Origin: Halocynthiibacter sp.
GTDB taxonomy: Bacteria > Pseudomonadota > Alphaproteobacteria > Rhodobacterales > Rhodobacteraceae
Assembly (NCBI GenBank): GCA_047631555.1
Contig: JBLHZY010000002.1
Coordinates: forward strand, 353,745-417,744
Reading direction: 5' to 3'
Length of the DNA: 64,000 bases
Shown: positions 1 through 64,000 of the stretch, in pieces
Layout: every line of letters begins with the position of its first letter
Position numbering within the stretch: position 1 is the stretch's first letter
Position numbers and translations under genes: made by a program
Notes under the pieces: model-generated
What the model was told of the DNA's origin: nothing
Databases searched by the model: none
Seen by the model: the letters and a program-made list of their open reading frames with translations, nothing else

Positions 1-2588
1 GCCTCCAAGGTCGGTGTGGGCGCCGCCTGTGATAGGGGTGCTGGTGCTGCGGGTTCGCTCGGCGCAGTTTCAACCAATGGCGGCTGAACCGGCGCGCAGC
101 CTTGCGGGGCCTCTTCTTCGATGCGCCCAATGATGGCGGCTTTGCGGAGCGGCTTTGTTAGGTAGTGATCAAGGCCCGCGGCGAGGATTTCTTGGTCGTC
201 TCCTGCCATTGCATGGGCGGTGAGGGCGACAATTGGAATATGCCCGCCGCTTTGCGCTTCAAGCGCGCGGATTTGGCGGGTGGCTTCTTTTCCATCGACC
301 TCTGGCATCGAGATATCCATGAAAATAAGATCGGGCGAGAAGCTTTGATATAGCTCGATGGCTTCGCGGCCGTTGCTCGCGAAGGTGAGCTCAATATCGA
401 GGGTTTTGACCATTTTTCTAAAGACGAGCTGGTTGGTTTTGTTGTCTTCGGCGGCAAGGATTCGCATTTTGCGCGCTTCCAGTGGTGCAGGGATTTCAGG
501 CGCGCGCGATACAGGGATTTCTGGCGCAGCTTGCGGCAGTTCTTCGGGTTCTTCAACGGCAAGCGTTGCCTCGATCTGCGGCGGCACGGGCGCTTCAGCT
601 TCGACGGTTTCAACAGGAGCATCGGGGGAAGGCGTCTCGAGAGGCGCTAGGTCAACGGGCGCGGGCAAGTCTGCCTCAGGCTCAACCACCGAGCTTGCCT
701 CAGGCTCAACCACCGAGCTCGCCTCAGGCTCAACAACCGAGCTCGCCTCTGGCTCAACAACCGGGGCTGCCTCAGGCTCACCAACCGGGGCGGGCGTTTG
801 GGGCATTTCAACAATTTCGATCAGAGGTGCGGGCTCAGCTTGAGCAGGTATCGAGATTGGGTTTTGTTTGGGTGCTTCGAGATCAGACAGTGTTTGGGTG
901 AGATCACGGCGCAGCAGGGGCTTTTGCAGCATTTTGGTGCCTTGGAGGCTCAATTTGCTGGCCGAGACAGGTCCGGCCGTCATCAGGAGTATGGGTGTTT
1001 CGCCTTGGACTGCGCGGATATCCTGAACGAGCGCGTCGATGTCGACACCAGGCAAGGACTGGTCGATGAGATATATGTCGCCCGGCGCAGGCCAAGCTTG
1101 GCGCAGCGCGTCATGGCTATCAAATTCAGCAACTTCGAGACCAAGGCGGCGCAGTTGCTTTTCAACGATTGAGCGATGCGCCTCTTGATGGTCAATGAGA
1201 ACAGCGCGGTGAATCCAGCTTGGCACTGTGATGGTCCGTTCGTTTGCGGGTTCTGCGACGGGCATTGTGATGTGAAAGCCAAAACAGGACCCTTGGCCGT
1301 ATTCGCTTTCGGCCCAGATTTCGCCGCCCATCAAGACAACCAATTCTTTGGTGATGGCTAGGCCAAGGCCAGTTCCTTCGAACTTGCGATTGCGCTCATC
1401 TTCGACCTGGTTGAAGGAGCCGAAAACATGTTCGATCATGTCGGGTCGGATGCCGATGCCGGTATCTTCGACGGAGACATGCACGCGCTCTTCGATGCCG
1501 TCGCCTTGGGGGAGGCCAACAGCGCGGATTAGGACATGGCCTTTGTCGGTGAATTTCACCGCATTGCCGATTAGGTTGATCAAGATCTGACGCAACCGCC
1601 CGGAATCGCCAATAAATTTAGCAGGCAGGAACATATCGAAATCGATAATCAGATCGACGCCTTTTTCATGCGCGGCAGGCTGAAGCAGGATGACAACCTC
1701 GTGGATGCAGCGCTCCAGATCGAATTCGGCGGAATGCAGGATAAGCTTTTCGGCTTCGATTTTGGAGTAATCGAGCACGTCATTGATCAGGCCAAGCAGC
1801 GCCTCGCCAGAGCTTTTGATTGTATTGACATAGAGGCGCTGTTCTTCATCAAGAATGCCCTCGGTAAGCAACTCGGCCATGCCAACGACGCCGTTCATTG
1901 GGGTGCGCAGCTCATGGCTCATATTGGCAAGGAAGGCGGATTTGGCGCGGTTGGCCGCCTCGGCCTTGTTGCGCGCCTCTTTCAGCTCGCTTTCATATTT
2001 GATCGTATCGGTAATATCGAGCGCGAGCGAAACCATATCGCCATCGCGCGAGCGACGATCAATGCATTTGATATAGGTGCCGTTCCAGAGGCGAATTGTG
2101 ACCGGTTCAATCACCTGGCCATACCAACGGGTTAGCGCCATATCGATCCATTCGCGCCGCGAGAATTTGCCGATATCTACGAGGCCTTCATCGACCATAA
2201 GATGAACAACTTCCTCGTAGGAAATCCCCATTTTGACCATTTCGAGATCTTCAAACAGGCCCAGATAGGCGCCATTTGCGGCGATCATCACATCTTTTTG
2301 GTCAAAAACCGCGAAGCCATCATCGATTGTTTGGACCGAATCCCATAGGCGGCGCTCAGCGATCGTGACGGCTTGGTTGGCGCGTTCTAGATCCTCAAGG
2401 ACCTGATCATTGCGTCCGCGCAAAACTTCGGTTTCTTCGCGCTTGACGATAATTTCGTTGGAAAGGCTGCGCGCATGTCTCTCAAGCTTTTGATTTGCTT
2501 TGAAAAGTTCGGCTTGCTTGGATTCAAGTAGACGTTCGGCGGCAAGCCTTGCGCGGCGTTCGTGTGCAAAATCATCAGTTTGGCTCAT
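1..2588 (-). CDS. Hybrid sensor histidine kinase/response regulator (coiled-coil/PAS-like N-terminus, HisKA, HATPase, degenerate receiver, repeat linker, C-terminal receiver). The 3' end runs off the window.
   Basis: My own reverse-strand translation starts at ATG 2588 (MSQTDDFAHERRARLAAERLLE...). It shows an H-box (SHELRTPMNGV), N/G boxes (NLIGNAVKFT, GTGLGL) and a receiver (RILAAEDNKTNQ...FMDISMPEVDG...LTKPL). The frame stays open to position 1. It is absent from the ORF track, presumably because it has no stop inside the window. Confidence 0.85.
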   Translation of the reverse strand, partial: MSQTDDFAHERRARLAAERLLESKQAELFKANQKLERHARSLSNEIIVKREETEVLRGRNDQVLEDLERANQAVTIAERRLWDSVQTIDDGFAVFDQKDVMIAANGAYLGLFEDLEMVKMGISYEEVVHLMVDEGLVDIGKFSRREWIDMALTRWYGQVIEPVTIRLWNGTYIKCIDRRSRDGDMVSLALDITDTIKYESELKEARNKAEAANRAKSAFLANMSHELRTPMNGVVGMAELLTEGILDEEQRLYVNTIKSSGEALLGLINDVLDYSKIEAEKLILHSAEFDLERCIHEVVILLQPAAHEKGVDLIIDFDMFLPAKFIGDSGRLRQILINLIGNAVKFTDKGHVLIRAVGLPQGDGIEERVHVSVEDTGIGIRPDMIEHVFGSFNQVEDERNRKFEGTGLGLAITKELVVLMGGEIWAESEYGQGSCFGFHITMPVAEPANERTITVPSWIHRAVLIDHQEAHRSIVEKQLRRLGLEVAEFDSHDALRQAWPAPGDIYLIDQSLPGVDIDALVQDIRAVQGETPILLMTAGPVSASKLSLQGTKMLQKPLLRRDLTQTLSDLEAPKQNPISIPAQAEPAPLIEIVEMPQTPAPVGEPEAAPVVEPEASSVVEPEASSVVEPEASSVVEPEADLPAPVDLAPLETPSPDAPVETVEAEAPVPPQIEATLAVEEPEELPQAAPEIPVSRAPEIPAPLEARKMRILAAEDNKTNQLVFRKMVKTLDIELTFASNGREAIELYQSFSPDLIFMDISMPEVDGKEATRQIRALEAQSGGHIPIVALTAHAMAGDDQEILAAGLDHYLTKPLRKAAIIGRIEEEAPQGCAPVQPPLVETAPSEPAAPAPLSQAAPTPTLE
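673..792. repeat. In-frame 24-bp tandem repeat of about 5 units inside the histidine-kinase inter-domain linker.
   Basis: Units gcctcaggctcaaccaccgagctt / ...gagctc / ...aacaaccgagctc / ...ccggggct / ... are read directly. On the minus strand they encode repeated EPEASSVV-like octapeptides. Confidence 0.9.
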
Positions 2589-2753
2589 GCCCATTCTCTC
2601 CGTCAGTCGCAGGCTGTTTCTGGCGCTACGTTTCGGCATTTTGGCGCAATGAAGTGAACAGGGCCTTAACCGAGATGAATGGGCGGCGGGGAATCATTTG
2701 ATCCTGTGGGCTGGGCTGTGCGAGCATGGGATATTATTAAAAAGGAGATTTTG

Positions 2754-5700
2754 ATGCGCTGGGTTTCTCAAGGGTTTGCGGCATTGGCCGTTGTTATGTT
2801 TTCCACGCTTCCGGCGTTCGCCGAGGGCCCAATTCCAGAGCGGCGCATCGCCATCTCGCGTAACGTAGATTTTTACGGCGCAGACTTGGCCAATATTTTC
2901 GATGTGACATTGGAGGCCTGCCAAATCGCTTGCCTTTCAAATGCCCGGTGCGAGGCCTTTACATATAACAGCCGCTCGCAGTCCTGTTTCCCGAAGTCTT
3001 CTATCTCTGAGCGGGTTGAATATGAGGGCGCGATTTCGGCGCAGGTTTTGGCCAGCGATCCAAGGGTTTTGGCGCGGGCTGATGCGCGGGTAGGTGAGCT
3101 GAGCTTTTTGAGCAGCCGCGATATTGCGCGCGCGCGTGACATGGCCGAAAGCTTGCCGCGCGATCATGCCGTTGGCAGCTGGAGCGTTGAGGATTTTTTA
3201 CGCAGTCAGGAAAAGGCGCGCGGTGAGGATCGTTTGAGCGATGCGCGCTGGTTTACGGGGGCTGCGATCGTTTTGTCGGATGCGCCTGATCTTTGGGTCG
3301 ATTATGCGGTGCAATCGCTGGAATTTGCCGCGACGCGTAATAACGATAAGCGCAAGTATCAGCTGTCTGCCATTGATGCGTCGATCAACGGGTATTTGCG
3401 GGCGGAATCCGCGCCTATTCGTGCCTCTGCTTTGGCGGTGATGGCGCAGGCGTTTGAGACGCAGGGGCGGGGCCGCGATATGATCCCGGCGCTTCGTTTG
3501 GCCCAAGCGTTGCAGCCCCGTGATGATACGGCGCGCGCGCTTGACAAGGCGATTGGCAAATATGGGTTTCGCGTGATTGAGCACCGCGTTGATAGTGATG
3601 CCGCACAGCCGCGGATTTGCGCGGAATTCTCCCAGAGCTTGGTTGAGAGTGGCGTCGATTATGATCCCTTTGTGCAGGTTGAGGATGCAGGTCTTGTGGC
3701 CGAGGCAGAGGGGCATCAGCTTTGTCTGTCTGGCGTCAAGCACGGCGCGCGCTACCGGGTGACTTTGCGCGAAGGCCTTCCGGCCGCATCGGGCGAAGTT
3801 TTGACGCGTTCTGTTGATTTGGTGCTTTATGTGCGCGATCGCGAGCCGAAGGTTTGGTTTCCTGGGCGGGGCTATATCCTGCCTGCCGGTGGGCCTGTGG
3901 CTTTGCCGCTTTCGGGGGTGAATGTAAGTGAGGTGGCGCTGACGCTTTCGAAGGTTTCGGATCGCAATTTGGTGCGTGCTGTGCGCGAGGATTTCTTTGG
4001 GGCGCGCATGTCGTATTGGATGGGTAAGCAGTTTAACCGCGACATTGCGCAAGAGGTTTGGTCCGGTACGGGCACGCTTGAGATGCAGCTCAATACAGAC
4101 GTGACAACACGTTTGCCGATTGGCGAAGGTGCGGGGGATTTGGAGCCGGGAGTTTATGTGCTTTCGGCGCGGGTTCCGGGCGGGGATGACTATGATGATC
4201 CGACGGCGACACAGTGGTTTGTTGTCTCTGATCTTGGCTTGGCGACGATGCAGGGCAGTGATGGATTGCATGTGTTCGTGCGCTCGCTTGGCTCGGCTGA
4301 TCCGCTTGAGGGCGCGGAGGTGACGTTGCTTTCAAACGCGAATGCGGTGCTGGGAACGGCTTTGAGCGATGCGCAGGGCTATGCGCTTTTCGCGCCAGGG
4401 CTTTCGCGCGGATTGGGGGCCAAAGCGCCTGCGATGATCAGCGTGAAGCGGGTGGATGGTTCCAATGAACTGGACGATTTGGCGTTTTTGCCGCTGGAGG
4501 GGCCTGCGTTTGATCTTTCAGATCGCGGCGTCGAGGGGCGCGCGCCTGCGGGGCCAATTGATGTTTTCCTCACAACAGATCGCGGCGCATACCACGCAGG
4601 CGAAGTGATCCATGCGACGGCTTTGGCGCGCGACCCAAAGGTTGCCGCGCTTGAGGGCTTGCCGCTTACGGCCGTTTTGAGCCGCCCAGATGGGGTTGAA
4701 TACAGTCGCGGATTGGCGCAATCGGTTTTGGCTGGTGGGCATGTCTTTGCATTGCCTGTTGGCGCAACTGTTGCGCGCGGGACGTGGCGTTTGGCGCTTT
4801 ACTCTGATCCTGAGGCGCCCTCCTTGGCCGAAACCACGGTTTTGATCGAGGATTTCTTGCCCGAGCGGATCGATTTTGATCTGGCCTTGCCAGAGGGCGA
4901 TTTACAGGCCAGCGACCATGCGCCGCTTAGCATTGATGCGCGATACCTTTATGGCGCGCCTGCGGGCGGGCTTGAGATTGAGGGCGAAGTTCAACTGATT
5001 GCGGCGCGCGGCTTGGCAGATTATCCGGGCTATCGTTTTGGCCGCCACGATCAGCGCTTTGACAGCATTGGCGCGGGGCTGCCTGCGGGCTTGCGCACGG
5101 ATGCGCAAGGCAAAGCGATTGTTGAAATGCGCCTTCCGGTGATTGATCAAGAAGGCCGGGCAGCGCGCCCCTTAGAGGCGCGGATTACAGCGCGCATTTC
5201 CGAAGGCTCAGGCCGCCCGGTTGAGCGCGAAATCATCCGTGCCGTGGCGCCGACAGGCGCGATGGTTGGGATCAAACCTGCGTTTGAAGATGATCTAGAA
5301 GAAGGCGCAATGGCGCGCTTTGATGTGCTTACCTTGGGCGCGAATGGCGCGCCTGAAGCGATGGATTTGGTTTGGGAAGTGAACCGCCTGACGACCAATT
5401 ATCAATGGTATACCGCTGGCGGCGATTGGAACTGGGAGCCGGTGACATCGCGCAAGCGGATCGCTTCGGGCGCGATCACATCGACAGGCGATGGCGCGCC
5501 GGTTCAGATCGAAGCCCAAACCGATTGGGGCCAGTATGAGCTTCGGATAACCCGCGCGGATGGCGGCCAGTATACGGCAGGTTCGGTTGGGTTTTCTTCT
5601 GGCTGGTATGCGGCTGAGGGCGCAACAGATACGCCGGATATGCTGCAAGTCTCCCTTGATGCGCAGGCTTATTCTGTCGGCGATACCGCCCGTTTGCGCA

Positions 5701-8246
5701 TCAATGCGCGCGATGCAGGCAAGGCGTTGATTACGGTGATGTCGAACCGCTTGATCGATATGAAGGCGGTCGAGCTTGCCCAAGGAGAGAGCGAAATTGA
5801 TCTACCTGTGACGGATGAATGGGGTGCGGGTGCTTATGTCACCGCGACGCTTATTCGCCCGCTTGATCGGGCCGGGTCGCGCAACCCAACCCGCGCTTTG
5901 GGGCTTGCTTACGCGCCTGTCGCGCCGGGCAAACGGGCGCTTAAGGTGGCCTTTGATATGCCGGAGGAGGCCGCACCGCGCGGCCCGATGGATATTGCTC
6001 TGCGGGTGAGCGGGGCTGCGCCGGGCGAGCAGATTTATGCAACGATTGCTGCGGTGGACGTCGGCATTCTCAATCTCACAGGTTTCGCGGCACCCGATCC
6101 AAGTGAATACTATTTCGGCCAGCGCCGTCTTGGGATGGGGCTTCGGGATATTTATGGACGGCTGATTGATGGCATGTCTGGCGCGATGGGAACAGTGCGC
6201 TCTGGCGGCGATGCGATGGCGCAGATGCGGATGCAATCGCCCCCGCCGACCCAAGAACTGATGGCGGCTTTCTCTGGCCCGCTTGAGGTTGGGGCGGATG
6301 GCATGGCGCGCACGCAGATTGATTTGCCCGCGTTTAATGGCACTGTGCGCTTGATGGCTGTGGCGTGGTCTTTGAGCGCAATTGGGCAAGCGGACACAGA
6401 TGTTTTGGTGCGTGATCCTGTCGTGCTGACCGCTACATTGCCGCGCTTTATGGCGCCGGGGGATCGCGCGCGGATGCTGCTTGAGATCGCCCATGCGAAA
6501 GGGCCTTCTGGGCCGATTGAGCTTGGCTTTGTCGCAGATGGATTGGCGCTTGATCTGCGTGGTCTCTCGCAAGACCTTGAGATCAAAGAGGGCCAAAAGC
6601 TTGCACTCAACATCCCGCTTGAGGCCCTATCCCCGGGTGATCACAGCATCAAAATATCGCTCAAAACGCCGGGCGGTGAGCAGCTTTCGCAGACGATTGC
6701 GATGGCGGTTCGGCGCAACGATCCAGAGATCACCCAAACGCGCCGCCTCTCTCTTGCGTCGGGCAAAAGCTTTACCCTGTCGCGAGATGTTTTTGCCGGG
6801 CTTGCGCCGGGAACTGGGCGCGCCTCGCTCGCCATCGGACCGCTGGCGCGCTTTGATGTGCCGGGGCTGTTGCAGGCGCTTGATCGCTATCCATATGGCT
6901 GCACCGAGCAAGTGACCTCTCGTGCGCTGCCGCTGCTCTACCTTGATGAGGTGGCGACAGCGATGGGGCTTGGTTCGCGCGATCAGGTGAGCCTGCGGAT
7001 CAGCCAAGCAATTGGGGCGGTTCTGGCCAATCAAGATAGCAACGGGGCCTTTGGGCTTTGGGGGGCTGGTTCGGGCGATTTGTGGCTTGATGCCTATGTT
7101 TCGGATTTCCTCTCAAGGGCGCGCGCCCAAGGGCATGACATCCCCGATAAGGCGTTTCGCGGCGCAATGGATAACCTGCGCAACCGAGTGAACTATGCCG
7201 CTGATTTCGATGAAGGCGGTGGTGAGCTTGCCTATGCGCTTTATGTTTTGGCGCGCGAAGGGGCGGCCTCGGTTGGCGATCTGCGCTACTATGCGGATGT
7301 AAAGCGCGATGCCTTTACCTCGCCGCTTGGTGCGGCCCAGCTTGGCGCGGCTTTGGCGGCTTACGGCGATCCAACGCGGGCGGATCGGATGTTTCGTCGG
7401 GCTGGGTCTTTGCTTGCGGATCAAGGCGATGGGTCTCGCCAAACGTGGCGCGCGGATTACGGCACGCCACAGCGCGATGCGGCGGCTGTATTGACGCTGG
7501 CTGTTGAGGCGGGTTCAAACGCGGTTGATCGTGAAAGCCTGAGTGCGCGCTTGTCACCCCGCGCAGGAACGCGCGCGCTGTCGACGCAAGAGCGCGTCTG
7601 GCAATTGCTGGCGGCAAATGCGCTGATTGGGGATGGCAGTGGGGCCGAGGGGATTTTGCTCAACGGCGCGGTGCCAAGCGGGCCATTGGTGCGCGCGCTC
7701 GATGACCAACCCGGCGCGCAAAACGCTGTGTTTGACAACACCTCCGCGCGCGATGTTCAGCTCACCCTGACAACCTTCGGCATCCCCGAAGTGGCCGAGC
7801 CAGCAGGCGGCAATGGCTATGCGATCACGCGCGAATATTATTCGATGGACGGGGCGCCGATTGATCCGGCAAATATTGTGCAAGGCGCGCGCATGGTGGC
7901 TGTGCTGAACGTTCAGCCTTGGAGCAATTCAGAGGCGCGCTTGATGATTTCGGATCCGCTGCCAGCGGGCTTTGAGATTGATAATCCGAACCTGCTGCGC
8001 GCGGGCGATATTGCTGCGCTTGATTGGCTCAAAGTGATGCGCAACACTGAGACGACCGAGTTTCGCGCGGATCGCTTTTTGGCGGCTGTTGATTGGCGCT
8101 CGGAGGATGCGTTTCGCTTGGCCTATGTTGTCCGCGCGATCACGCCGGGTGCGTTTCATCATCCCGCCGCCAGCGTTGAAGACATGTACCGCCCAACGTT
8201 TCGCGCCCATAGCGAGACGGGCCGCGTTGTGATTGCGGCGCAGTAG
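2754..8246 (+). CDS. Alpha-2-macroglobulin family protein (YfhM/ECAM-like) with an N-terminal PAN/Apple-like module and an intact thioester motif.
   Basis: The product is about 1830 aa. The start is set at ATG 2754, preceded by aaggag, giving the signal peptide MRWVSQGFAALAVVMFSTLPAFA. A Cys-rich PAN-like block (EACQIACLSNARCEAFTYNSRSQSCFPKS) follows. The thioester motif GCTEQ lies at nt 6900-6911 (YPYGCTEQV). It is followed immediately by pbpC, the classic pairing. Confidence 0.9.
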   Translation: MRWVSQGFAALAVVMFSTLPAFAEGPIPERRIAISRNVDFYGADLANIFDVTLEACQIACLSNARCEAFTYNSRSQSCFPKSSISERVEYEGAISAQVLASDPRVLARADARVGELSFLSSRDIARARDMAESLPRDHAVGSWSVEDFLRSQEKARGEDRLSDARWFTGAAIVLSDAPDLWVDYAVQSLEFAATRNNDKRKYQLSAIDASINGYLRAESAPIRASALAVMAQAFETQGRGRDMIPALRLAQALQPRDDTARALDKAIGKYGFRVIEHRVDSDAAQPRICAEFSQSLVESGVDYDPFVQVEDAGLVAEAEGHQLCLSGVKHGARYRVTLREGLPAASGEVLTRSVDLVLYVRDREPKVWFPGRGYILPAGGPVALPLSGVNVSEVALTLSKVSDRNLVRAVREDFFGARMSYWMGKQFNRDIAQEVWSGTGTLEMQLNTDVTTRLPIGEGAGDLEPGVYVLSARVPGGDDYDDPTATQWFVVSDLGLATMQGSDGLHVFVRSLGSADPLEGAEVTLLSNANAVLGTALSDAQGYALFAPGLSRGLGAKAPAMISVKRVDGSNELDDLAFLPLEGPAFDLSDRGVEGRAPAGPIDVFLTTDRGAYHAGEVIHATALARDPKVAALEGLPLTAVLSRPDGVEYSRGLAQSVLAGGHVFALPVGATVARGTWRLALYSDPEAPSLAETTVLIEDFLPERIDFDLALPEGDLQASDHAPLSIDARYLYGAPAGGLEIEGEVQLIAARGLADYPGYRFGRHDQRFDSIGAGLPAGLRTDAQGKAIVEMRLPVIDQEGRAARPLEARITARISEGSGRPVEREIIRAVAPTGAMVGIKPAFEDDLEEGAMARFDVLTLGANGAPEAMDLVWEVNRLTTNYQWYTAGGDWNWEPVTSRKRIASGAITSTGDGAPVQIEAQTDWGQYELRITRADGGQYTAGSVGFSSGWYAAEGATDTPDMLQVSLDAQAYSVGDTARLRINARDAGKALITVMSNRLIDMKAVELAQGESEIDLPVTDEWGAGAYVTATLIRPLDRAGSRNPTRALGLAYAPVAPGKRALKVAFDMPEEAAPRGPMDIALRVSGAAPGEQIYATIAAVDVGILNLTGFAAPDPSEYYFGQRRLGMGLRDIYGRLIDGMSGAMGTVRSGGDAMAQMRMQSPPPTQELMAAFSGPLEVGADGMARTQIDLPAFNGTVRLMAVAWSLSAIGQADTDVLVRDPVVLTATLPRFMAPGDRARMLLEIAHAKGPSGPIELGFVADGLALDLRGLSQDLEIKEGQKLALNIPLEALSPGDHSIKISLKTPGGEQLSQTIAMAVRRNDPEITQTRRLSLASGKSFTLSRDVFAGLAPGTGRASLAIGPLARFDVPGLLQALDRYPYGCTEQVTSRALPLLYLDEVATAMGLGSRDQVSLRISQAIGAVLANQDSNGAFGLWGAGSGDLWLDAYVSDFLSRARAQGHDIPDKAFRGAMDNLRNRVNYAADFDEGGGELAYALYVLAREGAASVGDLRYYADVKRDAFTSPLGAAQLGAALAAYGDPTRADRMFRRAGSLLADQGDGSRQTWRADYGTPQRDAAAVLTLAVEAGSNAVDRESLSARLSPRAGTRALSTQERVWQLLAANALIGDGSGAEGILLNGAVPSGPLVRALDDQPGAQNAVFDNTSARDVQLTLTTFGIPEVAEPAGGNGYAITREYYSMDGAPIDPANIVQGARMVAVLNVQPWSNSEARLMISDPLPAGFEIDNPNLLRAGDIAALDWLKVMRNTETTEFRADRFLAAVDWRSEDAFRLAYVVRAITPGAFHHPAASVEDMYRPTFRAHSETGRVVIAAQ

Positions 8247-8252
8247 GCCGGC

Positions 8253-10286
8253 ATGGTGCACCGCGCGCTCATAGGGCTGGTTATCGCGCTGTTTCTGGCG
8301 GCTTTTGGGCGCGATCAGGCGGATGATTGGATTGCGCGCACAGAACTTCCGGCTTTGGTGCAGCGTCATTCCCAAGAGGTGCTGGCGCGCGATGGCGCTT
8401 TGCTGCGCGCCTATCCGGTGGCGGATGGGCGCTGGCGGCTTCAGGGCGCCCTTTCGAGCACAGATAAGCGCTTTATCGAGATGTTGATCGCTTATGAGGA
8501 TAAGCGCTTTTATCGCCATCATGGTGTTGATCCGATTGCTTTGATGCGCGCCGTTGGGCAGGCTGTGCAGAGCGGTGAGATCGTTTCGGGCGGCTCGACA
8601 TTAACGATGCAAGTCGCGCGGCTTTTGGAGGAGGGGCCAACGGGATCGTGGCGCGGTAAACTGCGCCAAGCGCGGGTTGCTCTCGCTCTGGAACGCAAGC
8701 TGAGCAAAGCGGAAATCCTTGATCTCTATCTGGCGCGCGCGCCTTACGGGGGCAATATTGAAGGGCTGCGCGCCGCCTCGCTCGCTTGGTTCGCCAAAGA
8801 ACCTGCCCGCCTGACCCCGGCTCAAAGCGCGCTGCTTATTGCTCTGCCGCAATCCCCCGCCGCCCGCCGCCCAGATCGCCACCAAGAGGCAGCGAAATCC
8901 GCCCGCGATCGTGTGCTGTCCCGGCTTGCAAGGTCTGGCACTGTGTCGGCGGATGAAGCCCAAGCTGCCTTGCGCGATCCAATCCCAACTGCACGGTACA
9001 GCTTTCCAAAAAACGCCCCGCATTTGGCCGACCGTTTGCGCCGCGAAGCCCCCGATGCCCCCCGCATCCAAACAAGCATCGATGCCGCGCTTCAGGCCAA
9101 GGTCGAGGCGCTTGCTGCGAATGCTGCGCGCGCCTATCCCGATCTAACCGCAGCGCTGATCATTGCCGATCATCAAAGCGGTGCAATCCGCGCTTATGTT
9201 GGCTCGGCCGGCTATAGCGATGCACGCCTTGGCTATGTCGATATGGCAGCGGCGATCCGCTCGCCCGGCTCAACACTTAAGCCGCTGATCTATGGGCTCG
9301 CTTTTGATCAAGGCCTCGCTCACCCCGAAACCGTTATCGAGGATCGCCCGACCGCCTTTGGCAGCTATGCCCCGCAGAATTTCGATGGCCGTTTTCGTGG
9401 AACCATCGGCCTGCGAGAGGCTTTGATGCAATCGCTCAATATTCCCGCCGTAGCCCTTACCCAAGCCATTGGCCCTGAGCGGCTAATGGCAGGCCTGCGC
9501 CGCGCGGGCGTTGAGGCGCAATTGCCCGGGTCGGATGCGCCGGGCCTCGCGGTTGCGCTTGGCGGTGTTGGGATTTCATTGGAGGATATGGTGCAACTTT
9601 ATGCGGGCATCGCGCGCGGCGGCGAAAGCATTGCACTTTCCCCGCAACCGCAAACCTCAACCGGTTCAAGCGCGCGCATCCTCTCACAGGAATCCGCTTG
9701 GCATATTGGCAATATCCTCGCCGGAATTGCCCCGCCAGCGGGCGCCGCCCGTAATGGCCTTGCCTACAAAACAGGGACCTCTTATGGCCACAGAGATGCT
9801 TGGGCCATCGGCTTTGATGGGCAGCATGTTATCGGCGTTTGGCTTGGCCGCGCAGATGGCACGCCCGTTCCTGGGGTCTTTGGCGGCGAGCTTGCTGCGC
9901 CCGTGCTTTTTGACGCCTTTGCGCGCCTCAAACCAAAGACTGAGCCGCTCACGCCCCCACCACCAGCGACCCTGATCGCAAGCAACGCGATGCTTCCAAC
10001 CCCGCTTCAACATTTCCGCCCGCGTGATGCCCTTTTCGCGGCACCATTGGATGCGCCAAAGCTGGCCTTTCCGCCAAATGGCGCGATCCTTGCTGCTGCG
10101 CCTCGCTTGATTGCAAAAGTTGAAAAAGGCCGCCCGCCGTTTATTTGGCTGCTAAACGGGGCCGCTATCCAAAGCGCATCTTATGAGCGCCAAGCAGAAC
10201 TGCCTTGGCCGGGAAGCGGTTTTTCCACGCTGGCTGTGATCGATGCAGATGGTAGAGCAGCGCGCGCCCGATTTGAGCTGGAATAA
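8253..10286 (+). CDS. pbpC: Penicillin-binding protein 1C (bifunctional transglycosylase/transpeptidase).
   Basis: Glycosyltransferase-51 motifs are present (EDKRFYRHHGVDP, GGSTLTMQ). Transpeptidase motifs are SPGSTLKP (SxxK) and KTGTS. It starts 7 nt after the a2M stop. Confidence 0.9.
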   Translation: MVHRALIGLVIALFLAAFGRDQADDWIARTELPALVQRHSQEVLARDGALLRAYPVADGRWRLQGALSSTDKRFIEMLIAYEDKRFYRHHGVDPIALMRAVGQAVQSGEIVSGGSTLTMQVARLLEEGPTGSWRGKLRQARVALALERKLSKAEILDLYLARAPYGGNIEGLRAASLAWFAKEPARLTPAQSALLIALPQSPAARRPDRHQEAAKSARDRVLSRLARSGTVSADEAQAALRDPIPTARYSFPKNAPHLADRLRREAPDAPRIQTSIDAALQAKVEALAANAARAYPDLTAALIIADHQSGAIRAYVGSAGYSDARLGYVDMAAAIRSPGSTLKPLIYGLAFDQGLAHPETVIEDRPTAFGSYAPQNFDGRFRGTIGLREALMQSLNIPAVALTQAIGPERLMAGLRRAGVEAQLPGSDAPGLAVALGGVGISLEDMVQLYAGIARGGESIALSPQPQTSTGSSARILSQESAWHIGNILAGIAPPAGAARNGLAYKTGTSYGHRDAWAIGFDGQHVIGVWLGRADGTPVPGVFGGELAAPVLFDAFARLKPKTEPLTPPPPATLIASNAMLPTPLQHFRPRDALFAAPLDAPKLAFPPNGAILAAAPRLIAKVEKGRPPFIWLLNGAAIQSASYERQAELPWPGSGFSTLAVIDADGRAARARFELE

Positions 10287-10413
10287 GCTCTCTATGTTCC
10301 AGGCCCGCCGACTTTTTCTTGGTGCCAATACTCCCGCCGGAGGCACCTTTGGTTAGGGCCTTCGGCGAGAGTATTTTTGCAAGGAAAAGCCGGCGTGTTC
10401 CGGGCTTCTTTGA

Positions 10414-11589
10414 CTAGAGGCGCTCAATCGCGATGGCGATGCCTTGGCCGCCACCGATACACATGGTGATCAGGCCGAGTTTACCGCCTGTGCGCTCAAG
10501 CTCGTACATCGCTTTGACGGTGATGATTGCGCCGGTCGCACCAACTGGATGGCCAAGCGCGATGGCGCCGCCGTTTGGATTTACTTTGGCGGGGTCAAGA
10601 TCGAGGCCTTTGTTGACCGCGAGGGCCTGTGCGGCGAAGGCTTCGTTGCTTTCAATAACGTCAAAGTCAGAGGCTTTGAGCCCGGTGCGTTTGAGCAGGT
10701 TTTGAACGGCTGGAATGGGGCCAATGCCCATGACCTCGGGGCGCACGCCTGCATGGGCATAGCCAGCAATGCGGAACTTCGGCGTGAGGCCTGCTTCTTT
10801 GGCGGCGGATGCGCGCGCGAGCACGATGGCGGCGGCACCGTCGTTGATGCCGGAGGCGTTGCCCGCTGTTACGGTGCCGTCTTTTTTGAACACGGTGCGC
10901 AGGCCAGCGAGGGCCTCAGGGGATGTGCTTTTGGGGTGCTCATCGGTTTCAAACAGCACCGTTTCGCGGCGCGATTTAATCTCTACCGGGGTGATTTGTT
11001 CTTTGAAGCGGCCCGCTGCGATGGCGGCCGCGGCGCGCTCTTGGCTGATCATGGCGAAGGCGTCTTGAGCTTCGCGCGAGATGTCATGCTCAACCGAGAC
11101 GTTTTCGGCAGTGACGCCCATGTGGCCTGTTCCAAAGGGGCAGTGCAGGGTCGCGAGCATCATATCCGTTGCGCCGACATCGCCCATCTTTTGGCCCCAG
11201 CGGGCAGCGGGCAGGATATAGGGCGAGCGGCTCATGTTTTCTGCGCCGCCAGCAAGGCCGAAATCAGCATCGCCAAGCATCAGGTTTTGCACAACCGAAA
11301 CGATGGCTTGTGCGCCTGAGCCGCAGAGGCGGTTGACGTTCATTGCCGGGGTGCCATCGGGGACGCCTGCTTGGATCGCGGCAACGCGCGAGAGGTACAT
11401 ATCGCGCGGCTCTGTGTTGATCACATTGCCAAAGGCGACATGGCCGATGCGTGCGGCCTCAACGCCTGAGCGCTCAATTGCGGCTTTGGCGGCGATCGTT
11501 CCGAGTTCGCAGGGCGCGATGCCTTTGAGGCTTCCGCCGAATGTGCCGATGGCGGTGCGTGCGCCGCCGAGAATGACGATATCTTCCAT
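10414..11589 (-). CDS. Acetyl-CoA C-acetyltransferase (thiolase II).
   Basis: Motifs seen: MEDIVILGGARTAIGTFGG, NRLCGSGAQA (active-site Cys) and the C-terminal CIGGGQGIA. The start is moved to the internal ATG 11589, which has a GGGAGAG RBS. Confidence 0.9.
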   Translation of the reverse strand: MEDIVILGGARTAIGTFGGSLKGIAPCELGTIAAKAAIERSGVEAARIGHVAFGNVINTEPRDMYLSRVAAIQAGVPDGTPAMNVNRLCGSGAQAIVSVVQNLMLGDADFGLAGGAENMSRSPYILPAARWGQKMGDVGATDMMLATLHCPFGTGHMGVTAENVSVEHDISREAQDAFAMISQERAAAAIAAGRFKEQITPVEIKSRRETVLFETDEHPKSTSPEALAGLRTVFKKDGTVTAGNASGINDGAAAIVLARASAAKEAGLTPKFRIAGYAHAGVRPEVMGIGPIPAVQNLLKRTGLKASDFDVIESNEAFAAQALAVNKGLDLDPAKVNPNGGAIALGHPVGATGAIITVKAMYELERTGGKLGLITMCIGGGQGIAIAIERL

Positions 11590-11656
11590 GGTTCTCTCCC
11601 TATTTGCGTGCAGTTTAGCTGTTTGCACTCGGGGAGCCAGAGGGAACGCAGCGTCT

Positions 11657-12397
11657 TTAGGGCGCAGGGGGGAGCAGCGCGCGGCGGGCATCATCCTCAA
11701 GGATAAAAATATCGCGCCCCTCTATCACGGCGGCGGTCAGCGGGCGGCCATAGCCAGCACCGCTATCCAGATCGACGCGATTGGTGAAATGCTCGGGCGC
11801 GTCAAGGGCGGTGTGGCCGTGAATGACCAGCCATGGATGCGGATTGAGATGATCAAGAAAGCCTTTGCGGATCCAGATCAGATCATCCTCGTCCTGGGCC
11901 TTGAGCGGCACGTTTGGTTTGATCCCTGCATGCACGAAAAGCAGGGGGCCAGCTTCATGGATAAGCGGGAGGCCATCGATGAAATCGAGGTGCGCCTCTG
12001 GGATCGTTTGGCTGGCTTTTGCATGGGCATCTTCGGCGAAAACTTCGCGCGCGGTGATGCCATAGGAGGCGAGTGTTTCAATGCCGCCGAGGCGAGGATC
12101 GAGCCAGCTGAGGCCCGAGGAAATGCGGGCGTCATGATGGATGCCTTGCCGGGCAAAGCGCGAGAACATGCGATCGTGATTGCCTTTTAGGGTGATCCAA
12201 GGCTTGCCGTTTTTGGCGCCAGTGAGCAGCAGATCAATGACGCCTGCGCTATCGGGGCCGCGATCAACGAGATCGCCCAAGTGAATGATCGGGGCCTCTT
12301 CGTCGCCCGTGCGTTTTCGATCCTGGGCAATGCGGGCATGGGCCGATTTGAGCATATCAATCTGGCCGTGGATATCACCGATAACGTAGTGGCGCAT
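11657..12397 (-). CDS. Metallophosphoesterase (Ser/Thr phosphatase PrpA / ApaH-like family).
   Basis: Motifs GDIHGQ, GDLVDRGP, GNHD and VHGH are present. The start is set at ATG 12397 (MRHYVIGDIHG). Confidence 0.75.
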   Translation of the reverse strand: MRHYVIGDIHGQIDMLKSAHARIAQDRKRTGDEEAPIIHLGDLVDRGPDSAGVIDLLLTGAKNGKPWITLKGNHDRMFSRFARQGIHHDARISSGLSWLDPRLGGIETLASYGITAREVFAEDAHAKASQTIPEAHLDFIDGLPLIHEAGPLLFVHAGIKPNVPLKAQDEDDLIWIRKGFLDHLNPHPWLVIHGHTALDAPEHFTNRVDLDSGAGYGRPLTAAVIEGRDIFILEDDARRALLPPAP

Positions 12398-12488
12398 TCT
12401 AGGGCTTTCTTTGAGTATTTTTACCAAGAAAAAGTATCGGGATTTTGACTAGGCAACCATGTTGGGGCGTGGAGGTAAAGGGGATGTG

Positions 12489-12524
12489 AAAAGGGCCTCT
12501 CGCGTGGTACGAAAAGGCCCTTTG
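12489..12524 (-). terminator. Hairpin with a T-run downstream of serA.
   Basis: Arms aagggcc / ggccctt (12491-12497 / 12516-12522) are flanked by T/A runs, about 20 nt after the serA stop. Confidence 0.5.
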
Positions 12525-12543
12525 ATTGGTTATATCACAATTC

Positions 12544-14136
12544 TCAAACGTCGAAGCTAAGGGCTTTGACTTGTTGGAAGAGATCGGAAGCTTCCAGCGT
12601 TTCGAGCAGGGCCTTTGGGGCGGCTGCATCGATGTAGAGAAGGGCGATGGCATCTTTGCTTTGCTCGGCGCGGCCAAGGGTAAAGTTGGCGATATTTACG
12701 CCAGCGTCGCCGACCATTGTGCCGAGTTTGCCGATGATGCCGGGCACGTCTTTGTTGGTGGTGTAGAGCATATGCGCGCCGATATCAGCGTCGATGTTGA
12801 TGCCTTTGATCTGGATAAAGCGCGGCTTGCCATCGCTAAACACCGTCCCGGCGATAGAGCGCTCGCGGGTAGCCGTTTTGATCGAGAGCTTGATGTAGGC
12901 GTCAAACGCGCCTGATTTATCCTGTGTGGTTTTGGCGATTTTCATGCCGCGCTCTTTTGCGATCACCGGGGCAGAAACCATATTCACATCCGGGTTGCCG
13001 GTTTTCATGATGCCCGCCACTGCGGCGCATTCGAGCGCTGCGAGGTTCATCATGGAGACGGTGCCATCAAAGGTGATGTTCAGTTCTGTGATCGGCTCGT
13101 CTGTGAGCTGGCCGATGAAAGACCCGAGATGCTCGGCGAGCTTGACCCATGGGCCCATAACTTTGGCTTCTTCGGCCGTGACGGAGGGCATGTTGAGCGC
13201 GTTGGTAACGGCACCTGTAAGTAGGTAATCCGACATTTGCTCAGCCACTTGCAGGGCGACGTTTTCTTGGGCTTCGGTGGTTGAGGCGCCGAGGTGCGGC
13301 GTGCAGACAACGTTGGGCAGGTTGAAGAGCGGGCTTTCTGTTGCGGGCTCTACCTCGAACACGTCAAAACCAGCGCCAGCAACTTTGCCGGATTTCAGCG
13401 CATCCGCGAGGGCCGCTTCATCGACGAGGCCGCCGCGCGCACAGTTGATGATACGCACGCCGTCTTTCATCGAAGCGATCGCTTTTGCATCGATAATTTT
13501 GCGGGTTTTGTCTGTGAGCGGAACGTGGAGCGTGATGAAATCGGACTTGGCGAAAAGCTCGGCCAGCTCGACTTTGGTAACGCCGAGTTTGGCAGCGCGC
13601 TCGTCCGAGAGGAAGGGATCATAGGCGATCACTTTCATCTTCAGGCCAACGGCGCGGTCGCAAACGATGCCGCCGATATTGCCCGCGCCGATCACGCCGA
13701 GGGTTTTGTTCGTGAGCTCAACGCCCATGAATTTGGACTTTTCCCATTTGCCCGCGTGCGTGCTGGCCGAGGCTTCTGGAAGCTGGCGCGCAACGGCAAA
13801 CATCATCGCGATGGCGTGTTCGGCCGTTGTGATCATGTTGCCGAAAGGTGTGTTCATCACGATCACACCCTTTTTGGAGGCGGCAGGGATATCAACGTTA
13901 TCTACGCCAATCCCGGCGCGCGCCACGACTTTGAGGTTGGTCGCGCCCTCAAGGATTTTCTCGGTTACTTTGGTGGCCGAGCGGATGGCGAGGCCATCGT
14001 ATTTGCCGATGGCGGCAAGCAGCGCGTCTTTGTCTTTGCCAAGGTTTGGTTCGAAATCGACCTCAATCCCGCGGTCGCGGAAAATCTGAACGGCGGTTTC
14101 GGAAAGCTTATCGGAAACGAGAACTTTGGGGGCCAT
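12544..14136 (-). CDS. serA: D-3-phosphoglycerate dehydrogenase (long form with a C-terminal ACT domain).
   Basis: 530 aa. It has the NAD-binding motif GVIGAGNIGG and the 2-hydroxyacid dehydrogenase catalytic region (CTPHLGAST), plus a C-terminal regulatory extension. Confidence 0.9.
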   Translation of the reverse strand: MAPKVLVSDKLSETAVQIFRDRGIEVDFEPNLGKDKDALLAAIGKYDGLAIRSATKVTEKILEGATNLKVVARAGIGVDNVDIPAASKKGVIVMNTPFGNMITTAEHAIAMMFAVARQLPEASASTHAGKWEKSKFMGVELTNKTLGVIGAGNIGGIVCDRAVGLKMKVIAYDPFLSDERAAKLGVTKVELAELFAKSDFITLHVPLTDKTRKIIDAKAIASMKDGVRIINCARGGLVDEAALADALKSGKVAGAGFDVFEVEPATESPLFNLPNVVCTPHLGASTTEAQENVALQVAEQMSDYLLTGAVTNALNMPSVTAEEAKVMGPWVKLAEHLGSFIGQLTDEPITELNITFDGTVSMMNLAALECAAVAGIMKTGNPDVNMVSAPVIAKERGMKIAKTTQDKSGAFDAYIKLSIKTATRERSIAGTVFSDGKPRFIQIKGINIDADIGAHMLYTTNKDVPGIIGKLGTMVGDAGVNIANFTLGRAEQSKDAIALLYIDAAAPKALLETLEASDLFQQVKALSFDV

Positions 14137-14171
14137 GATGCGGCTCCTTTATGAATGAATTTGAAGGGGGT

Positions 14172-14194
14172 GGCGGCCCGGATTGCGGGCCGCC
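14172..14194 (-). other. GC-rich hairpin between serC and serA.
   Basis: ggcggcccg / cgggccgcc with a 5-nt loop. There is no clear U-run, so it is not called a terminator. Confidence 0.4.
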
Positions 14195-14202
14195 GAAAGG
14201 GA

Positions 14203-15345
14203 TTATTGTGCGTCGATTTCGGCGTTGAACGCGTAGTCGAGCCAAGGCATCAGGGCTTGAAGATCGGATGTTTCCACTGTGCCGCCACACCAGATGCGCA
14301 AGCCAGCAGGCGCATCGCGATAGGCGCCGATATCGAGCGCAACGCCTTCTGCCTCAAGGCGTTTTGCAACGGCTTTGGCGAAAGCAGCGCCGTCTTTGAT
14401 GCGCGCATCCGAGAATTTGAGGCAAACGGATGTGTTGGAGCGGGTTGCCGGATCAGTGGCGAGGAAATCGATCCAATCATGCGCTTCGACGAAGGCCGCG
14501 ATGGCGGCTGTATTAGCGTCCGCGCGCGCGATCATGCCTTTGAGGCCGCCAACAGATTTCGCCCATTCGAGCGCTTGGAGGTAATCCTCAACCGCGAGCA
14601 TGGAAGGCGTGTTGATCGTTTCACCAACAAAGATGCCCTCGATCAACTTGCCGCCTTTAGTCATGCGGAAAATCTTTGGCAGGGGCCAAGCGGGCGTATA
14701 GCTTTCAAGGCGCTCAACGGCGCGGGGCGACAGGATGATCATCCCGTGCGCCGCTTCGCCGCCAAGCACTTTTTGCCAGCTAAAGGTTGTTACATCGAGC
14801 TTGTCCCAGGGCAGATCCATCGCGAAGGCTGCCGAGGTTGCATCGCAAATGGTCAGGCCTTCGCGATCCGCAGGGATTGTATCGCCATTGGGAACGCGCA
14901 CGCCGGATGTTGTGCCGTTCCAGGTAAAGACAACGTCTGTGTTGAAATCGACAGTGGCCAGATCAACGATCTCGCCATACTCGGCCGTTTTGACTTCGGC
15001 CTCGATTTTGAGTTGTTTGACAACATCAGTGACCCAACCAGCGCCAAAGCTTTCCCAAGCAACCATTGTTGCCGGGCGCGCGCCGAGCATCGACCAGAGC
15101 GCCATTTCAACCGCGCCCGTATCAGAGCCAGGAACGATGCCGATGCGGTAATCCGCTGGGATGCCGAGGATCTCGCGTGTGTTCTCGATCGCGGCTTTCA
15201 GTTTGGCTTTGCCAACTGCTGCGCGGTGCGAACGGCCAAGGGGCGCATCCGAGAGATTATCGAGCTTAAATACGGGGGGTTTGGCACATGGGCCAGAAGA
15301 GAAACGCGGATTGGCCGGGCGCGTTGCCGGAGCTTGAGTAGCCAT
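14203..15345 (-). CDS. serC: Phosphoserine aminotransferase (alphaproteobacterial/archaeal-type SerC).
   Basis: 380 aa. Called from general aminotransferase class-V-like resemblance, position directly upstream of serA on the same strand, and divergent arrangement with serB. Confidence 0.8.
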
Positions 15346-15515
15346 TGATGCTATCCTTACAGATATGTTGCCTCTCGTTGGGGAGAGGTGTCCCGCCTCG
15401 GCATTTACGTGGCCGCGTGGGCTTTCACAAGAGGGTAATCGCGGCTATAGGCCACAAAAGCGCGGTTGCTTTGCCGCAAAATGTCACTATCGGAAACTTG
15501 CCGGGAAGATTGCCC

Positions 15516-16394
15516 ATGTTTATTGCTACTTTGCTAACGTCGCCGACAAATCCTTCGCTTGATCGTGCCGCCGTTGAGGCGCTGCGCGATGCTTGGGGCG
15601 GGGGCGAGGCGCAGTGGCTTGCTGTTGGCGAGGCGGCTGAATTTGCGCTCGATACTGTGCCATCGAATCGCTGGGATGTATGGGCGGGGCTTCAGGCGCA
15701 GGGGATCGATCTGATCGTGCAGCCTAGCGCGGGGCGGCGCAAAGCGATGCTTCTGGCCGATATGGACAGCACGATGATCCAACAAGAATGCATTGATGAG
15801 CTGGCCGAAGTTGCCGGCGTTGGGGCGCGGGTTCGCGAGATCACAGCGCGCGCGATGAATGGCGAGCTGGATTTTGATGGGGCGCTGAAAGAACGCGTTG
15901 GTTTGCTGGCGGATTTGCCAGAGGAGGTGATTGCGCAGGTGATTGCCGAGCGGATTACCTTGATGCCCGGCGGGCGTGAATTGATCGCAACGATGAAGGC
16001 AAACGGCGCTTACTGTGCGCTGGTTTCTGGCGGATTTACCGCCTTTACCGCGCATATCGCCGCCACGCTTGGCTTTGACGAGAATCGTGCCAATACGCTT
16101 CATGTTGAGGGCGGCAAGCTGACCGGTACTGTTGGAATGCCGATCCTTGGGCGCGAGGCGAAAGTGACGGCGCTTAAGGAGATCACCGCGCGCCTTGGGC
16201 TATCGCACGCGGACGTTATGGCCGTTGGCGATGGGGCGAATGATCTGGGAATGCTCGGGCTTGCGGGCGCAGGCGTTGCGCTGCATGCCAAGCCATCTGT
16301 GGCGGCGGAATGCGATATTCGGATCAATCACGGCGATCTCACCGCGCTGCTTTATATTCAAGGTTATGCTCGTGATGAGTTCGTTCGCGCATAG
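15516..16394 (+). CDS. serB: Phosphoserine phosphatase.
   Basis: HAD motifs are present: LLADMDSTMI (DxDxT), VSGGF, and AVGDGANDLGML. The start is set at ATG 15516 (MFIATLLTSP). Confidence 0.85.
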   Translation: MFIATLLTSPTNPSLDRAAVEALRDAWGGGEAQWLAVGEAAEFALDTVPSNRWDVWAGLQAQGIDLIVQPSAGRRKAMLLADMDSTMIQQECIDELAEVAGVGARVREITARAMNGELDFDGALKERVGLLADLPEEVIAQVIAERITLMPGGRELIATMKANGAYCALVSGGFTAFTAHIAATLGFDENRANTLHVEGGKLTGTVGMPILGREAKVTALKEITARLGLSHADVMAVGDGANDLGMLGLAGAGVALHAKPSVAAECDIRINHGDLTALLYIQGYARDEFVRA

Positions 16395-16401
16395 ATAAAT
16401 A

Positions 16402-16431
16402 CGCCCGCACCAATTCGGCGCGGGCGGTTTT
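16402..16431. terminator. Bidirectional rho-independent-type terminator between convergent serB and ribH.
   Basis: cgcccgc (16402-16408) pairs with gcgggcg (16420-16426). It is followed by gtttt on the plus strand and by a T-rich stretch on the minus strand. Confidence 0.6.
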
Positions 16432-16436
16432 GGATA

Positions 16437-16886
16437 CTAGGCGGCGGCTTGGGTCTCGTTGATTTGCGCCCGTGTGCGGCCGATCATCAGAGCAGCATTC
16501 GCGGCCTCGCGGCCCTTTTCAACGAAATGCGCGCGGTAAATTTCGTTGTGGTGATCTGTCTCTTGATAATGGTGCGGTGTGAGCGAGACCGAGAGCACCG
16601 GAACGCCGCTATCCATTGAGGCGCGCATCAGCCCATCAACAACGGCGCTGGCGACGAAATCATGGCGGTAGATGCCCCCATCAACGACCAAAGCTGCCGC
16701 CGCGACGGCTGCGTATTTGCCGGTTTGGGCAAGCTCGCGCGCCAGCAGCGGCATTTCAAATGCGCCGGGCACATCGAAGACATCGATCTGTGCCATTGGG
16801 ATAATTTCAGCAAACCCAGCCAAGGCCTGATCAACGATATCAGCATGCCAATTGGCTTTGATGAATGCATAACGGGTGTGTGTCAT
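16437..16886 (-). CDS. ribH: 6,7-dimethyl-8-ribityllumazine synthase, type II (RibH2-like).
   Basis: 149 aa (MTHTRYAFIKANWHADIVDQAL...FDVPGAFEMPLLA...). It lies directly downstream of an FMN riboswitch. Confidence 0.85.
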   Translation of the reverse strand: MTHTRYAFIKANWHADIVDQALAGFAEIIPMAQIDVFDVPGAFEMPLLARELAQTGKYAAVAAAALVVDGGIYRHDFVASAVVDGLMRASMDSGVPVLSVSLTPHHYQETDHHNEIYRAHFVEKGREAANAALMIGRTRAQINETQAAA

Positions 16887-16967
16887 TTGCGTTTCCTTTC
16901 GAGCGTTTACACATCACCCAGAGCGAAACACGACAGAAAACTCGCCCCTAAAGGCGCGCAAAATGTC

Positions 16968-17098
16968 GTTCTCTTCCATCCGGACTTTAACCGTCGGCTC
17001 TGGAATTACACCAGATCTGCTGACCCTCACATGAGGCGCTCGCGGGCTTACGCTTTCGCGCTTACCGCCGGTGGGGAATTGCACCCCGCCCTGAGAAC
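16968..17098 (-). promoter_or_regulatory. FMN riboswitch (RFN element) controlling ribH.
   Basis: The reverse complement reads GTTCTCAGGGCGGGGTGCAATTCCCCACCGGCGGTAAGCGCGAAAGCGTAAGCCCGCGAGCGCC...GGTCAGCAGATCTGGTGTAATTCCAGAGCCGACGGTTAAAGTCCGGATGGAAGAGAAC. This matches the conserved RFN core blocks and has a closing P1 helix (GTTCTC/GAGAAC). Confidence 0.9.
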
Positions 17099-17150
17099 AA
17101 GGCTAATTTGGCGACTTAAAGCGCGAATGACAAGAGGGCGGATGCGCGGT

Positions 17151-18146
17151 CTAAAGAAACGCTGCGGCAGGGCGCAATTGGCCCGTTTCAATGCCGCGCC
17201 AGTTTTTCTCGATCGGCTGGATGCGTTTAATTGCCGCCGGGTGCATAGGATCAAGCGCACCGAGTTTGACGAGGATCGAGGCGATAGCGCATTCGGCGGC
17301 GCGGGTTGCCCCATCAACGGCCTTAAGCGCGACGCCAAGGCCCTGCTCGGGGAGGATCGCGATGAAAACCCCCTCGGCCCCGGTTTTGACGGCCACTTTG
17401 CCATCCATCGCGCGCATCAATTCGGTGCAAGCGCGGCCCTCTCCGGCGACCATATCGGGGTGCGCGCGCATCGCAGAGGCAAGCTGAAACGCGGCAGCTT
17501 CGCGGGCGGGGCCGTCCTCTTTGGCGCTGGCGAAAAAGGCCATTGCGCGGGCAATGCCATACAAAGTTGAGGCGAAATTCGGGGCAGAGCAGCCATCAAT
17601 GCCATAGCCGGGCGAGGTAAGCCCGGTGACATCTTCAAAGGCTTCACGGATGGCGATTTGCAGCGGGTGATCGGCCTCGATATATTCAGAGCCTGCATTG
17701 ATATGTTTGGTGTAGGTCAGAAAGCCTGCGTGTTTGCCCGAGCAATTGTTGTGAAACTGGCAAGGCTTGGTGCCCGCAGCAATCAGCGCCTCGCGGGGCT
17801 TTTTGCCAAAGGGCTGATGCGCGCCGCAGCGCAGATCGGCCTCTTTCAGATCAAGCGCGGCAAGCCATTTTTCAACCGCCTCAGCATGGAGCGGCGCGCC
17901 CTCATGCGACGCACAGGCAAGGGCAAGCTGGCGCGGGGTTAGCCCGGCGGCCTTGGCAGCGCCACTTTCGATCAGGGGAAGCGCTTGGATCATCTTCACC
18001 GAAGAGCGCGGCAGAATTACCGCTTCGGGATCACCCCACTCATGCACAATCTCGCCCGCGGCATTGCATACGACCGCATGCCCGCCATGAACCGATTCCA
18101 GAAACGGGCCGCGCCAGACTTCGGCCATTGGGCTTGGATTTGTCAT
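17151..18146 (-). CDS. Asparaginase (Rhizobium-type asparaginase II family, PF06089-like).
   Basis: Recognised from family resemblance (VWRGPFLESVHGGHAVV..., RSSVKMIQALP, NNCSGKHAGFL). The start is at ATG 18146; ATG 18128 is an alternative. Confidence 0.65.
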   Translation of the reverse strand: MTNPSPMAEVWRGPFLESVHGGHAVVCNAAGEIVHEWGDPEAVILPRSSVKMIQALPLIESGAAKAAGLTPRQLALACASHEGAPLHAEAVEKWLAALDLKEADLRCGAHQPFGKKPREALIAAGTKPCQFHNNCSGKHAGFLTYTKHINAGSEYIEADHPLQIAIREAFEDVTGLTSPGYGIDGCSAPNFASTLYGIARAMAFFASAKEDGPAREAAAFQLASAMRAHPDMVAGEGRACTELMRAMDGKVAVKTGAEGVFIAILPEQGLGVALKAVDGATRAAECAIASILVKLGALDPMHPAAIKRIQPIEKNWRGIETGQLRPAAAFL

Positions 18147-18324
18147 TCTCTGCGATCCCTTCACAATTCAGCGAATTTCCGCCAACGGCCCTTTTAAAAT
18201 TGCGCCAATTCGCGTTATTGTGCGCATATCGACTAGAACACGGCTCTGTCCACCTTTAATGCCCACATAAGATGGGCCTGTGGGGCAGCGCCAGAGGCAG
18301 TGACGGCTTGGAGGCTGTAATCAG

Positions 18325-18870
18325 ATGAGATCGAGTTTTACCCGGATTTTGACCGGCACCGCGTTTGGGATTTTTGTATCCGCCAGTGCTGCGCCTTTGT
18401 TGGCCCAAGACAGCACCAATGTGGTTGCCGAAAACACGGCTTGGTATGTGTTTGAAGAAAATGCACCAAAGAAACAATGCTGGGCGGTTTCCTCGCCCAA
18501 AGAGACGATCAATACCGACAGTTCGGGGCGGATCAAAGCGGTGCGCCGCGGCGAGATCATGCTTTTCGTGAGCTATGCGCCGGAAAATGGCGTTAAGGGG
18601 CAGGTATCATTCGCGGGCGGCTATCCGTTTGCGGGCGGCTCTGAGGTAACGATGGATATCGGCGGGACGGTCTATAAGCTCTTTACCGATGGCGAAACGG
18701 CTTGGTCGGCCTCGCCTGCGGATGACGCCAAATTGATTGCAGCGATGAAGCGCGGCGCAACGGCGACGCTTACGGCTAGCTCGGCGCGCGGCACTGTGAC
18801 CAAAGACACGTTTTCGCTCTCAGGCTTTACCGCGTCAGTAGAGGATGCAGGAAAACGCTGCGGCTCTTAA
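18325..18870 (+). CDS. Secreted protein, possibly of the invasion-associated locus B (IalB) family.
   Basis: It has a signal peptide (FGIFVSASAAPLLAQD). Size and general pattern resemble IalB-like proteins of alphaproteobacteria. The family call is tentative. Confidence 0.45.
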   Translation: MRSSFTRILTGTAFGIFVSASAAPLLAQDSTNVVAENTAWYVFEENAPKKQCWAVSSPKETINTDSSGRIKAVRRGEIMLFVSYAPENGVKGQVSFAGGYPFAGGSEVTMDIGGTVYKLFTDGETAWSASPADDAKLIAAMKRGATATLTASSARGTVTKDTFSLSGFTASVEDAGKRCGS

Positions 18871-18972
18871 GCGGCGGTTTCACTCACTAAATTTGATCGG
18901 GCGCGCAAGATGTTTATCTGCGCGCCCGAATCCCTTATAAGGCAGTCTTTACTGCCCCCGGAGAATAAGCCC

Positions 18973-20163
18973 ATGACAGCAACCGCGCCCATCACGCAGG
19001 ACGTTTTGACGATCCCGCGCAAAGAGGCTGAAGGCGATAAGCGCAATCTCGTGGGGATGACCCGCGACGCGCTGCGCGAGGCGTTGATCTCTGTCGGGGT
19101 GCCCGAAAAGCAGGGCAAGATGCGGGCAGGCCAGGTTTGGCAATGGCTCTATCAAAAGGGCGTGCGCGATTTTGCCGATATGAGCAATCTGTCGAAGGAT
19201 TTGCGGGCCACGTTTGCCGAGAATTTCGTCATCGCTGTGCCTGAGGTTGTGACCAAGCAGGTCTCTGACGATGGCACGCGCAAGTATCTGGTGCGTATCG
19301 CTGGCGGGCATGAGGTCGAGGTTGTGTATATCCCTGAAACGGGGCGCGGAACGCTTTGTGTCAGCTCGCAAGTAGGCTGTACGCTGACTTGCTCGTTTTG
19401 CCACACAGGCACGCAGAAATTGGTGCGCAATCTGACTGCGGGCGAGATCATCGGCCAAGTGATGATCGCGCGCGATGATCTGGGCGAGTGGCCCGAGCTC
19501 GGCGTGAGCAATCCGCCTGAAGCGCGCTTGCTGTCGAATGTCGTGCTGATGGGAATGGGCGAGCCGCTTTATAATTTTGAGGCCGTGCGCGATGCGATGA
19601 AGATCGCGATGGATCCAGAAGGCATCCAGCTCAGCCGCCGCCGGATAACGCTTTCAACCTCCGGCGTCGTGCCAGAGATCGCCAAGACGGCGCAAGAGAT
19701 TGGCTGTCAGCTGGCGGTCTCGTTTCATGCGACAACGGATGAGGTGCGCGATCGCCTTGTGCCGATCAATAAGCGCTGGAATATCGAGGCGCTGCTTGAT
19801 GCGCTGCGCGAATATCCCAAGGCATCGAATTCCGAGCGGATCACCTTTGAATATGTGATGCTCAAGGACGTGAACGATAGCGATGAAGATGCGCGCCGTT
19901 TGGTGAAATTGATTGAGGGCATCCCGGCCAAGATCAATCTGATCCCGTTCAATGAATGGCCCGGCGCGCCTTATCAGCGCTCAACCTGGGAGCGGATCGA
20001 GAGCTTTGCTGAGATCGTTTATCAGGCGGGCTATTCCAGCCCGATCCGCAAGCCGCGCGGCGAAGATATCATGGCCGCTTGTGGCCAGCTGAAATCGGAC
20101 ACTGAACGCGAGCGCAAATCGCGCCGCCAGATCGAAGCCGAAGCCGGAATGGGCGGCGCCTAA
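18973..20163 (+). CDS. rlmN: 23S rRNA (adenine2503-C2)/tRNA methyltransferase, radical SAM.
   Basis: It has the radical-SAM CxxxCxxC motif ([12 protein letters not shown]) and the C-terminal catalytic Cys region (MAACGQL). The start is set at ATG 18973. Confidence 0.9.
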
Positions 20164-20485
20164 GCGTTAACCCTTTTGGGGCCTTTTGTTGCGGATGCGT
20201 ACGGCGCGTTAGGAAAAATTTAGCTTACTTTACGGTAGCCCATAGGCGCCCAAATTGCGTGCAAACACTCTAAACACCTTAAATTGCTGGGCTTTGCTGC
20301 GCTCGATTTGCCGAACTCCAGCAGAAATTAGCGCTAAATCTCCGGTTGTAGTTAACGCTTTATAAACTCCTTCAAGATTAATTGAAGTCAACCTTGGTAA
20401 ATAAAACCGTTGTGAAGCGGAGGTCTCCAAGGCGACTTTGGCTAATTGTCTGACGCGGTTGTGCTGGTCTTACTTGAGGAAGATT

Positions 20486-21166
20486 GTGAAGCATAGTGAT
20501 CTAACAATGAACACTGCTGTCCGGGTCGAGCCCGCTTCAAGCAGGCCTGTGCGCCTCTATTCCAACTTTGGGAAGCGGGCAGTGGATATTGTGATTTCCT
20601 TGATGCTTCTGCCAATTGTTTTGCCGGTGATAATTGCTCTTTGGGGGCTGGTGCGGCGCGATGGCGGCTATGGGTTTTATGCCCAAGAGCGTGTTGGGCG
20701 CGACGGTCGCACCTTTGCCTGCTGGAAGCTGCGCACGATGCAGATGGATGCTGAAAAGCGGCTGGAAGATTTGTGCCGAGTTGATCCTGAATTGGCGGCG
20801 GAATGGGCGCGTGATCAGAAGCTCGAATGTGATCCGCGGATTACCGGGATCGGCGCCTTTCTGCGCGCCTCAAGCCTTGACGAGCTGCCACAGATTTTCA
20901 ACGTTTTGCGCGGCGATATGAGCCTTGTTGGCCCACGCCCTTTTATGATCTCCCAAGAGGCGCTTTATCGCGATGCAGGCGGTTCGGCCTATTTCGATCT
21001 GCGCCCCGGGATCACCGGCCCATGGCAGATTGATGGGCGCAGCGGCACGACTTTTGTCGAGCGCATCGCCTTTGATAATGCCTATGTGCATAAGCTATCG
21101 CTGAGAGTGGATATCGCTCTTTTGCTCAGAACTGTTTCCGTCGTGCTGAATCGCACGGGCCGATAG
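20486..21166 (+). CDS. Polyprenyl-phosphate sugar phosphotransferase (bacterial sugar transferase family, ExoY/WbaP C-terminal type).
   Basis: Motifs seen: [10 protein letters not shown] (TM segment), [38 protein letters not shown]. The GTG 20486 start has a GAGGAAG RBS; ATG 20507 is an alternative. Confidence 0.8.
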
Positions 21167-21231
21167 GCCACAAGGCAAAAGCCTGAATGGAAATGTGAAT
21201 GGGGAGGCCGGGTAAAACGCCCGGCCAAACC

Positions 21232-22083
21232 TTATTCGCGGCCCGGAAGATTGGTGCGCGCGGTTGCGTTGCTTTCCCAATTATCCATCACATCAACAGC
21301 CTCTTGCGCCGTTTCGACAAAGCGGAACAGCTCCAGATCATCAGCGGAAATCGTGCCTGCTTCGGCCAGGGCATCCCAATTGATGATGCTCTCCCAAAAG
21401 GCGCGCCCAAAGAGCAGAAACGGTACGCGTTTCATGCGGCCCGTCTGGATCAAGGTCAGGCTTTCAAACATCTCGTCAAGCGTCCCAAAGCCGCCCGGGA
21501 AGACGGCGATCGCGTTGGCACGCATCAGGAAATGCATCTTGCGAATGGCGAAATAGTGAAAGTTGAAACATAGATCGGGGGTGACGTATTCATTGGGCGC
21601 TTGCTCATGCGGCAGCACGATATTGAGCCCGATTGAAACCCCGCCTGCATCCACTGCGCCGCGATTGCCCGCTTCCATAACGCCCGGCCCGCCGCCCGTT
21701 ACGATCACGTTTTCGCGGTGATCATTTTGCACAGCGCGCAGGGTCAAAAGCCGCGCAAATTCGCGCGCCTCATCATAATAGCGCGACAGATCGGCGAGCG
21801 TTTTGGTGCGGGCCGTATCGGCCTTGGCTGGTTCTGGAATGCGCGCGCCGCCAAACAAAACGACGGTGCTTTCAACGCCATATTCCGCCATCATCATTTC
21901 GGGCTTGAGCAGCTCAAGCTGAAGGCGCACAGGGCGCAGCTCGTCGCGACACATGAAATCGACATCCGAGAACGCCAGCTTATAAGACGGCGCGCGCGTT
22001 TGCGGCGTATCTGGGATTTGACGGGCGGTTTCCATATCATCATGGGAATCGCGAAGCGGATGGCTGCGTTGATCTTGTTTCAT
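21232..22083 (-). CDS. LOG-family (TIGR00730) nucleotide 5'-monophosphate nucleosidase-like protein.
   Basis: Motifs GGGPGVMEA and [12 protein letters not shown] are present. The start is set at ATG 22083 (MKQDQRS). Confidence 0.8.
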
Positions 22084-22164
22084 GTGGGCTCCTGCATTGC
22101 GCGTAACTTCGCTACCAACTATAGGCTTGGGCCAAGTGATACCACCAACGAATTGGAGAGCCAC

Positions 22165-22992
22165 ATGTCCAACGCTCAACTAGAAGCTGCCATCGAGGCC
22201 GCTTGGGATGCCCGCGACACGATTACCCCCGCCACAACAGGTGAAACACGCGAGGCGATTGAAGATACATTGAACGCTTTGGATAGCGGCACTTTGCGCG
22301 TAGCTGAGAAGCAATCCGATGGCTCATGGTTCGTAAACCAGTGGGCGAAGAAGGCCGTTTTGCTGGGTTTTCGGATCAAGGATATGGAAGCGCATGAAGG
22401 CGGCCCACAAAATGGCGGCTGGTGGGACAAGGTCGATAGCAAGTTCAAGGGTTGGGGCGAAAATCAGTGGAAGGCGGCAGGCTTTCGCGCGGTTCCCAAT
22501 GCTGTTGTGCGCAAGTCGGCGTTCATTGCGCCGGGCGTTGTTTTGATGCCCTCGTTTGTGAACCTCGGCGCCTATGTTGACGAGGGCACGATGGTTGACG
22601 CTTGGGCGACTGTGGGCTCCTGCGCGCAGATCGGCAAAAACGTTCACCTTTCTGGCGGCGTTGGCATCGGCGGCGTATTGGAGCCGATGCAAGCGGGCCC
22701 GACGATCATTGAGGATAACTGCTTTATCGGCGCGCGCTCCGAGGTGGTTGAGGGCTGCATCATTCGCGAAGGCTCGGTTCTTGGGATGGGCGTTTTCATC
22801 GGCCAATCGACCAAGATTGTTGATCGCGAAACCGGCGAAGTGACTTATGGCGAAGTGCCACCCTATTCGGTTGTTGTTGCAGGTTCCATGCCTTCCAAAA
22901 ACGGCGTTAACCTTTACTGCGCTGTGATCGTAAAACGCGTTGACGAGCGGACCCGTTCAAAGACTGGCATCAACGAGCTACTGCGTGACTGA
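22165..22992 (+). CDS. dapD: 2,3,4,5-tetrahydropyridine-2,6-dicarboxylate N-succinyltransferase.
   Basis: 275 aa from ATG 22165 ([18 protein letters not shown]...). It has hexapeptide-repeat left-handed beta-helix sequence and the typical C-terminus. Confidence 0.9.
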
Positions 22993-23353
22993 TCAGCCCA
23001 AAAAGCCCAAGAAACCCTCGCGCCAGAAGGTCTATACCCTTCTGGTCGAGGTGGGCCGCAAGGAGGGCGATGGCCTTCCCAAAGGCGCGACGGGCGGGGC
23101 TTTGATGCTTTATGCCAGTGGTGTGGATGAGGCCGAAGCCGTACGCGAAAGCGTGGCGATCCTCAAACAGGCCGACCTCGCGCCGCTTGATGTGACGGGC
23201 TATGGCACGCTGGAAGAGCGGCTGGCCGAGGGCCATGATATTGCGGAGGATGAGCGTGCGCTGATGCAGCGCGCTTTGGACGAGAATTCCGTTGTTGTGG
23301 CGCAGCTTACGCCATTCTTTGAGGATGGTAAGGGCAAGAAAAAGCCGAGCTAG
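22985..23353 (+). CDS. Hypothetical small protein with basic N- and C-terminal tails.
   Basis: The ORF overlaps the dapD stop (GTG 22985 within cGTGacTGA). I recognise no family. The start is uncertain; the track gives 22940. Confidence 0.4.
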
Positions 23354-23374
23354 GCTTGATGGTTTTGGCGCCGT

Positions 23375-24421
23375 TTACAGAGCGCCAAACCACTTGCGAT
23401 AAATCCGCGTATAGGTGCCATCTTCGCGCAATTTCAGCAGGCTTTGATTGATCGGCTCTGCCAAAGCGCTGCCCGAGGGCAAGGCGATCCCATAATTTTC
23501 GCGCAAGAAGATTGGCCCGACAAGCTGTGAGGCGGGGCCTTTGGTTGTATGGGCGTAATAGGCCAGGATCGGCGCATCAAAAACAACGGCGTCGAGCTCC
23601 AATTGCTCAAAGCTGCTCAGCATCATCTGTAAATCGCTAAAGGCGACAAAGCGCATATCGCGCGTTTCTAGGAAATTGGCGGCAGTTGAGCCTTCAATCG
23701 TTCCAACACGTTTGCCGTTGAGATCGTTCACCTCGTTTACCGAGGACTGGATCGCATTAACGGTCAAAACGGATGTGATCTTCGCAACGAAAATAGAGAC
23801 GAAGAAGAGCGAAGACACCACAAGGAAAACGCCAAAGAAACGCCCTGCTGCAGAGCGGGGCGCGCGTTCTTCAAAGCCGCCATTTACGATTAGGTTGAGC
23901 GCCCACCAAAAGGCGGGAAACATCGCCGATTTGGCCGGCAGATCGAAATAGGGCTGAGCTTTGCGCTCAAACCGCCACATCAGCATGCCGGCTGCGAGCA
24001 GGGCAACGAAGGCCGCGATGATGGCAAGGATCAGCTCGCCCGAAAAGATCACGGACCAGATCGAGCCAACGCTTCCCGTGGAATGGACCATGATCTGAAG
24101 GCCGCTCTCAAAGATTGGCTGCGAGAAATCCATCACTTGTTCGCGCTGGGATGTCACCGAAATATTCGCAACGGCCGCATCGACTTCGCCGCGCTCAACA
24201 AGGCCGAGCATATCAGAGAATTTTTCGACCCGAACCAAGCTGTATTCGCGGCCCAAATCCTTTGAAACGGCTTCCCAAAGATCGATGCTAAAGCCACGAT
24301 CGTTGCCGTCTTCAACAAGCGAAAACGGCGGGCGCGTGACTGTTGCGATGCGCAAATCTTGGGCAAAAAGCCCTGTTGCCCAGACGACAAGCGTCATTGT
24401 CAGTAGTAGCAAGCGTTTCAT
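23375..24421 (-). CDS. Periplasmic amino-acid-binding (SBP_bac_3-like) protein interrupted by a two-TM plus re-entrant pore module: a GluR0-type prokaryotic ligand-gated channel architecture.
   Basis: The order is signal peptide (MKRLLLLTMTLVVWATGLFA), then an S1-like lobe. This is followed by TM ILAIIAAFVALLAAGMLMW, a pore-like FPAFWWALNLIVNGGFEE and TM FFGVFLVVSSLFFVSIFVA. An S2-like lobe ends the protein (GKRVGTIEGSTAANFL...YGIALPSGS...W). The start is at ATG 24421. Confidence 0.7.
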   Translation of the reverse strand: MKRLLLLTMTLVVWATGLFAQDLRIATVTRPPFSLVEDGNDRGFSIDLWEAVSKDLGREYSLVRVEKFSDMLGLVERGEVDAAVANISVTSQREQVMDFSQPIFESGLQIMVHSTGSVGSIWSVIFSGELILAIIAAFVALLAAGMLMWRFERKAQPYFDLPAKSAMFPAFWWALNLIVNGGFEERAPRSAAGRFFGVFLVVSSLFFVSIFVAKITSVLTVNAIQSSVNEVNDLNGKRVGTIEGSTAANFLETRDMRFVAFSDLQMMLSSFEQLELDAVVFDAPILAYYAHTTKGPASQLVGPIFLRENYGIALPSGSALAEPINQSLLKLREDGTYTRIYRKWFGAL

Positions 24422-24513
24422 GTATCTTCCCCAGATTCGACCCTGTATCGCATGAAATCCCGCAGATTCACAATCAAGGAAACGCATGTGAAGCCTTGAA
24501 ACCGCGGCAAATC

Positions 24514-25614
24514 TTAGGCGCTTAGGGCGGAAAGCAAGGTCGCTGTTTCATAGTCGCGCAGCGCTGGGCGCACGACAGCATGATGGCGCGGGATAGCCGA
24601 AGGGGGCATCGCGCCGATCGGCGTGGTTGCCGCGAGTTCCGGCGCATTGGCCAGCCCGCCAACAAAAAGGCTTTCGCCCCAGGCGCCGCCCATATTGATG
24701 CATTCATGGGTATCCAGCAGGATATGATGATAGCGCATTGGCATCCGCCCGGCATTAAGTCGCGCGCCTTTGGAGGCGAGCAGATGACGCGCCTCAACCA
24801 GAACATCGCTTTCGCCAAACAGGTATTCCGCTTCGATCCCAGAGATCATCATTCGGTGATCTTGGGCGACGGTAATATCGTGATCGAGCCCAAAGTAGGG
24901 GGCGCGAAGCGTTATGGGCGCGAACTGTCCGGCCATGGGCACATCGCGCGTAATGATCCAGCGGATCGGGGCATAGGTTCCTGCCGCCGTGGCAACCATA
25001 TCGCCGCGCCGCAGCCGCTCTATCCGGCGCGCGCCAAGATCGGTTGCAATCAAAGTGCCTGCGCCAATGCCGGGCATAAGACCCACGGGTTCAATCGCAT
25101 CAGAGACGGCGAAAAGGCGGATTTCGGGATCAAAATAGCGCCGCATGCGATCGGTCGAAAGGCGGGCGATATCCGTTGCGGGAATGGGCGCTGGATTATC
25201 AAATTCAGTTTGTTTCAGGACCGCGTTATCAAGGTCTTCGATGCTCAACAGGCCCGAGCGATTTGGCGCGTCCCATGAATAGGTAATCCGCAGGCGCGCC
25301 TCGGCCGACGGCATCGGCATGGTGAGGCGGATATCAGAGCGATTTTCGCCTTGTTCAACCCGCACACAAAGCGCACCACCCGGCGCGAGGGACATATTCA
25401 GCGCGCGTTTCCAACCGATCTGATCGGCGAAATCGATCAGGGTGCGGCGCTCTTTTTGATCCGCTGAGGCACGCAGTTCAAGCACGAGGCTGCCGCGCGA
25501 CAAAAGCGTATTGGCCAGAGAAGCTTCGGTATTGGAATGAACGCGCGGCGCTTGGCCGAGCCCCTGCAAATTGAACGCAGGCGATAGGAAATCGTTGACC
25601 CCAATCCAGCTCAT
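24514..25614 (-). CDS. Hint (Hedgehog/intein, Hint_2-type) domain protein with an unknown N-terminal domain of about 190 aa. The nucleophilic Cys is absent.
   Basis: The C-terminal half aligns by eye with the Hint domain of the upstream gene (GTLIATDLG...GDMVAT...YAPIRWI...HHILLDTHECI..GESL). The position of Cys-1 reads GIGAGT. Confidence 0.8.
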   Translation of the reverse strand: MSWIGVNDFLSPAFNLQGLGQAPRVHSNTEASLANTLLSRGSLVLELRASADQKERRTLIDFADQIGWKRALNMSLAPGGALCVRVEQGENRSDIRLTMPMPSAEARLRITYSWDAPNRSGLLSIEDLDNAVLKQTEFDNPAPIPATDIARLSTDRMRRYFDPEIRLFAVSDAIEPVGLMPGIGAGTLIATDLGARRIERLRRGDMVATAAGTYAPIRWIITRDVPMAGQFAPITLRAPYFGLDHDITVAQDHRMMISGIEAEYLFGESDVLVEARHLLASKGARLNAGRMPMRYHHILLDTHECINMGGAWGESLFVGGLANAPELAATTPIGAMPPSAIPRHHAVVRPALRDYETATLLSALSA

Positions 25615-25650
25615 TTAGCGCGCCTTTGTATGAGTTGGTGTGGTTTTCAT

Positions 25651-27264
25651 TTAGGCAACCATTTGTTCGCTAATGAGAATTTGCGCTTCAAAGGCTTTGA
25701 GCATCCTGCGTGCGGCGGGGCTATAACCGGCGCCGGTGTCTGGGTCCAGCTCGGGGAAAATGGTGCAAATTTCATCCAGCGTTTCGCGCTCAAACTGGTT
25801 CATAACGGCGGGTCCCGGCAGGAAGCTTTCTGTGGGAAGGCCTTCGGAATAGATCACTTGATGGCGATCAAACAGCAGATGCACATATTCAACTTCGCCG
25901 CCCTCAACGGGGCGAATGGTCAGATCGTTTACGAGGTCTTTCGCCGCCACCAGCACTTCGGCATCGCCAAACAGAAGATCGGCCATGTGATTGCGGATCA
26001 AAACGCGGTGCTGGGGAGAGAGCAGCAATTCGCGATGCCCCTCGCCAAGCGCGCCAGCCCGGATACGGATGGGCGCGTAATTGCCTTGCGCCGCGACGGT
26101 ACGCCGCCCGAGCCAGCGAACCGGTTGGGGCCCGTCGTCATGGGTCATCACCAGCGAGCCGGGCTCAAGGCTTTCAACCGGGCGTTCGCCGCTTGGCGTC
26201 ATAATCATTGTGCCAGCAACAAAGCAGGGGATCGTGTTGAGCGTTACAAAACCAACATCGGTATCGCCGGTCGAGCTTGCCACTTCATAGGTGAAGCTAA
26301 CCGCTTCTTCATCCGTATCGGTCGTTACATCGAATGTGCCGTCGGCCAGAAGGGTAACGGTTTGACCCGTTGCCACGGTAACGCTGTCGCCGACATTGAC
26401 CGCGACGCTGTTCACATGGGTGATCGTCAGTGTGCCGCCTGTGGCGTTGATATCGTTGGCCAGAACATCGAGGTTTTTGGTCGCGCCGATGAAAATATCG
26501 GAGTTGTCATCCATCGCAACAAGCGTCGTTTGAACCGAGTTGCCGGCGATCAAGAGAGAGGAGTCATAGCTGCTGTCGGCAACATCTGCGATGCCGATAC
26601 GGATCGAGTTTACCTCGCCACTGACAACGGGAATTGTCAGCGTCATGGTGATGGTGAACCCGTCCATCTCGGTGTTGTAATCATCATTCGTGTTGTCGAC
26701 GAAGAGATTGTAATTGTTCGTTGCGTTGATATTGCCAACGCTGGCGTCGCCAGTACCGACCGTCATCGGAACATGGGTCCCGTTGACCCAAACACCCACG
26801 ACATCGTTGTAAATGGAGGCGGCATATTCGGGATATTCTTCGGAGGAGAAGACGAATTGCATCGTCATCACGTCGCCCGTTGGGATGAAATCCACATCAA
26901 GCCAAGAGGCGTCATACGTGCTTGTGCCCGCGATGGCATTGAAGTTTGCGTTGTTATTGACACCAGAGGTATTGGTCGAGGTGTTCGTGCTTTGGTTGGA
27001 TTGCGCTGGCGACGGATTCCACCACGGGCCGCTGTTGCCGGCGGAATTGGTGAAGTCTTGCGCATAGCCCGTCGAGAGGATCACGCCGGTATCGCCGGGC
27101 GTTACACCGGGCGAAACCGTATCGCCATTGGAATAGACGCCAGAGCTGCGCGCGTCCCCAGTGTAGGACGCATTCACAACCGTTACGCCGTCGCCAAAGA
27201 TCGTCTGGGCCATAAGCATAGCCGACGCATTCGTGTTAATCGGAAGTTCCGATGCCGCAACCAT
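25651..27264 (-). CDS. Large Hint_2-domain protein with a choice-of-anchor-L-like N-terminal domain and cadherin/VCBS-like middle region, ending in a C-terminal Hint domain with Cys-1.
   Basis: N-terminal blocks are ASYTGD..SSGVYSNG, FVFSSEEYPEY, NDVVGVWVNG and IGIADVADSSYDSSLLI. The middle carries VLANDIN. The Hint domain starts at IPCFVAGTMIMTPSG and ends with HLLFDRHQVIYSEGLPTESF. The start is set at ATG 27264 behind GGAGG. Confidence 0.8.
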   Translation of the reverse strand: MVAASELPINTNASAMLMAQTIFGDGVTVVNASYTGDARSSGVYSNGDTVSPGVTPGDTGVILSTGYAQDFTNSAGNSGPWWNPSPAQSNQSTNTSTNTSGVNNNANFNAIAGTSTYDASWLDVDFIPTGDVMTMQFVFSSEEYPEYAASIYNDVVGVWVNGTHVPMTVGTGDASVGNINATNNYNLFVDNTNDDYNTEMDGFTITMTLTIPVVSGEVNSIRIGIADVADSSYDSSLLIAGNSVQTTLVAMDDNSDIFIGATKNLDVLANDINATGGTLTITHVNSVAVNVGDSVTVATGQTVTLLADGTFDVTTDTDEEAVSFTYEVASSTGDTDVGFVTLNTIPCFVAGTMIMTPSGERPVESLEPGSLVMTHDDGPQPVRWLGRRTVAAQGNYAPIRIRAGALGEGHRELLLSPQHRVLIRNHMADLLFGDAEVLVAAKDLVNDLTIRPVEGGEVEYVHLLFDRHQVIYSEGLPTESFLPGPAVMNQFERETLDEICTIFPELDPDTGAGYSPAARRMLKAFEAQILISEQMVA

Positions 27265-27572
27265 ACCCGCCTCCAGGTTCACTTTTTGGCAGGCGGATGG
27301 CGCAACTGTCCCGTGGCTTTTGCACGGAATTCTTGTTTATTTTGCCACTCGTGGTGCGGATCTGGTTTTTTTATGATCCGCGTGCCCTGCCTCAGAGCAT
27401 TATTGATTGCCGCCAAGCTGACACGAAAAAGTTGAAAAGTTAACAAGTTCTTACGATGCGACTGCTGCGACAGCATTTACCTGTCGCAAAAGCGCCACAG
27501 CGGGCTTGCGCCAAAGATTGCAGCAAGGCGCGGATGCGGGTAACTCTTTTGGCTAAAGTCCTGTTTTGAAAG

Positions 27573-28727
27573 ATGCCCATGAGCCAGCCTATTGATCCTG
27601 TTGAGCTTACCGCGCGCCTGTTGCGCTGCGCCTCCGTTACGCCTGATGAGGGCGGCGCGCTTGTCCTTTTGCAGGGGTTACTGGAGGGGGCAGGCTTTGA
27701 ATGTACGCGGGTTGATCGCGGCGAAGTGGCCAATCTTTATGCGCGTTGGGGCGCCAAGGGGGCGGCGCGCAGTTTTGGCTTTAACGGGCATACGGATGTT
27801 GTGCCTGTGGGCGATGTCGCAGCTTGGGCGCATGATCCTTTTGGCGGTGTGATTGAGGATGGTGTGCTTTGGGGGCGCGGTGCGCAGGATATGAAATCCG
27901 GCGTTGCGGCCTTTGCCGCTGCGGCGATTGATTTCGTGCGCGAAACGCCGCCCGACGGGGCCGTGATCCTTGCGATAACTGGCGATGAAGAGGGGCCTGC
28001 GCTTGATGGAACAATAGCGCTGCTGGATTGGATGAAGGCTAAGAATGAGGCGATGAGTGCCTGTCTTGTGGGCGAGCCGACCTGCCCAAGCGAGATGGGC
28101 GAGATGATGAAAATCGGGCGCCGCGGATCGCTGAATGCGTTCTTTGTGGCGCGAGGCCAGCAGGGGCATGTCGCCTATCCGCACCGCTCGCGCAATCCTT
28201 TGCCTGCGCTGGTCAGCCTGCTTGATCGATTGGTTGCACGTGAATTGGATCAAGGCACCGATCATTTCGATGCCTCGACCTTCGCGATCACCACGATTGA
28301 TACCGGCAATACGGCGACGAATGTTATCCCCTCAGAGGCGCGCGCCACGATCAATATCCGTTTCAACGATGCCCATACGGGCGCGGCGCTCAGCGATTGG
28401 TTGCGCCAAGAGGCAGGCGCGATTGCCGCCGATACGGGCGTTGAGATCGACGTCAAAATCGGCATTTCGGGCGAGAGTTTTCTAACCCCTCCCGGCGCGC
28501 TTTCCGCGCTGATTGGCGATGCGGTTCTGGCTGAAACGGGCCGCGCGCCCGAGCTGAGCACATCTGGCGGCACGTCGGATGCACGCTTTATGAAGGATCA
28601 CTGCCCGGTGGTGGAATTTGGCCTTGTTGGGGATCGCATGCATCAGGTGGATGAGCGCGTTCCAGTGGCGCAAATCGAGACGCTCAAGCGGATTTATGGG
28701 CGCATTCTGGCGGGTTACTTTGCATGA
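27573..28727 (+). CDS. dapE: Succinyl-diaminopimelate desuccinylase (M20).
   Basis: Motifs [26 protein letters not shown] and the C-terminal GGTSDARF are present. Confidence 0.9.
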
Positions 28728-29146
28728 GCGTTGTGATTTCTGAGGTGCAGGATTTGCGCGATTGCCATGCGCTTCGCCTTGAGGTTTTTGTGAAAGAGCA
28801 AGGCGTTACGCTGGAAGAGGAGATGGACGAGTTCGATGACGGCGCGATCCATCTTTTGGCTGTCGATGGCGATCTGCCTGTCGGCACGGCGCGGATTTTG
28901 CGCAAAGGGGTAACTGGCAAGATTGGGCGCGTTTGCGTGGCGAAAAGCCATCGCGGTACGGGACTTGGGGCCGCGCTTATCCGCGCGAGTTTGCAGCGGT
29001 TGGCGAAAGAGCCTGTCATCACTCGTGCGCAGCTTGGCGCGCAGACCCATGCGATTGGGTTCTATGAAAAGCTAGGTTTCAAAGCTTATGGCCCGGTCTA
29101 TGACGATGCCAGTATTCCGCACCGCGATATGGAGCGCGATGTATGA
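28724..29146 (+). CDS. GNAT family N-acetyltransferase.
   Basis: It has the acetyl-CoA binding motif ([18 protein letters not shown]) and FYEKLGF. Its start overlaps the dapE stop as ATGA. Confidence 0.8.
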
Positions 29147-29715
29147 GGCGTCCGCGCCTGATCGTGATGCTCAAAGAGCCGCGCGCCGGCCGTGTTAAGA
29201 CGCGGCTTGGGGCAGACATCGGAATGACAGCGGCCGCGTGGTGGTTTCGCCATCAGGTGCGCGCCTTGCTGCGCCGTTTGGAGGATCCGCGCTGGGAATT
29301 GGTGCTGGCGGTCTCGCCGGATCGCGATGGCATGCAGAGCCGGATTTGGCCCGCGCATTTGCCGCGCATAGCCCAAGGACAGGGCGATCTCGGCGCACGC
29401 ATGGCGCGCCAGTTTGATGCTTGCGGGATGCAGTCCGCTTTGATTATCGGGGCGGATATTCCGGGGATCACCAAGCGCCATATCGCTGAAGCTTTTGCAC
29501 AGTTGCACGCGCATGATGCGGTGATCGGGCCGGCGCCCGATGGAGGCTATTGGAGCATTGGTTTGCGGGTGCCTGCGCGCCGCCCGCGCGGGATGTTTGC
29601 GCATGTGCGCTGGTCTGGCCCGCATGCGCTTGGCGATACTTGCGCGACCATGCCGGGCCTTCGGATCGCTCAATTAGAGAGCTTGCAAGACGTCGATACT
29701 GCGCAGGATTTGTGA
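29143..29715 (+). CDS. DUF2064 / TIGR04282-like glycosyltransferase-fold protein.
   Basis: Blocks KEPRAGRVKTRL, QGQGDLGARM, IGADIPG and GPAPDGGYW are present. Its start overlaps the GNAT stop as ATGA. Confidence 0.55.
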   Translation: MRRPRLIVMLKEPRAGRVKTRLGADIGMTAAAWWFRHQVRALLRRLEDPRWELVLAVSPDRDGMQSRIWPAHLPRIAQGQGDLGARMARQFDACGMQSALIIGADIPGITKRHIAEAFAQLHAHDAVIGPAPDGGYWSIGLRVPARRPRGMFAHVRWSGPHALGDTCATMPGLRIAQLESLQDVDTAQDL

Positions 29716-29773
29716 TCCTTCCCGCGCATGTTTGGTTATGGCGTCGCCCCTTTGCGCATGGTAAGAATTCGCC

Positions 29774-32041
29774 ATGAGCAGCATACCAACAAAAGAGCAG
29801 ATCCTTCAGTGGATTTCCGATAATCCAACCCAAACCGCCAAGCGCGATATCGCCAAGGCTTTTGGGATCAAAGGGGCTGCGCGCATCGATCTCAAGCGCC
29901 TGCTCAAGGAGCTTGAGGGCGAGGGCCATCTGCAAAAGCGGCGCAAAACCTATCGCGATCCGGATAAGCTTCCGCCTGTTTCTGTGTTGCAAGTTTTGGC
30001 GCCCAATAGCGACGGCGATCTCTTTGCCAAACCGCTTGAATGGGCGGGCGAAGGGCCCGAGCCGGGGATTTTACTGGTCTTGCGCAAGGCTGATCCTGCC
30101 ATTGGCGAAGGGGATCGCATTTTGGCGCGGCTGGCCGAGGTCAAAGCGCCGGATCACAGCTATGAAGGCCGGCTTATCCGCAAGATCGGGGCCAATCCGC
30201 ACAAGCTTTTGGGCGTCTTTCGCAAAGGCTCCGAAGGGGGCCGCATCATGCCGATCGATAAAGGATCGGACAAAGAATATTTGGTCAAAGCGGGCAATGA
30301 ACATGGCGCGCAGGATGGCGAGCTGGTTGAGGCCGAACTGGCCGGACCACGCAGCCGTATGGGCCTGCCGCTCGCGCGTATTGTGACCCGGCTTGGCGAT
30401 CCAAGCGGGCCGCGTGCGGTTTCCCTGATCGCGATCCATCAGCATGGCATTCCGGACGATTTTCCTGATGAGGTCATTGCGGAGGCAGACGCGGCCAAGC
30501 CAGCCGGCCTTGAAGGCCGCACGGACATGCGCGACATGCCCTTGGTCACGATTGACCCTATAGATGCGCGCGACCGTGATGACGCAATTTTGGCCGAGCG
30601 AGACACGGACCCCAAGAACAAGGGCGGCTTTGTGCTTTGGGTCGCGATTGCGGATGTGGCGCATTATGTGCGCCCCGGCTCGGCGCTTGATCGCGAGGCG
30701 TGGAACAGGGGCAATTCGAGCTATTTCCCCGACCGCGTTGTGCCGATGTTGCCGGATCGGCTTTCGGGGGATTTGTGCTCTTTGCATGAGGGCGTGCCGC
30801 GCGCCTGTTTGGCGGTTCGGATGCAGATTTCAGCCGATGGCGAGAAAATCAGCCACCGCTTTGAGCGCGGCTTGATGCGCTCGATCGCCTCGCTGAATTA
30901 CGCCGAAGTGCAGGCCGCCCAAGATGGCAGGCCCAACGAGAAATGCGCACCGATTTTGGAGCAGGTTATTGCGCCATTGTATGAAGCCTACGGGGCGCTG
31001 AAAAAGGCTCGCGAACGGCGCCAGCCGCTTGATCTTGATCTGCCCGAGCGGCGGATTGTTTTGAGCGATGATGGCAAGGTGACCTCTGTTTCACATTACG
31101 AGCGATATGACGCGCACCGCCTGATTGAGGAGTTCATGGTTCTGGCCAATGTGGCCGCTGCTGAAGAATTGTTTGAACGCCGCCGGCCTTTGCTTTTCCG
31201 CGTCCATGAAGAGCCATCTGTGGCCAAGCTGGAGGCGCTTCGCGAAGTGGCGCAAGCCTCTGGATTTGGGCTGGCCAAGGGGCACGTATTGCACACGGAG
31301 CAATTGAACCGGTTGCTCGCGCAGGCCGAGGGTACGGATTATGACGAGCTGATCAATATCTCGACTTTGCGCTCAATGACGCAGGCCTATTATCATCCAG
31401 AAAACCTTGGCCACTTTGGGCTCGCCCTGAAGGCCTATGCGCATTTTACCTCCCCGATCCGGCGCTATTCCGATCTGGTTGTGCACCGCGCTTTGATTGC
31501 TGGGCATGGCTGGGGCGATGATGGGCTGAGCGCAAAAGAGATCGAGCGTTTGCAAGAAACAGCGACGCATATTTCCGAAACCGAGCGCCGCTCAATGACG
31601 GCTGAGCGCGACACAACGGATCGCTATTTGGCGGCGTTTTTGTCGGAACGTGTGGGCGCAGAGTTCACGGGGCGAATTTCGGGCATCCAGCGGTTTGGCT
31701 GTTTTGTGAAACTCGATGAAACGGGTGCGGATGGGCTTGTGCCTGTGCGCACAATCGGGCGGGAATTCTTCCATTTTGATGCGGATGCGCAAAACTTGAT
31801 GGGGGCGGATACCGGCCTGAAAATCGAGATTGGCCAACGGGTTTTGGTGCGCCTTACAGAGGCCGTGCCTGTAACGGGCGGATTGATGCTTGAGCTGTTG
31901 GAGCTTGATGGCAAGGCGATGCCCTCTGGCGGCGGCGGGCCGCGCGGCAAGCATCGTAAAGGCGGCTTTGGGCGCAAGCCAGCAGCCAGTAAGCGCAAAT
32001 CAGATAAAATCAAAAAGAAGGTCGCGCGCAAGCGGCGCTAG
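29774..32041 (+). CDS. rnr: Ribonuclease R.
   Basis: 755 aa. It has RNB catalytic region motifs (TIDPIDARDRDDA, YFPDRVVPMLP, HFGL....YAHFTSPIRRYSDL), an S1 domain and a Lys/Arg-rich tail. Confidence 0.9.
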   Translation: MSSIPTKEQILQWISDNPTQTAKRDIAKAFGIKGAARIDLKRLLKELEGEGHLQKRRKTYRDPDKLPPVSVLQVLAPNSDGDLFAKPLEWAGEGPEPGILLVLRKADPAIGEGDRILARLAEVKAPDHSYEGRLIRKIGANPHKLLGVFRKGSEGGRIMPIDKGSDKEYLVKAGNEHGAQDGELVEAELAGPRSRMGLPLARIVTRLGDPSGPRAVSLIAIHQHGIPDDFPDEVIAEADAAKPAGLEGRTDMRDMPLVTIDPIDARDRDDAILAERDTDPKNKGGFVLWVAIADVAHYVRPGSALDREAWNRGNSSYFPDRVVPMLPDRLSGDLCSLHEGVPRACLAVRMQISADGEKISHRFERGLMRSIASLNYAEVQAAQDGRPNEKCAPILEQVIAPLYEAYGALKKARERRQPLDLDLPERRIVLSDDGKVTSVSHYERYDAHRLIEEFMVLANVAAAEELFERRRPLLFRVHEEPSVAKLEALREVAQASGFGLAKGHVLHTEQLNRLLAQAEGTDYDELINISTLRSMTQAYYHPENLGHFGLALKAYAHFTSPIRRYSDLVVHRALIAGHGWGDDGLSAKEIERLQETATHISETERRSMTAERDTTDRYLAAFLSERVGAEFTGRISGIQRFGCFVKLDETGADGLVPVRTIGREFFHFDADAQNLMGADTGLKIEIGQRVLVRLTEAVPVTGGLMLELLELDGKAMPSGGGGPRGKHRKGGFGRKPAASKRKSDKIKKKVARKRR

Positions 32042-32128
32042 GCGCTGATTTGCGCATCACATCTTCTTTTCTTTTGGGCGGCACGATTTCGCGCTAAGCT
32101 TGGCCAAACAGGCAAAAGCAGGTGGGTT

Positions 32129-33400
32129 ATGAGCAAGTTCTTTAAGGGGTTTTCGGCATTGGCAGTGAGTGCCTTGCCCCAATTGGTGATGGCGCAAGGC
32201 GGGGCGATTGAAAGCTCGCCTCGGCCCATGGCACGGCCCGATCTGGGCGTGATTGAGCAGGTTCAAACGACGGCAAATGCCGGGTTCAATCGCTGGATTG
32301 TTGGATTTCGGGCGCGCGCGCAGGCCAAGGGCATCTCTGCGCGGGTGTTGGACAATGCCTTTCGCGGCATTCGCTACAACACGGATGTGATTGCGAAAGA
32401 TCGCCACCAATCGGAATTCACCAAGCAGATTTGGGATTATCTTGATAGCGCCGCCTCGCCCACGCGGGTGAAAAACGGCCAAGAAGCGCTGCGCAAGCAT
32501 GGCCGCACGTTGGAGCAGATTGAAGCGCGTTATGGCGTTGATAAGGAGGTCGTGGCGGCCGTTTGGGGCCTTGAAAGCGCTTACGGCGAGCGGCGCGGCG
32601 AGATCCCGATTATCGAGGCTTTGGCGACGCTGGCCTATGATGGGCGGCGCGGGAAATTCTTTGAGGCGCAGCTGATTGCCGCGCTCAAGATCGTTCAATC
32701 CGGCGATGTGGCGCCGCGCGGGATGAAGGGATCATGGGCCGGGGCGATGGGGCATACGCAGTTTATCCCGACCTCCTATTTGGCCTATGCGGTTGATTTT
32801 ACCGGCGATGGGAAGCGCGATATCTGGTCGAGTGATCCGAGCGATGCTTTGGCCTCGACAGCGGCCTATTTGGCGCGTTTTGGCTGGAAAAAGGGTCAGC
32901 CTTGGGGTGTTGAAGTGCGCCTGCCGAAGGGGTTCAACTATCAGCTCGCGAGCCGCAAGATAGTGAAGGCACCGGGCGATTGGGGCGGACTTGGCGTTCG
33001 TGGAATTGATGGCAAGCCCGTGCCAAACTATGGCGGCGGCTCGATCCTTTTGCCTGCAGGTTCGCAGGGCGCAGCCTTTATGATCTTCTCGAATTTCGCA
33101 GTGATCGAAAAGTATAACAAGGCGGATGCCTATGTGATTGGCGTTGGGCATCTATCAGATCGCTTGCGCGGACGGCCTGAAATTCAGGCGAGCTGGCCGC
33201 GCGGTTATGCGCCGATTTCCTTTGAGCAAAAGAAGCAGATGCAGCGGATTTTGACGCGCAAAGGCTATCTGGATGACAAGGTCGATGGGATCATCGGCCC
33301 CAACACAATCAACGCGATCCGCGAGTATCAGCGCAGCAAAGGCGCAACGCCGGATGGCTATCCTTCGCAGGAGTTTATGAAGCTTTTGAAGGGGCGGTGA
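32129..33400 (+). CDS. Lytic murein transglycosylase (MltB_2 type) with a C-terminal peptidoglycan-binding domain.
   Basis: It has a signal peptide, then VWGLESAYG, GAMGHTQFIPTSY, and the C-terminal LTRKGYL...DGIIGPNTINAIREYQ. Confidence 0.85.
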   Translation: MSKFFKGFSALAVSALPQLVMAQGGAIESSPRPMARPDLGVIEQVQTTANAGFNRWIVGFRARAQAKGISARVLDNAFRGIRYNTDVIAKDRHQSEFTKQIWDYLDSAASPTRVKNGQEALRKHGRTLEQIEARYGVDKEVVAAVWGLESAYGERRGEIPIIEALATLAYDGRRGKFFEAQLIAALKIVQSGDVAPRGMKGSWAGAMGHTQFIPTSYLAYAVDFTGDGKRDIWSSDPSDALASTAAYLARFGWKKGQPWGVEVRLPKGFNYQLASRKIVKAPGDWGGLGVRGIDGKPVPNYGGGSILLPAGSQGAAFMIFSNFAVIEKYNKADAYVIGVGHLSDRLRGRPEIQASWPRGYAPISFEQKKQMQRILTRKGYLDDKVDGIIGPNTINAIREYQRSKGATPDGYPSQEFMKLLKGR

Positions 33401-33508
33401 GCCGGGTTGAGCGTGGTGGTTTTGGCGCGGGTTGTGCTGTGAGTATTTAGGCCAAGAAAAAGTGGGAGGTGGTGGCGAATTGGCCTGCCTCTTATCAGTT
33501 GCGGTACA

Positions 33509-33826
33509 ATGCTACGCGTAATGCGCGGTGTAACAGCGGTCTCAACCGGAGAGCGCCGTCACAAAAACCTGCAAGTGCGTGGTCGTTTGGATGGAGGCTC
33601 TGCGGGTTGCTTTACAAGTGTGTATTCTGGGTCTGGTGTCGATACCGACTTTGACATCATCATTGATGAACTGACAAAGGCTCGAGTTGGAACAGGCATT
33701 TATGTTGGTGAGATTCAATTCCAGATGTCGGCTAGTGATTACGCGGACTTGAAAGCCCAAGTTGTCGCCTTAGCTGGCACAACGGGCAAACCATATGTTT
33801 GGGAAGGTGCGGTGAGTACGCCATGA
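33509..33826 (+). CDS. Hypothetical ORF. Both coding status and start are uncertain.
   Basis: The open frame ends in an ATGA overlap with the next ORF. No in-frame start has a convincing RBS, and I recognise no family. Confidence 0.3.
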   Translation: MLRVMRGVTAVSTGERRHKNLQVRGRLDGGSAGCFTSVYSGSGVDTDFDIIIDELTKARVGTGIYVGEIQFQMSASDYADLKAQVVALAGTTGKPYVWEGAVSTP

Positions 33827-34428
33827 CACGGATAACCTCATTATTTGGCGTAGCTGGAATTGCCATTGTCGCTGGAATGGGTGGATATTGGATCGGAGCC
33901 ATAGAAGACTCTGGGATCGGATCTGTTCGCCCAGGCCTTGGGCCAAAACAACAAAGCCTCTACAACGAGATTGGGGTTTTCTCAACCGATGCAGATCTAC
34001 GCGCCTATATGAACCGTCGCTATGACTTTGATAATGGTGCCTTCCCTTTTGTGCGCCAAGCTGCACCAGACTATGACGAGCAAGAAGAACGGGATGTTCA
34101 GGCGGTGACCAAGACGCTTGGGCAATTTTCTCACGCTCAACCAGTCGCTTACACCTACTACCGACGGCTTGACGAGTTAGCGCGAGAAGGTGCCACAACC
34201 GACGAGTACATAGAGTGGCTCACTTTTGTGCTGAGGACTGGAGAAAGCGCCATGTATCTTGCCGCCCTCGATGGCGAGGAAGCTCTATATGACGCCATAC
34301 AGCGAAGCCACGATTGCGTTCTTTTCGAACTGGCTCATGATGGGGGCACAGATATTTCAAACGAGTGTTTACCAGATTTGCGCAACGCACTATCGGAAGC
34401 GCTCGGCGTCGAATTGATGCTGCGCTGA
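33823..34428 (+). CDS. Hypothetical acidic protein with a single N-terminal TM anchor.
   Basis: MTRITSLFGVAGIAIVAGMGGYWIG is followed by about 175 aa rich in D/E/Y. GGTGAG lies 6 nt upstream of the ATG. GC is lower than in the flanking genes. I recognise no family. Confidence 0.5.
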   Translation: MTRITSLFGVAGIAIVAGMGGYWIGAIEDSGIGSVRPGLGPKQQSLYNEIGVFSTDADLRAYMNRRYDFDNGAFPFVRQAAPDYDEQEERDVQAVTKTLGQFSHAQPVAYTYYRRLDELAREGATTDEYIEWLTFVLRTGESAMYLAALDGEEALYDAIQRSHDCVLFELAHDGGTDISNECLPDLRNALSEALGVELMLR

Positions 34429-34681
34429 TGATCCGCTCACTCCAAATAGTTTCGATAGAACGTGCAAAATACGCTAAAATCTGGAGATGAAACCGCTTAC
34501 GCATGAATGATCAGTTTTCCTGTTGCGCAACGGCATAGAAATTTACGTTGTTGCGGCAATTTTCACGCTGCGAGCACAAGCAGATTAAAATCAATGGGTC
34601 CGCTGTGGGCTCAAAGCCGTCGTTTGATGTGCAGCTGATCGCATCCATTTCGCCTAACGATCCCCAACACATCTGGTAAGA

Positions 34682-34710
34682 GGCAAGCCGTTGGGCCTGC
34701 CCCCTTTTTT
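34682..34710 (+). terminator. Hairpin plus T6 run, oriented for plus-strand transcripts and abutting the stop of the convergent aminotransferase.
   Basis: ggcaagcc / ggcctgcc (7 of 8 pairs, loop gttg) is followed by ccctttttt. Confidence 0.5.
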
Positions 34711-36081
34711 CTAGTCAAGAACAGACTTTACCGCCTTTGCTGTTTTCGCCACGATCTCATCTGCTTCGGCCTTTGTGAGGCAGAGGGGTGGGGCGAAGCC
34801 GAGGATATCGCCTTGGGGCATGGCGCGGGCGATCACGCCTTGTTCGAGCATTTTGGCGACGACTGCGTAGCTGACTTTGCGGTCCGAAGCGAAGGCTTCG
34901 CGGGTCTCGCGGTTTTGGGTCAGCTCGACAGCGCAGAGCATGCCTTCACCACGGATATCGCCAACATGGGCGTGCTTTCCAAGCGCGTCTTGCATGGCTT
35001 GGTTGAAGTATTTCCCAACCGTTCCTGCGTTCGAAACGAGATCGAGGCTATCGATCAGTTTGAGGTTGGCGATGCCCGCTGCCGCGCCGATTGGGTGGGC
35101 GGAGTATGTCCAGCCGTGGCCGATGGGGCCGTTTTCATCGGTGCCTTGTTCAAGCACTTTCCACATTTTATCGCTGACGATGGAGCCAGAGAGCGGCGCG
35201 TAGGCGGATGTAAGGCCTTTGGCGATGGTGATCAGGTCGGGTTTGAGGCCGTAGTGCTCTGAGCCGAACATTGTTCCCAAGCGGCCAAAGCCGGTGACGA
35301 CTTCATCTGCGATGAGAAGGATATCGTGGCGGGTGAGCACCTCTTGGATCGCTTTCCAGTAGCCTTCGGGCGGGGGCACGATGCCGCCGGTTCCAAGCAC
35401 GGGTTCGCCGATGAAGGCGGCGATGGTATCGGGGCCTTCGCGCTGGATTAGGGCTTCGAGCTCGGACGCAAGATGGGCCGAGAATTGCGCCTCGGACATA
35501 TCGGCATCTTCGCGGCGGTAGTAGTAGGGCGCATCGGTATGAACCACTTGCGACAGGGGCAGATCGAATTTGTTGTGGAACAGTTCAAGCCCGGTGAGTG
35601 AGCCCGTCATCAGGCCCGAGCCGTGATAGCCGCGCCAGCGCGAGATGATCTTTTTCTTTTGCGGGCGGCCGAGGATATTGTTGTAGTACCAAACCAGCTT
35701 GATGTTGGTCTCGTTGGCATCCGATCCGGACTGGCCGAAGTAGACTTTGGACATGTGATCCGGCGCGCGATCGAGGATCATTTTCGAGAGCGTGATCGAG
35801 GCTTCTGTGCCGTGGCCCACGTAGGAATGGTAATAGGCAAGCTCGCTGGCTTGGGCGGCAATGGCGTCGGCAATTTCGGTGCGGCCATAGCCAACATTGA
35901 CGCAATAGAGCCCGGCAAAAGCATCGAGAAAGTGGTTCCCGTCGCGGTCTTCAATATGGCAGCCTTGGCCGGTTTTGATGATCCGAGTTGGGGTTTCGCC
36001 GCGGGCGTGTTGGGCGAGATGGGTCGATGGGTGAAAGAAATTCTCGCGATCCCACTGATCGAGTTGGTCATTTTTCAGCAT
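34711..36081 (-). CDS. Class-III (omega) aminotransferase, amine:pyruvate transaminase (SpuC/DoeD)-like.
   Basis: 456 aa. Motifs: [19 protein letters not shown], the PLP-lysine region ITIAKGLTS, and DEV.TGFGR. Confidence 0.85.
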
Positions 36082-36220
36082 GCTTTTGGTCCCTTTGCCT
36101 GCGGCTATGGCTCATGCATAGGGGGAAAGGCGGCCCCATTCCAGCCTTGTGATAAAAAGCAATTGCGCTTGGAAGAATTGCACTCTTAGATCGTCAAAGG
36201 ACTTTCGCTCTGGAGGCTAT

Positions 36221-37396
36221 ATGACCCCACCCTTTTCCCCGGCTGAATATGATCGCCGTTTGACCCTTGCGCGCGGCGCGATGGAAGCGGCTGGGCTTGA
36301 CGCAATCATCTGCGTGGACCCGAGCAATCAGAATTGGCTGACGGGTTATGATGGCTGGTCGTTTTATGTGCATCAGGCGGTGATCCTGATTGGCGGGGAG
36401 AAGCCGATTTGGTGGGGGCGGCGCATGGATGCGAATGGGGCTGCGCGCACCGTTGATACCGCGCGCACCGAGATCACCTTTTACACCGACGAGTATATTC
36501 AATCGACCGAGCGCCATCCGATGCAGGCCTTGGCGGGCCTGTTGGCCGAGCGGGGCATGGGGGCTGCGCGCATTGGCGTTGAGATGGAGAATTACTATTA
36601 TTCCGCGGCTGCGCATGGGGCTTTAGCGGGCGCCTTGCCGGACGCGACATTTGTCGATGCCACGGCTTTGGTCAATTGGCAGCGCGGGGTGAAATCGCCC
36701 GAGGAGATCGCCTTTATGCGCAAGGCGGCTTTGATCACCGACAAAATTCAAACGCTGGCGATTGATCTGGCCGAGCCGGGCATTCGCAAGAATGAACTGG
36801 CGGGGAAAATCTATGCAGCGGGCCTTGAGGGTATTGGCGAGGATTGGGGGGATTACCCGGCGATTGTGCCGCTTATGCCTTCGGGCGCAGATGCCTCGGC
36901 CCCGCATCTGACATGGAACGGGGATTTGCTTCGAAGCGGAGAATCGACGTTTTTTGAGCTGTCGGGCTGTTATCGCCGCTATCATGCGCCGCTGAGCCGG
37001 ACTGTGTATTTAGGCGATCCGCCGGATAGCATTGTGCGCGCGGCGGATGCACTGGTTGCCGGACTTGATGCCGGGCTTGAAGCGGCGCGGGCGGGCAATC
37101 GGGCCTGCGATATTGCCAACGCTTTGGGGGATGCTCTGGCGGCGGCTGGAGTCGCGCGCTCTGGGCGCTGCGGCTATCCGATTGGCGCAAGCTACCCGCC
37201 GGATTGGGGCGAGCGCACGGTATCGCTGCGCCCTGAGGATGAGACGATTTTGAAGCCGGGGATGACGTTCCATTTCATGCCCGGGCTTTGGCAGGATGAT
37301 TGGGGCCTTGAGATTACGGAGTCCATTTTGATCACGGATGAAGGGCCTGCGGAGACGCTCTGCAATATCGAGCGCAAGCTCTTTGTGAAGCGCTAG
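36221..37396 (+). CDS. M24 family metallohydrolase, creatinase/ectoine-hydrolase (DoeA/EutD)-like.
   Basis: The N-terminal block DPSNQNWLTGYDGWSFYVHQAVIL is as I recall for the EutD/DoeA subgroup. The C-terminal pita-bread fold carries MTFHFMPG. The start is at ATG 36221 behind GGAGG. Confidence 0.75.
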   Translation: MTPPFSPAEYDRRLTLARGAMEAAGLDAIICVDPSNQNWLTGYDGWSFYVHQAVILIGGEKPIWWGRRMDANGAARTVDTARTEITFYTDEYIQSTERHPMQALAGLLAERGMGAARIGVEMENYYYSAAAHGALAGALPDATFVDATALVNWQRGVKSPEEIAFMRKAALITDKIQTLAIDLAEPGIRKNELAGKIYAAGLEGIGEDWGDYPAIVPLMPSGADASAPHLTWNGDLLRSGESTFFELSGCYRRYHAPLSRTVYLGDPPDSIVRAADALVAGLDAGLEAARAGNRACDIANALGDALAAAGVARSGRCGYPIGASYPPDWGERTVSLRPEDETILKPGMTFHFMPGLWQDDWGLEITESILITDEGPAETLCNIERKLFVKR

Positions 37397-37398
37397 GG

Positions 37399-38568
37399 AT
37401 GGGTGATATGCATCCTCAGCTTGATGCGGCGACGGCGCTTTTGAGCGAGCTGATTGCTTTGCCGACGATCTCTTCCGACAGCAATATGGCGATGATTGCG
37501 CTGCTTTCTGAGCGGCTTGAAAGCCTTGGCGCGAAGGTCGAGGTCATGCTTGATGAGGATGGCGGCAAGGCTAATCTTTGGGCGACTGTTGGGCCAGATA
37601 TTGCCGGGGGTGTTTTGCTTTCGGGGCATACGGATGTTGTGCCGGTGTCCGAGCAGGATTGGACCAGCGATCCCTTTGTTATGGAGGCCCGTGAGGGGCG
37701 GCTATATGGGCGGGGCGCATGTGACATGAAGGGGTTTATTGCATGTGCGATTGTGATGGCGCCTGCATTGGCGGTCGCGGCAGAGGCGGCGGGCAAGCCG
37801 CTGCGGTTTTGCTTTACCCATGACGAGGAAGTTGGCTGCTTAGGGGCGCGTGCTTTGGTTGAGCAATTGCGCGGGCGCGAGGCCCTTCCGGCGATGGCGA
37901 TTATTGGAGAGCCGACGATGATGAAGGTCATCGAGGGCAATAAGGGCTGCTGCGAATACACCACGCATTTTCACGGCATGGCCGGGCATGGATCGGCCCC
38001 GGCGCAGGGGGTAAATGCGGTTGAATATGCCGGGCGCTATTTGATGCGATTGCTGGAATTGCGCAGCGCGCTTGAGGCCCGCGCGCCTGAGAACGGGCGC
38101 TTTGATCCGGCGCATAGCACGATCAATCCGGGGCGGATTTCGGGCGGCGTGGCGCATAATGTGATCCCGTCGCATGCCGAATTGGAATGGGAAATGCGCC
38201 CTGTTGTGGCCGCCGATTTGGCCTTTGTGCAGGAGGATTTGGCCGCGCTTCGCGAGAGCATGCTCAAAGAGATGCGTGCGGTTTTTCCGGGTGCGGATAT
38301 TTCAACCGAAACGATTGGCGAGGTCGTTGGGCTTGAGCCGGAAGAGCATAACGCCGCGCGTGATTTGGTGGCGATGCTCACGGGCGAGAACGCCGCGCAT
38401 GTCGTGCCGTTCAATACCGAGGCGGGGTTGTTTCAACAGATCGGGATGCAGGCGGTTTTATGTGGGCCGGGCTCGATTGATCAGGCGCATAAGCCGGATG
38501 AATATGTTGAGCTTGAGCAGATGTCGCGCTGTTTGGATATGCTTGGAAAGTTGGCGCAGCATTTATAG
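37399..38568 (+). CDS. M20 deacylase, acetylornithine deacetylase (ArgE)-like.
   Basis: Motifs [28 protein letters not shown] and [15 protein letters not shown] are present. It starts 3 nt after the M24 gene. Confidence 0.8.
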
Positions 38569-39054
38569 GCGCGCGCGGAATGTCTCGATGATTTGACGGT
38601 ATATATCGCGCTTGAAGGGCACGATGCTTTCGATCAATGCATCCGGCGCGAGCCAACTCCATTCGGCGAATTCGGGATGCTCAGTGGCGATGTTGATCTG
38701 ATCATCGCGGCCCTCAAAGCGCATCAAAAACCAAAGCTGTTTTTGGCCCCGATAGCGGCCTTTCCAGACGCGGCCCAAAAGCTCGGGCGGCAGGTCATAG
38801 GTCAACCAATCTTCGGTTTGCGCCTCGATAACAGCAAGCGCAGGATCGACGCCGGTTTCTTCCCACAACTCGCGCAGGGCGGCCTCGCGCGGCTCTTCGC
38901 CCTTATCGATCCCGCCTTGGGGCATTTGCCACGCATCAGGGGTATCAATTCGCGTTCCGGCAAAAATCAGCCCGTCCTTATTGGCCAGCATCACACCGAC
39001 GCAGGGGCGGTATGGCAGGGCCTCAATCTGGGCGGGAGTTAGGGGGCTCGTCAT
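38563..39054 (-). CDS. rppH: RNA pyrophosphohydrolase (Nudix).
   Basis: It has [18 protein letters not shown] and the Nudix box ([12 protein letters not shown]). Confidence 0.85.
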
Positions 39055-39101
39055 TGGATTGGGCGGGGCCGCGCGAAATTTGCGCAGCCCCAGGTCCTTG
39101 A

Positions 39102-40436
39102 TTATTTCGCTTCAATGGCCGAGAGGCCACGCAGCAGATCGATCGCATAGGACAGTTGGAAATCCTCATCGCGCAGTTTGGCGGCTTCTTCTGCGATGGT
39201 GCGCTCGGCTTCGATTTGGTTGCGCTCGTCTTCGGTCAGGCTGTCGTTATTGAGCGAGCCGCGAAGATCAGCTTCGGAGCGGAAACGGGGCGCTTTTGTC
39301 TCGCCGTCGTCTTCAACTTCTGGGCGGCGCGGCGGTTGCGTTACCACGATATCGGGGGAGACACCGAGCGCTTGGATCGAGCGGCCAGATGGCGTGTAAT
39401 AGCGCGCAGTCGTGAGGCGCATCGCCCCGTTTGAGCTGAGCGGCATCACCGTTTGCACGGAGCCTTTGCCGAAGCTTTTGGTGCCAACAACAATGGCGCG
39501 GCGGTGATCTTGAAGCGCGCCTGCGACGATCTCGGAGGCCGAGGCAGAGCCGCCGTTGATCAGCACAACGATGGGTTTGCCCTCGGCCAGATCACCTTCA
39601 TTTGCGTTGACCCGCTCGCCGTTGCCCGCATCGCGGCCGCGGGTCGAGACGATCTCGCCGGCATTCAGGAACGCATCCGAAACGGCGATGGCTTGGTTGA
39701 GCAAGCCGCCGGGATTGTTGCGCAGATCAACGATGATCCCGTTGACCTTATCCATGCCGCCAAGCTCTTCAACCGAGGATTTCAATCCATCGGCGAGGTT
39801 GGGGTAGGTTTGATCGTTGAAGGTTGAGATGCGCAACACAACGCTGTCGCCCTCAACGCGGCTGCGCACAGCCGTGAGTTTGATCGTGTCGCGGATAATC
39901 GAGATATCAAACGGCTCGTCTGTGCCTTCACGCACCACGGTGATGATGATCTCAGAGCCGACCGGCCCGCGCATCATCGCAACAGTTTCATCCAGCGTCA
40001 GGCCGAGCAGATTTTCGCCATCAACATGAGTGATGAAATCTCCAGCTTCTACGCCCGCTTGATCCGCTGGCGTGCCATCCATTGGCGAGACGACTTTGAC
40101 GAAGCCCTCTTCTTGGGTCACTTCAATGCCAAGCCCGCCGAATTCGCCGCGGGTCTGAACCTGCATTGCGGCGGCATCCGCTGGCGAGAGGTAGCTGGAA
40201 TGGGGATCAAGCGAGGTCAGCATGCCATCAATGGCCGCTTCAATCAGTTCTTCCTCGTTTACCTCTTCGACGTATTGCGAGCGGATCCGCTCAAAGATAT
40301 CGCCAAACAGATCAAGCTGTTCATAAACATTCACAGTGCTCGCTTTTTCCTCTGCAAGCAGTGGCCCGGCAAATTGCGTGGTGGCGATTGCGCCTGCAAG
40401 CGTGCCGCCAAGCGCGGCCATAACAAACTTTTTCAT
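39102..40436 (-). CDS. ctpA: S41 carboxy-terminal processing peptidase.
   Basis: It has a PDZ region (FGGLGIEV), [10 protein letters not shown] and [15 protein letters not shown]...[11 protein letters not shown]. Confidence 0.9.
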
Positions 40437-40442
40437 TCCGTC

Positions 40443-41612
40443 TTATTCCTTGTTCTCGGCAAACCACTGAGCCGGATCTACAGGGCTGCCGCCCTGCCTT
40501 ATCTCTATATAAAGCGTTTCCGAAGCGGCAGCGCCACCTCCATCCGCAGTATTGATCAAAAATGCGTCCATATCGGGCGCTTGCCCGCCCATCAAACCAA
40601 TGGGCGCGCCAAGTTTGAGCACTTCGCCGACCTCACCATAGACCTGATCTAGCCCAGCAAGCACCATCAGAACATCGTTTCCGGGCTCAAGTATAATCAC
40701 GTTTCCGTAGTCGAGGAAGGGACCAAGATAGCGGATGGTCGCAGGCCAAGGCGTTGTGACAAGAGCGCGCGGGCGCGTGGCGATCAGCCAGCCGGGGCGG
40801 CGTATGCCCGCTGCATCGGCCTCGTCCGCGCGCCGCAGGATCGCGCCGTTGGTGGGAAGTTGCAGGGTTCCCATAGCGTCGGAAAGCTCTGGCAGAGGAG
40901 GCGCGCCATTGGCGGTATCCATATCGCCAAGGCCGGCGGCAAAGCCCTCAAGGGTTTCAGAGCTGTCGATCAGGCGCTGAAGCTGCTCTGGATCAGCAAG
41001 AAAACGGCGCGGCAGGTCGGTACGTTGAGAGATCGCTTGGCTTAATTCTGTGCGCGCGGATTGGACGCCGGTGAGGCCAAGGGTAAGGGTTTGGGCGGCG
41101 CTTTGTTGGAGCGTGCGCAGGGTTGCGACCTCATCCAATTGCACTTTGAGCGCATCGACTTGGGCCTGAAAGGCGGGGGCAACATCGGATAGGATCATGC
41201 CCGAACGGGCGGTTCCAAGCGGGCCAGAAGGATGCAGTAGGGACAGCGTCGTTGGGGCTTTTTGCAGCGAGAGCATCACGCCGAGAAGCTTGCTCAGGTG
41301 CTCGCTCTCAGACTCAAACTGACGGGTGATCGCGGCTTCGCGAATGGCGGCGCGGCGCAGGCCTTCGCGCAGGGCCTCAAGCCCGTCCTCATAGGCCGAA
41401 ATCGTCTGGGTCAAAGCGGCCACACGATCGCGTGCGCCGTTTGCGGCCTCAAGCGCGGAGTGCGCTTCGCCAAGCTGTTTGGCAGCCTCTTCGGCAAGCA
41501 CAGTTGGCGAGACTTGCGCGCGCAGTTGCGCAGGGCCAAGTGCGGCAAAAGCCAAAAGCGCGATGGCCATGATGGGGCCAAGGGCTTGGGGGGCTTTGCT
41601 GCGCTTGATCAC
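40443..41612 (-). CDS. Murein hydrolase activator EnvC-like (coiled-coil plus LytM/M23 domain).
   Basis: It has a signal/TM segment, long coiled-coil Q/A/L-rich repeats and a C-terminal M23-like fold (YGNVIILEPGNDVLMVLAGL). It sits in conserved position between ctpA and gpmI. Confidence 0.75.
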   Translation of the reverse strand: MIKRSKAPQALGPIMAIALLAFAALGPAQLRAQVSPTVLAEEAAKQLGEAHSALEAANGARDRVAALTQTISAYEDGLEALREGLRRAAIREAAITRQFESESEHLSKLLGVMLSLQKAPTTLSLLHPSGPLGTARSGMILSDVAPAFQAQVDALKVQLDEVATLRTLQQSAAQTLTLGLTGVQSARTELSQAISQRTDLPRRFLADPEQLQRLIDSSETLEGFAAGLGDMDTANGAPPLPELSDAMGTLQLPTNGAILRRADEADAAGIRRPGWLIATRPRALVTTPWPATIRYLGPFLDYGNVIILEPGNDVLMVLAGLDQVYGEVGEVLKLGAPIGLMGGQAPDMDAFLINTADGGGAAASETLYIEIRQGGSPVDPAQWFAENKE

Positions 41613-41618
41613 GGCGCT

Positions 41619-43148
41619 CTAGCCTTTGATCAACAGGCTTGCGCCCGTCATCTCATCTGGTTGCGGCAGGCCCATCAGATCAAGCAGGCTTGGCGCCAAA
41701 TCCGCCAGCCGTCCAGCACGCAGACCGGTGACATTGCTTGGTGCGCCAAACACAGCGACAGGGACGGGATTGGTCGTGTGGGCCGTATGCGGGCCGCCTG
41801 TTTCGGGATCAACCATCACCTCGCAATTGCCGTGATCGGCAGTGAGGATCATCGCGCCGCCTGCGGCTTCGAGCGCGGCCACAACGCGGGCAAGCCCCGT
41901 ATCAACCGCTTCGCAGGCCTTGATCGCGGCCTCCAAATCGCCCGTATGGCCAACCATATCGGGATTGGCATAATTGGTGACGATCAGATCATAGCCCGCC
42001 TCGATTGCGGCGACGAACTTATCGGTCACTTCCCCGCAAGACATCTCAGGTTGCAAATCATAGGTCGCCACTTTGGGCGATTTTGGCATGAAGCGATCTT
42101 CGCCCTTTTCGGGCAGCTCTTTGCCGCCGTTGAGGAAGAAGGTCACATGGGGGTATTTCTCGGTCTCGGCGAGGCGGAACTGAGTTTTTCCGTGATCTGC
42201 GACCCATTCACCAAGCGTGTTTTTCAGTTCGCGTTTGGGGTAGCAGGTTTGCATATAGGTACTGTGGGTCGTTGAATATTCGACCATGCCAAGCAGGCTT
42301 GCGAATGCCGGGCGCGGGGCGGCATCGAAATCGGCAAAATCTGGATCGCCAATCGCAGCAAGGATTTCGCGGGCGCGATCCGAGCGGAAATTGAGGCAGA
42401 AGAAGCCATCGCCATCCTTTGCGCCTGCATAGCCTTCAATGACGGTTGCGGCGATGAATTCATCGGTTTCGCCCCGCTCTGTTGCGGCTTTGATTGCGGC
42501 GCTGGCGTCAACGGCTTTGAACGCGGCTTTGCCGTGGATCATTGCCTCATATGCTTGGCTGACCCGTTCCCAGCGGTTGTCGCGATCCATGGCGAAATAG
42601 CGCCCGACGACCGTCCCGATCCGCGCGCCATTGGGCAGGGCCTCAACCAGTGTTTTCATAAAACCATCGGCCGAGCTTGGCGCCACATCGCGCCCATCGG
42701 TGATCGCATGCAGCACGACCTCGACGCCCTGCGCGGTGAGCGCTTTGGCAGCGGCAATCACATGGCTGATATGGCCATGCACGCCGCCATCAGAAACAAC
42801 GCCCATCATATGCGCGACGCCGCCACTGGCTTTAACATCAGCCGCGAATTTCAGCAGCGCGGCATTCTGCGCAAAGCTGCCGTCCTCAATGGCGAGATCA
42901 ATCTGCCCAAGGTCCATCGCCACAACACGGCCTGCGCCGATATTGGTGTGGCCGACTTCGGAATTACCCATTTGCCCGCTTGGCAGGCCAACATCGGGGC
43001 CATGGGTGATCAGGGTCGCATTGGGGCAGGTCGCCATGATGCGATCAAAGGTTGGAGTGTTGGCCAAAGCGGGGGCATTTGCCGTGCGATCTGCGCGTGC
43101 ACCCCAGCCATCGAGGATGCAAAGAACGACAGGTTTTGGAACGGTCAT
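41619..43148 (-). CDS. gpmI: 2,3-bisphosphoglycerate-independent phosphoglycerate mutase.
   Basis: Motifs VLCILDGWG, MGNSEVGHTNIGAGR and ADHGNCE are present. The start is at ATG 43148 behind AAGGAG. Confidence 0.9.
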   Translation of the reverse strand: MTVPKPVVLCILDGWGARADRTANAPALANTPTFDRIMATCPNATLITHGPDVGLPSGQMGNSEVGHTNIGAGRVVAMDLGQIDLAIEDGSFAQNAALLKFAADVKASGGVAHMMGVVSDGGVHGHISHVIAAAKALTAQGVEVVLHAITDGRDVAPSSADGFMKTLVEALPNGARIGTVVGRYFAMDRDNRWERVSQAYEAMIHGKAAFKAVDASAAIKAATERGETDEFIAATVIEGYAGAKDGDGFFCLNFRSDRAREILAAIGDPDFADFDAAPRPAFASLLGMVEYSTTHSTYMQTCYPKRELKNTLGEWVADHGKTQFRLAETEKYPHVTFFLNGGKELPEKGEDRFMPKSPKVATYDLQPEMSCGEVTDKFVAAIEAGYDLIVTNYANPDMVGHTGDLEAAIKACEAVDTGLARVVAALEAAGGAMILTADHGNCEVMVDPETGGPHTAHTTNPVPVAVFGAPSNVTGLRAGRLADLAPSLLDLMGLPQPDEMTGASLLIKG

Positions 43149-43298
43149 GGCGGGCTCCTTTTCGCTTGGGCTTGTTCTACGCGCGCAGGGCAAAAGGGGC
43201 AAGCAACACGCGGACCAGTAAAGATGCGGACCAGTTAAGATTGAGATGGGCGGTTTGACCGGCGCGCGCAAGGGGTTGCGGCAAATCGGCCGCGGGAA

Positions 43299-43769
43299 TT
43301 AGCTGCGGTGATAGGGGCTGCCGGCAAGGATCGAAGCGGCACGGTAAAGCTGCTCTGAGAGCATCACGCGTACCAGCATATGCGGCCAGACCATCTTGCC
43401 AAAGGAAAGCTTGAAATCGGCCCGCGCGCGCAAAGCAGGCGATATTCCATCCGCGCCGCCAATGATCAGCGCCAAATCAGAGCGTCCCGCATCGCGCCAA
43501 TCGCCGATCTGGTTGGCAAATTCTGGCGAAGACATCACGCGCCCGCGCTCATCCAAACAGGCGATCAAAGCGCCCTTAGGAATGGCGCGCTCAAGCAATT
43601 CGGCCTCAGCTTCCATGCCGCCGCCTTTCTTGGCCTCGACCTCAAGGACTTTGGCCGGACCAAGCCCAAGGGCCCGCCCGCTGCGATCAAATCGTGTGAG
43701 GTAATCATCGATGAGTTCGCGCTCGGGGCCGGCCCTTAGGCGGCCCACTGCGCAGATATGCACACGCAT
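43299..43769 (-). CDS. rlmH: 23S rRNA (pseudouridine1915-N3)-methyltransferase.
   Basis: 156 aa, SPOUT fold ([18 protein letters not shown]). Confidence 0.9.
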
Positions 43770-43788
43770 GTTGTGCCTCTCTTGGCGC

Positions 43789-44163
43789 TTAAGCCGGGGT
43801 TGGCTCTTCGCCGCCTTGGCCTACAGGGAGCCACATCTTTTCAAGCTGATAGAAATCGCGCACTTCGGGGCGGAACACATGAACGATAACATCGCCAGCA
43901 TCGAGCAAAACCCAATCGCCTTGGCCTTTGCCTTCGATCTTGGAAATGATGCCGAATTCCTGCTTGAGGCGCTCAGACATCTTTTCAGACAGCGCTGAAA
44001 CCTGCCGGGTTGAGCGACCCGTGCACAGAACCATATAGTCAGCCATTTCGGATTTGCCGCGCAGATCAATCGAAACGATGTCTTCTGCTTTGTCTTCATC
44101 CAAGGAAGCGAGAATGCGCGCGAGCAATTGTTCGGGCGTTGCGGGGGCCGGGGCTTGCTTCAT
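43789..44163 (-). CDS. rsfS: Ribosome silencing factor.
   Basis: 124 aa ([14 protein letters not shown]...[16 protein letters not shown]). It lies directly upstream of rlmH. Confidence 0.85.
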
Positions 44164-44371
44164 TGCAGCACCCGGGGCAGCGCTAGAATTGGCCGCCGTT
44201 GGTGATTGAGACAGGACATTGTCCTCCTTCGTGGCGCGCCGATTCCTCCCCGGCGCTGGGCATTTTTATAAAGTAGCACCTAAGGGGGCAAATCTCAATC
44301 GATGCAAGGCAAAGCGGGCGTAGTATGGCGCAGATTCCGCTGCGTAGCGACATTCGGCAACATAATCGCGT

Positions 44372-45691
44372 CTAATCCAGCGCTTTGTCTGCATTTTCTT
44401 CGAGCATGCGCACCTCGCGCTGGGGGAAGGGGATCGAAATATCGTTGGCCTTAAACGCATCCCAAAGCGCGAGATAAACAGCACCGCGCACGTTTGTGAG
44501 GCCGCCTGTTGGGTCAGTGATCCAAAAGCGCAGGATGTAATCGACCGAACTGTCGCCAAACCCAACGATGTGGCAAACGGTCGGGCGGGTATGCGACACC
44601 CGGCTGACGCCCTTTGCCGCTTCAACGGCGATTTTGCGCACCAGATGTGGATCATCGCCGTAAGCCGTGCCAAAGAAGATATCGAGGCGCACGTAATCAT
44701 TGGTATGGGACCAGTTGACCACTTGGTTGGTGATCAGATCCTCGTTCGGGATCAGGTATTCTTTGCCGTCGCGGGTAACGACCGAGGCGTAGCGCGCGCC
44801 AAGCGTATTGATCCAACCAAAGGTTTCCCCAAGCGAAATGACATCACCGGGTTTGATCGATTTATCCAGCAGGATGATCACACCAGAGACAAGGTTCGAG
44901 ACGACCTTTTGCAAGCCAAAACCAAGGCCAACACCAATCGCGCCCGATAGAACCGCCAAACCAGTGAGATCAAATCCGACCGCTTTGAGCCCGATAAAGA
45001 AGGCCGCGCCATAGAGCGTTATCTGCAGTACCTTAACGGCGAGCACCCGCATAGAGGGCGAAATCTCTTCGTTTTTGGATATCTTTGTGGTGGCGGATTG
45101 GGAGCCAACCCGCGCCAGTGTAAACAGAATTCCGGTAACGATCAGCGCTTTGAGAACGGCAAGCGCCGAGAGGCGGAAATCGCCAAATTCAACGGCGGCG
45201 CTATCCAGAAAGGCGGTCATCGCTTCGGCAAGGCCGAGATAATAGAGCGTTACATATACCCACAGGCCCCATGTCACAACGCGGCGCAAAAGGCTGTTGC
45301 GCACAAGGCGGGCGGCAAAGCTTACCATCAACCAAGCCAGAGCGATCGTTGCTACAAGGACGAGGATATAGCGGCGCGAGGGGAAGGGCGTTATCTGCGA
45401 AATGATGCCAACAGAGGCCCAGGCCAGGCCGACAAAAAGGATCAACTGCAGCCGCTTATGGACCACAAGCATCGCGCGCAACCTTGGCTTTGAAACCCCT
45501 TCAAGACCGCGCATCCAGTTATAGATTTTGGGCCCAATCCAGCGGCGCAACAGCCATGCCGTTATGATGATGACGCCCAAAATGATGAATTGCTGAAGGC
45601 GTGAGGGCAAAAACAGATTGGAAAACGCGCCCTCGATCTCGGCCCAAAGGGTAGCGAGCTGTTCAAGGAATGTGTTGAAAGCGTTCAGCAT
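44372..45691 (-). CDS. Mechanosensitive ion channel (MscS family).
   Basis: It has multiple N-terminal TM segments, then GLGFGLQKVVSNLVSGVIILLDKSIKPGDVI... and a beta-domain. The start is uncertain (45691, 45724 or 45793). Confidence 0.8.
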   Translation of the reverse strand: MLNAFNTFLEQLATLWAEIEGAFSNLFLPSRLQQFIILGVIIITAWLLRRWIGPKIYNWMRGLEGVSKPRLRAMLVVHKRLQLILFVGLAWASVGIISQITPFPSRRYILVLVATIALAWLMVSFAARLVRNSLLRRVVTWGLWVYVTLYYLGLAEAMTAFLDSAAVEFGDFRLSALAVLKALIVTGILFTLARVGSQSATTKISKNEEISPSMRVLAVKVLQITLYGAAFFIGLKAVGFDLTGLAVLSGAIGVGLGFGLQKVVSNLVSGVIILLDKSIKPGDVISLGETFGWINTLGARYASVVTRDGKEYLIPNEDLITNQVVNWSHTNDYVRLDIFFGTAYGDDPHLVRKIAVEAAKGVSRVSHTRPTVCHIVGFGDSSVDYILRFWITDPTGGLTNVRGAVYLALWDAFKANDISIPFPQREVRMLEENADKALD

Positions 45692-45832
45692 TTGCGCGGC
45701 CCAAATTAACCTTTTTGCCAGCATGGCACGGCCCCGTGTGCCCATGCAAGCCGGTGATTGCGGCGGCGTGATGCGCCAAACGCCCGAAATCACAAAAGTT
45801 TTTCATGCCTAAGGGATACTTCTAAAAATAGG

Positions 45833-45848
45833 TTTACCTTTAAGTAAA
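45833..45848. promoter_or_regulatory. Imperfect 16-bp palindrome TTTACCTTTAAGTAAA upstream of lipoprotein paralog 1 (candidate operator).
   Basis: It is homologous in position and sequence to the near-perfect palindrome upstream of paralog 2. It lies about 240 nt before the ATG in an AT-rich spacer. Confidence 0.35.
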
Positions 45849-46085
45849 TCTAACTGGCTCAAGTTTAGTGTATTGTGTTAACTAATAAGCGCTGAAATTC
45901 AAAATTGCCCATTGCTGCTGCGTTTTGAGCCAAGAAAATTTCGCATGTAAGGCTTCGCGCTGTTTTGCCGGGGAAGCCTATTTTACTCAGTATATTTTTT
46001 TAAAAAATCTGGGGCTAATGTATTGATTTTGATGTTTTAATTGGGGCGCGGCCGTTCTTTGCGGCCGTGCATGCTGGGGGAAGTT

Positions 46086-46862
46086 ATGAGAAAATCTCTA
46101 ATCAAAGCGCCCGTTGTGGCGCTCGGCGCAGCTTTGGCTGTGTCTGGCTGTTTTCATCACGGGACAAGCGTTGGCGGAGCATTTGACGCAAGCAAGAGCT
46201 TTGTCGAAACCTACGACGGCTATCGGCTGCTTACGAATGAGCCATTCGTTGTCGCGACAAACAAACCGACAGGCACCGTGAGCTATACAGGGGGCATCCT
46301 TGTTGAGCGGCAACCAAACGTGGCGCAAACCGAAAAAACGGGCCTAAGCGATATCGCTGTGCCGCCTGAGGTTGAATTTATTGTTGGGCAGCTGGTGGTT
46401 GATGTCGCCTTTGACGACAACTCCGCTACTCTCGCGCTTTCGAAGTTTCAGAGCGCCACGGCGCCTATTTCCATTTTTGTGAATCAGGCAAATGGAAACG
46501 CGACTGCTTTGGCTGCAATTACAGTTGATGATGTTACCATGGGGGACCCGCTTGATGGGACCCTTCAAGGGACTGGTTTTGTCGGCTCGGGCATTCAAGA
46601 CGAGGTTTATGTCAGCTCTAAAATAGTGGGCGAACTGACCAGCGGGAGCGGCGAAGCTCTTAAGACTTACTCGGTTGGGTATAGCTCTTCGCTGAATTTG
46701 CGTGGCACAGCAGGCAACGAATTTTTGCTTGGTGGCGCGTCCCTTAGCATTACCGAAACGCTGCCGGGCGACACTTTGGTTGCTCACGATCTGGTTCCGC
46801 TTCCCGGTCCGATCACCATAACTGAACGCTATTCAGGTATGGGTTACGCTGTTCAAAAGTAA
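46086..46862 (+). CDS. Lipoprotein, paralog 1 of 4. Unknown function; a TbpB/fHbp-like beta-barrel is suspected.
   Basis: It has a signal peptide plus lipobox (ALAVSGC). Family blocks are FDASKSF, PTGTVSYTGGILVE, VVDVAFDDN, SKFQSATAPISIF, LTSGSGEAL, FLLG and YSGMGYAVQK. The start is at ATG 46086 behind GGGGGAAG. Confidence 0.75.
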   Translation: MRKSLIKAPVVALGAALAVSGCFHHGTSVGGAFDASKSFVETYDGYRLLTNEPFVVATNKPTGTVSYTGGILVERQPNVAQTEKTGLSDIAVPPEVEFIVGQLVVDVAFDDNSATLALSKFQSATAPISIFVNQANGNATALAAITVDDVTMGDPLDGTLQGTGFVGSGIQDEVYVSSKIVGELTSGSGEALKTYSVGYSSSLNLRGTAGNEFLLGGASLSITETLPGDTLVAHDLVPLPGPITITERYSGMGYAVQK

Positions 46863-46870
46863 ATCGATGT

Positions 46871-46920
46871 AGGCTCACCAAGCGCGAGAAGTTTCTTGCG
46901 CTTGGCGGGCCTGACGTTTT
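46871..46920 (+). terminator. Rho-independent-type terminator after paralog 1.
   Basis: A long imperfect stem aggctcaccaagcgc / gcgcttggcgggcct is followed by gacgtttt. Confidence 0.6.
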
Positions 46921-47009
46921 GGAGCTGCGCATTCTATCCGCATGCGCGTTCCAGAACGCCTCGAATTTGCTCAAACCTGCGGTCCAACCACCGCGCCTCT
47001 GCGACAAAG

Positions 47010-47025
47010 TTTACCTAAAGGTAAA
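47010..47025. promoter_or_regulatory. 16-bp palindrome TTTACCTAAAGGTAAA (7-N2-7) upstream of paralog 2 (candidate operator).
   Basis: TTTACCT and AGGTAAA are exact reverse complements. The flanking sequence (..CTGG.., TGTGTTAA, GCTGCTGC.TTT) is also shared with the paralog-1 upstream region. Confidence 0.4.
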
Positions 47026-47255
47026 TTTACTGGCCTGCACTAACTTGAATGTGTTAATCTTCTTTGAGTCGGAAGCCAAATGCCTAAGCTGCTGCATTTA
47101 TTGGGTCTTTTGATTCCGACAAGAAGGATAGACAAGTTATTTGCTTTGACCTTTGACTGCGAATTTTCCCAATTTTTGCGTTTGGGGATTGAATTGAAAA
47201 CAAATTTTTGTTGGCGCCTTGGCTGGTTTTAAGGGGCGCACGAACGGGGGAAGAC

Positions 47256-48017
47256 ATGAGATATTCACTATTAAAAGCGCCCATTGCGGCGCTAAGCGCT
47301 ACTGCTTTGCTGTCTGGCTGTGTGCTGGGCAATTTTGATGCGAGCAAAAGCTTTGTTCAAAGCTATGATGGTTATCGTTTGCTGAGCGAAGAGCCCATCG
47401 TAGAATATTCGGCCAAACCTACTGGGTCCGTAAGTTACACGGGCGGCATTTTGGTCGAAAATCAGCCAACTGTTACGTTTGCAAAGCCTATTGGACTGGC
47501 AGGTGAGCCAGTTTTGATCGGTGTTGATTATATCGTTGCGAAAATGGATGTTGATGTTGCCTTTGATGACAACACCGCCGAATTTGAAGTGTCGAATTTT
47601 CAGCGCGTATCGGCGCCCATTTCCATTTTCACTGATCCAAACTCAGTCCCAAATGCCGCTGTCATCGGGCTTGAGGCTGATAACGTTGTTTTGGGCGATA
47701 AGTTCGACGGCAAGCTGTCAGGCTCAGGCGGCGTTTATGCGTACAAACCTACGGGTACAATTGTCAGCTCTGGCATGCAGGGCACGCTGACTACCGGAAG
47801 CGGCGAAAGCTTACAGTCATATGGGGCCTCATTGGGCGTCGAGTTATTATTGCGCGGCACTGTGGGCAGCGAATTTCTGCTGGGAGAGGCGAGTTTGAAC
47901 CTGCGTGGGACAGAAGGGTCCGTTGTGCCGAATGAGCAGCTCTCAATCGAGCTTCCGCCAGAGCTTCCTTCGCAGAACGAGCGTTATTACGGCGCGGGTT
48001 ACGCGGTTCGAAAGTAA
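47256..48017 (+). CDS. Lipoprotein, paralog 2 of 4.
   Basis: Lipobox ALLSGC is present. Family blocks are FDASKSF, PTGSVSYTGGILVE, YIVAKMDVDVAFDDN, SNFQRVSAPISIF, LTTGSGESL, FLLG and YYGAGYAVRK. The start is at ATG 47256 behind GGGGGAAG. Confidence 0.75.
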   Translation: MRYSLLKAPIAALSATALLSGCVLGNFDASKSFVQSYDGYRLLSEEPIVEYSAKPTGSVSYTGGILVENQPTVTFAKPIGLAGEPVLIGVDYIVAKMDVDVAFDDNTAEFEVSNFQRVSAPISIFTDPNSVPNAAVIGLEADNVVLGDKFDGKLSGSGGVYAYKPTGTIVSSGMQGTLTTGSGESLQSYGASLGVELLLRGTVGSEFLLGEASLNLRGTEGSVVPNEQLSIELPPELPSQNERYYGAGYAVRK

Positions 48018-48028
48018 CGCTCGAACAT

Positions 48029-48077
48029 GGGCCCGCTATTGCGCGAGGGCATTCTTGCGCGCGGTGGGCCTGTTTTG
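48029..48077 (+). terminator. Terminator after paralog 2.
   Basis: gggcccgc...gtgggcc arms enclose an inner gcgcg/cgcgc stem, then tgtttt. Confidence 0.6.
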
Positions 48078-48104
48078 ATCGCGAAAATTCAAGCCGCTGA
48101 AAAC

Positions 48105-48121
48105 AATTAATAAATCGCGCC
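48105..48121 (+). promoter_or_regulatory. Conserved AT-rich motif AATTAATAAATCGCGCC about 45 nt upstream of the paralog 3 start (candidate promoter or operator).
   Basis: It is nearly identical to the motif upstream of paralog 4 (one T/C difference). It is not present upstream of paralogs 1 and 2. Confidence 0.3.
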
Positions 48122-48164
48122 TGTACGGATTTCGACTGCGGCGCAGATGGAGATGGAGATGGTA

Positions 48165-48923
48165 ATGAAACAATCTATTTTGAAGGCCCCGCTTGTGGCG
48201 TTTGGTGCGGCAACTTTGCTGTCGGGCTGTGTTCTGGGCAGTTTTGATGCGAGCAAAAGCTTCTATGAAACCTATGATGGCATGCGCACGTTGGGCAACG
48301 AACCTCTAATTCTTGGAGCCGATAGGCCGACAGGCACAGTAAAGTATTCCGGCGGCATGCTCGTAGAGCAATTGCCAGCCGCCACACTTGCAAAGCCTGT
48401 AGGGCTTGCCGCGGATCCTGCCCCGGGCGACGTCAACTATATCGTTGCAAAATTGGATGTTGATGTTGCCTTTGATACCAACCTGGTTGATGTCGAGGCG
48501 ACGAATTTTCAGCGTGCAACGGCGCCAGTATCCATTTTCGGGTATTCAGGGCTTGGCGTGCAGTCTCCGGCGGCTGAACTCGCTGAAGGTGACGTCGTTT
48601 TAGGCGAGAAATTTGATGGCTCTATTTCCGGCACTGCTCAGATTTACGACGATGGGCTCAATGGCTTTAATGTAGACGGCACGGTTGTCGGTCAGCTGAC
48701 AACCGGAAGCGGCGAAAGCCTGAAGACCTACACCGGTCTTTTGCGCTCTGATCTGGTTTTGTATGGAACAGCGGGCGACACGTTCTTGCTTGGCAGCTCG
48801 ACGCTCGATCTTCGCGGCCAGAACGTTGTGACTAATGCGCAAACCTCGGGCGAGTTCCCGGCAGCGGCATTTGCCTCCGACGAACTTCTTGGCGGCACCG
48901 CATATGTCGCTCAAGTAAAATAA
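48165..48923 (+). CDS. Lipoprotein, paralog 3 of 4.
   Basis: Lipobox TLLSGC is present. Blocks are FDASKSF, PTGTVKYSGGMLVE, YIVAKLDVDVAFD, TNFQRATAPVSIF, LTTGSGESL, FLLG and GGTAYVAQVK. The start is set at the last of four in-frame ATGs (MKQSILKAP). Confidence 0.75.
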   Translation: MKQSILKAPLVAFGAATLLSGCVLGSFDASKSFYETYDGMRTLGNEPLILGADRPTGTVKYSGGMLVEQLPAATLAKPVGLAADPAPGDVNYIVAKLDVDVAFDTNLVDVEATNFQRATAPVSIFGYSGLGVQSPAAELAEGDVVLGEKFDGSISGTAQIYDDGLNGFNVDGTVVGQLTTGSGESLKTYTGLLRSDLVLYGTAGDTFLLGSSTLDLRGQNVVTNAQTSGEFPAAAFASDELLGGTAYVAQVK

Positions 48924-48931
48924 TCTTTGCG

Positions 48932-48978
48932 GGCCCGCCATTTAGCGCGCGCTTTGCGCATGGTGGGCCTGCTATTTT
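48932..48978 (+). terminator. Terminator after paralog 3.
   Basis: ggcccgccat / atggtgggcc arms are followed by tgctatttt. Confidence 0.6.
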
Positions 48979-49003
48979 GAGCGGCCTTTAGGGGCAAACG
49001 AGT

Positions 49004-49020
49004 AATTAATAAATTGCGCC
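49004..49020 (+). promoter_or_regulatory. Conserved motif AATTAATAAATTGCGCC about 40 nt upstream of the paralog 4 start.
   Basis: This is the same motif as at 48105-48121. Confidence 0.3.
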
Positions 49021-49058
49021 ACGACTGATTTTTATAAGGCGCACCAAAGGAGACTGTT

Positions 49059-49832
49059 ATGGAAAAGACATTATTGAAGGCGCCTGTTTTGGCGTTTGGC
49101 ACAGCGACATTGCTATCTGGTTGCGTCATTGGCAATTTCGATGCGGCCAAGAGTTTCGCTTCAAATGAGGAAGCATATCGCCTGCTTAGCAGCGCGCCAT
49201 TGGTTCAGGCCGCCGATATTCCGACGGGCTCGGTCAGCTATTCCGGCGGTATCCTTGTTGAAAGAGAGGCCCGCTCCAAAGGCGTTCTGAACACGGGGCT
49301 TGCAGCGGATCTTGAAAATCCCGACGTTCATTATATCGTTGCAAAGATGGATGTAGATGTTGCTTTCGATGACTCCACTACAGATTTTACGCTGTCGAAA
49401 TTTCAGCGCGCAACAGCGCCGGTTTCCATTTTCGATCTAGGCAGCGAGCCGAATGCCGAGGGGGATCTCGCGATTGATCCCAATGATATCGTCTTGGGCG
49501 AAGCTTTTAGCGGCACAGTCACAGCACAGGGCAGCGTGCTTGCAGATTTTTCCGGTGTGCTGGCGTACGCTTCTTCCTACGGATCGACGCTAACCACCGG
49601 GAGCGGCGCCACCCTTCAAGCGCATGAGGTGGATTTCAGTGCTGGGCTAAACCTGCGCAGCACGGGGGGCGAAAATTTCTTGCTTGGGCATGCCGGGCTA
49701 CAGATTCTAACTGAAGTTGCCATTTCGGACGAGCCATCGGGCGATCTTGAATCGACTGGAGATGCTGAACCGATTATCGTTCAGCTTCGCGAGGGGTATT
49801 CGGGCTCTGGTTACGCTGTTCAGACGGATTGA
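49059..49832 (+). CDS. Lipoprotein, paralog 4 of 4.
   Basis: Lipobox TLLSGC is present. Blocks are FDAAKSF, PTGSVSYSGGILVE, YIVAKMDVDVAFDD, SKFQRATAPVSIF, LTTGSGATL, FLLG and YSGSGYAVQTD. AAGGAG lies upstream of the ATG. Confidence 0.75.
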   Translation: MEKTLLKAPVLAFGTATLLSGCVIGNFDAAKSFASNEEAYRLLSSAPLVQAADIPTGSVSYSGGILVEREARSKGVLNTGLAADLENPDVHYIVAKMDVDVAFDDSTTDFTLSKFQRATAPVSIFDLGSEPNAEGDLAIDPNDIVLGEAFSGTVTAQGSVLADFSGVLAYASSYGSTLTTGSGATLQAHEVDFSAGLNLRSTGGENFLLGHAGLQILTEVAISDEPSGDLESTGDAEPIIVQLREGYSGSGYAVQTD

Positions 49833-49840
49833 TCCAAGAC

Positions 49841-49890
49841 AGGCCCGCTGCTTTGCGCGACTCACTTGCGAGTGGCGGGCCTGTGGTTTA
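49841..49890 (+). terminator. Terminator-like hairpin after paralog 4.
   Basis: aggcccgc / gcgggcct arms are present. The T-run (gtggttta) is weaker than in the other three copies. Confidence 0.5.
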
Positions 49891-50050
49891 TGGCTCTGCG
49901 TATGAAACACATCTTTGATATGGATGATCGTGCGCGTTTACCGTGGCGCTTTTTTGGCGCAACGCTGACAGTGCTTGCCCTGCAATAGGCCGGGCCCGTT
50001 TTCGCACGTCTACATACCTTCAAAATTCACATCATACCGGAGAGCGCAAC

Positions 50051-51457
50051 ATGACCGCCCCGAAGACCCTTTATGATAAAATCTGGGATGCCCATATCGC
50101 CGATGAGGCCGAAGATGGCACGACCCTGCTTTATATTGATCGCCACCTTGTTCACGAGGTGACATCCCCGCAAGCCTTTGAAGGCCTGCGTTTGGCGGGG
50201 CGCTCTGTGCGCGCGCCGGATAAAACGATCGCTGTGCCGGATCACAACGTGCCAACGACGCTTGATCGCGCTGAAGGCATCAAGAATGAAGAGAGCCGCA
50301 TTCAGGTTGATGCGCTGGATAAGAACGCCAAGGATTTCGGCATTCACTATTATCCCGTGTCCGACGTGCGCCAAGGCATCGTGCATATTGTTGGCCCCGA
50401 GCAGGGCTGGACGTTGCCCGGCATGACCGTTGTTTGCGGCGATAGCCACACAGCAACGCACGGCGCATTCGGTGCCCTCGCGCATGGTATCGGAACTTCC
50501 GAGGTCGAGCATGTTTTGGCAACGCAAACGTTGATCCAGAAGAAATCCAAGAACATGAAGGTTGAGATCACCGGCAAACTGATGCCCGGTGTCACGGCCA
50601 AGGATATCACCCTTGCGGTGATCGGCGAAACCGGCACAGCCGGCGGCACAGGCTATGTGATCGAATATACCGGCGAGGCGATCCGTGCGCTTTCGATGGA
50701 AGGCCGCATGACTGTTTGTAACATGGCGATTGAAGGCGGCGCGCGCGCTGGTCTGATCGCGCCGGATGAGACCACATATGAATATGTCAAAGGCCGCCCG
50801 CACGCCCCTAAGGGCGCGCAATGGGAAGCCGCTCTGACATGGTGGAAAACGCTCTTTAGCGATGAAGATGCGGTTTTTGATAAGGTCGTGACGCTCAAAG
50901 GCGAAGACATTGCGCCCGTGGTCACTTGGGGCACATCGCCTGAGGATGTTTTGCCGATCTCGGCGAATATCCCTGCGGCGTCTGATTTCAAGGGCGGCAA
51001 GGTTGATGCTGCGCAGCGCTCGCTTGATTACATGGGTCTTGAGCCCGGCAAGCCGCTTACCTCGATCGAAATCGATACGGTCTTTATTGGCTCCTGCACC
51101 AACGGGCGGATCGAGGATCTGCGCGCTGCGGCGGCGATCCTGAAGGGCAAGAAGATCAAAGAGGGCATGCGCGCGATGATCGTGCCCGGCTCGGGCCTTG
51201 TGCGTGCGCAGGCCGAAGAAGAGGGCCTCGCGGATATTTTCAAAGAGGCTGGCTTTGAATGGCGCCTTGCGGGCTGTTCGATGTGTCTTGCGATGAACCC
51301 GGATCAGCTTGCGCCGGGCGAGCGCTGTGCTGCGACCTCCAACCGCAACTTTGAAGGTCGTCAGGGGCGCGGTGGACGCACCCATTTGATGAGCCCCGCC
51401 ATGGCAGCTGCCGCCGCGATCACCGGTCATCTGACCGATGTTCGCGAGATGATGTAA
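50051..51457 (+). CDS. leuC: 3-isopropylmalate dehydratase large subunit.
   Basis: It starts [15 protein letters not shown] and carries VCGDSHT and [11 protein letters not shown] (Fe-S ligands). Confidence 0.95.
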
Positions 51458-51469
51458 GGAGAGCGGATT

Positions 51470-52075
51470 ATGGATAAGTTTGAAAAAATCACAGGCGTTG
51501 CCGCGCCGATGCCGCTGATCAACATCGATACCGATATGATCATCCCCAAGGTTTTTCTCAAAACCATCAAGCGTTCTGGGCTTGGCGTGAGCCTGTTTGC
51601 CGAGATGCGTTATAATGACGATGGCAGCGAGGTTGCGGATTTTGTGCTCAACAAGCCAGCCTACCGTGATGCGGATATCATCGTGGCCGGCGATAATTTT
51701 GGCTGTGGCTCCTCGCGCGAACATGCGCCTTGGGCGATCAAGGATTTCGGTATCAGCTGCGTGATCTCAACCAGCTTTGCCGATATCTTTTTCAACAACT
51801 GTTTCAAGAATGGCATCCTGCCGATCATCCTGCCTCAAGAGCAGGTTGATGCCTTGATGAAGGACGCAGAAAAAGGCGCCAATGCGCGCATGACTGTTGA
51901 TCTCGAAGCGCAAGAGATCACCTCATCCGATGGGCAAGTCTTCCCGTTCGAGGTTGATGCGTTCAAGAAGCATTGCTTGCTTGAGGGATTGGATGACATC
52001 GGCCTGACCATGGCCAAAGTCTCCTCGATTGATGCCTATGAGGCACTTGCGTCGCAATCGCGCCCTTGGGTCTGA
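51470..52075 (+). CDS. leuD: 3-isopropylmalate dehydratase small subunit.
   Basis: 201 aa, with [16 protein letters not shown]. Confidence 0.95.
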
Positions 52076-52160
52076 TATCCGCGCGCGGACGATTGTTTCG
52101 CGCCCGAAGGGTTTGATTTCAAGCTTTTAGCGGTCAGAGCGCACTGAACCACAAGATATA

Positions 52161-52190
52161 GGGTCGCCCCTCACGGGCGGCCCTTTTTCG
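52161..52190 (+). terminator. Rho-independent terminator downstream of leuCD.
   Basis: gggtcgccc / gggcggccc stem with loop ctcac, then ttttt. Confidence 0.65.
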
Positions 52191-52392
52191 TTTCCAAATT
52201 GATGCAAAGTCGCACCAGTTTGTTCACAAACTCGCCCTAATGATTTCGTTAACCTTAACCAACACTTGCTGGACGACAGGAAAGAAGGCAAAAATTGGGC
52301 AACAATGAGGCAAGCTGCCACAAACGGCAGTATCAAAATGGGACAAGGGCGCGGCAACGCATCGCATCCGTCCAATTTGAGGGTAGAAAACG

Positions 52393-53232
52393 GTGATTTC
52401 TCGGCTGGCAGGCGCAATTTTGCGCGCGATTTTTGTGGTGTTGCTGATTGCAACGCCCTCGCTGCTGTTGCCTGGGGTAACATCGGACACAACGCAGATC
52501 GTCTCGCTTGTTGCGATCTTTGCCGCCGCGCTGACCCTGTTTGAATACGCCTCTGTATATCCCGGCCTTGTTGAATTTCGCGACGCGCCGCCGTTTAACC
52601 GCATCCGCTTTGTCTCGCTCTTTCTGACGGTTTTCTTGCTGACAATGATCTCGCGCGGCATCTCCTCGCCAACAACCGCGACCCAGTTCATTACCGCGAT
52701 TGGCGCCCTTATTGGCCATGTCCTCGATTTCCCCTATTCACCTGTGCGCTTGATGGTTCTGATGCTGCCCGAAGGCACGCCAGAGAGCCAAGTTCTTATG
52801 GTGCGCACGGCGGCTGGGATGAGCTATCTGATCTCGCTTTTGTCGCTGGTGACATTCCTTATGGCGCTCAGAATGCAGAAATGGCCGACCCGCTCTGGAT
52901 CGTTCAATGTCTGGATTAACCTGCCGACCTTTGATCCCACTGCGGGCGGCGATGTGGTTGCGCGGCTTGAGCGGGATGCGCGCTTTAACATCGCGCTTGG
53001 ATTTCTTTTGCCCTTCCTGATCCCGGCTGTGCTAAAATCGGCCTCTGATCTGTTTGGATCGGTCACGATGGATAATTCGCAAACCCTGATTTGGACAATT
53101 GCTGCATGGGCCTTTCTTCCTGCTTCTCTGTTTATGCGCGGCATCGCGATGGGCAAGATCGCCGAGATGATCGCCTCAAAGCGCCGTCTTTCCTACGCGG
53201 CTTCAGAAGAGCATCCTTATCAGCCTGCTTGA
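52393..53232 (+). CDS. Hypothetical polytopic membrane protein.
   Basis: It has about 6 hydrophobic segments. The start is GTG 52393 with GAGGG upstream. I recognise no family. Confidence 0.55.
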   Translation: MISRLAGAILRAIFVVLLIATPSLLLPGVTSDTTQIVSLVAIFAAALTLFEYASVYPGLVEFRDAPPFNRIRFVSLFLTVFLLTMISRGISSPTTATQFITAIGALIGHVLDFPYSPVRLMVLMLPEGTPESQVLMVRTAAGMSYLISLLSLVTFLMALRMQKWPTRSGSFNVWINLPTFDPTAGGDVVARLERDARFNIALGFLLPFLIPAVLKSASDLFGSVTMDNSQTLIWTIAAWAFLPASLFMRGIAMGKIAEMIASKRRLSYAASEEHPYQPA

Positions 53233-54311
53233 TCGCTTTGCTGCCCTTCGGGGCGGCGGCTGAAACGATCCGCATCGCGACCTATCACACAGAGCTTTCG
53301 CGCAAAGGGCCGGGACTTTTGCTGCACGATATTCTGGGTGAGAAGGATGCGCAGGTAAATGCGGTTGCGAGCGTGATTTCGCATATCTCCCCTGATGTTA
53401 TCCTGCTTCTCGATTTTGATTTTGATTATGATCTGGTTGCGCTGAAGGCTTTTGGCGCGCGCCTTGGCTATCCTCATGCCTTTGCACGGATGCCCAATTC
53501 AGGGCTTGAAACTGGGCTTGATATGGATGGCGATGGGCGGCTTGGCGGGCCGCGGGATGCGCAGAGCTTTGGATATTTTACCGGGCAGGGCGGGATGGCT
53601 GTTTTATCGCGCTTGCCGATCTTGGCAGACGAGGCGCGCGATTTTTCGCAGATGCTTTGGCGAGACATCCCGCAGGCGCAACTGCCGGTGAAAGCCGATG
53701 GCGCGCCGTTCTATTCAGATGAGGCCTTGGCGCTTTTGCGGCTTTCTTCGGTGGGTCATTGGGATGTTCCTTTTGCGCTTCCCGATGGCACGATCGCGCA
53801 TCTTTTGGCCTATCACGCAGGTACCCCAGTTTTCGACGGCCCCGAAGATCGCAACGGCTTGCGCAACGCCGATGAGCAGCGCCTTTGGCGGCTTTATCTG
53901 GATGGGGCATTGCCGGGGATTGAGGCGCCAAACGGGCCGTTGATTTTGGCCGGAAGCGCCAATCTTGATCCCGAAGATGGCGCCGGAAAGCGCGAAGCGA
54001 TCAAAGCGCTTTTGGCCCATCCCCGCCTCGTTGATCCTATGCCCAAGTCTGAGGGCGCGCGCCTTGCAGGGGATAGTGGCGTGAATGCGGATCATCGCGG
54101 CGATCCGGCGCTTGATACGGCAGATTGGAAGGACGAGGGCAACAGCCCTGGCAATCTGCGGGTCGATTATCTGCTGCCCTCAACCGAGTGGGAGGTGATT
54201 GACGCGGGCGTACTATGGCCCGCGCCTGATGACCCTGAGGCTGAGATACTAGGAAGCGGGAAGGGCCGTGCCAGCCGCCACGCTTTGACCTGGGTGGATT
54301 TGCGGCGGTAG
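53229..54311 (+). CDS. Endonuclease/exonuclease/phosphatase (EEP) family protein, probably secreted.
   Basis: Seen: IRIATYHTELSRKGPGLLL, VILLLDFD, and C-terminal DHRGDPALDTADW...RVDYLLPS and SRHALTWVDL. The start is uncertain. I chose TTG 53229, which overlaps the previous stop; the track gives 53091. Confidence 0.6.
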   Translation: MIALLPFGAAAETIRIATYHTELSRKGPGLLLHDILGEKDAQVNAVASVISHISPDVILLLDFDFDYDLVALKAFGARLGYPHAFARMPNSGLETGLDMDGDGRLGGPRDAQSFGYFTGQGGMAVLSRLPILADEARDFSQMLWRDIPQAQLPVKADGAPFYSDEALALLRLSSVGHWDVPFALPDGTIAHLLAYHAGTPVFDGPEDRNGLRNADEQRLWRLYLDGALPGIEAPNGPLILAGSANLDPEDGAGKREAIKALLAHPRLVDPMPKSEGARLAGDSGVNADHRGDPALDTADWKDEGNSPGNLRVDYLLPSTEWEVIDAGVLWPAPDDPEAEILGSGKGRASRHALTWVDLRR

Positions 54312-55157
54312 CGCTGCGATCATCACCTCGTGAAGGGGCGTTGGCGCAAAATCAGGCAGCAAGCGCGCCAGCTTTTCGCTGCTCATTGAGTGAGGATGGT
54401 TCCAGAGGTAACGCATTTCACGCAGCTCGCGCGCCAGTTCCCAAAAGGGTGAAGCCAAGCTCATCAGCCACCAAGGAAAGCCCGCAATTTTGATCTCGCG
54501 GTCAAGGGCGGCGCTAAGGCCTGCGGCCAGTTCGCGCGCGGTGAAGCTGTGGCCAGCAAAGGGCACGTCTTCGAAGCGCTCTAAGCGATCTTCTGCATCG
54601 CAAAGCGCCACCATCGCGCGCGCCCAATCGGGCACATAGGCAAAGGCTTGCAGCGTATCAAATCCACCCGGTGAGGTGATTTTGCCCTTCTTGATTGAGG
54701 TGAGATAGACCAAGCTCATCACACAGCCGTTGCGATCTGGGTCGATGAAATTACCGGCGCGCAGGATCAAGGTTTTGACACCCGCATTGCGATAGGCGGC
54801 TTCCATATCAACCCGGATTTGCCCTTTGCGGCTGCACGGGGTTTGCGGGGTTGTGGCGCTCCAAGGGGCAGGGGCTTTGCCGAAATTATAGACGTTGCCA
54901 GGGATGACAACGCGCGCGCCGCTGGATTTGGCGGCGGCGATCACTTGGGCGGTGATCTGGGGAATGATCTGCGCCCAGTTGTGATAGTTTGGCGGGTTCA
55001 GCCCGTTCATGATCACGTCAACACCTTGGGCTTGGCGGGTCATATCGCCTGCTTTGCGATCATAAAGGCGAACGTTCCAGCCCGCCGCTTCAAAGGCTTT
55101 GGCGCTATGAATGCCGAGCTTGCCGGATGCGCCGAGGATAAGGGCAGTTTTGGCCAT
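54249..55157 (-). CDS. NAD(P)-dependent epimerase/dehydratase-like SDR (atypical).
   Basis: The N-terminus has the Rossmann motif LILGASGKLG. It is divergent from a LysR gene. Confidence 0.7.
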   Translation of the reverse strand: MAKTALILGASGKLGIHSAKAFEAAGWNVRLYDRKAGDMTRQAQGVDVIMNGLNPPNYHNWAQIIPQITAQVIAAAKSSGARVVIPGNVYNFGKAPAPWSATTPQTPCSRKGQIRVDMEAAYRNAGVKTLILRAGNFIDPDRNGCVMSLVYLTSIKKGKITSPGGFDTLQAFAYVPDWARAMVALCDAEDRLERFEDVPFAGHSFTARELAAGLSAALDREIKIAGFPWWLMSLASPFWELARELREMRYLWNHPHSMSSEKLARLLPDFAPTPLHEVMIAALPPQIHPGQSVAAGTALPAS

Positions 55158-55249
55158 TTGGGCCTCCTTTTGTTTTGCTGAGAGGAGATTGCCCCATTCA
55201 TATGCATTTAGAAATTGCCTGAATTTGCAGATATGATATTCAGAAGTGA

Positions 55250-56179
55250 ATGGCTATTGGCTCCTCTCCTGATTGGACATTGCTTCAATCCTTTGCTGCT
55301 GTGGCAAAGCATGGCTCGCTTTCGGCGGCCGCCCGTAGCCTTGGAGCGAGCCAGCCGACCTTGGGGCGCCATATCAAAACGCTTGAGGAAAGCCTTGGCG
55401 CGCCGCTGTTTACCCGGATCGCGCGCGGGCTTGAGCCAACGGAACTTGGGCTTGAACTGCTTGAAGAGGCCGGGCGGATGGAGGCGGCGGCGGCGCGGAT
55501 GAGCCTGATCGCCGAAGGGCGCAGCACCGAGCTGCGCGGCACAGTGCGCCTCACCGCCAGCGTTTATGTGTCCCATTTCATCCTGCCGCAGATCATCGCC
55601 AATATTCGCCGCCTTGAGCCGCAGATCGAGATTGAACTCGCGCCCTCAGACACGACCGAAAACCTGATCTTTCGCGAGGCGGATATTGCCCTGCGGATGT
55701 ATCGCCCCGAGCAGCTTGATGTGATCACCCGCCATGTTGGGAATACGCCGATCGGCCTTTATGGCGCGCGCAGTTACTTGGATCGAACCGGGCGGCCCGA
55801 GACAATCGAGGAAGCGTTGAAGCTTGATTTCGTCGGCTATGATCGCAGCGATTTGATGCTGCGCGGGATGCGCCAAATGGGGCTTGAGATTGATCGCGAT
55901 TTCTTTTCAGTGCGTTGCGATGATCAGGCTGCGTATTGGCATCTGGTGCGGGCCGGTTGCGGGATTGGGGCGGCGCAGCGGGTCGTGGCGGATAAGGACC
56001 CGTTGCTTGAGCGGATATTGCCTGATTTGCCCTTGCCGCCTTTGCCGATCTGGCTTGCTGCGCCCGAGGCCTTGCGGCGCAATCCGCGCATTCGCCGCGT
56101 TTGGGATTTGCTCGCTGAGGGGCTTGCGCAGGCCGGAATTGAACGCGGCGCGCGCCAAGAAAACCCCAGCATAGCTTGA
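55250..56179 (+). CDS. LysR family transcriptional regulator.
   Basis: It has an N-terminal wHTH (LQSFAAVAKHGSLSAAARSLGASQPTLGRHIKTLEESLG) and a LysR substrate-binding domain. Confidence 0.9.
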   Translation: MAIGSSPDWTLLQSFAAVAKHGSLSAAARSLGASQPTLGRHIKTLEESLGAPLFTRIARGLEPTELGLELLEEAGRMEAAAARMSLIAEGRSTELRGTVRLTASVYVSHFILPQIIANIRRLEPQIEIELAPSDTTENLIFREADIALRMYRPEQLDVITRHVGNTPIGLYGARSYLDRTGRPETIEEALKLDFVGYDRSDLMLRGMRQMGLEIDRDFFSVRCDDQAAYWHLVRAGCGIGAAQRVVADKDPLLERILPDLPLPPLPIWLAAPEALRRNPRIRRVWDLLAEGLAQAGIERGARQENPSIA

Positions 56180-56239
56180 CCCTTTGTGCGCAAGGGGCTA
56201 CCCCGCTTGGCGAATGTTACAGATCGCAGGAATCCCGCT

Positions 56240-57346
56240 ATGAGCAACCCGTCCCTCCTTATCCTTGCCGGTGATGGCATTGGCCCCGAAGTTATGGCGC
56301 AAGTCACGCGGATCATTGATTGGTACGGCGAAAAGCGCGACCTGAAATTCGATGTCTCCGAAGACCTTGTTGGCGGGGCGGCATATGATGTGCATGGCAC
56401 GCCGCTCACGGATGAAACGATGGAGCGCGCACAGGCGGCGGACGCTGTTTTGCTTGGCGCCGTTGGTGGGCCGAAATACGATGTGCTCGATTTCTCAGTC
56501 AAGCCTGAGCGCGGGTTGTTGCGCCTTCGCAAGGAGATGGACCTGTTCTCGAACCTGCGCCCGGCGCAGTGCTTTGATGCGCTTGCGGATTTCTCTTCCC
56601 TGAAGCGCGAAGTTGTTGCTGGCCTCGATATCATGATCGTGCGCGAACTGACTTCGGGCATCTATTTCGGCGAGCCGCGCGGCATCTTCAAAGAGGGCAA
56701 TGAGCGCGTTGGCATCAACACGCAGCGCTACACCGAGAGCGAGATCGCCCGCGTTGCGCGCTCCGCTTTTGAACTGGCGCGCCGCCGTGGCAACAAGGTT
56801 TGCTCGATGGAGAAAGCCAATGTGATGGAGAGCGGGATTTTGTGGCGCGAAGTCGTTACGGAAATCCATGCGGCCGAGTACCCTGATGTTGAGTTGAGCC
56901 ATATGTATGCGGATGCAGGCGCGATGCAGCTTTGCCGCTGGCCCAAGCAATTTGATGTGATCGTAACCGACAATCTCTTTGGCGATCTGCTGTCGGATGC
57001 GGCGGCGATGCTCACCGGCTCGCTTGGCATGCTGCCTTCCGCTTCGCTTGGCGCTCCAATGGAAAATGGTCGTCCCAAAGCATTGTATGAGCCGGTTCAC
57101 GGCTCGGCTCCCGATATCGCGGGCCAAGGCAAGGCCAACCCGATCGCTTGTATCCTCAGCTTTGCCATGGCGCTTCGTTATAGCTTTGATCAGGGTGCTG
57201 AGGCGGATCGCTTGGAAGCGGCAGTTGAGGCTGTTTTGGCCAAGGGCGTTCGCACCGCTGATTTGCTGAATGATGAGGGCATCGCGCCAGCGACCACATC
57301 CGAGATGGGCGATGCTGTTTTGGAAGCGCTTAACGCGAGCCTTTAA
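56240..57346 (+). CDS. leuB: 3-isopropylmalate dehydrogenase.
   Basis: It starts [18 protein letters not shown] and carries NLFGDLLSD and [11 protein letters not shown]. Confidence 0.95.
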
Positions 57347-57368
57347 GGGCACGAACATAAGATTTGAA

Positions 57369-57400
57369 AGGGCGCTCCTCGGGGCGCTCTTTTTCTTTTG
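57369..57400 (+). terminator. Terminator downstream of leuB.
   Basis: A short stem gggcgc/gcgctc (one G-U pair) with an 8-nt loop is followed by tttttctttt. Confidence 0.55.
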
Positions 57401-57461
57401 GGGGGCGAAAATATTAGCATGCTGCCTTACCTCTGTTACATAATTCGCATATCCATGAAAT

Positions 57462-57806
57462 ATGGAACAAATGATTCCCAACCAACTCACCTGTCTTGGC
57501 CATCCGCAGCGGCTGGCCGTTTTTCGCATGTTGATGCGCTGCTATCCCGAAGCCGCCCCTGCGGGCGAGATTGCGGCGAAACTTGATATCAAAGCCTCGA
57601 CCCTTTCGGTCTATCTCTCGGCGCTGCGTACGGCAGGGCTGATCGAGCAAGCCCGCGTAGGGACATCGCTTCGGTACACGGCGCGGGTAAAAACGGCGCA
57701 AGATTTGGTGCAATTTCTATTTGATGAATGCTGCACGGCGGGCGGGGGCGCGAATGAAAGCGCCTGTTTGCCGCCGCTGTGCTTTCCAACGGAGACAGCG
57801 AAATGA
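57462..57806 (+). CDS. arsR: ArsR/SmtB family metalloregulator with a C-terminal Cys cluster.
   Basis: It has a wHTH ([13 protein letters not shown]...[28 protein letters not shown]) and the C-terminal sequence DECC...ESAC. Its stop overlaps the next start as ATGA. Confidence 0.85.
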
Positions 57807-58801
57807 CGACTTATGCGATCAATGGTTTGGGGCGGATGGGCAAGCTGGCCCTGCGCCCATTGATAGAGAGCGGGGCGAAGATTGCTTGGCTCAATGATGC
57901 GGTTGGTGATCCTGCGATGCACGCGCATCTTCTGGAATTTGATAGCGTTCATGGGCGCTGGGCCGCGGATTTTCAGAGTGATGAGAGCAGCATCTCGATT
58001 GATGGATTGCGCTTGCCTGTGCATTGCACCCGCGCGCTGAACGAGCTGCCGCTGGCGGGCGTTGATGTTGTGATTGATTGCACGGGCGCGTTTAAAACTG
58101 AGGCCAAGCTTGCGCCCTATTTTGCCGCTGGCGTTAAGAAGGTCGTCGTTTCGGCCCCGGTGAAAGAAGCGAGCGCGGCCAATATCGTTTTTGGGGTGAA
58201 CAACGCGGATTATGACCCCAAGCTGCATCGCATCGTTACAGCGGCGAGTTGTACGACCAATTGCCTCGCGCCGGTGGTGAAGGTGATCCACGAAGGCTTG
58301 GGCATTCGCCACGGCTCGATCACCACAATCCATGATGTGACCAACACACAAACCATCGTTGATCGCCCGGCCAAGGACATGCGGCGCGCGCGTTCGGCCC
58401 TAACAAACCTGATCCCAACGACGACGGGTTCGGCGACAGCGATTACGCTGATTTACCCCGAGCTCAAGGGCAAACTAAACGGTCATGCGGTGCGGGTTCC
58501 GCTGCTGAATGCCTCGCTAACCGATTGTGTTTTTGAGGTCGAGCGGGCGACCACTGCCGAGGAAGTAAACGCGCTTTTTGAGGCGGCTGCAAACGGACCG
58601 CTTGCGGGCATTCTGGGCTATGAGACCCGCCCGCTTGTGTCCTCAGATTATACCAACGATCCGCGCTCTAGCATCATTGATGCGCCCTCAACCATGGTGA
58701 TCAATGGCACGCAGGTGAAGATTTATGCGTGGTATGATAACGAATGGGGCTATGCGAACCGCCTTATTGATGTGGCGCTGATGGTCGGCAAATCTCTGTG
58801 A
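57803..58801 (+). CDS. ArsJ-associated glyceraldehyde-3-phosphate dehydrogenase.
   Basis: It has [10 protein letters not shown], the active site SCTTNCLAP, and WYDNEWGY. It sits between arsR and arsJ with overlapping start/stop codons. Confidence 0.9.
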
Positions 58802-60060
58802 GCAATGGGGCCAAAATCGAGCGGCCCTTGGCGGCTTATGGCGCGGTCACGGCGGCTTACTGGGCGTTTATGCTCACGGATGGCGCGCTGCGGATGTTGG
58901 TGCTTTTGCATTTTCACACGCTTGGGTTTTCGCCTGTTCAGCTCGCCTATCTCTTTGTGCTTTATGAGATCGCCGGGATTGTCACCAACCTAAGCGCGGG
59001 CTGGATCGCAGCGCGCTTTGGGCTGACGTCTACGTTATATGCCGGGCTTGCGCTTCAGGTCGCCGCCCTTTTGGCGCTCGCACAGCTTGATCCGGCTTGG
59101 GGGATTGGCGCGTCTGTTGTCTTTGTGATGCTGGTGCAAGGGGCATCGGGCGTGGCTAAGGACTTGGCCAAGATGAGCGCGAAATCGGCGGTGAAATTGC
59201 TGGCCCCTGAGGCGCAGGGCGGGCTGTTTCGCTGGGTGGCGCTGCTGACGGGATCGAAGAATGCGATCAAGGGGTTTGGCTTTTTGGCGGGCGCCGGGAT
59301 GCTGGCGATTTGGGGGTTTGAGACGGCGGTTTTGGGGATGGCGGCTGTGCTTGGGGTGATCCTGATTGCAGTTATCTTTGGGATGCCAGCGGGCCTGCCG
59401 CGGGGTCGGCGCAGTGCCAAGTTCACAGAGGTATTCTCGAAAAATGCAAATCTGAATTGGCTGGCGGCGGCGCGGGTTTTTCTGTTTAGCGGGCGCGATG
59501 TTTGGTTTGTCGTGGGCATTCCGATCTATTTCCATGCGGTGCTGTCGGACGGCTCAGAGGCGGGAAATCGGGCCGCGTTTTTCACGATTGGGGGCTTCAT
59601 GGCCGTCTGGACAATCCTTTATGGCATTGTGCAAGCCGCTGCCCCGAAAATCCTGCGCGCTGCCAGCCGCCCGCAACAAGAGATGATCCGGGCCGCACAG
59701 ATCTGGGCCGCTTGGCTGATGGTGGTGCCCTTTGGGATGGCGCTCTTGGTCTGGCTCAGCGGGGCGCCCTCAATATGGCTGACGGGTGCGGTGATCGCGG
59801 GGCTTTTGATTTTTGGCGCGCTCTTTGCGGTGAATTCGGCGCTTCATTCCTATCTTGTTCTGGCTTTCAGCGATGGCGCACGGGTCACGATGGACGTTGG
59901 CTTTTATTACATGGCCAATGCGGCGGGGCGCTTGATCGGCACTTTGGCCTCGGGGATCAGCTACCAGATTGGCGGATTGGCGATGTGTCTGGCGGTTGCT
60001 GGCGGGATGGTGATGCTCTCTTGGCTCGCGGCGCGCCAGATGCCGGGCGCGGCGGCGTAA
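58798..60060 (+). CDS. arsJ: Organoarsenical (1-arseno-3-phosphoglycerate) efflux MFS transporter ArsJ.
   Basis: It is a 12-TM MFS-like protein. The N-terminal [22 protein letters not shown] block is as I recall for the ArsJ family. The GTG start overlaps the GAPDH stop. Confidence 0.8.
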
Positions 60061-60245
60061 AACTTCTGCTAATTATTTCAGCGCTATAAGGCGGAGAAAC
60101 GGCAAATATTGCTGTATTGAGGGGATGTGATGCGGCAAGGCTGCATTTTTCCCTCACAACGTTCAGTTTTTAATGAACACAGTGGACAATTGGCAATGGT
60201 GCCCCTATCTGCTCTTGCAACAACGCGCATTTTTGGATCACCGGA

Positions 60246-60761
60246 ATGAATGATACCCCGACGCTCGCAGAAATCCGTGAGGGATTTATCGAGAAAATGG
60301 GCGTGATATCGCAAGGCGAAGGCTTTACGCGGATCACGGGGCGTGTGCTTGCGCTCTTGGTATTTGAGGGCGAGGCGGTTTCCTTTGGTGATCTGGCCGG
60401 GCAATTGGGCGTGAGTCGGGGCAGCATTTCGGCCGCTGTGCGCACGCTTGAAGAGCGATTGGTGATCAAACGGATCAGCAAGCCGGGCATTCGCCAAGAT
60501 TTCTTTTTGATCGAAGAGGGTGCATTTGAGCGCCTCCTTGGCGAAGCAGCGACGCGCGCGCGCGATGCACAGGCCGAAATAGATGCGACGATTGCGCTGC
60601 TCCCAATTGAGGCGAAATGCCACTTGGGGCGACTTCAGATTTTCTCGGATTTTTACCGCGCCGTCGAGGGCGCATTGAAGGTAGCCGAGCAACGACTTTC
60701 AGGAAATTGCATCTGCGGATCTCGCAAAGGCGCGAATTCCTCAGCAGATTCACAAGGATAA
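60246..60761 (+). CDS. GbsR/MarR-type transcriptional regulator.
   Basis: Seen: FIEKMGVISQGEGFTRITGRVLALLVFEG..VSFGDLAGQLGVSRGSISAAVRTLE. It lies directly upstream of an RND pump. Confidence 0.6.
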   Translation: MNDTPTLAEIREGFIEKMGVISQGEGFTRITGRVLALLVFEGEAVSFGDLAGQLGVSRGSISAAVRTLEERLVIKRISKPGIRQDFFLIEEGAFERLLGEAATRARDAQAEIDATIALLPIEAKCHLGRLQIFSDFYRAVEGALKVAEQRLSGNCICGSRKGANSSADSQG

Positions 60762-60766
60762 GAAAA

Positions 60767-61948
60767 ATGACGCAGGACAACCTTCCGGATCAAACGGGCA
60801 AACTCACTTTTGAAGGCGAAAAAGGGGCTGGTCGTTCCAAATGGATCGCGATGATCTTGGGGCTTGTTCTTGTCGGATGGATGGGCAGCGGATTTGTCTT
60901 GCCGTCCGAGCCAGAAGAGGTTGCCGAGGAAACCGCGCCCAAAATTCGCGCTATTGCGGTTTCGGTTATGGAATCCAAAGCGCGCGATGTGCAGCAGGTC
61001 TTTACCGCAGAAGGCCAATCCGAGCCGGATCGCATTACCTCCATTCGCGCGGAAACTTCAGGCGATGTTGAGTCCGTTAGCGTTGAGCGCGGGGATTTGC
61101 TCGCGACGGGTCAAGAGATCGCGCGGATTGCTTCGGGGACAGCTGAGGCGCAGCTCAAACAAGCGCAGGAGTCCAAGGCGCAGGCCGAGCGGACATATCA
61201 AAACACAGTGGCCTTGCAAGGCCGCGGCGTTGCCACCGAAGACCGCTTGACCGAAACGCGCACAGCGCTTGCTTCGGCGGAAACACAGCTTCGCTCGGCT
61301 CAGCAGGCCCTCGACAATACAATCATTCGTGCGCCCTTTCCGGGCCGTCTTAGCGGGCTGACGCTTGATGAGGGCGAATACGTCTCGACCGGAAGCCAGA
61401 TTGGCGAGATTTTGGACAATGATCCGCTGACAATCGCGATCCAAGTGCCCCAGCAGGCGCTCTCGCGGCTTAAGCGCGGACAGCCGGCGCAGGTTGAATT
61501 CATCACGGGCGAAAATCGCATTGGCACGGTTGGGTTCGTCGGCATGAACGCCAACGCGCAAACGCGGACTTTCCTTGCGGAGATCACGGTTGATAACCCC
61601 GACAGCGCCCTGCCTTCGGGGCTGAGCGCGAAGGTTAGCATCCCGACGGGCGCGGCGCGCGGGCACTTTATTTCGCCAGCGATCCTGTCGCTTAGCACCT
61701 CGGGCGAGCTTGGCGTAAAGGTTGTAAGCGCGGGCAATGTTGTTGAGTTTGCACCTGTGTCGATTGTGCGCGCGCAACGGGATGGGGTTTGGATCACCGG
61801 CCTGCCCGAAACGGCGCAGATTATCACTGTTGGCCAAGGCTTTGTGAATGGCGGCGAGGTTGTTGATCCACGGGTGGATGAAAAGGCGATGAGCGCGCTT
61901 GAAGCGGCGCTGAAAACCGTTGAATTGACTGTGGAATCCAAGCAATGA
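60767..61948 (+). CDS. Efflux RND transporter periplasmic adaptor subunit.
   Basis: It has an N-terminal TM, a coiled-coil hairpin (AEAQLKQAQESKAQAERTYQN...LRSAQQALDNTIIRAPFPG), then barrel-sandwich and beta-barrel regions. The start is at ATG 60767. Confidence 0.85.
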   Translation: MTQDNLPDQTGKLTFEGEKGAGRSKWIAMILGLVLVGWMGSGFVLPSEPEEVAEETAPKIRAIAVSVMESKARDVQQVFTAEGQSEPDRITSIRAETSGDVESVSVERGDLLATGQEIARIASGTAEAQLKQAQESKAQAERTYQNTVALQGRGVATEDRLTETRTALASAETQLRSAQQALDNTIIRAPFPGRLSGLTLDEGEYVSTGSQIGEILDNDPLTIAIQVPQQALSRLKRGQPAQVEFITGENRIGTVGFVGMNANAQTRTFLAEITVDNPDSALPSGLSAKVSIPTGAARGHFISPAILSLSTSGELGVKVVSAGNVVEFAPVSIVRAQRDGVWITGLPETAQIITVGQGFVNGGEVVDPRVDEKAMSALEAALKTVELTVESKQ

Positions 61949-64000
61949 ACACACTTATTGATGCAGCATTCGCGCGCGCAAAGTTCATCGTTTTAACGCT
62001 GATTTTCCTGCTTTTGGTCGGCTCTCTTTCCTATATGAGCATTCCAAAGGAAAGCGCGCCGGAAGTCCCAATTCCGCTGGTTTATGTCTCGGCAAGCCTT
62101 GAGGGAATTTCCCCGCAAGACGGCGAAAATGTTCTTGTGAGCCCGCTCGAAACCGAGCTTGCAGCTCTGAGCGGGCTAAAGAAAATGACCGCGACCGCTT
62201 CAGAAGGTCATGCCAGTATTCAGCTTGAGTTTGAGCCTGGTTTTGATGCTGCAGAGGCGCTTGATAAGGTTCGCGAAGCCAAAGATCGCGCTGAAAACGA
62301 TTTGCCTTCGGACGCGAAAGTTACCGTTACCGAGATCAACACAGCGCTCTTCCCGATCCTAACGGCGATCCTTTCGGGCCCTGTGCCTGAGCGGACGTTG
62401 AACGAGATTGCGGACGATCTTCAAGATAGTATCGAGGCGCTTGGCGGTGTTTTGGAAGTCAGCGTTGGTGGACAGCGCACAGAGCTTTTGGAAGTCCTGA
62501 TCGATCCGACCGTTTTTGAGACCTACAACATCTCTTTTGACGAATTGATCGGCTCGATCACGCGCAACAATCAGCTGATTGCCGCAGGCGCGATCGAAAG
62601 CGATGCGGGGCGTTTGGTTCTTAAAGTCCCCGGCTTGATCGAGAATTTCAGCGATGTGATGGAGCTGCCGGTTCTTGTCCGCGGGCAAACCGTTGTAACT
62701 TTCCAAGACGTCGCCACCGTGCGCCGGACTTTCGAGGATCCCTCCGGATTTGCGCGGATCAATGGTCAGCCGGCGCTTGCTTTGGAGGTCAAAAAGCGCG
62801 TTGGCTCCAACATCATTGATACGGTCAGCGAAGTGCGCAAGGTCATTGAAACAGCGAGCCTTGAATGGCCCGAAAGCGTTCATGTGACCTATATGCAGGA
62901 CGAAAGCGATCAGGTGAAATCGATGCTTTCGGACCTTGAGGCGAATGTGATCGCGGCCGTTATCCTTGTGATGATTGTGATCGTTTTCTCGCTTGGTTTG
63001 CGCTCTTCGGTTCTTGTTGGTCTGTCTATTCCGGGCGCGTTTTTGACCGGCGTCGCGGTGCTGTTTTTGATGGGCTATACGATGAATATCGTTGTGCTTT
63101 TCTCGTTGATCCTTGTGGTGGGAATGTTGGTGGACGGGGCGATTGTGACGGTCGAGCTGGCCGATCGCTATTTGCATGACGGGCACACTGCGAAGGTCGC
63201 TTACAACAAAGCCGCCAAGCGGATGGCTTGGCCGATTATCGCCTCAACCGCGACGACGCTTTGCGTATTTTTGCCGCTGTTGTTTTGGAACGGTGTTGTT
63301 GGCGAGTTTATGAAATACCTCCCGATTACGGTACTGATTACGCTTTCTGCCTCGATGTTCATGGCGCTTGTTTTCATTCCTGTCGTTGGCGGAATGATCG
63401 GCAAAAAGCAGGCGCAAACCCCCAAAGAGCGCGCCCAACACTTTGCCGCCGAGCGGGGCGATCCGCGCGATATGACCGGCTTCATGGGCGTTTATGTGAG
63501 CCTGCTCAAATGGTCGATTATGCGGCCTTGGGTGACGATCAGTTTTGCTATCATGGGCTTGATCGTTTCGTTTATTGCTTATGGCGCATTTGGCAACGGG
63601 CTAACGTTCTTCCCTTCGGTCGAGCCGGATTTTGCCCAGGTTGAGGTGCGCGCACGCGACAATTTCTCGATTTATGAGCAGGATGAATTGGTGCGGGCGG
63701 TTGAAACGCGCCTGCTGAAATACGGTGAAATCCGCAGCGTCTATGCGCGCACTGGCAAGAATAGCCAATCCGGCGAAGAGGTCATCGGCACGATCCAGCT
63801 TGAATTTGATGAATGGGATCGCCGCCGCACGGCTGCTGAAATCTCTGAGGACATCCGGACCGAGATGGCCGAAGTTGCCGGGATTGATGTTCAGGTTCAA
63901 ACCCAGTCGAACGGGCCAACCTCCGGCAAACCTGTCAGCATGGATGTGATCTCCAACAATCCGATTTTGCAGGCGGCGACGGTTCAGACTTTGCGCGATG
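61945..64000 (+). CDS. Efflux RND transporter permease (AcrB/HAE family). The 3' end runs off the window.
   Basis: My translation from ATG 61945 (ATGA overlap with the adaptor stop) gives MNTLIDAAFARAKFIVLTLIFLLLVGSLSYMSIPKESAPEV... and later VVGMLVDGAIVTVE. The frame stays open to 64000. It is absent from the track because it has no stop. Confidence 0.85.
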   Translation, partial: MNTLIDAAFARAKFIVLTLIFLLLVGSLSYMSIPKESAPEVPIPLVYVSASLEGISPQDGENVLVSPLETELAALSGLKKMTATASEGHASIQLEFEPGFDAAEALDKVREAKDRAENDLPSDAKVTVTEINTALFPILTAILSGPVPERTLNEIADDLQDSIEALGGVLEVSVGGQRTELLEVLIDPTVFETYNISFDELIGSITRNNQLIAAGAIESDAGRLVLKVPGLIENFSDVMELPVLVRGQTVVTFQDVATVRRTFEDPSGFARINGQPALALEVKKRVGSNIIDTVSEVRKVIETASLEWPESVHVTYMQDESDQVKSMLSDLEANVIAAVILVMIVIVFSLGLRSSVLVGLSIPGAFLTGVAVLFLMGYTMNIVVLFSLILVVGMLVDGAIVTVELADRYLHDGHTAKVAYNKAAKRMAWPIIASTATTLCVFLPLLFWNGVVGEFMKYLPITVLITLSASMFMALVFIPVVGGMIGKKQAQTPKERAQHFAAERGDPRDMTGFMGVYVSLLKWSIMRPWVTISFAIMGLIVSFIAYGAFGNGLTFFPSVEPDFAQVEVRARDNFSIYEQDELVRAVETRLLKYGEIRSVYARTGKNSQSGEEVIGTIQLEFDEWDRRRTAAEISEDIRTEMAEVAGIDVQVQTQSNGPTSGKPVSMDVISNNPILQAATVQTLRD

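Follow-up and report, generated by a model that had tools for sequence, protein, structure and literature searches.

Two adjacent genes in a 64,000-nucleotide stretch of Halocynthiibacter sp. DNA (hereafter the window) encode proteins that both end in a Hint-type domain, which raises the question of what such a pair does and whether it represents, as proposed in the initial annotation, an unusual Hedgehog-like arrangement of N-terminal cargo and C-terminal Hint domain. Gene 1 most likely encodes a surface protein that is short and acidic, leaves the cell by type I secretion and cuts itself between Pro346 and Cys347, gene 2 supplying a partner that is not processed; the reading in which this RTX-free secreted self-cleaving protein and its partner constitute an old operon is one that we hold with slightly more confidence than doubt. 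Gene 1 is composed of the following elements.

25651–27264, minus strand: gene 1, 537 aa (ORF, start set by orthologue alignment)
26533–27213, minus strand: choice-of-anchor-L domain of gene 1, a predicted jelly-roll (NCBIfam NF038133, E 1.9e-47)
26239–26520, minus strand: Ig-like (Big_9) domain of gene 1, including the VLANDIN motif (Pfam PF17963; β-strands in the model)
25813–26229, minus strand: Hint_2 domain of gene 1 with intact catalytic residues (Pfam PF13403, E 2.1e-54)
25654–25812, minus strand: tail of gene 1, 53 aa (paralogue and orthologue alignments, model)

The gene 1 ORF is located as originally claimed, and its start at ATG 27264 (MVAASELPIN...) is favored by orthologue alignment, the ORF list giving GTG 27282. 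Profile matches bear out the domains that had been assigned by eye: a choice-of-anchor-L domain, an Ig-like domain over the VLANDIN region and a Hint_2 domain from Pro-Cys347 onward. A tail lies behind the Hint_2 domain. The choice-of-anchor-L match covers residues 24–250 of the 543-aa frame (161.6 bits versus a cut-off of 27, NCBIfam), and in the AlphaFold model this region resembles MAM, CBM35, and the peptide-binding domains of FrhA and MpIBP. The Big_9 match is marginal (E 5.6e-5, 24.4 bits versus a cut-off of 23.6, Pfam). The cargo (residues 1–346) has a pI of 4.05, with 3 Lys and Arg versus 39 Asp and Glu, and 0 Cys. RTX repeats (GGxGxD nonapeptides) were seen in neither the gene 1 nor the gene 2 sequence.

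The Hint_2 domain of gene 1 (184.3 bits versus a cut-off of 28.4, Pfam) aligns from profile position 1 at ...TIP/CFVAGT. The Cys1 codon occupies positions 26224–26226 and is preceded by Pro, and block B reads SPQH; these two catalytic positions, C347 (Cys1) and H419 (the block-B His), do not vary in any of the 54 aligned gene 1 orthologues. Intein block G is absent, the domain ending in ...TESFLPG/PAV without His-Asn. The predicted fold matches the gp41-1, Prp8, and DnaB inteins and the BIL domain 2lwy, and the models of gene 1 and gene 2 superimpose on inteins and BIL domains with target-normalized TM scores of 0.60–0.68, so that the C-terminal domains of both proteins are Hint-like by profile and by predicted structure. 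The gene 1 tail carries a motif common to the family (..EIC.IFPELDP.TG.GY..AARR.L+.FEA..L) and is modeled, at low confidence, as two helices. The second gene has a comparable layout.

24514–25614, minus strand: gene 2, 366 aa (ORF; AlphaFold pLDDT 91.9, pTM 0.90)
25075–25614, minus strand: N-terminal domain of gene 2, ~180 aa, a predicted concanavalin-A-like/laminin-G β-sandwich
24658–25062, minus strand: pseudo-Hint domain of gene 2 (Hint_2, E 6.9e-35, from profile position 5)
24517–24657, minus strand: tail of gene 2, 47 aa (alignments; modeled at pLDDT 84–92)

Gene 2 begins 36 nt past the gene 1 stop. Its ORF and its Hint_2 match (121 bits versus a cut-off of 28.4, Pfam) agree with the description of a second Hint protein with an unrelated N-domain, but not with a catalytic Hint domain: Gly stands in place of Cys1 (PGIGAGT versus PCFVAGT) and AQDH in place of SPQH. 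Cys1 is missing from gene 2 in 12 of 13 genera and the block-B His is replaced by Gln in most, so an acyl shift would be impossible; judged by these residues, gene 2 is a pseudo-Hint that has lost its catalytic residues. The best structural match of this domain is the BUBL BIL2 domain (6y75, Foldseek), and the tail terminates in R..L+.[YF]E...L, as it does in catalytically intact family members. The N-terminal domain has no Pfam or NCBIfam family match; Foldseek relates it to laminin LG, galectins, CBM40, and neurexin LNS domains, and the N-terminal parts of both proteins are thus lectin- or adhesin-like in their predicted models, as had been suggested for gene 1. Gene 2 has a pI of 6.2, which is not acidic, and diverges fast, its orthologues sharing 29–38% identity between genera; those of gene 1 share 57–70%.

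Both genes belong to the very large, already catalogued Hint_2 family (PF13403), which we take to be the B-type bacterial intein-like (BIL) domains. A query with the Hint domain and tail retrieved 19,603 cluster representatives (clusters at 50% identity) at E ≤ 0.001. Among the best 150 of these, a module of ~189 residues sits at the extreme C-terminus behind cargos of 7–3025 residues, most of them RTX-repeat proteins; measured from Cys1 to the end of the protein, in the 137 of the 150 in which Cys1 was located, the module has a median length of 189 aa (183–202, 5th–95th percentile). In the same 150, Cys1 is kept in 147 and the block-B His in 148, residue −1 to Cys1 is Ile, Val, or Pro and never Gly, 69 of the 76 cargos longer than 400 aa contain at least 3 RTX cores, and a crude rule found a Sec-like signal in 0 of 132 N-termini. 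The genome itself (3.1 Mb) has 13 Hint_2 ORFs, each of which ends in the module, in 4 cases directly after RTX repeats. None of these paralogues has a Sec or Tat signal by eye, and the nucleophile is absent from 5 of them, which retain the fold and the R..L+.[YF]EA..L motif.

The order of cargo and Hint domain is therefore the rule throughout Hint_2 rather than an unusual Hedgehog-like arrangement. The distinction drawn earlier from polymorphic toxins holds, given that a short conserved tail and no toxin lies behind the Hint domain. This tail of ~50 residues, conserved in the sequences behind each Hint domain, is a feature missing from the initial annotation. Giant RTX-Hint proteins (1945–3460 aa) start with the gene 1 head, continue with 31–63 RTX cores and finish with the Hint and tail module; gene 1 appears to be their short, RTX-free counterpart, with a common head and a common module of ~190 residues. 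The conserved pairing of a Hint with a pseudo-Hint is particular to the locus, the layout itself being already known. Hint_2 is one of the gene families that have expanded most in marine Rhodobacterales, and the claim that they have no established cellular function stands in the literature searched. A comparative study found Hint_2 over-represented in fast-responding "bloomer" Rhodobacteraceae (PMC12487129).

In at least 31 genera the pair is found at one and the same place in the chromosome, next to dapE.

27573–28727, plus strand: dapE, the divergent neighbor that marks the fixed site of the cassette (ORF, synteny)

The region shared by the cassette and dapE, announced as about 300 bp, measures 308 bp. 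Synteny of the locus extends to 11 other genomes, of which 8 carry full-length gene 1 and gene 2, and the gap from gene 1 to gene 2 ranges from 2 to 114 nt (9 other genomes). Both genes are found in 34 of 121 family genomes (Fisher p 1.7e-7), adjacent and in the same order in ~31 of the 34, a strong co-conservation that answers the co-occurrence analysis proposed at the outset. Gene 1 is mostly a single-copy orthologue at this fixed locus; in cassette-less genomes, dapE often comes after dapD and a small ORF. From these comparisons, the two genes appear to form an old, conserved, vertically inherited operon. The region facing dapE contains three elements.

27356–27381, plus strand: inverted repeat 1 (GCGGATC-N12-GATCCGC), hairpin 1 of a conserved two-hairpin element
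27383–27410, plus strand: small hairpin with the loop CTGCCTC (27387–27393) and a partly covarying stem of 3–5 bp, followed by a T-rich run
27466–27488, strand not assigned: inverted repeat 2 (TGCGACAG/CTGTCGCA), arms 27466–27473 and 27481–27488

Both inverted repeats exist exactly as first described, but comparison across genera supports only repeat 1 (arms 27356–27362 and 27375–27381). For arms of 7–8 nt in 308 bp, a rough estimate of the chance expectation is about 0.9 and 0.2, so that such repeats occur about as often as would be expected at random. Repeat 2 has one arm mismatched already in the sister species and nothing that aligns in other genera, and it is probably a chance repeat. At the position of repeat 1, other genera carry different GC-rich stems; the mean best perfect stem of hairpin 1 is 4.5 nt versus 3.23 ± 0.22 in shuffles, of which 0 in 2000 reached 4.5. 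The CTGCCTC loop was found in 33 genomes of 32 genera and does not vary across 31 aligned genera. Covariation in the small hairpin is 0.19 versus 0.10 ± 0.03 (2 of 500 shuffles), with a register slid by one column scoring nearly equal, and the plus strand has the more stable fold in 23 of the 31 genera (Wilcoxon p 0.008). The element has no Rfam match, is present in one copy in this genome, and is missing upstream of dapE in 13 genomes without either Hint gene. It accompanies the cassette and is a candidate regulatory RNA.

What was observed concerns the identity of the domains, the pattern of catalytic residues, the architecture of the family, and the synteny and co-occurrence of the genes; from it we infer an export route, a cleavage, a fate for the thioester, and a role for gene 2. 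Gene 1 shares with RTX/type I substrates its acidic, Cys-free cargo and its lack of an N-terminal signal, and a type I system would recognize its C-terminal module and export it. Type I ABC and HlyD-type pairs score above curated cut-offs in the genome (TIGR01842, TIGR01843), which indicates compatibility rather than proof; no type I secretion genes (ABC, HlyD, TolC) adjoin the locus or the other Hint genes checked, and no mention of Hint proteins was found in the exoproteome papers examined. The tail motif is conserved well above what is usual for type I signals, and the tail may therefore belong to the fold or the chemistry. The Hint domain of gene 1 would perform an N-S acyl shift at Pro346-Cys347, and the thioester at Pro346 would be resolved, most simply by hydrolysis, into a ~36-kDa lectin/Ig fragment and a ~21-kDa Hint and tail fragment. 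Pro, Ile, or Val at −1 disfavors N-terminal cleavage in classical inteins. Gene 2, which keeps the Hint fold and tail and has lost the nucleophile, would escape processing and is probably a stable lectin-like partner or a regulator of gene 1; as its pI is not acidic, it may remain intracellular. N-terminal cleavage without splicing is ascribed to B-type BIL domains in reviews citing Amitai et al. 2003 (Mol Microbiol 47:61) and Dassa et al. 2004 (JBC) (PMC4031507; PMC7765530), and autoprocessing has already been predicted for RTX proteins carrying Hedgehog/intein domains (PMC3034196).

Because 5 of the 13 paralogues lack any nucleophile, the module cannot serve cleavage alone, and one may ask whether the Hint domain and tail serve chiefly as a structural unit for export or targeting, with cleavage dispensable or secondary and both proteins working intact. 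Nearly all gene 2 orthologues likewise keep the fold and terminal motif without the nucleophile, and the gene 2 model is a compact unit of domains and tail (pTM as listed above). We nevertheless regard this as unlikely, since the invariant Cys1 and His of gene 1 orthologues, nearly invariant also in the best 150 representatives, are hard to account for without catalysis. That both proteins are cytoplasmic, with intracellular processing and a role apart from secretion, would fit the missing Sec and Tat signals of all 13 paralogues, the absence of adjoining secretion genes and the ordinary pI of gene 2. It is nonetheless improbable in view of the strong link between the family and RTX repeats, which are characteristic of type I substrates, of the extremely acidic, Cys-free cargo of gene 1, and of lectin, MAM, CBM, and Ig folds that are typical outside cells.

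Secretion with self-cleavage, the reading that we prefer, could also end with the cargo transferred covalently instead of being released. A nucleophile of the envelope (a lipid, polysaccharide or peptidoglycan amine or hydroxyl) would attack the Pro346 thioester and thereby anchor the lectin cargo autocatalytically; the models are Hedgehog, esterified to cholesterol, and the ciliate BUBL proteins, which conjugate ubiquitin-like domains, and the conserved helix-loop-helix tail would recruit the acceptor. Choice-of-anchor-L domains occur together with C-terminal sorting signals that can replace one another and that lead to covalent anchoring, and in gene 1 the Hint domain and tail take the place of such signals. 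The conserved tail with its two predicted helices sits where Hedgehog has its sterol-recognition region, the pseudo-Hint of gene 2 finds its closest structural relative in BUBL, and attack of an amine on the thioester figures in the proposed splicing mechanism of A-type BILs (PMC4031507). Against this, B-type BILs give cleavage products according to reviews (PMC4031507; PMC7765530), no acceptor was found, and the tail has no sequence similarity to Hedgehog (Pfam: Hint_2 only); the dapD and dapE neighbors are explained by the fixed site of the cassette and are hence no evidence of a peptidoglycan link. Covalent transfer is accordingly quite unlikely. Its most elaborate version, a self-contained sorting device or "auto-sortase" in which, following export without a signal peptide, the Pro346 thioester is passed to a tail-recruited envelope acceptor while gene 2 docks or restrains the Hint domain and the RNA element controls expression, is a speculative and improbable proposal. 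By far the least credible alternative casts the pair as a polymorphic toxin system, with a C-terminal toxin freed by the Hint domain and gene 2 as the immunity gene. Hint domains of polymorphic toxins do act as releasing peptidases and the two genes are tightly linked, but the architecture contradicts it: all that lies behind the Hint domain is a conserved, non-polymorphic tail of 47–53 aa, gene 2 is a paralogue that has a Hint domain of its own, Pfam gives Hint_2 and not PT-HINT, no PADLOC match was found, and gene 1, with its identity between genera at a fixed locus, is not hypervariable.

As the evidence stands, gene 1 is an ordinary member of the Hint_2 family. The locus is a tractable model all the same, offering a 57-kDa RTX-free gene 1 with an intact active site, a dead-Hint neighbor, a fixed context, and a private candidate RNA; localization, cleavage, and the carrier of the new C-terminus, if shown for gene 1, would inform the whole family. 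The auto-sortase, should it hold true, would give bacteria a Hedgehog-like system for modifying lipids or glycans, and a family of ~20,000 clusters would gain a function.

Compared with known systems, a true intein is ruled out by the terminal position of the module, followed only by the short tail, and by the absent His-Asn. A-type BIL and PT-HINT domains (MafB, CdiA-type) also place a Hint fold in secreted-type proteins, but they keep His-Asn and have a variable toxin behind them, both of which are absent from gene 1 and gene 2. Gene 1 resembles Hedgehog Hog proteins in its cargo N-terminal to a Hint domain starting with Cys-Phe, in the ~50 aa of extra region after it, and in a chemistry that in both would open with an N-S acyl shift; it differs in having Pro, not Gly, ahead of Cys and a tail motif of its own (LFPEL...AR..L..EA..L). 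With a Pro-Cys-Phe junction, a −1 residue that is never Gly among the best 150 representatives, a Pfam match to Hint_2 only, and no evidence of a sterol or other adduct, identity with Hog was rejected. The FrpC/ApxIVA self-processing module is reported to cleave at Asp-Pro in a Ca-dependent manner and to form an isopeptide link, with no description of it as a Hint domain (PMC7078468). RTX and other type I substrates, including the RTX-Hint proteins, are acidic and Cys-poor like gene 1, with no N-terminal signal and a C-terminal targeting region, but gene 1 and gene 2 have neither the repeats nor adjacent transporter genes. The peptide-binding domains of two type I secreted adhesins, FrhA of Vibrio cholerae and MpIBP of Marinomonas primoryensis, resemble the head of gene 1 with its predicted jelly-roll and Ig folds (Foldseek E 7e-6 to 2e-3), although with low whole-chain TM and 13–14% identity; we know of no Hint domain in either. 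As for B-type BILs, both they and gene 1 have blocks A and B (CF..GT; SPxH) without a terminal His-Asn or +1 nucleophile, in line with a review (PMC7765530); the models of gene 1 and gene 2 match the Hint (intein-like) fold, the two genes score above the Hint_2 gathering cut-off, and, as in gene 1, these domains lie at the end of variable alphaproteobacterial proteins without signal peptides, often RTX-bearing. The B-type residues are present in gene 1 (C347 and H419) and not in gene 2 (Gly1, mostly Gln for His). Reviews place BILs in hypervariable regions of non-conserved proteins (PMC7765530), whereas gene 1 is conserved, has a cargo without RTX repeats and comes as a pair with a paralogue whose active site is dead.

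In the source genome (3.13 Mb in 6 contigs; the window is C2:353745–417744), the ORF listing contains two ORFs on the same strand within 24514–27282 (−). Gene 1 (25651–27264, minus strand, 537 aa) matches NCBIfam choice_anch_L (E 1.9e-47), Pfam Hint_2 from the first position of the profile (E 2.1e-54) and, marginally, Pfam Big_9 (E 5.6e-5). For gene 2 (24514–25614, minus strand, 366 aa), Hint_2 is the sole match in Pfam and NCBIfam (E 6.9e-35, from profile position 5), and its N-terminal ~180 residues have no family match in these collections. The orthologue alignment places the start of gene 1 at the ATG at 27264 (MVAASELPIN...) rather than at an upstream GTG, its Hint domain opens at a Cys preceded by Pro (TIP/CFVAGT), and the two genes are separated by 36 nt, a gap in which no terminator-like site was found. 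Since the ORFs, the Hint_2 matches, the start, the junction and the spacing all agree with the initial annotation, the two-gene Hint cassette that it described is real. It does not mention that neither protein ends with its Hint domain: a tail of 53 aa in gene 1 and 47 aa in gene 2 comes after it, with a motif, ..R.E...LFPEL....AR..L+..EA..L, common to both and to every other Hint_2 protein of the genome. Within the choice-of-anchor-L domain of gene 1, residues ~75–105 (window ~26950–27040) form an Asn/Ser/Thr-rich low-complexity stretch, which carries an 11-aa insertion (SGPWWNPSPAQ) restricted to this genus and where the local GC content drops to 0.52.

The two Hint domains differ at their key positions: the first Hint residue (Cys1) is Cys in gene 1 (PCFVAGT) and Gly in gene 2 (PGIGAGT), and block B reads SPQH and AQDH, respectively. 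The 54 orthologues of gene 1 all share Cys347 (Cys1), the block-B His419 and a number of residues in the tail. In the orthologues of gene 2, Cys1 is lost in 12 of 13 genera and the block-B His is replaced by Gln in most of them; thus, as judged from these losses, gene 2 is a conserved pseudo-Hint protein. The N–S acyl shift proposed in the initial annotation would be a reasonable mechanism for gene 1 and is wrong for gene 2, where Gly replaces Cys1. A class-3-intein-like internal Cys in gene 2 (THEC) was considered and rejected, as orthologues do not conserve it. The exceptional genus is represented by the gene 2 of a related genome (G020:C21, 7004–7993), which has both Cys1 (CFAPST) and the block-B His (SHR), suggesting either late loss elsewhere or reversion.

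In a search of 41 related genomes, gene 2 had full-length relatives in the sister species as well as in 11 other genera, many with an upstream Hint ORF of 530–560 aa directly adjoining. Of twelve genomes fetched with flanks, 11 have a syntenic locus: dapD, a small ORF and, in some, a GluR0-like gene come first, then gene 2 and gene 1, both on the opposite strand, and then dapE (27573–28727, plus strand, in the window), usually with GNAT, DUF2064 and RNase R genes. On the twelfth contig, gene 2 alone is visible beside dapE. Across the 12 genomes, gene 2 occurs without gene 1 in three and with a truncated gene 1 in one, and the gap between the two genes ranges from 2 to 114 nt in the orthologous loci. 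Gene 1 is 57–68% identical between genera, near the 65–72% of dapE; the identity of gene 2 is 29–38%. Roseovarius, Lutimaribacter and Cognatishimia are among the named genera from which orthologues come. Within the family, the gene 1 head (the choice-of-anchor-L and Ig-like part) is present as a true orthologue in 50 of 121 genomes and gene 2 in at least 48. Both genes are found in 34, in ~31 of which they are adjacent and in unchanged order, so that the co-occurrence check proposed in the initial annotation came out positive (Fisher p 1.7e-7, a value that ignores phylogeny and relies on an incomplete detection of gene 2).

Between the small ORF and dapE, the cassette is either present or absent as a unit (window 22940–27572; thirteen comparison loci, L088–L100), and several of the 13 genomes checked that lack both Hint genes have dapD, the small ORF and then dapE on the same strand. 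The GluR0-like binding-protein/channel gene (window 23375–24487, minus strand), the next gene downstream from gene 2, is not a constant part of the locus: among the related genomes it adjoins gene 2 in G001, G016 and G023, is missing from the locus in G015, G003 and G005, and lies on the other strand elsewhere in the locus in G022. Such a pair might be carried by a mobile island, a reading rejected on the synteny across genera and the lack of a marked GC anomaly. A functional link to dapD/dapE (diaminopimelate) found no support; the cassette adjoins dapE because its site is fixed. A polymorphic toxin/immunity pair was also rejected, given the short conserved tail after the Hint domain, the syntenic locus and the lack of a PADLOC match.

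The spacer between gene 1 and dapE contains both inverted repeats of the initial annotation (repeats 1 and 2, in order from gene 1). Only repeat 1 stands as a cassette feature, as one instance of a hairpin of conserved position; conservation of repeat 2 fails even in the sister species. In the alignment of spacers from 9 genomes (8 genera), a single block is sharply conserved, TGCCCTGCCTC(A/G)GG, which adjoins repeat 1 on its 3' side (plus strand). Two features of the spacer are considered here:

27356–27410, plus strand: two-hairpin element, unannotated, comprising, in this order, a GC-rich hairpin of variable sequence, a small hairpin with a CTGCCTC loop and a T-rich run
27440–27454, spacer: CtrA-box-like sequence TTAACAAGTTCTTAC (TTAA-N7-TTAC)

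The core CTGCCTC (27387–27393), invariant in 33 genomes of 32 genera, forms the loop of the small hairpin, whose stems vary (CCC/GGG, ACC/GGT, CGCC/GGCG, GGACC/GGTCC, GATCC/GGATC, CTC/GAG) and which is followed by the T-rich run. Stem covariation is 0.19 versus 0.10 ± 0.03 in 500 shuffles, two of which score as high; since shifting the register by one column costs hardly any score, the covariation support for this stem is modest. The GC-rich hairpin, of which repeat 1 is one instance, keeps its position while its sequence changes between genera, with a mean best perfect stem of 4.5 nt versus 3.23 ± 0.22 (none of 2000 shuffles reached 4.5). As for the strand that carries the structure, both the G–U pairs and the folding energies point to the plus (dapE-sense) one, in 23 of 31 genera (Wilcoxon p 0.008). 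No Rfam family covers the element, the lone match, ctRNA_pGA1 (E 0.57), falling on a different stretch.

The idea that the element is a dapE leader inherited together with dapE was rejected, as it is missing upstream of dapE in the 13 genomes devoid of both Hint genes. It occurs solely where the cassette is present, including loci where gene 2 alone remains, and the predicted two-hairpin element is therefore part of the cassette. It is single-copy in the genome, nhmmer finding it at this locus alone. The CTGCCTC motif was also considered as a repeat dispersed over the genome or as the site of a regulon, and rejected (5 exact 11-mers versus 2.7 expected, all others intragenic). Its candidate roles are a dapE leader or attenuator, an antisense or small RNA opposite the 5' end of gene 1, or a control site of gene 1. 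Conservation of TTAACAAGTTCTTAC is limited to the sister species, and it was discarded as a CtrA-like box; GTTAAC blocks reappear at varying positions in other genera. A sigma-70 promoter scan found nothing.

The arrangement of cargo followed by Hint, singled out in the initial annotation as Hedgehog-like, is common. The source genome has 13 Hint_2 ORFs, all with the domain C-terminal, followed by a tail of 46–70 aa in 12 and of 15 aa in the remaining one; the first Hint residue is Cys in seven, Ser in one and Gly or Ala in five, RTX repeats run straight into the Hint domain in four, and no obvious Sec signal was seen by eye in any. Two other neighbouring Hint_2 pairs occur, at C1:684811–691564 (open frames of 1472 and 634 aa) and C1:1213069–1218887 (887 and 1009 aa, divergent); each of these four proteins has RTX repeats. 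With the 198-aa Hint and tail of gene 1 as query, phmmer found 19,603 matches at E ≤ 0.001 among 1.84 billion cluster representatives. In the best 150 of these, the Hint-plus-tail module is at the extreme C-terminus, so the layout is the family norm. Among the same best 150, the stretch between Cys1 and the C-terminus is 189 aa long at the median (5th–95th percentile 183–202; 137 with Cys1 located), the cargo spans 7–3025 aa, three or more RTX cores occur in 69 of the 76 cargos that exceed 400 aa, and a crude rule found Sec-like N-termini in 0 of 132. Of the 150, 147 have Cys1 and 148 the block-B His, and the residue at −1 is I, V or P, never G.

The head of gene 1 also opens giant ORFs of other genera. 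The three that were fetched (1945, 2436 and 3460 aa) have 31–63 RTX cores and end in a Cys1-containing module of 193–204 aa; sharing both head and module with them, gene 1 is therefore, to judge by this domain order, the same type of protein with the RTX middle omitted. Its cargo is extremely acidic and Cys-free (pI 4.05, 3 K+R versus 39 D+E), while gene 2 is not acidic (pI 6.2). Pairs of type I ABC and HlyD-type genes scoring above curated cut-offs are present in the source genome, none adjoining the Hint genes checked. From the RTX relatives, the acidic Cys-free cargo and these pairs, we infer that type I export is the best-supported route for gene 1. Against this, the tail motif shows more conservation than is usual in type I signals, dead Hint copies retain the tail, and classical inteins cleave less readily with Pro, Ile or Val at −1. 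At one type I locus of the source genome (C1:410271–413266), the ABC match and the HlyD-type match are each interrupted by in-frame TAA stops, perhaps because the locus is a pseudogene or because of an error in sequencing.

Structure prediction gave models of gene 1 (from 54 orthologues, mean pLDDT 73.8) and gene 2 (from 50 homologues, pLDDT 91.9, pTM 0.90). The N-terminal half of the gene 1 model resembles jelly-rolls of the MAM, CBM35 and Eph types and also matches the peptide-binding domains of FrhA and MpIBP, two type I secreted adhesins; its C-terminal part matches inteins and the BIL (bacterial intein-like) domain 2lwy, with target-normalised TM scores of 0.63–0.68, and the tail is predicted as two helices with low confidence. 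In the model of gene 2, a laminin-G/concanavalin-A-like lectin sandwich packs against a Hint fold closest to the BIL2 domain 6y75, and the tail is modelled with high confidence. Sequence searches of solved structures returned noise only. A true intein or A-type BIL domain was rejected for want of the His-Asn and of a C-extein, the module being terminal.

Three features are new, no earlier description having been found in the literature searched: the operon of an active Hint and a pseudo-Hint protein conserved at a fixed site, the head common to gene 1 and the giant RTX-Hint proteins, and the cassette-specific two-hairpin element. The same literature gave no function for Hint_2 proteins in Rhodobacterales. 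The mechanistic idea is not new, being already known for the Hint_2 family, which we take to be equivalent to the B-type BIL domains. These domains keep the intein motifs save the C-terminal one and undergo N-terminal cleavage without splicing (PMC4031507, PMC7765530), and nine predicted RTX proteins with Hedgehog/intein homology, for which autoprocessing is possible, have been described (PMC3034196).

Follow-up and report, generated by a model that had tools for sequence, protein, structure and literature searches.

The window analyzed in this study is a stretch of 64,000 nucleotides (64 kb) from a Halocynthiibacter-like marine Rhodobacteraceae chromosome, on which four old tandem paralogs form a cassette of lipoprotein genes:

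46086..46862, + strand: lipoprotein paralog 1, 258 aa, ORF open from a TTG at 46041 (P0003)
47256..48017, + strand: lipoprotein paralog 2, 253 aa (P0001, named 'hypothetical protein, MAG Halocynthiibacter sp.')
48165..48923, + strand: lipoprotein paralog 3, 252 aa, ORF open from an ATG at 48147 (P0002)
49059..49832, + strand: lipoprotein paralog 4, 257 aa, the most divergent copy (its C-terminal fragment is P0006)

The maximal ORFs, all on the + strand (46041-46862, 47208-48017, 48147-48923 and 49059-49832), are 273, 269, 258 and 257 aa long when counted from the first possible start. The true starts are likely the ATGs at 46086, 47256, 48165 and 49059, each preceded by a Shine-Dalgarno sequence (GGGGGAAG or GGAGA), which would shorten the products to 258, 253, 252 and 257 aa. 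Pairs of paralogs match by BLASTP with E-values of 1e-55 to 1e-77 at 43–48% identity (40–49% over ungapped alignment columns), a relationship far beyond chance and in agreement with the tandem array of four diverged paralogous lipoprotein genes described in the first-pass annotation. The 64-kb window contains no fifth copy of the family.

All four copies share the signal peptide M(R/K)xSLLKAPxxALGAAxL(L/V)SGC with the lipobox cysteine at position 22, and since the residue at +2 is F, V, V and V in genes 1-4, the earlier reading of a common lipobox lacking Asp at +2 holds in every copy. The proteins would thus be sorted by Lol to the outer membrane, under a rule that comes from E. coli and may not hold in Alphaproteobacteria. 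The conserved blocks reported previously were likewise found again in each copy (FDAxKSF, PTGxVxYxGGxLVE, YIVAKMDVDVAFD, FQ..APxSIF, LTxGSG, FLLG and GYAV). The estimate that roughly half of the positions are conserved is fair for pairs, but only 71 alignment columns are invariant across all four copies.

A separate 5′ region precedes each gene and a hairpin follows it, as had been proposed:

45833..45848, no strand: near-palindrome TTTACCTTTAAGTAAA, a candidate operator ~250 bp upstream of gene 1
46015..46085, + strand: gene 1 promoter-proximal block with the AT-rich segment TTGATTTTGATGTTTTAAT, a GC-rich inverted repeat and the Shine-Dalgarno sequence GGGGGAAG
46866..46920, + strand: terminator-like hairpin after gene 1, -35.9 kcal/mol, z -6.9, then TTTT
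47010..47025, no strand: perfect palindrome TTTACCTAAAGGTAAA, ~246 bp upstream of gene 2
47188..47255, + strand: gene 2 promoter-proximal block with the inverted repeat GGCGCC...GGCGC and a Shine-Dalgarno sequence
48027..48078, + strand: terminator-like hairpin after gene 2, -30.7 kcal/mol, z -3.3
48095..48164, + strand: gene 3 short 5′ block with AATTAATAAAT, GCGCC...GGCGC and GGAGATGG; repeat families D9 and D11
48929..48979, + strand: terminator-like hairpin after gene 3, -33.2 kcal/mol, z -3.2
48995..49058, + strand: gene 4 short 5′ block with AATTAATAAAT, GCGCC...GGCGC and AGGAGAC
49839..49889, + strand: terminator-like hairpin after gene 4, -31.9 kcal/mol, z -3.9

The hairpins fold at -31 to -36 kcal/mol (z -3.2 to -6.9) with a short T run behind each; a simple terminator scan missed those of genes 1-3 and picked up just the 3′ portion of the one after gene 4. 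The latter lies in the conserved right flank, adjoins a small ORF upstream of leuC and is kept in two close relatives (L001 and L002). The hairpin type GGCCCGC...GYGGGCC occurs within the window only behind genes 2-4 and is not a genome-wide repeat. Together with the conserved 5′ blocks, the hairpins make it plausible that the genes are autonomous transcription units, although a scan of the spacers found no sigma-70 consensus promoter on the + strand. From the likely starts, the spacers before genes 1-4 measure 292, 393, 147 and 135 bp; since their GC contents are 0.39, 0.48, 0.54 and 0.51 compared with 0.573 for the window, the AT-richness ascribed to all of them is clear only before genes 1 and 2. 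The genes themselves have a coding GC of 0.51-0.54 and, as noted before, fall below their flanks (GC3 0.52-0.54 vs. 0.59-0.66). The block before gene 1 can be aligned with the upstream regions of gene 2, L001 and L002, and that before gene 2 most resembles the upstream region of L001. The palindrome is kept at the same relative position before gene 2 and in L002, and with one change in L001; its pattern matches four times in the window (two sites, both strands) against 0.13 expected, and an exact-pattern scan did not find it in L015 or L016, neither of which has the family.

The family proved to be uncharacterized, as had been surmised: nothing in Pfam, NCBIfam, PDB sequences, PHROGs and PADLOC matches it. 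Six members were recovered when 1.84 billion representative proteins were scanned exhaustively with HMMER, namely the four copies here and one in each of two single-copy relatives, and the count was likewise six among 5.8e9 clusters; a single species carries the family among 185,579 GTDB representative genomes. The first-pass annotation had also remarked that no partner gene is adjacent, and neither a TonB-dependent receptor nor a DUF560/Slam or ABC partner is among the genes annotated across the 64-kb window.

Comparison with relatives delimits the locus sharply:

45790..49842, + strand: the variable cassette as a whole, with sharp drops of identity against close relatives at both edges

The L001 flanks are 89.4% identical to the window up to 45789 and 90.8% from 49843 on, with only patchy matches of 65–73% in between. 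In L002 the right breakpoint falls at 49797, within the 3′ end of gene 4, and from the last codons of gene 4 onward the flank is shared at 94%. Thus, two relatives with 89–94% identical flanks each have a single, deeply diverged copy in place of the block 45790-49842; copy number across the window organism and its relatives is 4, 1, 1 and 0 and therefore not fixed, and in more distant relatives from other genera unrelated genes occupy the slot. This sharp difference in sequence and copy number among relatives that are otherwise near-identical suggests, without proving it, a variable cell-envelope protein. Synonymous divergence among the six members is saturated (dS 1.5 to above 3), compared with 0.2-0.57 for flanking genes of the same genome pair, at an overall dN/dS of 0.19-0.41. 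Because the six members are about equidistant from one another and saturated in dS while the surrounding genes are 94–99% identical, we infer recombinational exchange. The databases contain only three genomes of this clade, and every sample shows the window organism as clonal, so both recombination and balancing selection are read from three loci.

An AlphaFold2 model of the mature part of paralog 1, built on a 6-sequence alignment (pLDDT 79.9, pTM 0.78, four of five models at 78-80), is in line with the beta-barrel proposed earlier; a previous low-confidence model had the same topology. The mature protein is predicted to consist of a ~10-residue tether, a conserved amphipathic helix of ~15 residues and an elongated 8-stranded antiparallel beta-barrel with strands of 12-16 residues, the inward-facing strand side and the placement of the helix being deduced from the sequences. 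In the model, three long variable loops extend from the barrel end that faces away from the N-terminal anchor, and turns of 2-4 residues lie at the other end, which bears both termini. The variable segments fall in these loops (conservation L1 0.27, L2 0.27, L4 0.10), which are nearly free to vary, and the conserved parts are strands beta1 to beta3 together with the short TxGSGE loop (beta1 0.73, beta2 0.71, T1 0.83, L3 0.76). pN/pS follows the same division, at 0.70-0.84 in the long loops, 0.51-0.64 in beta4-b5, beta6-b7 and beta8, and 0.23-0.40 in the conserved elements (beta1, beta2-T1-beta3, L3), although with saturated dS the high loop values cannot tell diversifying selection from relaxed constraint.

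Foldseek returned no significant structural match, only generic 8-stranded barrels as neighbors. The assignment to the TbpB/fHbp type offered earlier fails at the sequence level, as Pfam has no TbpB-like match even at E <= 1 and hhalign against fHbp aligns the lipobox only. The NHBA C-domain ranks third among the PDB fold matches without being significant (E 0.08, TM 0.29/0.44), and the top 50 PDB matches contain no chain of TbpB, fHbp or HpuA; the models thus give only a weak hint of fold-level likeness to this group. Slam/T11SS-dependent lipoproteins (TbpB, LbpB, fHbp, HpuA and NHBA, with TbpBBD or lipoprotein C barrel domains) resemble the cassette family in their type II signal peptide with lipobox, in a C-terminal 8-stranded barrel with variable embellished loops, and in forming antigenically or allelically diverse families. 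Unlike them, the cassette proteins have longer strands and, ahead of the barrel, just the helix in place of an N-terminal handle, pedestal or effector domain; they have no sequence-profile match to that group, and the window contains neither a TonB-dependent receptor nor a DUF560 translocon. T11SS outer-membrane proteins are known from marine Rhodobacteraceae, and most of their cargo has not been identified (PMC12282271).

The reading we favor, at about even chances of being right, is a cassette of barrel lipoproteins anchored in the outer membrane, restricted to one lineage and variable in copy number, in which the scaffold is conserved and the distal loops vary. The proteins would be soluble barrels hanging from their lipid anchor, with the conserved barrel base providing a common structural or partner contact and the distal loops the recognition surface. 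The cell would keep several independently expressed variants, and relatives would swap the cassette by recombination with crossovers in the flanks or the conserved 3′ end. Diversifying selection by outside agents, for instance phages, grazers or competitors, may maintain the cassette, and such selection would favor exposure at the cell surface or envelope. Hypervariable replacement loci under diversifying selection, among them tbpB/fHbp variant families and strain-specific surface-protein cassettes between conserved housekeeping genes, likewise show sharp breakpoints of identity at conserved flanks, alleles far older than their carrier genomes and copy-number change. In contrast to such loci, the present cassette, sampled at three loci, belongs to a marine alphaproteobacterium that is free-living or lives in biofilms and is not known to face immune pressure from a host. 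The hypervariable-cassette pattern strengthens, without establishing, the earlier idea that these might be surface ligands or antigens, whose surface exposure and function are both putative.

Gram-negative lipoproteins mostly face the periplasm, and it is conceivable, if rather unlikely, that these do too, carrying a small hydrophobic ligand in the barrel in the manner of the lipocalin Blc or YceI, with unconstrained loops. The predicted 8-stranded barrel and its conserved Gly/Ala-rich hydrophobic face would suit such a carrier, YceI, a polyisoprenoid-binding protein and avidins are among the weak Foldseek matches, and saturation bars any proof of positive selection. However, Pfam gives no lipocalin or YceI match and the TM-scores are just 0.23-0.33. 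Blc and YceI-like proteins are small 8-stranded barrels, in many cases periplasmic or lipoproteins of the outer membrane, and these families are conserved widely and mostly as single copies, whereas the cassette family is confined to one clade and hypervariable, with ~230 mature residues and long loops; replacement by alleles at saturated dS between genomes with flanks of such low dS would be unexpected for a housekeeping carrier, as would zero to four copies. Integral outer-membrane barrels with a lipid anchor and the topology of OmpX, OmpA or Opa, exposing hypervariable loops and keeping short turns in the periplasm, seem very unlikely in spite of several likenesses. Opa and the enterobacterial OmpX/Ail/OmpA share the eight long antiparallel strands, with the short turns and the long loops at opposite ends, Neisseria Opa is also multi-copy with hypervariable loops, and such barrels are the best weak fold neighbors in two Foldseek searches (OmpA, Ail and OmpX for the first model; phage-encoded integral outer-membrane barrels, TM up to 0.53, in the viral library). 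PagP, too, has an N-terminal amphipathic helix ahead of an 8-stranded barrel. Opa and OmpX/Ail/OmpA, however, are not lipoproteins and have aromatic girdles and end in an aromatic beta-signal, whereas the family has a lipobox in place of a signal peptidase I site, a polar C-terminus that does not end in an aromatic residue, no Trp, no Pfam OMP match and 7–9% aromatics (OmpX has ~17%). The strands' hydrophobic faces, which carry many conserved Gly, Ala and Ser residues as well as a conserved Asp/Glu (mean Kyte-Doolittle just ~0.7-2.4), are likewise unlike those of an integral barrel.

An orphan array of immunity lipoproteins, its diverged copies guarding against several variants of competitors' periplasm-acting toxins (type VI effectors, contact-dependent inhibition toxins, bacteriocins; polymorphic toxin systems are reviewed in PMC3482391), has a slim chance of being correct. 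No toxin gene, and none for Rhs/VgrG, CdiA or type VI secretion, is adjacent to the cassette or elsewhere in the 64-kb window, there are no mobile-element genes, and the family is absent from every other lineage, whereas immunity families as a rule spread along with toxins. Toxin-immunity systems do typically include tandem arrays of diverged immunity genes for periplasmic proteins or lipoproteins, and islands that vary between strains, and this locus is hypervariable with changing copy number. We give equally little credence to young, weakly constrained lineage-specific genes of little function, possibly acquired horizontally, that arose by chance duplication and drift under no particular diversifying selection. 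Their orphan distribution, the GC3 below the flanks, the almost neutral evolution of the loops and the unrelated genes filling the slot in other genera would fit. Against drift, the pN/pS of the core and the overall dN/dS indicate purifying selection; reading frames, lipoboxes, Shine-Dalgarno sequences and terminators are intact in all six members despite saturated dS, and the upstream palindrome is retained in three species.

The segment 45794–49890 holds four ORFs in succession on the + strand, for which we chose the ATG starts lying behind GGGGGAAG or GGAGA ribosome-binding sites.

46086–46862, + strand: copy 1, 258 aa, ATG start after a ribosome-binding site
47256–48017, + strand: copy 2, 253 aa, ATG start after a ribosome-binding site
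48165–48923, + strand: copy 3, 252 aa, ATG start after a ribosome-binding site
49059–49832, + strand: copy 4, 257 aa, ATG start after a ribosome-binding site

The four products are mutually 43–48% identical (pairwise BLASTP, E 1e-55 to 1e-77), which marks them as unmistakable paralogs, and BLASTP found no fifth copy in the 64-kb window. They share the N-terminus M(R/K)xSLLKAPxxALGAAxL(L/V)SGC, in which a positively charged stretch and a hydrophobic stretch precede the lipobox, with its cysteine at residue 22 and F or V at +2. When the single family genes of two close relatives are added, the lipobox pattern [LVI][ASTVI][GAS]C occurs in all six members as MRKSLIKAPVVALGAALAVSGC or its equivalent, with Gly21-Cys22 invariant, and all six are predicted bacterial lipoproteins (SPII/Lgt-LspA substrates). 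The first-pass annotation, which had described a tandem array of diverged paralogous lipoprotein genes, was largely correct: the array is real, and the conserved blocks that it named were all found in copies 1–4. The copies have a coding GC3 of 0.52–0.54, compared with 0.59–0.66 for neighboring genes, and of the spacers the first two are AT-rich (GC 0.39 and 0.48). Immediately 3′ of each copy there is a hairpin (-31 to -36 kcal/mol, far below shuffled controls) and then a short T run. Since the GGCCCGC...GYGGGCC form of this hairpin occurs in the window only 3′ of genes 2–4, it belongs to the duplicated unit, and a genome-wide REP-like source was rejected. Rfam matched nothing over 45000–50500.

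The most interesting feature of the locus emerges from comparison with the two close relatives, which suggests replacement of the whole cassette. In the first of these, a Paracoccaceae MAG (L001, GCA_041156705.1), identity to the window is 89.4% over the 9.7 kb up to 45789 and 90.8% over the 9.9 kb from 49843, whereas between these points there is one family gene (P0004) in place of four, with patchy matches of 65–73%. The second, a short assembly contig (L002) with flanks 91% and 94% identical to the window, also carries one family gene (P0005); its right breakpoint falls at window position 49797, within the last codons of copy 4. Upstream of its family gene, L002 is similar to the sequence 5′ of copy 1, and downstream of it to the sequence 3′ of copy 4; the sequence 5′ of the L001 gene is similar to that 5′ of copy 2. 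Comparison of L002 1–930 with window 43846–46127 shows that L002 lacks the whole MscS gene (window 44372–45793) and that the lipoprotein upstream region follows directly after rsfS; thus MscS does not mark a constant left boundary of the variable slot. In more distant relatives, with flanks 68–79% identical, the slot between MscS and leuC holds unrelated genes and no family member.

L015 5146–5889: TauE gene in the MscS-leuC slot, Candidatus Halocynthiibacter alkanivorans
L016 5545–5940: glyoxalase-family gene in the MscS-leuC slot, another lineage

Gene turnover has thus recurred at the MscS-leuC junction.

The six family genes lie at near-equal distances from one another in all 15 pairs, with amino acid identities of 40–51%, dN of 0.43–0.62 and saturated dS (1.5 to above 3), whereas the flanking MscS, leuC, leuD and rsfS genes of the window and L001 differ by a dS of only 0.20–0.57 at 94–99% amino acid identity. 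On this evidence the copies are far older than the split of their carrier genomes, and none of the four is a same-age ortholog of the single copies in L001 and L002. Fast post-speciation protein evolution of true orthologs is disfavored, as the window copies are saturated against those of L001 and L002 in both dS and dN. Recent gene conversion among the copies was rejected because pS is near saturation in all segments of the genes, the conserved blocks included. The simplest account is that genomes have swapped the cassette, or retained it differentially, at a slot that stays fixed, while old allelic lineages were maintained; diversifying selection typically leaves such a pattern. With three loci sampled, these distances may instead stem from a higher local mutation rate or from independent acquisitions. 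The window organism is represented by nine independent contigs, all 99.96–100% identical to the window; these are clonal and uninformative on microdiversity.

The upstream regions also divide the copies. A full upstream region of ~290–390 bp is common to copies 1 and 2 and to the single copies of L001 and L002, and in all four it contains the 16-bp palindrome TTTACCTAAAGGTAAA ~250 bp 5′ of the start. This palindrome gives 4 matches in the window (2 sites, both strands) against 0.13 expected, and its exact pattern was not found in the loci without the family; we know of no convincing likeness to CtrA, FNR, Fur, Irr or LexA boxes. Copies 3 and 4 retain just a ~65-bp proximal block, consisting of an AT-rich -10-like element, a GCGCC...GGCGC inverted repeat and the ribosome-binding site. 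When the upstream regions are aligned, visual inspection reveals one such GC-rich inverted repeat per copy, placed after the AT-rich block and before the ribosome-binding site; it could form a 5′-UTR stem-loop or serve as a second operator.

45833–45848: palindrome TTTACCTAAAGGTAAA, upstream of copy 1
47010–47025: palindrome TTTACCTAAAGGTAAA, upstream of copy 2
46045–46068: GC-rich inverted repeat of copy 1, GCGGCCG...CGGCCG
47212–47238: GC-rich inverted repeat of copy 2, GCGCC...GGCGC
48117–48145: GC-rich inverted repeat of copy 3, GCGCC...GGCGC
49016–49044: GC-rich inverted repeat of copy 4, GCGCC...GGCGC

A promoter scan of the spacers returned no sigma-70 consensus site on the + strand. 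Because of the terminator hairpins and the conserved AT-rich 5′ blocks, each copy is likely to be transcribed independently, and copies 3 and 4 may be under other regulation than copies 1 and 2.

An initial AlphaFold2 run with the signal peptide kept and five sequences reached a pLDDT of only 47, and the Foldseek matches of that model were therefore treated as unreliable. A second run on mature copy 1 with six sequences gave a pLDDT of 79.9 and a pTM of 0.78, with four of the five models at 78–80, and predicts the following elements.

Residues 1–12 after the Cys: disordered tether
Residues 13–27: amphipathic helix, the FDAxKSFxxxYxxYRLL block
Between helix and strand 1: linker
Barrel: eight long antiparallel strands of 12–18 residues each
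Turns T1–T3: 2–4 residues, at the barrel end where the chain enters and exits
Loops L1 (20 aa), L2 (24 aa) and L4 (16–21 aa, with indels): opposite barrel end, low confidence
Loop L3: TxGSGExL, 6 residues, short and conserved

Variation follows this predicted map. Mean pairwise identity is 0.71–0.83 in beta1, beta2 and T1 and 0.76 in L3, and falls to 0.27 in L1, 0.27 in L2 and 0.10 in L4. The ratio of non-synonymous to synonymous difference is 0.23–0.40 in beta1, beta2-T1-beta3 and L3, 0.51–0.64 in the other strand segments and 0.70–0.84 in the long loops. The earlier description of a conserved scaffold with variable loops is upheld by both measures, the strand map itself being a prediction. 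The model is clear as to fold class, an up-and-down 8-stranded barrel without a specific structural relative. Foldseek searches of the good model against PDB and BFVD returned nothing at E <= 1e-3. The best PDB match was PsbO (E 9.5e-3, TM 0.32/0.37) and the second an unrelated low-TM match, with YceI-type proteins, avidins and the OmpA transmembrane domain among the further weak matches. Among viral predicted structures the best matches were phage-encoded outer-membrane barrels (E 0.022, TM 0.44/0.53).

Several known protein classes had to be weighed against this fold. A TbpB/fHbp-type barrel, the resemblance raised by the first-pass annotation, was not borne out at the sequence level: the TbpBBD, lipoprotein C and fHbp C-domain profiles of Pfam did not match the family at E <= 1, a profile search of PDB sequences returned no barrel of this type, and hhalign against fHbp aligned the lipobox alone, with a probability of 1.2%. 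TbpB, fHbp and HpuA chains, although present in the Foldseek library, were not among the best 50 matches, and the one hint in that direction is the NHBA C-terminal barrel, the third PDB match, which is weak (E 0.08, TM 0.29/0.44). The model has no N-terminal handle, pedestal or effector domain before the barrel, the ~40 residues ahead of strand 1 being taken up by the tether, the 15-residue helix and the linker. Surface lipoproteins of the Slam/T11SS class usually have their cognate DUF560 translocon adjacent, often with a TonB-dependent receptor; neither a DUF560/Slam translocon nor a TonB-dependent receptor was found among the annotated ORFs of the 64-kb window. Lipocalins (Blc) and YceI gave no Pfam match to the family, and the Foldseek matches to YceI 1y0g (E 0.29, TM 0.23/0.29) and TT1927b (E 0.54) are not significant. 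As for an immunity array of the type VI or polymorphic-toxin kind, no toxin, effector or secretion-system linkage was seen among the annotated ORFs of the window.

A barrel embedded in the membrane in the manner of OmpX or Opa could be read from the asymmetry of short turns and long loops and from the Foldseek neighbors. The family does resemble OmpX, OmpA and Opa in its eight strands, short turns and long loops, a topology that is not by itself diagnostic, but it differs in having neither a C-terminal aromatic beta-signal nor an aromatic-rich surface. The proteins end in ...GYAVQK, ...AVRK, ...AQVK, ...VQTD, ...AAKE and ...VQAD, so that the last residue is K, D or E rather than aromatic, and aromatics amount to only 7–9% of residues (7.2–8.7%), with no Trp. 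The more hydrophobic strand face has many invariant Gly and Ala, a conserved acidic residue and a modest mean hydrophobicity, features more in keeping with a packed interior than with a belt in contact with lipid; its conservation is 0.54 against 0.46 for the other face, a difference that is not significant. Together with the lipobox, these features make a membrane-embedded barrel very improbable in our estimation.

The reach of the family in current databases is narrow. Pfam and NCBIfam at E <= 1 returned noise only, namely signal-peptide matches such as LptM and Cor; PHROGs gave no match, nor did PADLOC, whose library aims at anti-phage systems; and a profile search of all PDB sequences gave chance matches only (E > 0.5). 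A word-indexed search of 5.8 billion clusters recovered only the window's copies and P0004, while an exhaustive HMMER search of 1.84 billion representatives recovered the window's copies, the full-length P0005, a fragment of copy 4 and one match (P0007, E 2.4e-4) that we judged spurious from its sequence, a 653-aa repeat protein. Among 185,579 species represented by one genome each, a single genome, that of L001, carries the family. Two metagenome scans, one with a protein pattern and one with a 29-nt right-flank probe, gave no match in a collection from which the clade is missing. Six distinct proteins, in three genomes that are close relatives, thus make up the known family. Our literature search returned nothing specific on similar tandem lipoprotein families, nor on the organism or its habitat. 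Profile libraries do not yet contain the family, and no structural neighbor reaches significance; as a general kind, barrel lipoproteins that form variable multi-copy families are already familiar.

The sequence shows four intact and diverged lipoprotein genes with 5′ and 3′ signals of their own, set in a hypervariable cassette whose copy number differs between relatives. From this and the predicted fold it is possible to sketch how such proteins could act. They would be exported by Sec, lipidated and sorted by Lol to the outer membrane, where a soluble barrel would hang from its lipid anchor, the conserved base of the barrel making a common contact and the distal loops forming a variable recognition surface, with diversity upheld by recombination and by the selection that external agents exert. 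The weakest link in this chain is surface exposure. According to a 2025 survey, marine Rhodobacteraceae have a distinct cluster (cluster 3) of type 11/Slam-like (T11SS) translocons, for which predicted cargo is only 0.21 per translocon, possibly because cargo falls under the sequence-similarity threshold (PMC12282271). Given so few recognizable T11SS cargo, the copies could be barrel-only surface lipoproteins and unlinked T11SS/Slam-like cargo, whose three hypervariable loops would face phages, grazers or ligands and whose diversity would be upheld by cassette replacement and tandem amplification; we consider this reading improbable. If it were true, a pattern best known from pathogens (a lipid-anchored barrel, a conserved scaffold with hypervariable loops, a chromosomal replacement hot spot and several independently expressed variants) would occur in compact form in a free-living marine bacterium. 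It would also imply that phages, predators or competitors exert strong biotic selection on the envelope of Rhodobacteraceae that form biofilms, and the proteins would be candidates for the cargo so far missing from the Slam-like secretion systems of these bacteria. What is new here is a protein family with a confident predicted fold and no Pfam model, at a locus that makes a clear case of allele ages far beyond genome divergence. The significance is moderate, as the family is carried by three genomes only and its function and localization are putative.

The window is ordinary chromosome. The array's neighbors are rlmH, rsfS, the MscS channel gene, leuCD and other housekeeping genes, and the window also carries leuB, gap, thiolase, serA, RlmN and RNase R; neither mobile-element genes nor toxins were found among its annotated ORFs. 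The span 2679–10286 (+) comprises a gene for a bacterial alpha-2-macroglobulin of 1855 aa, which matches a PAN domain at its N-terminus, and directly after it one for a PBP1C-type penicillin-binding protein, the known periplasmic defense-and-repair gene pair. On the opposite strand, the ORF at 23375–24487 (-) combines SBP_bac_3 solute-binding and Lig_chan ligand-gated ion channel domains and is a prokaryotic glutamate-receptor-like channel, and two adjacent genes at 24514–25614 (-) and 25651–27282 (-) have Hint_2 domains, the larger together with a bacterial Ig-like domain. Between the gene 4 hairpin and leuC, a 32-codon ORF at 49890–49988 (+) shows neither a Leu run nor a match in Rfam; its core is conserved at the DNA level in L001 and L002 and partly upstream of leuC in L015 and L016, and it may be a leader peptide or upstream ORF for leuCD. 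Downstream of leuD, 52393–53232 (+) encodes a predicted membrane protein of 279 aa that Pfam does not match; L001, L015 and L016 each have a gene of 270–279 aa, likewise without a Pfam match, at the corresponding position.
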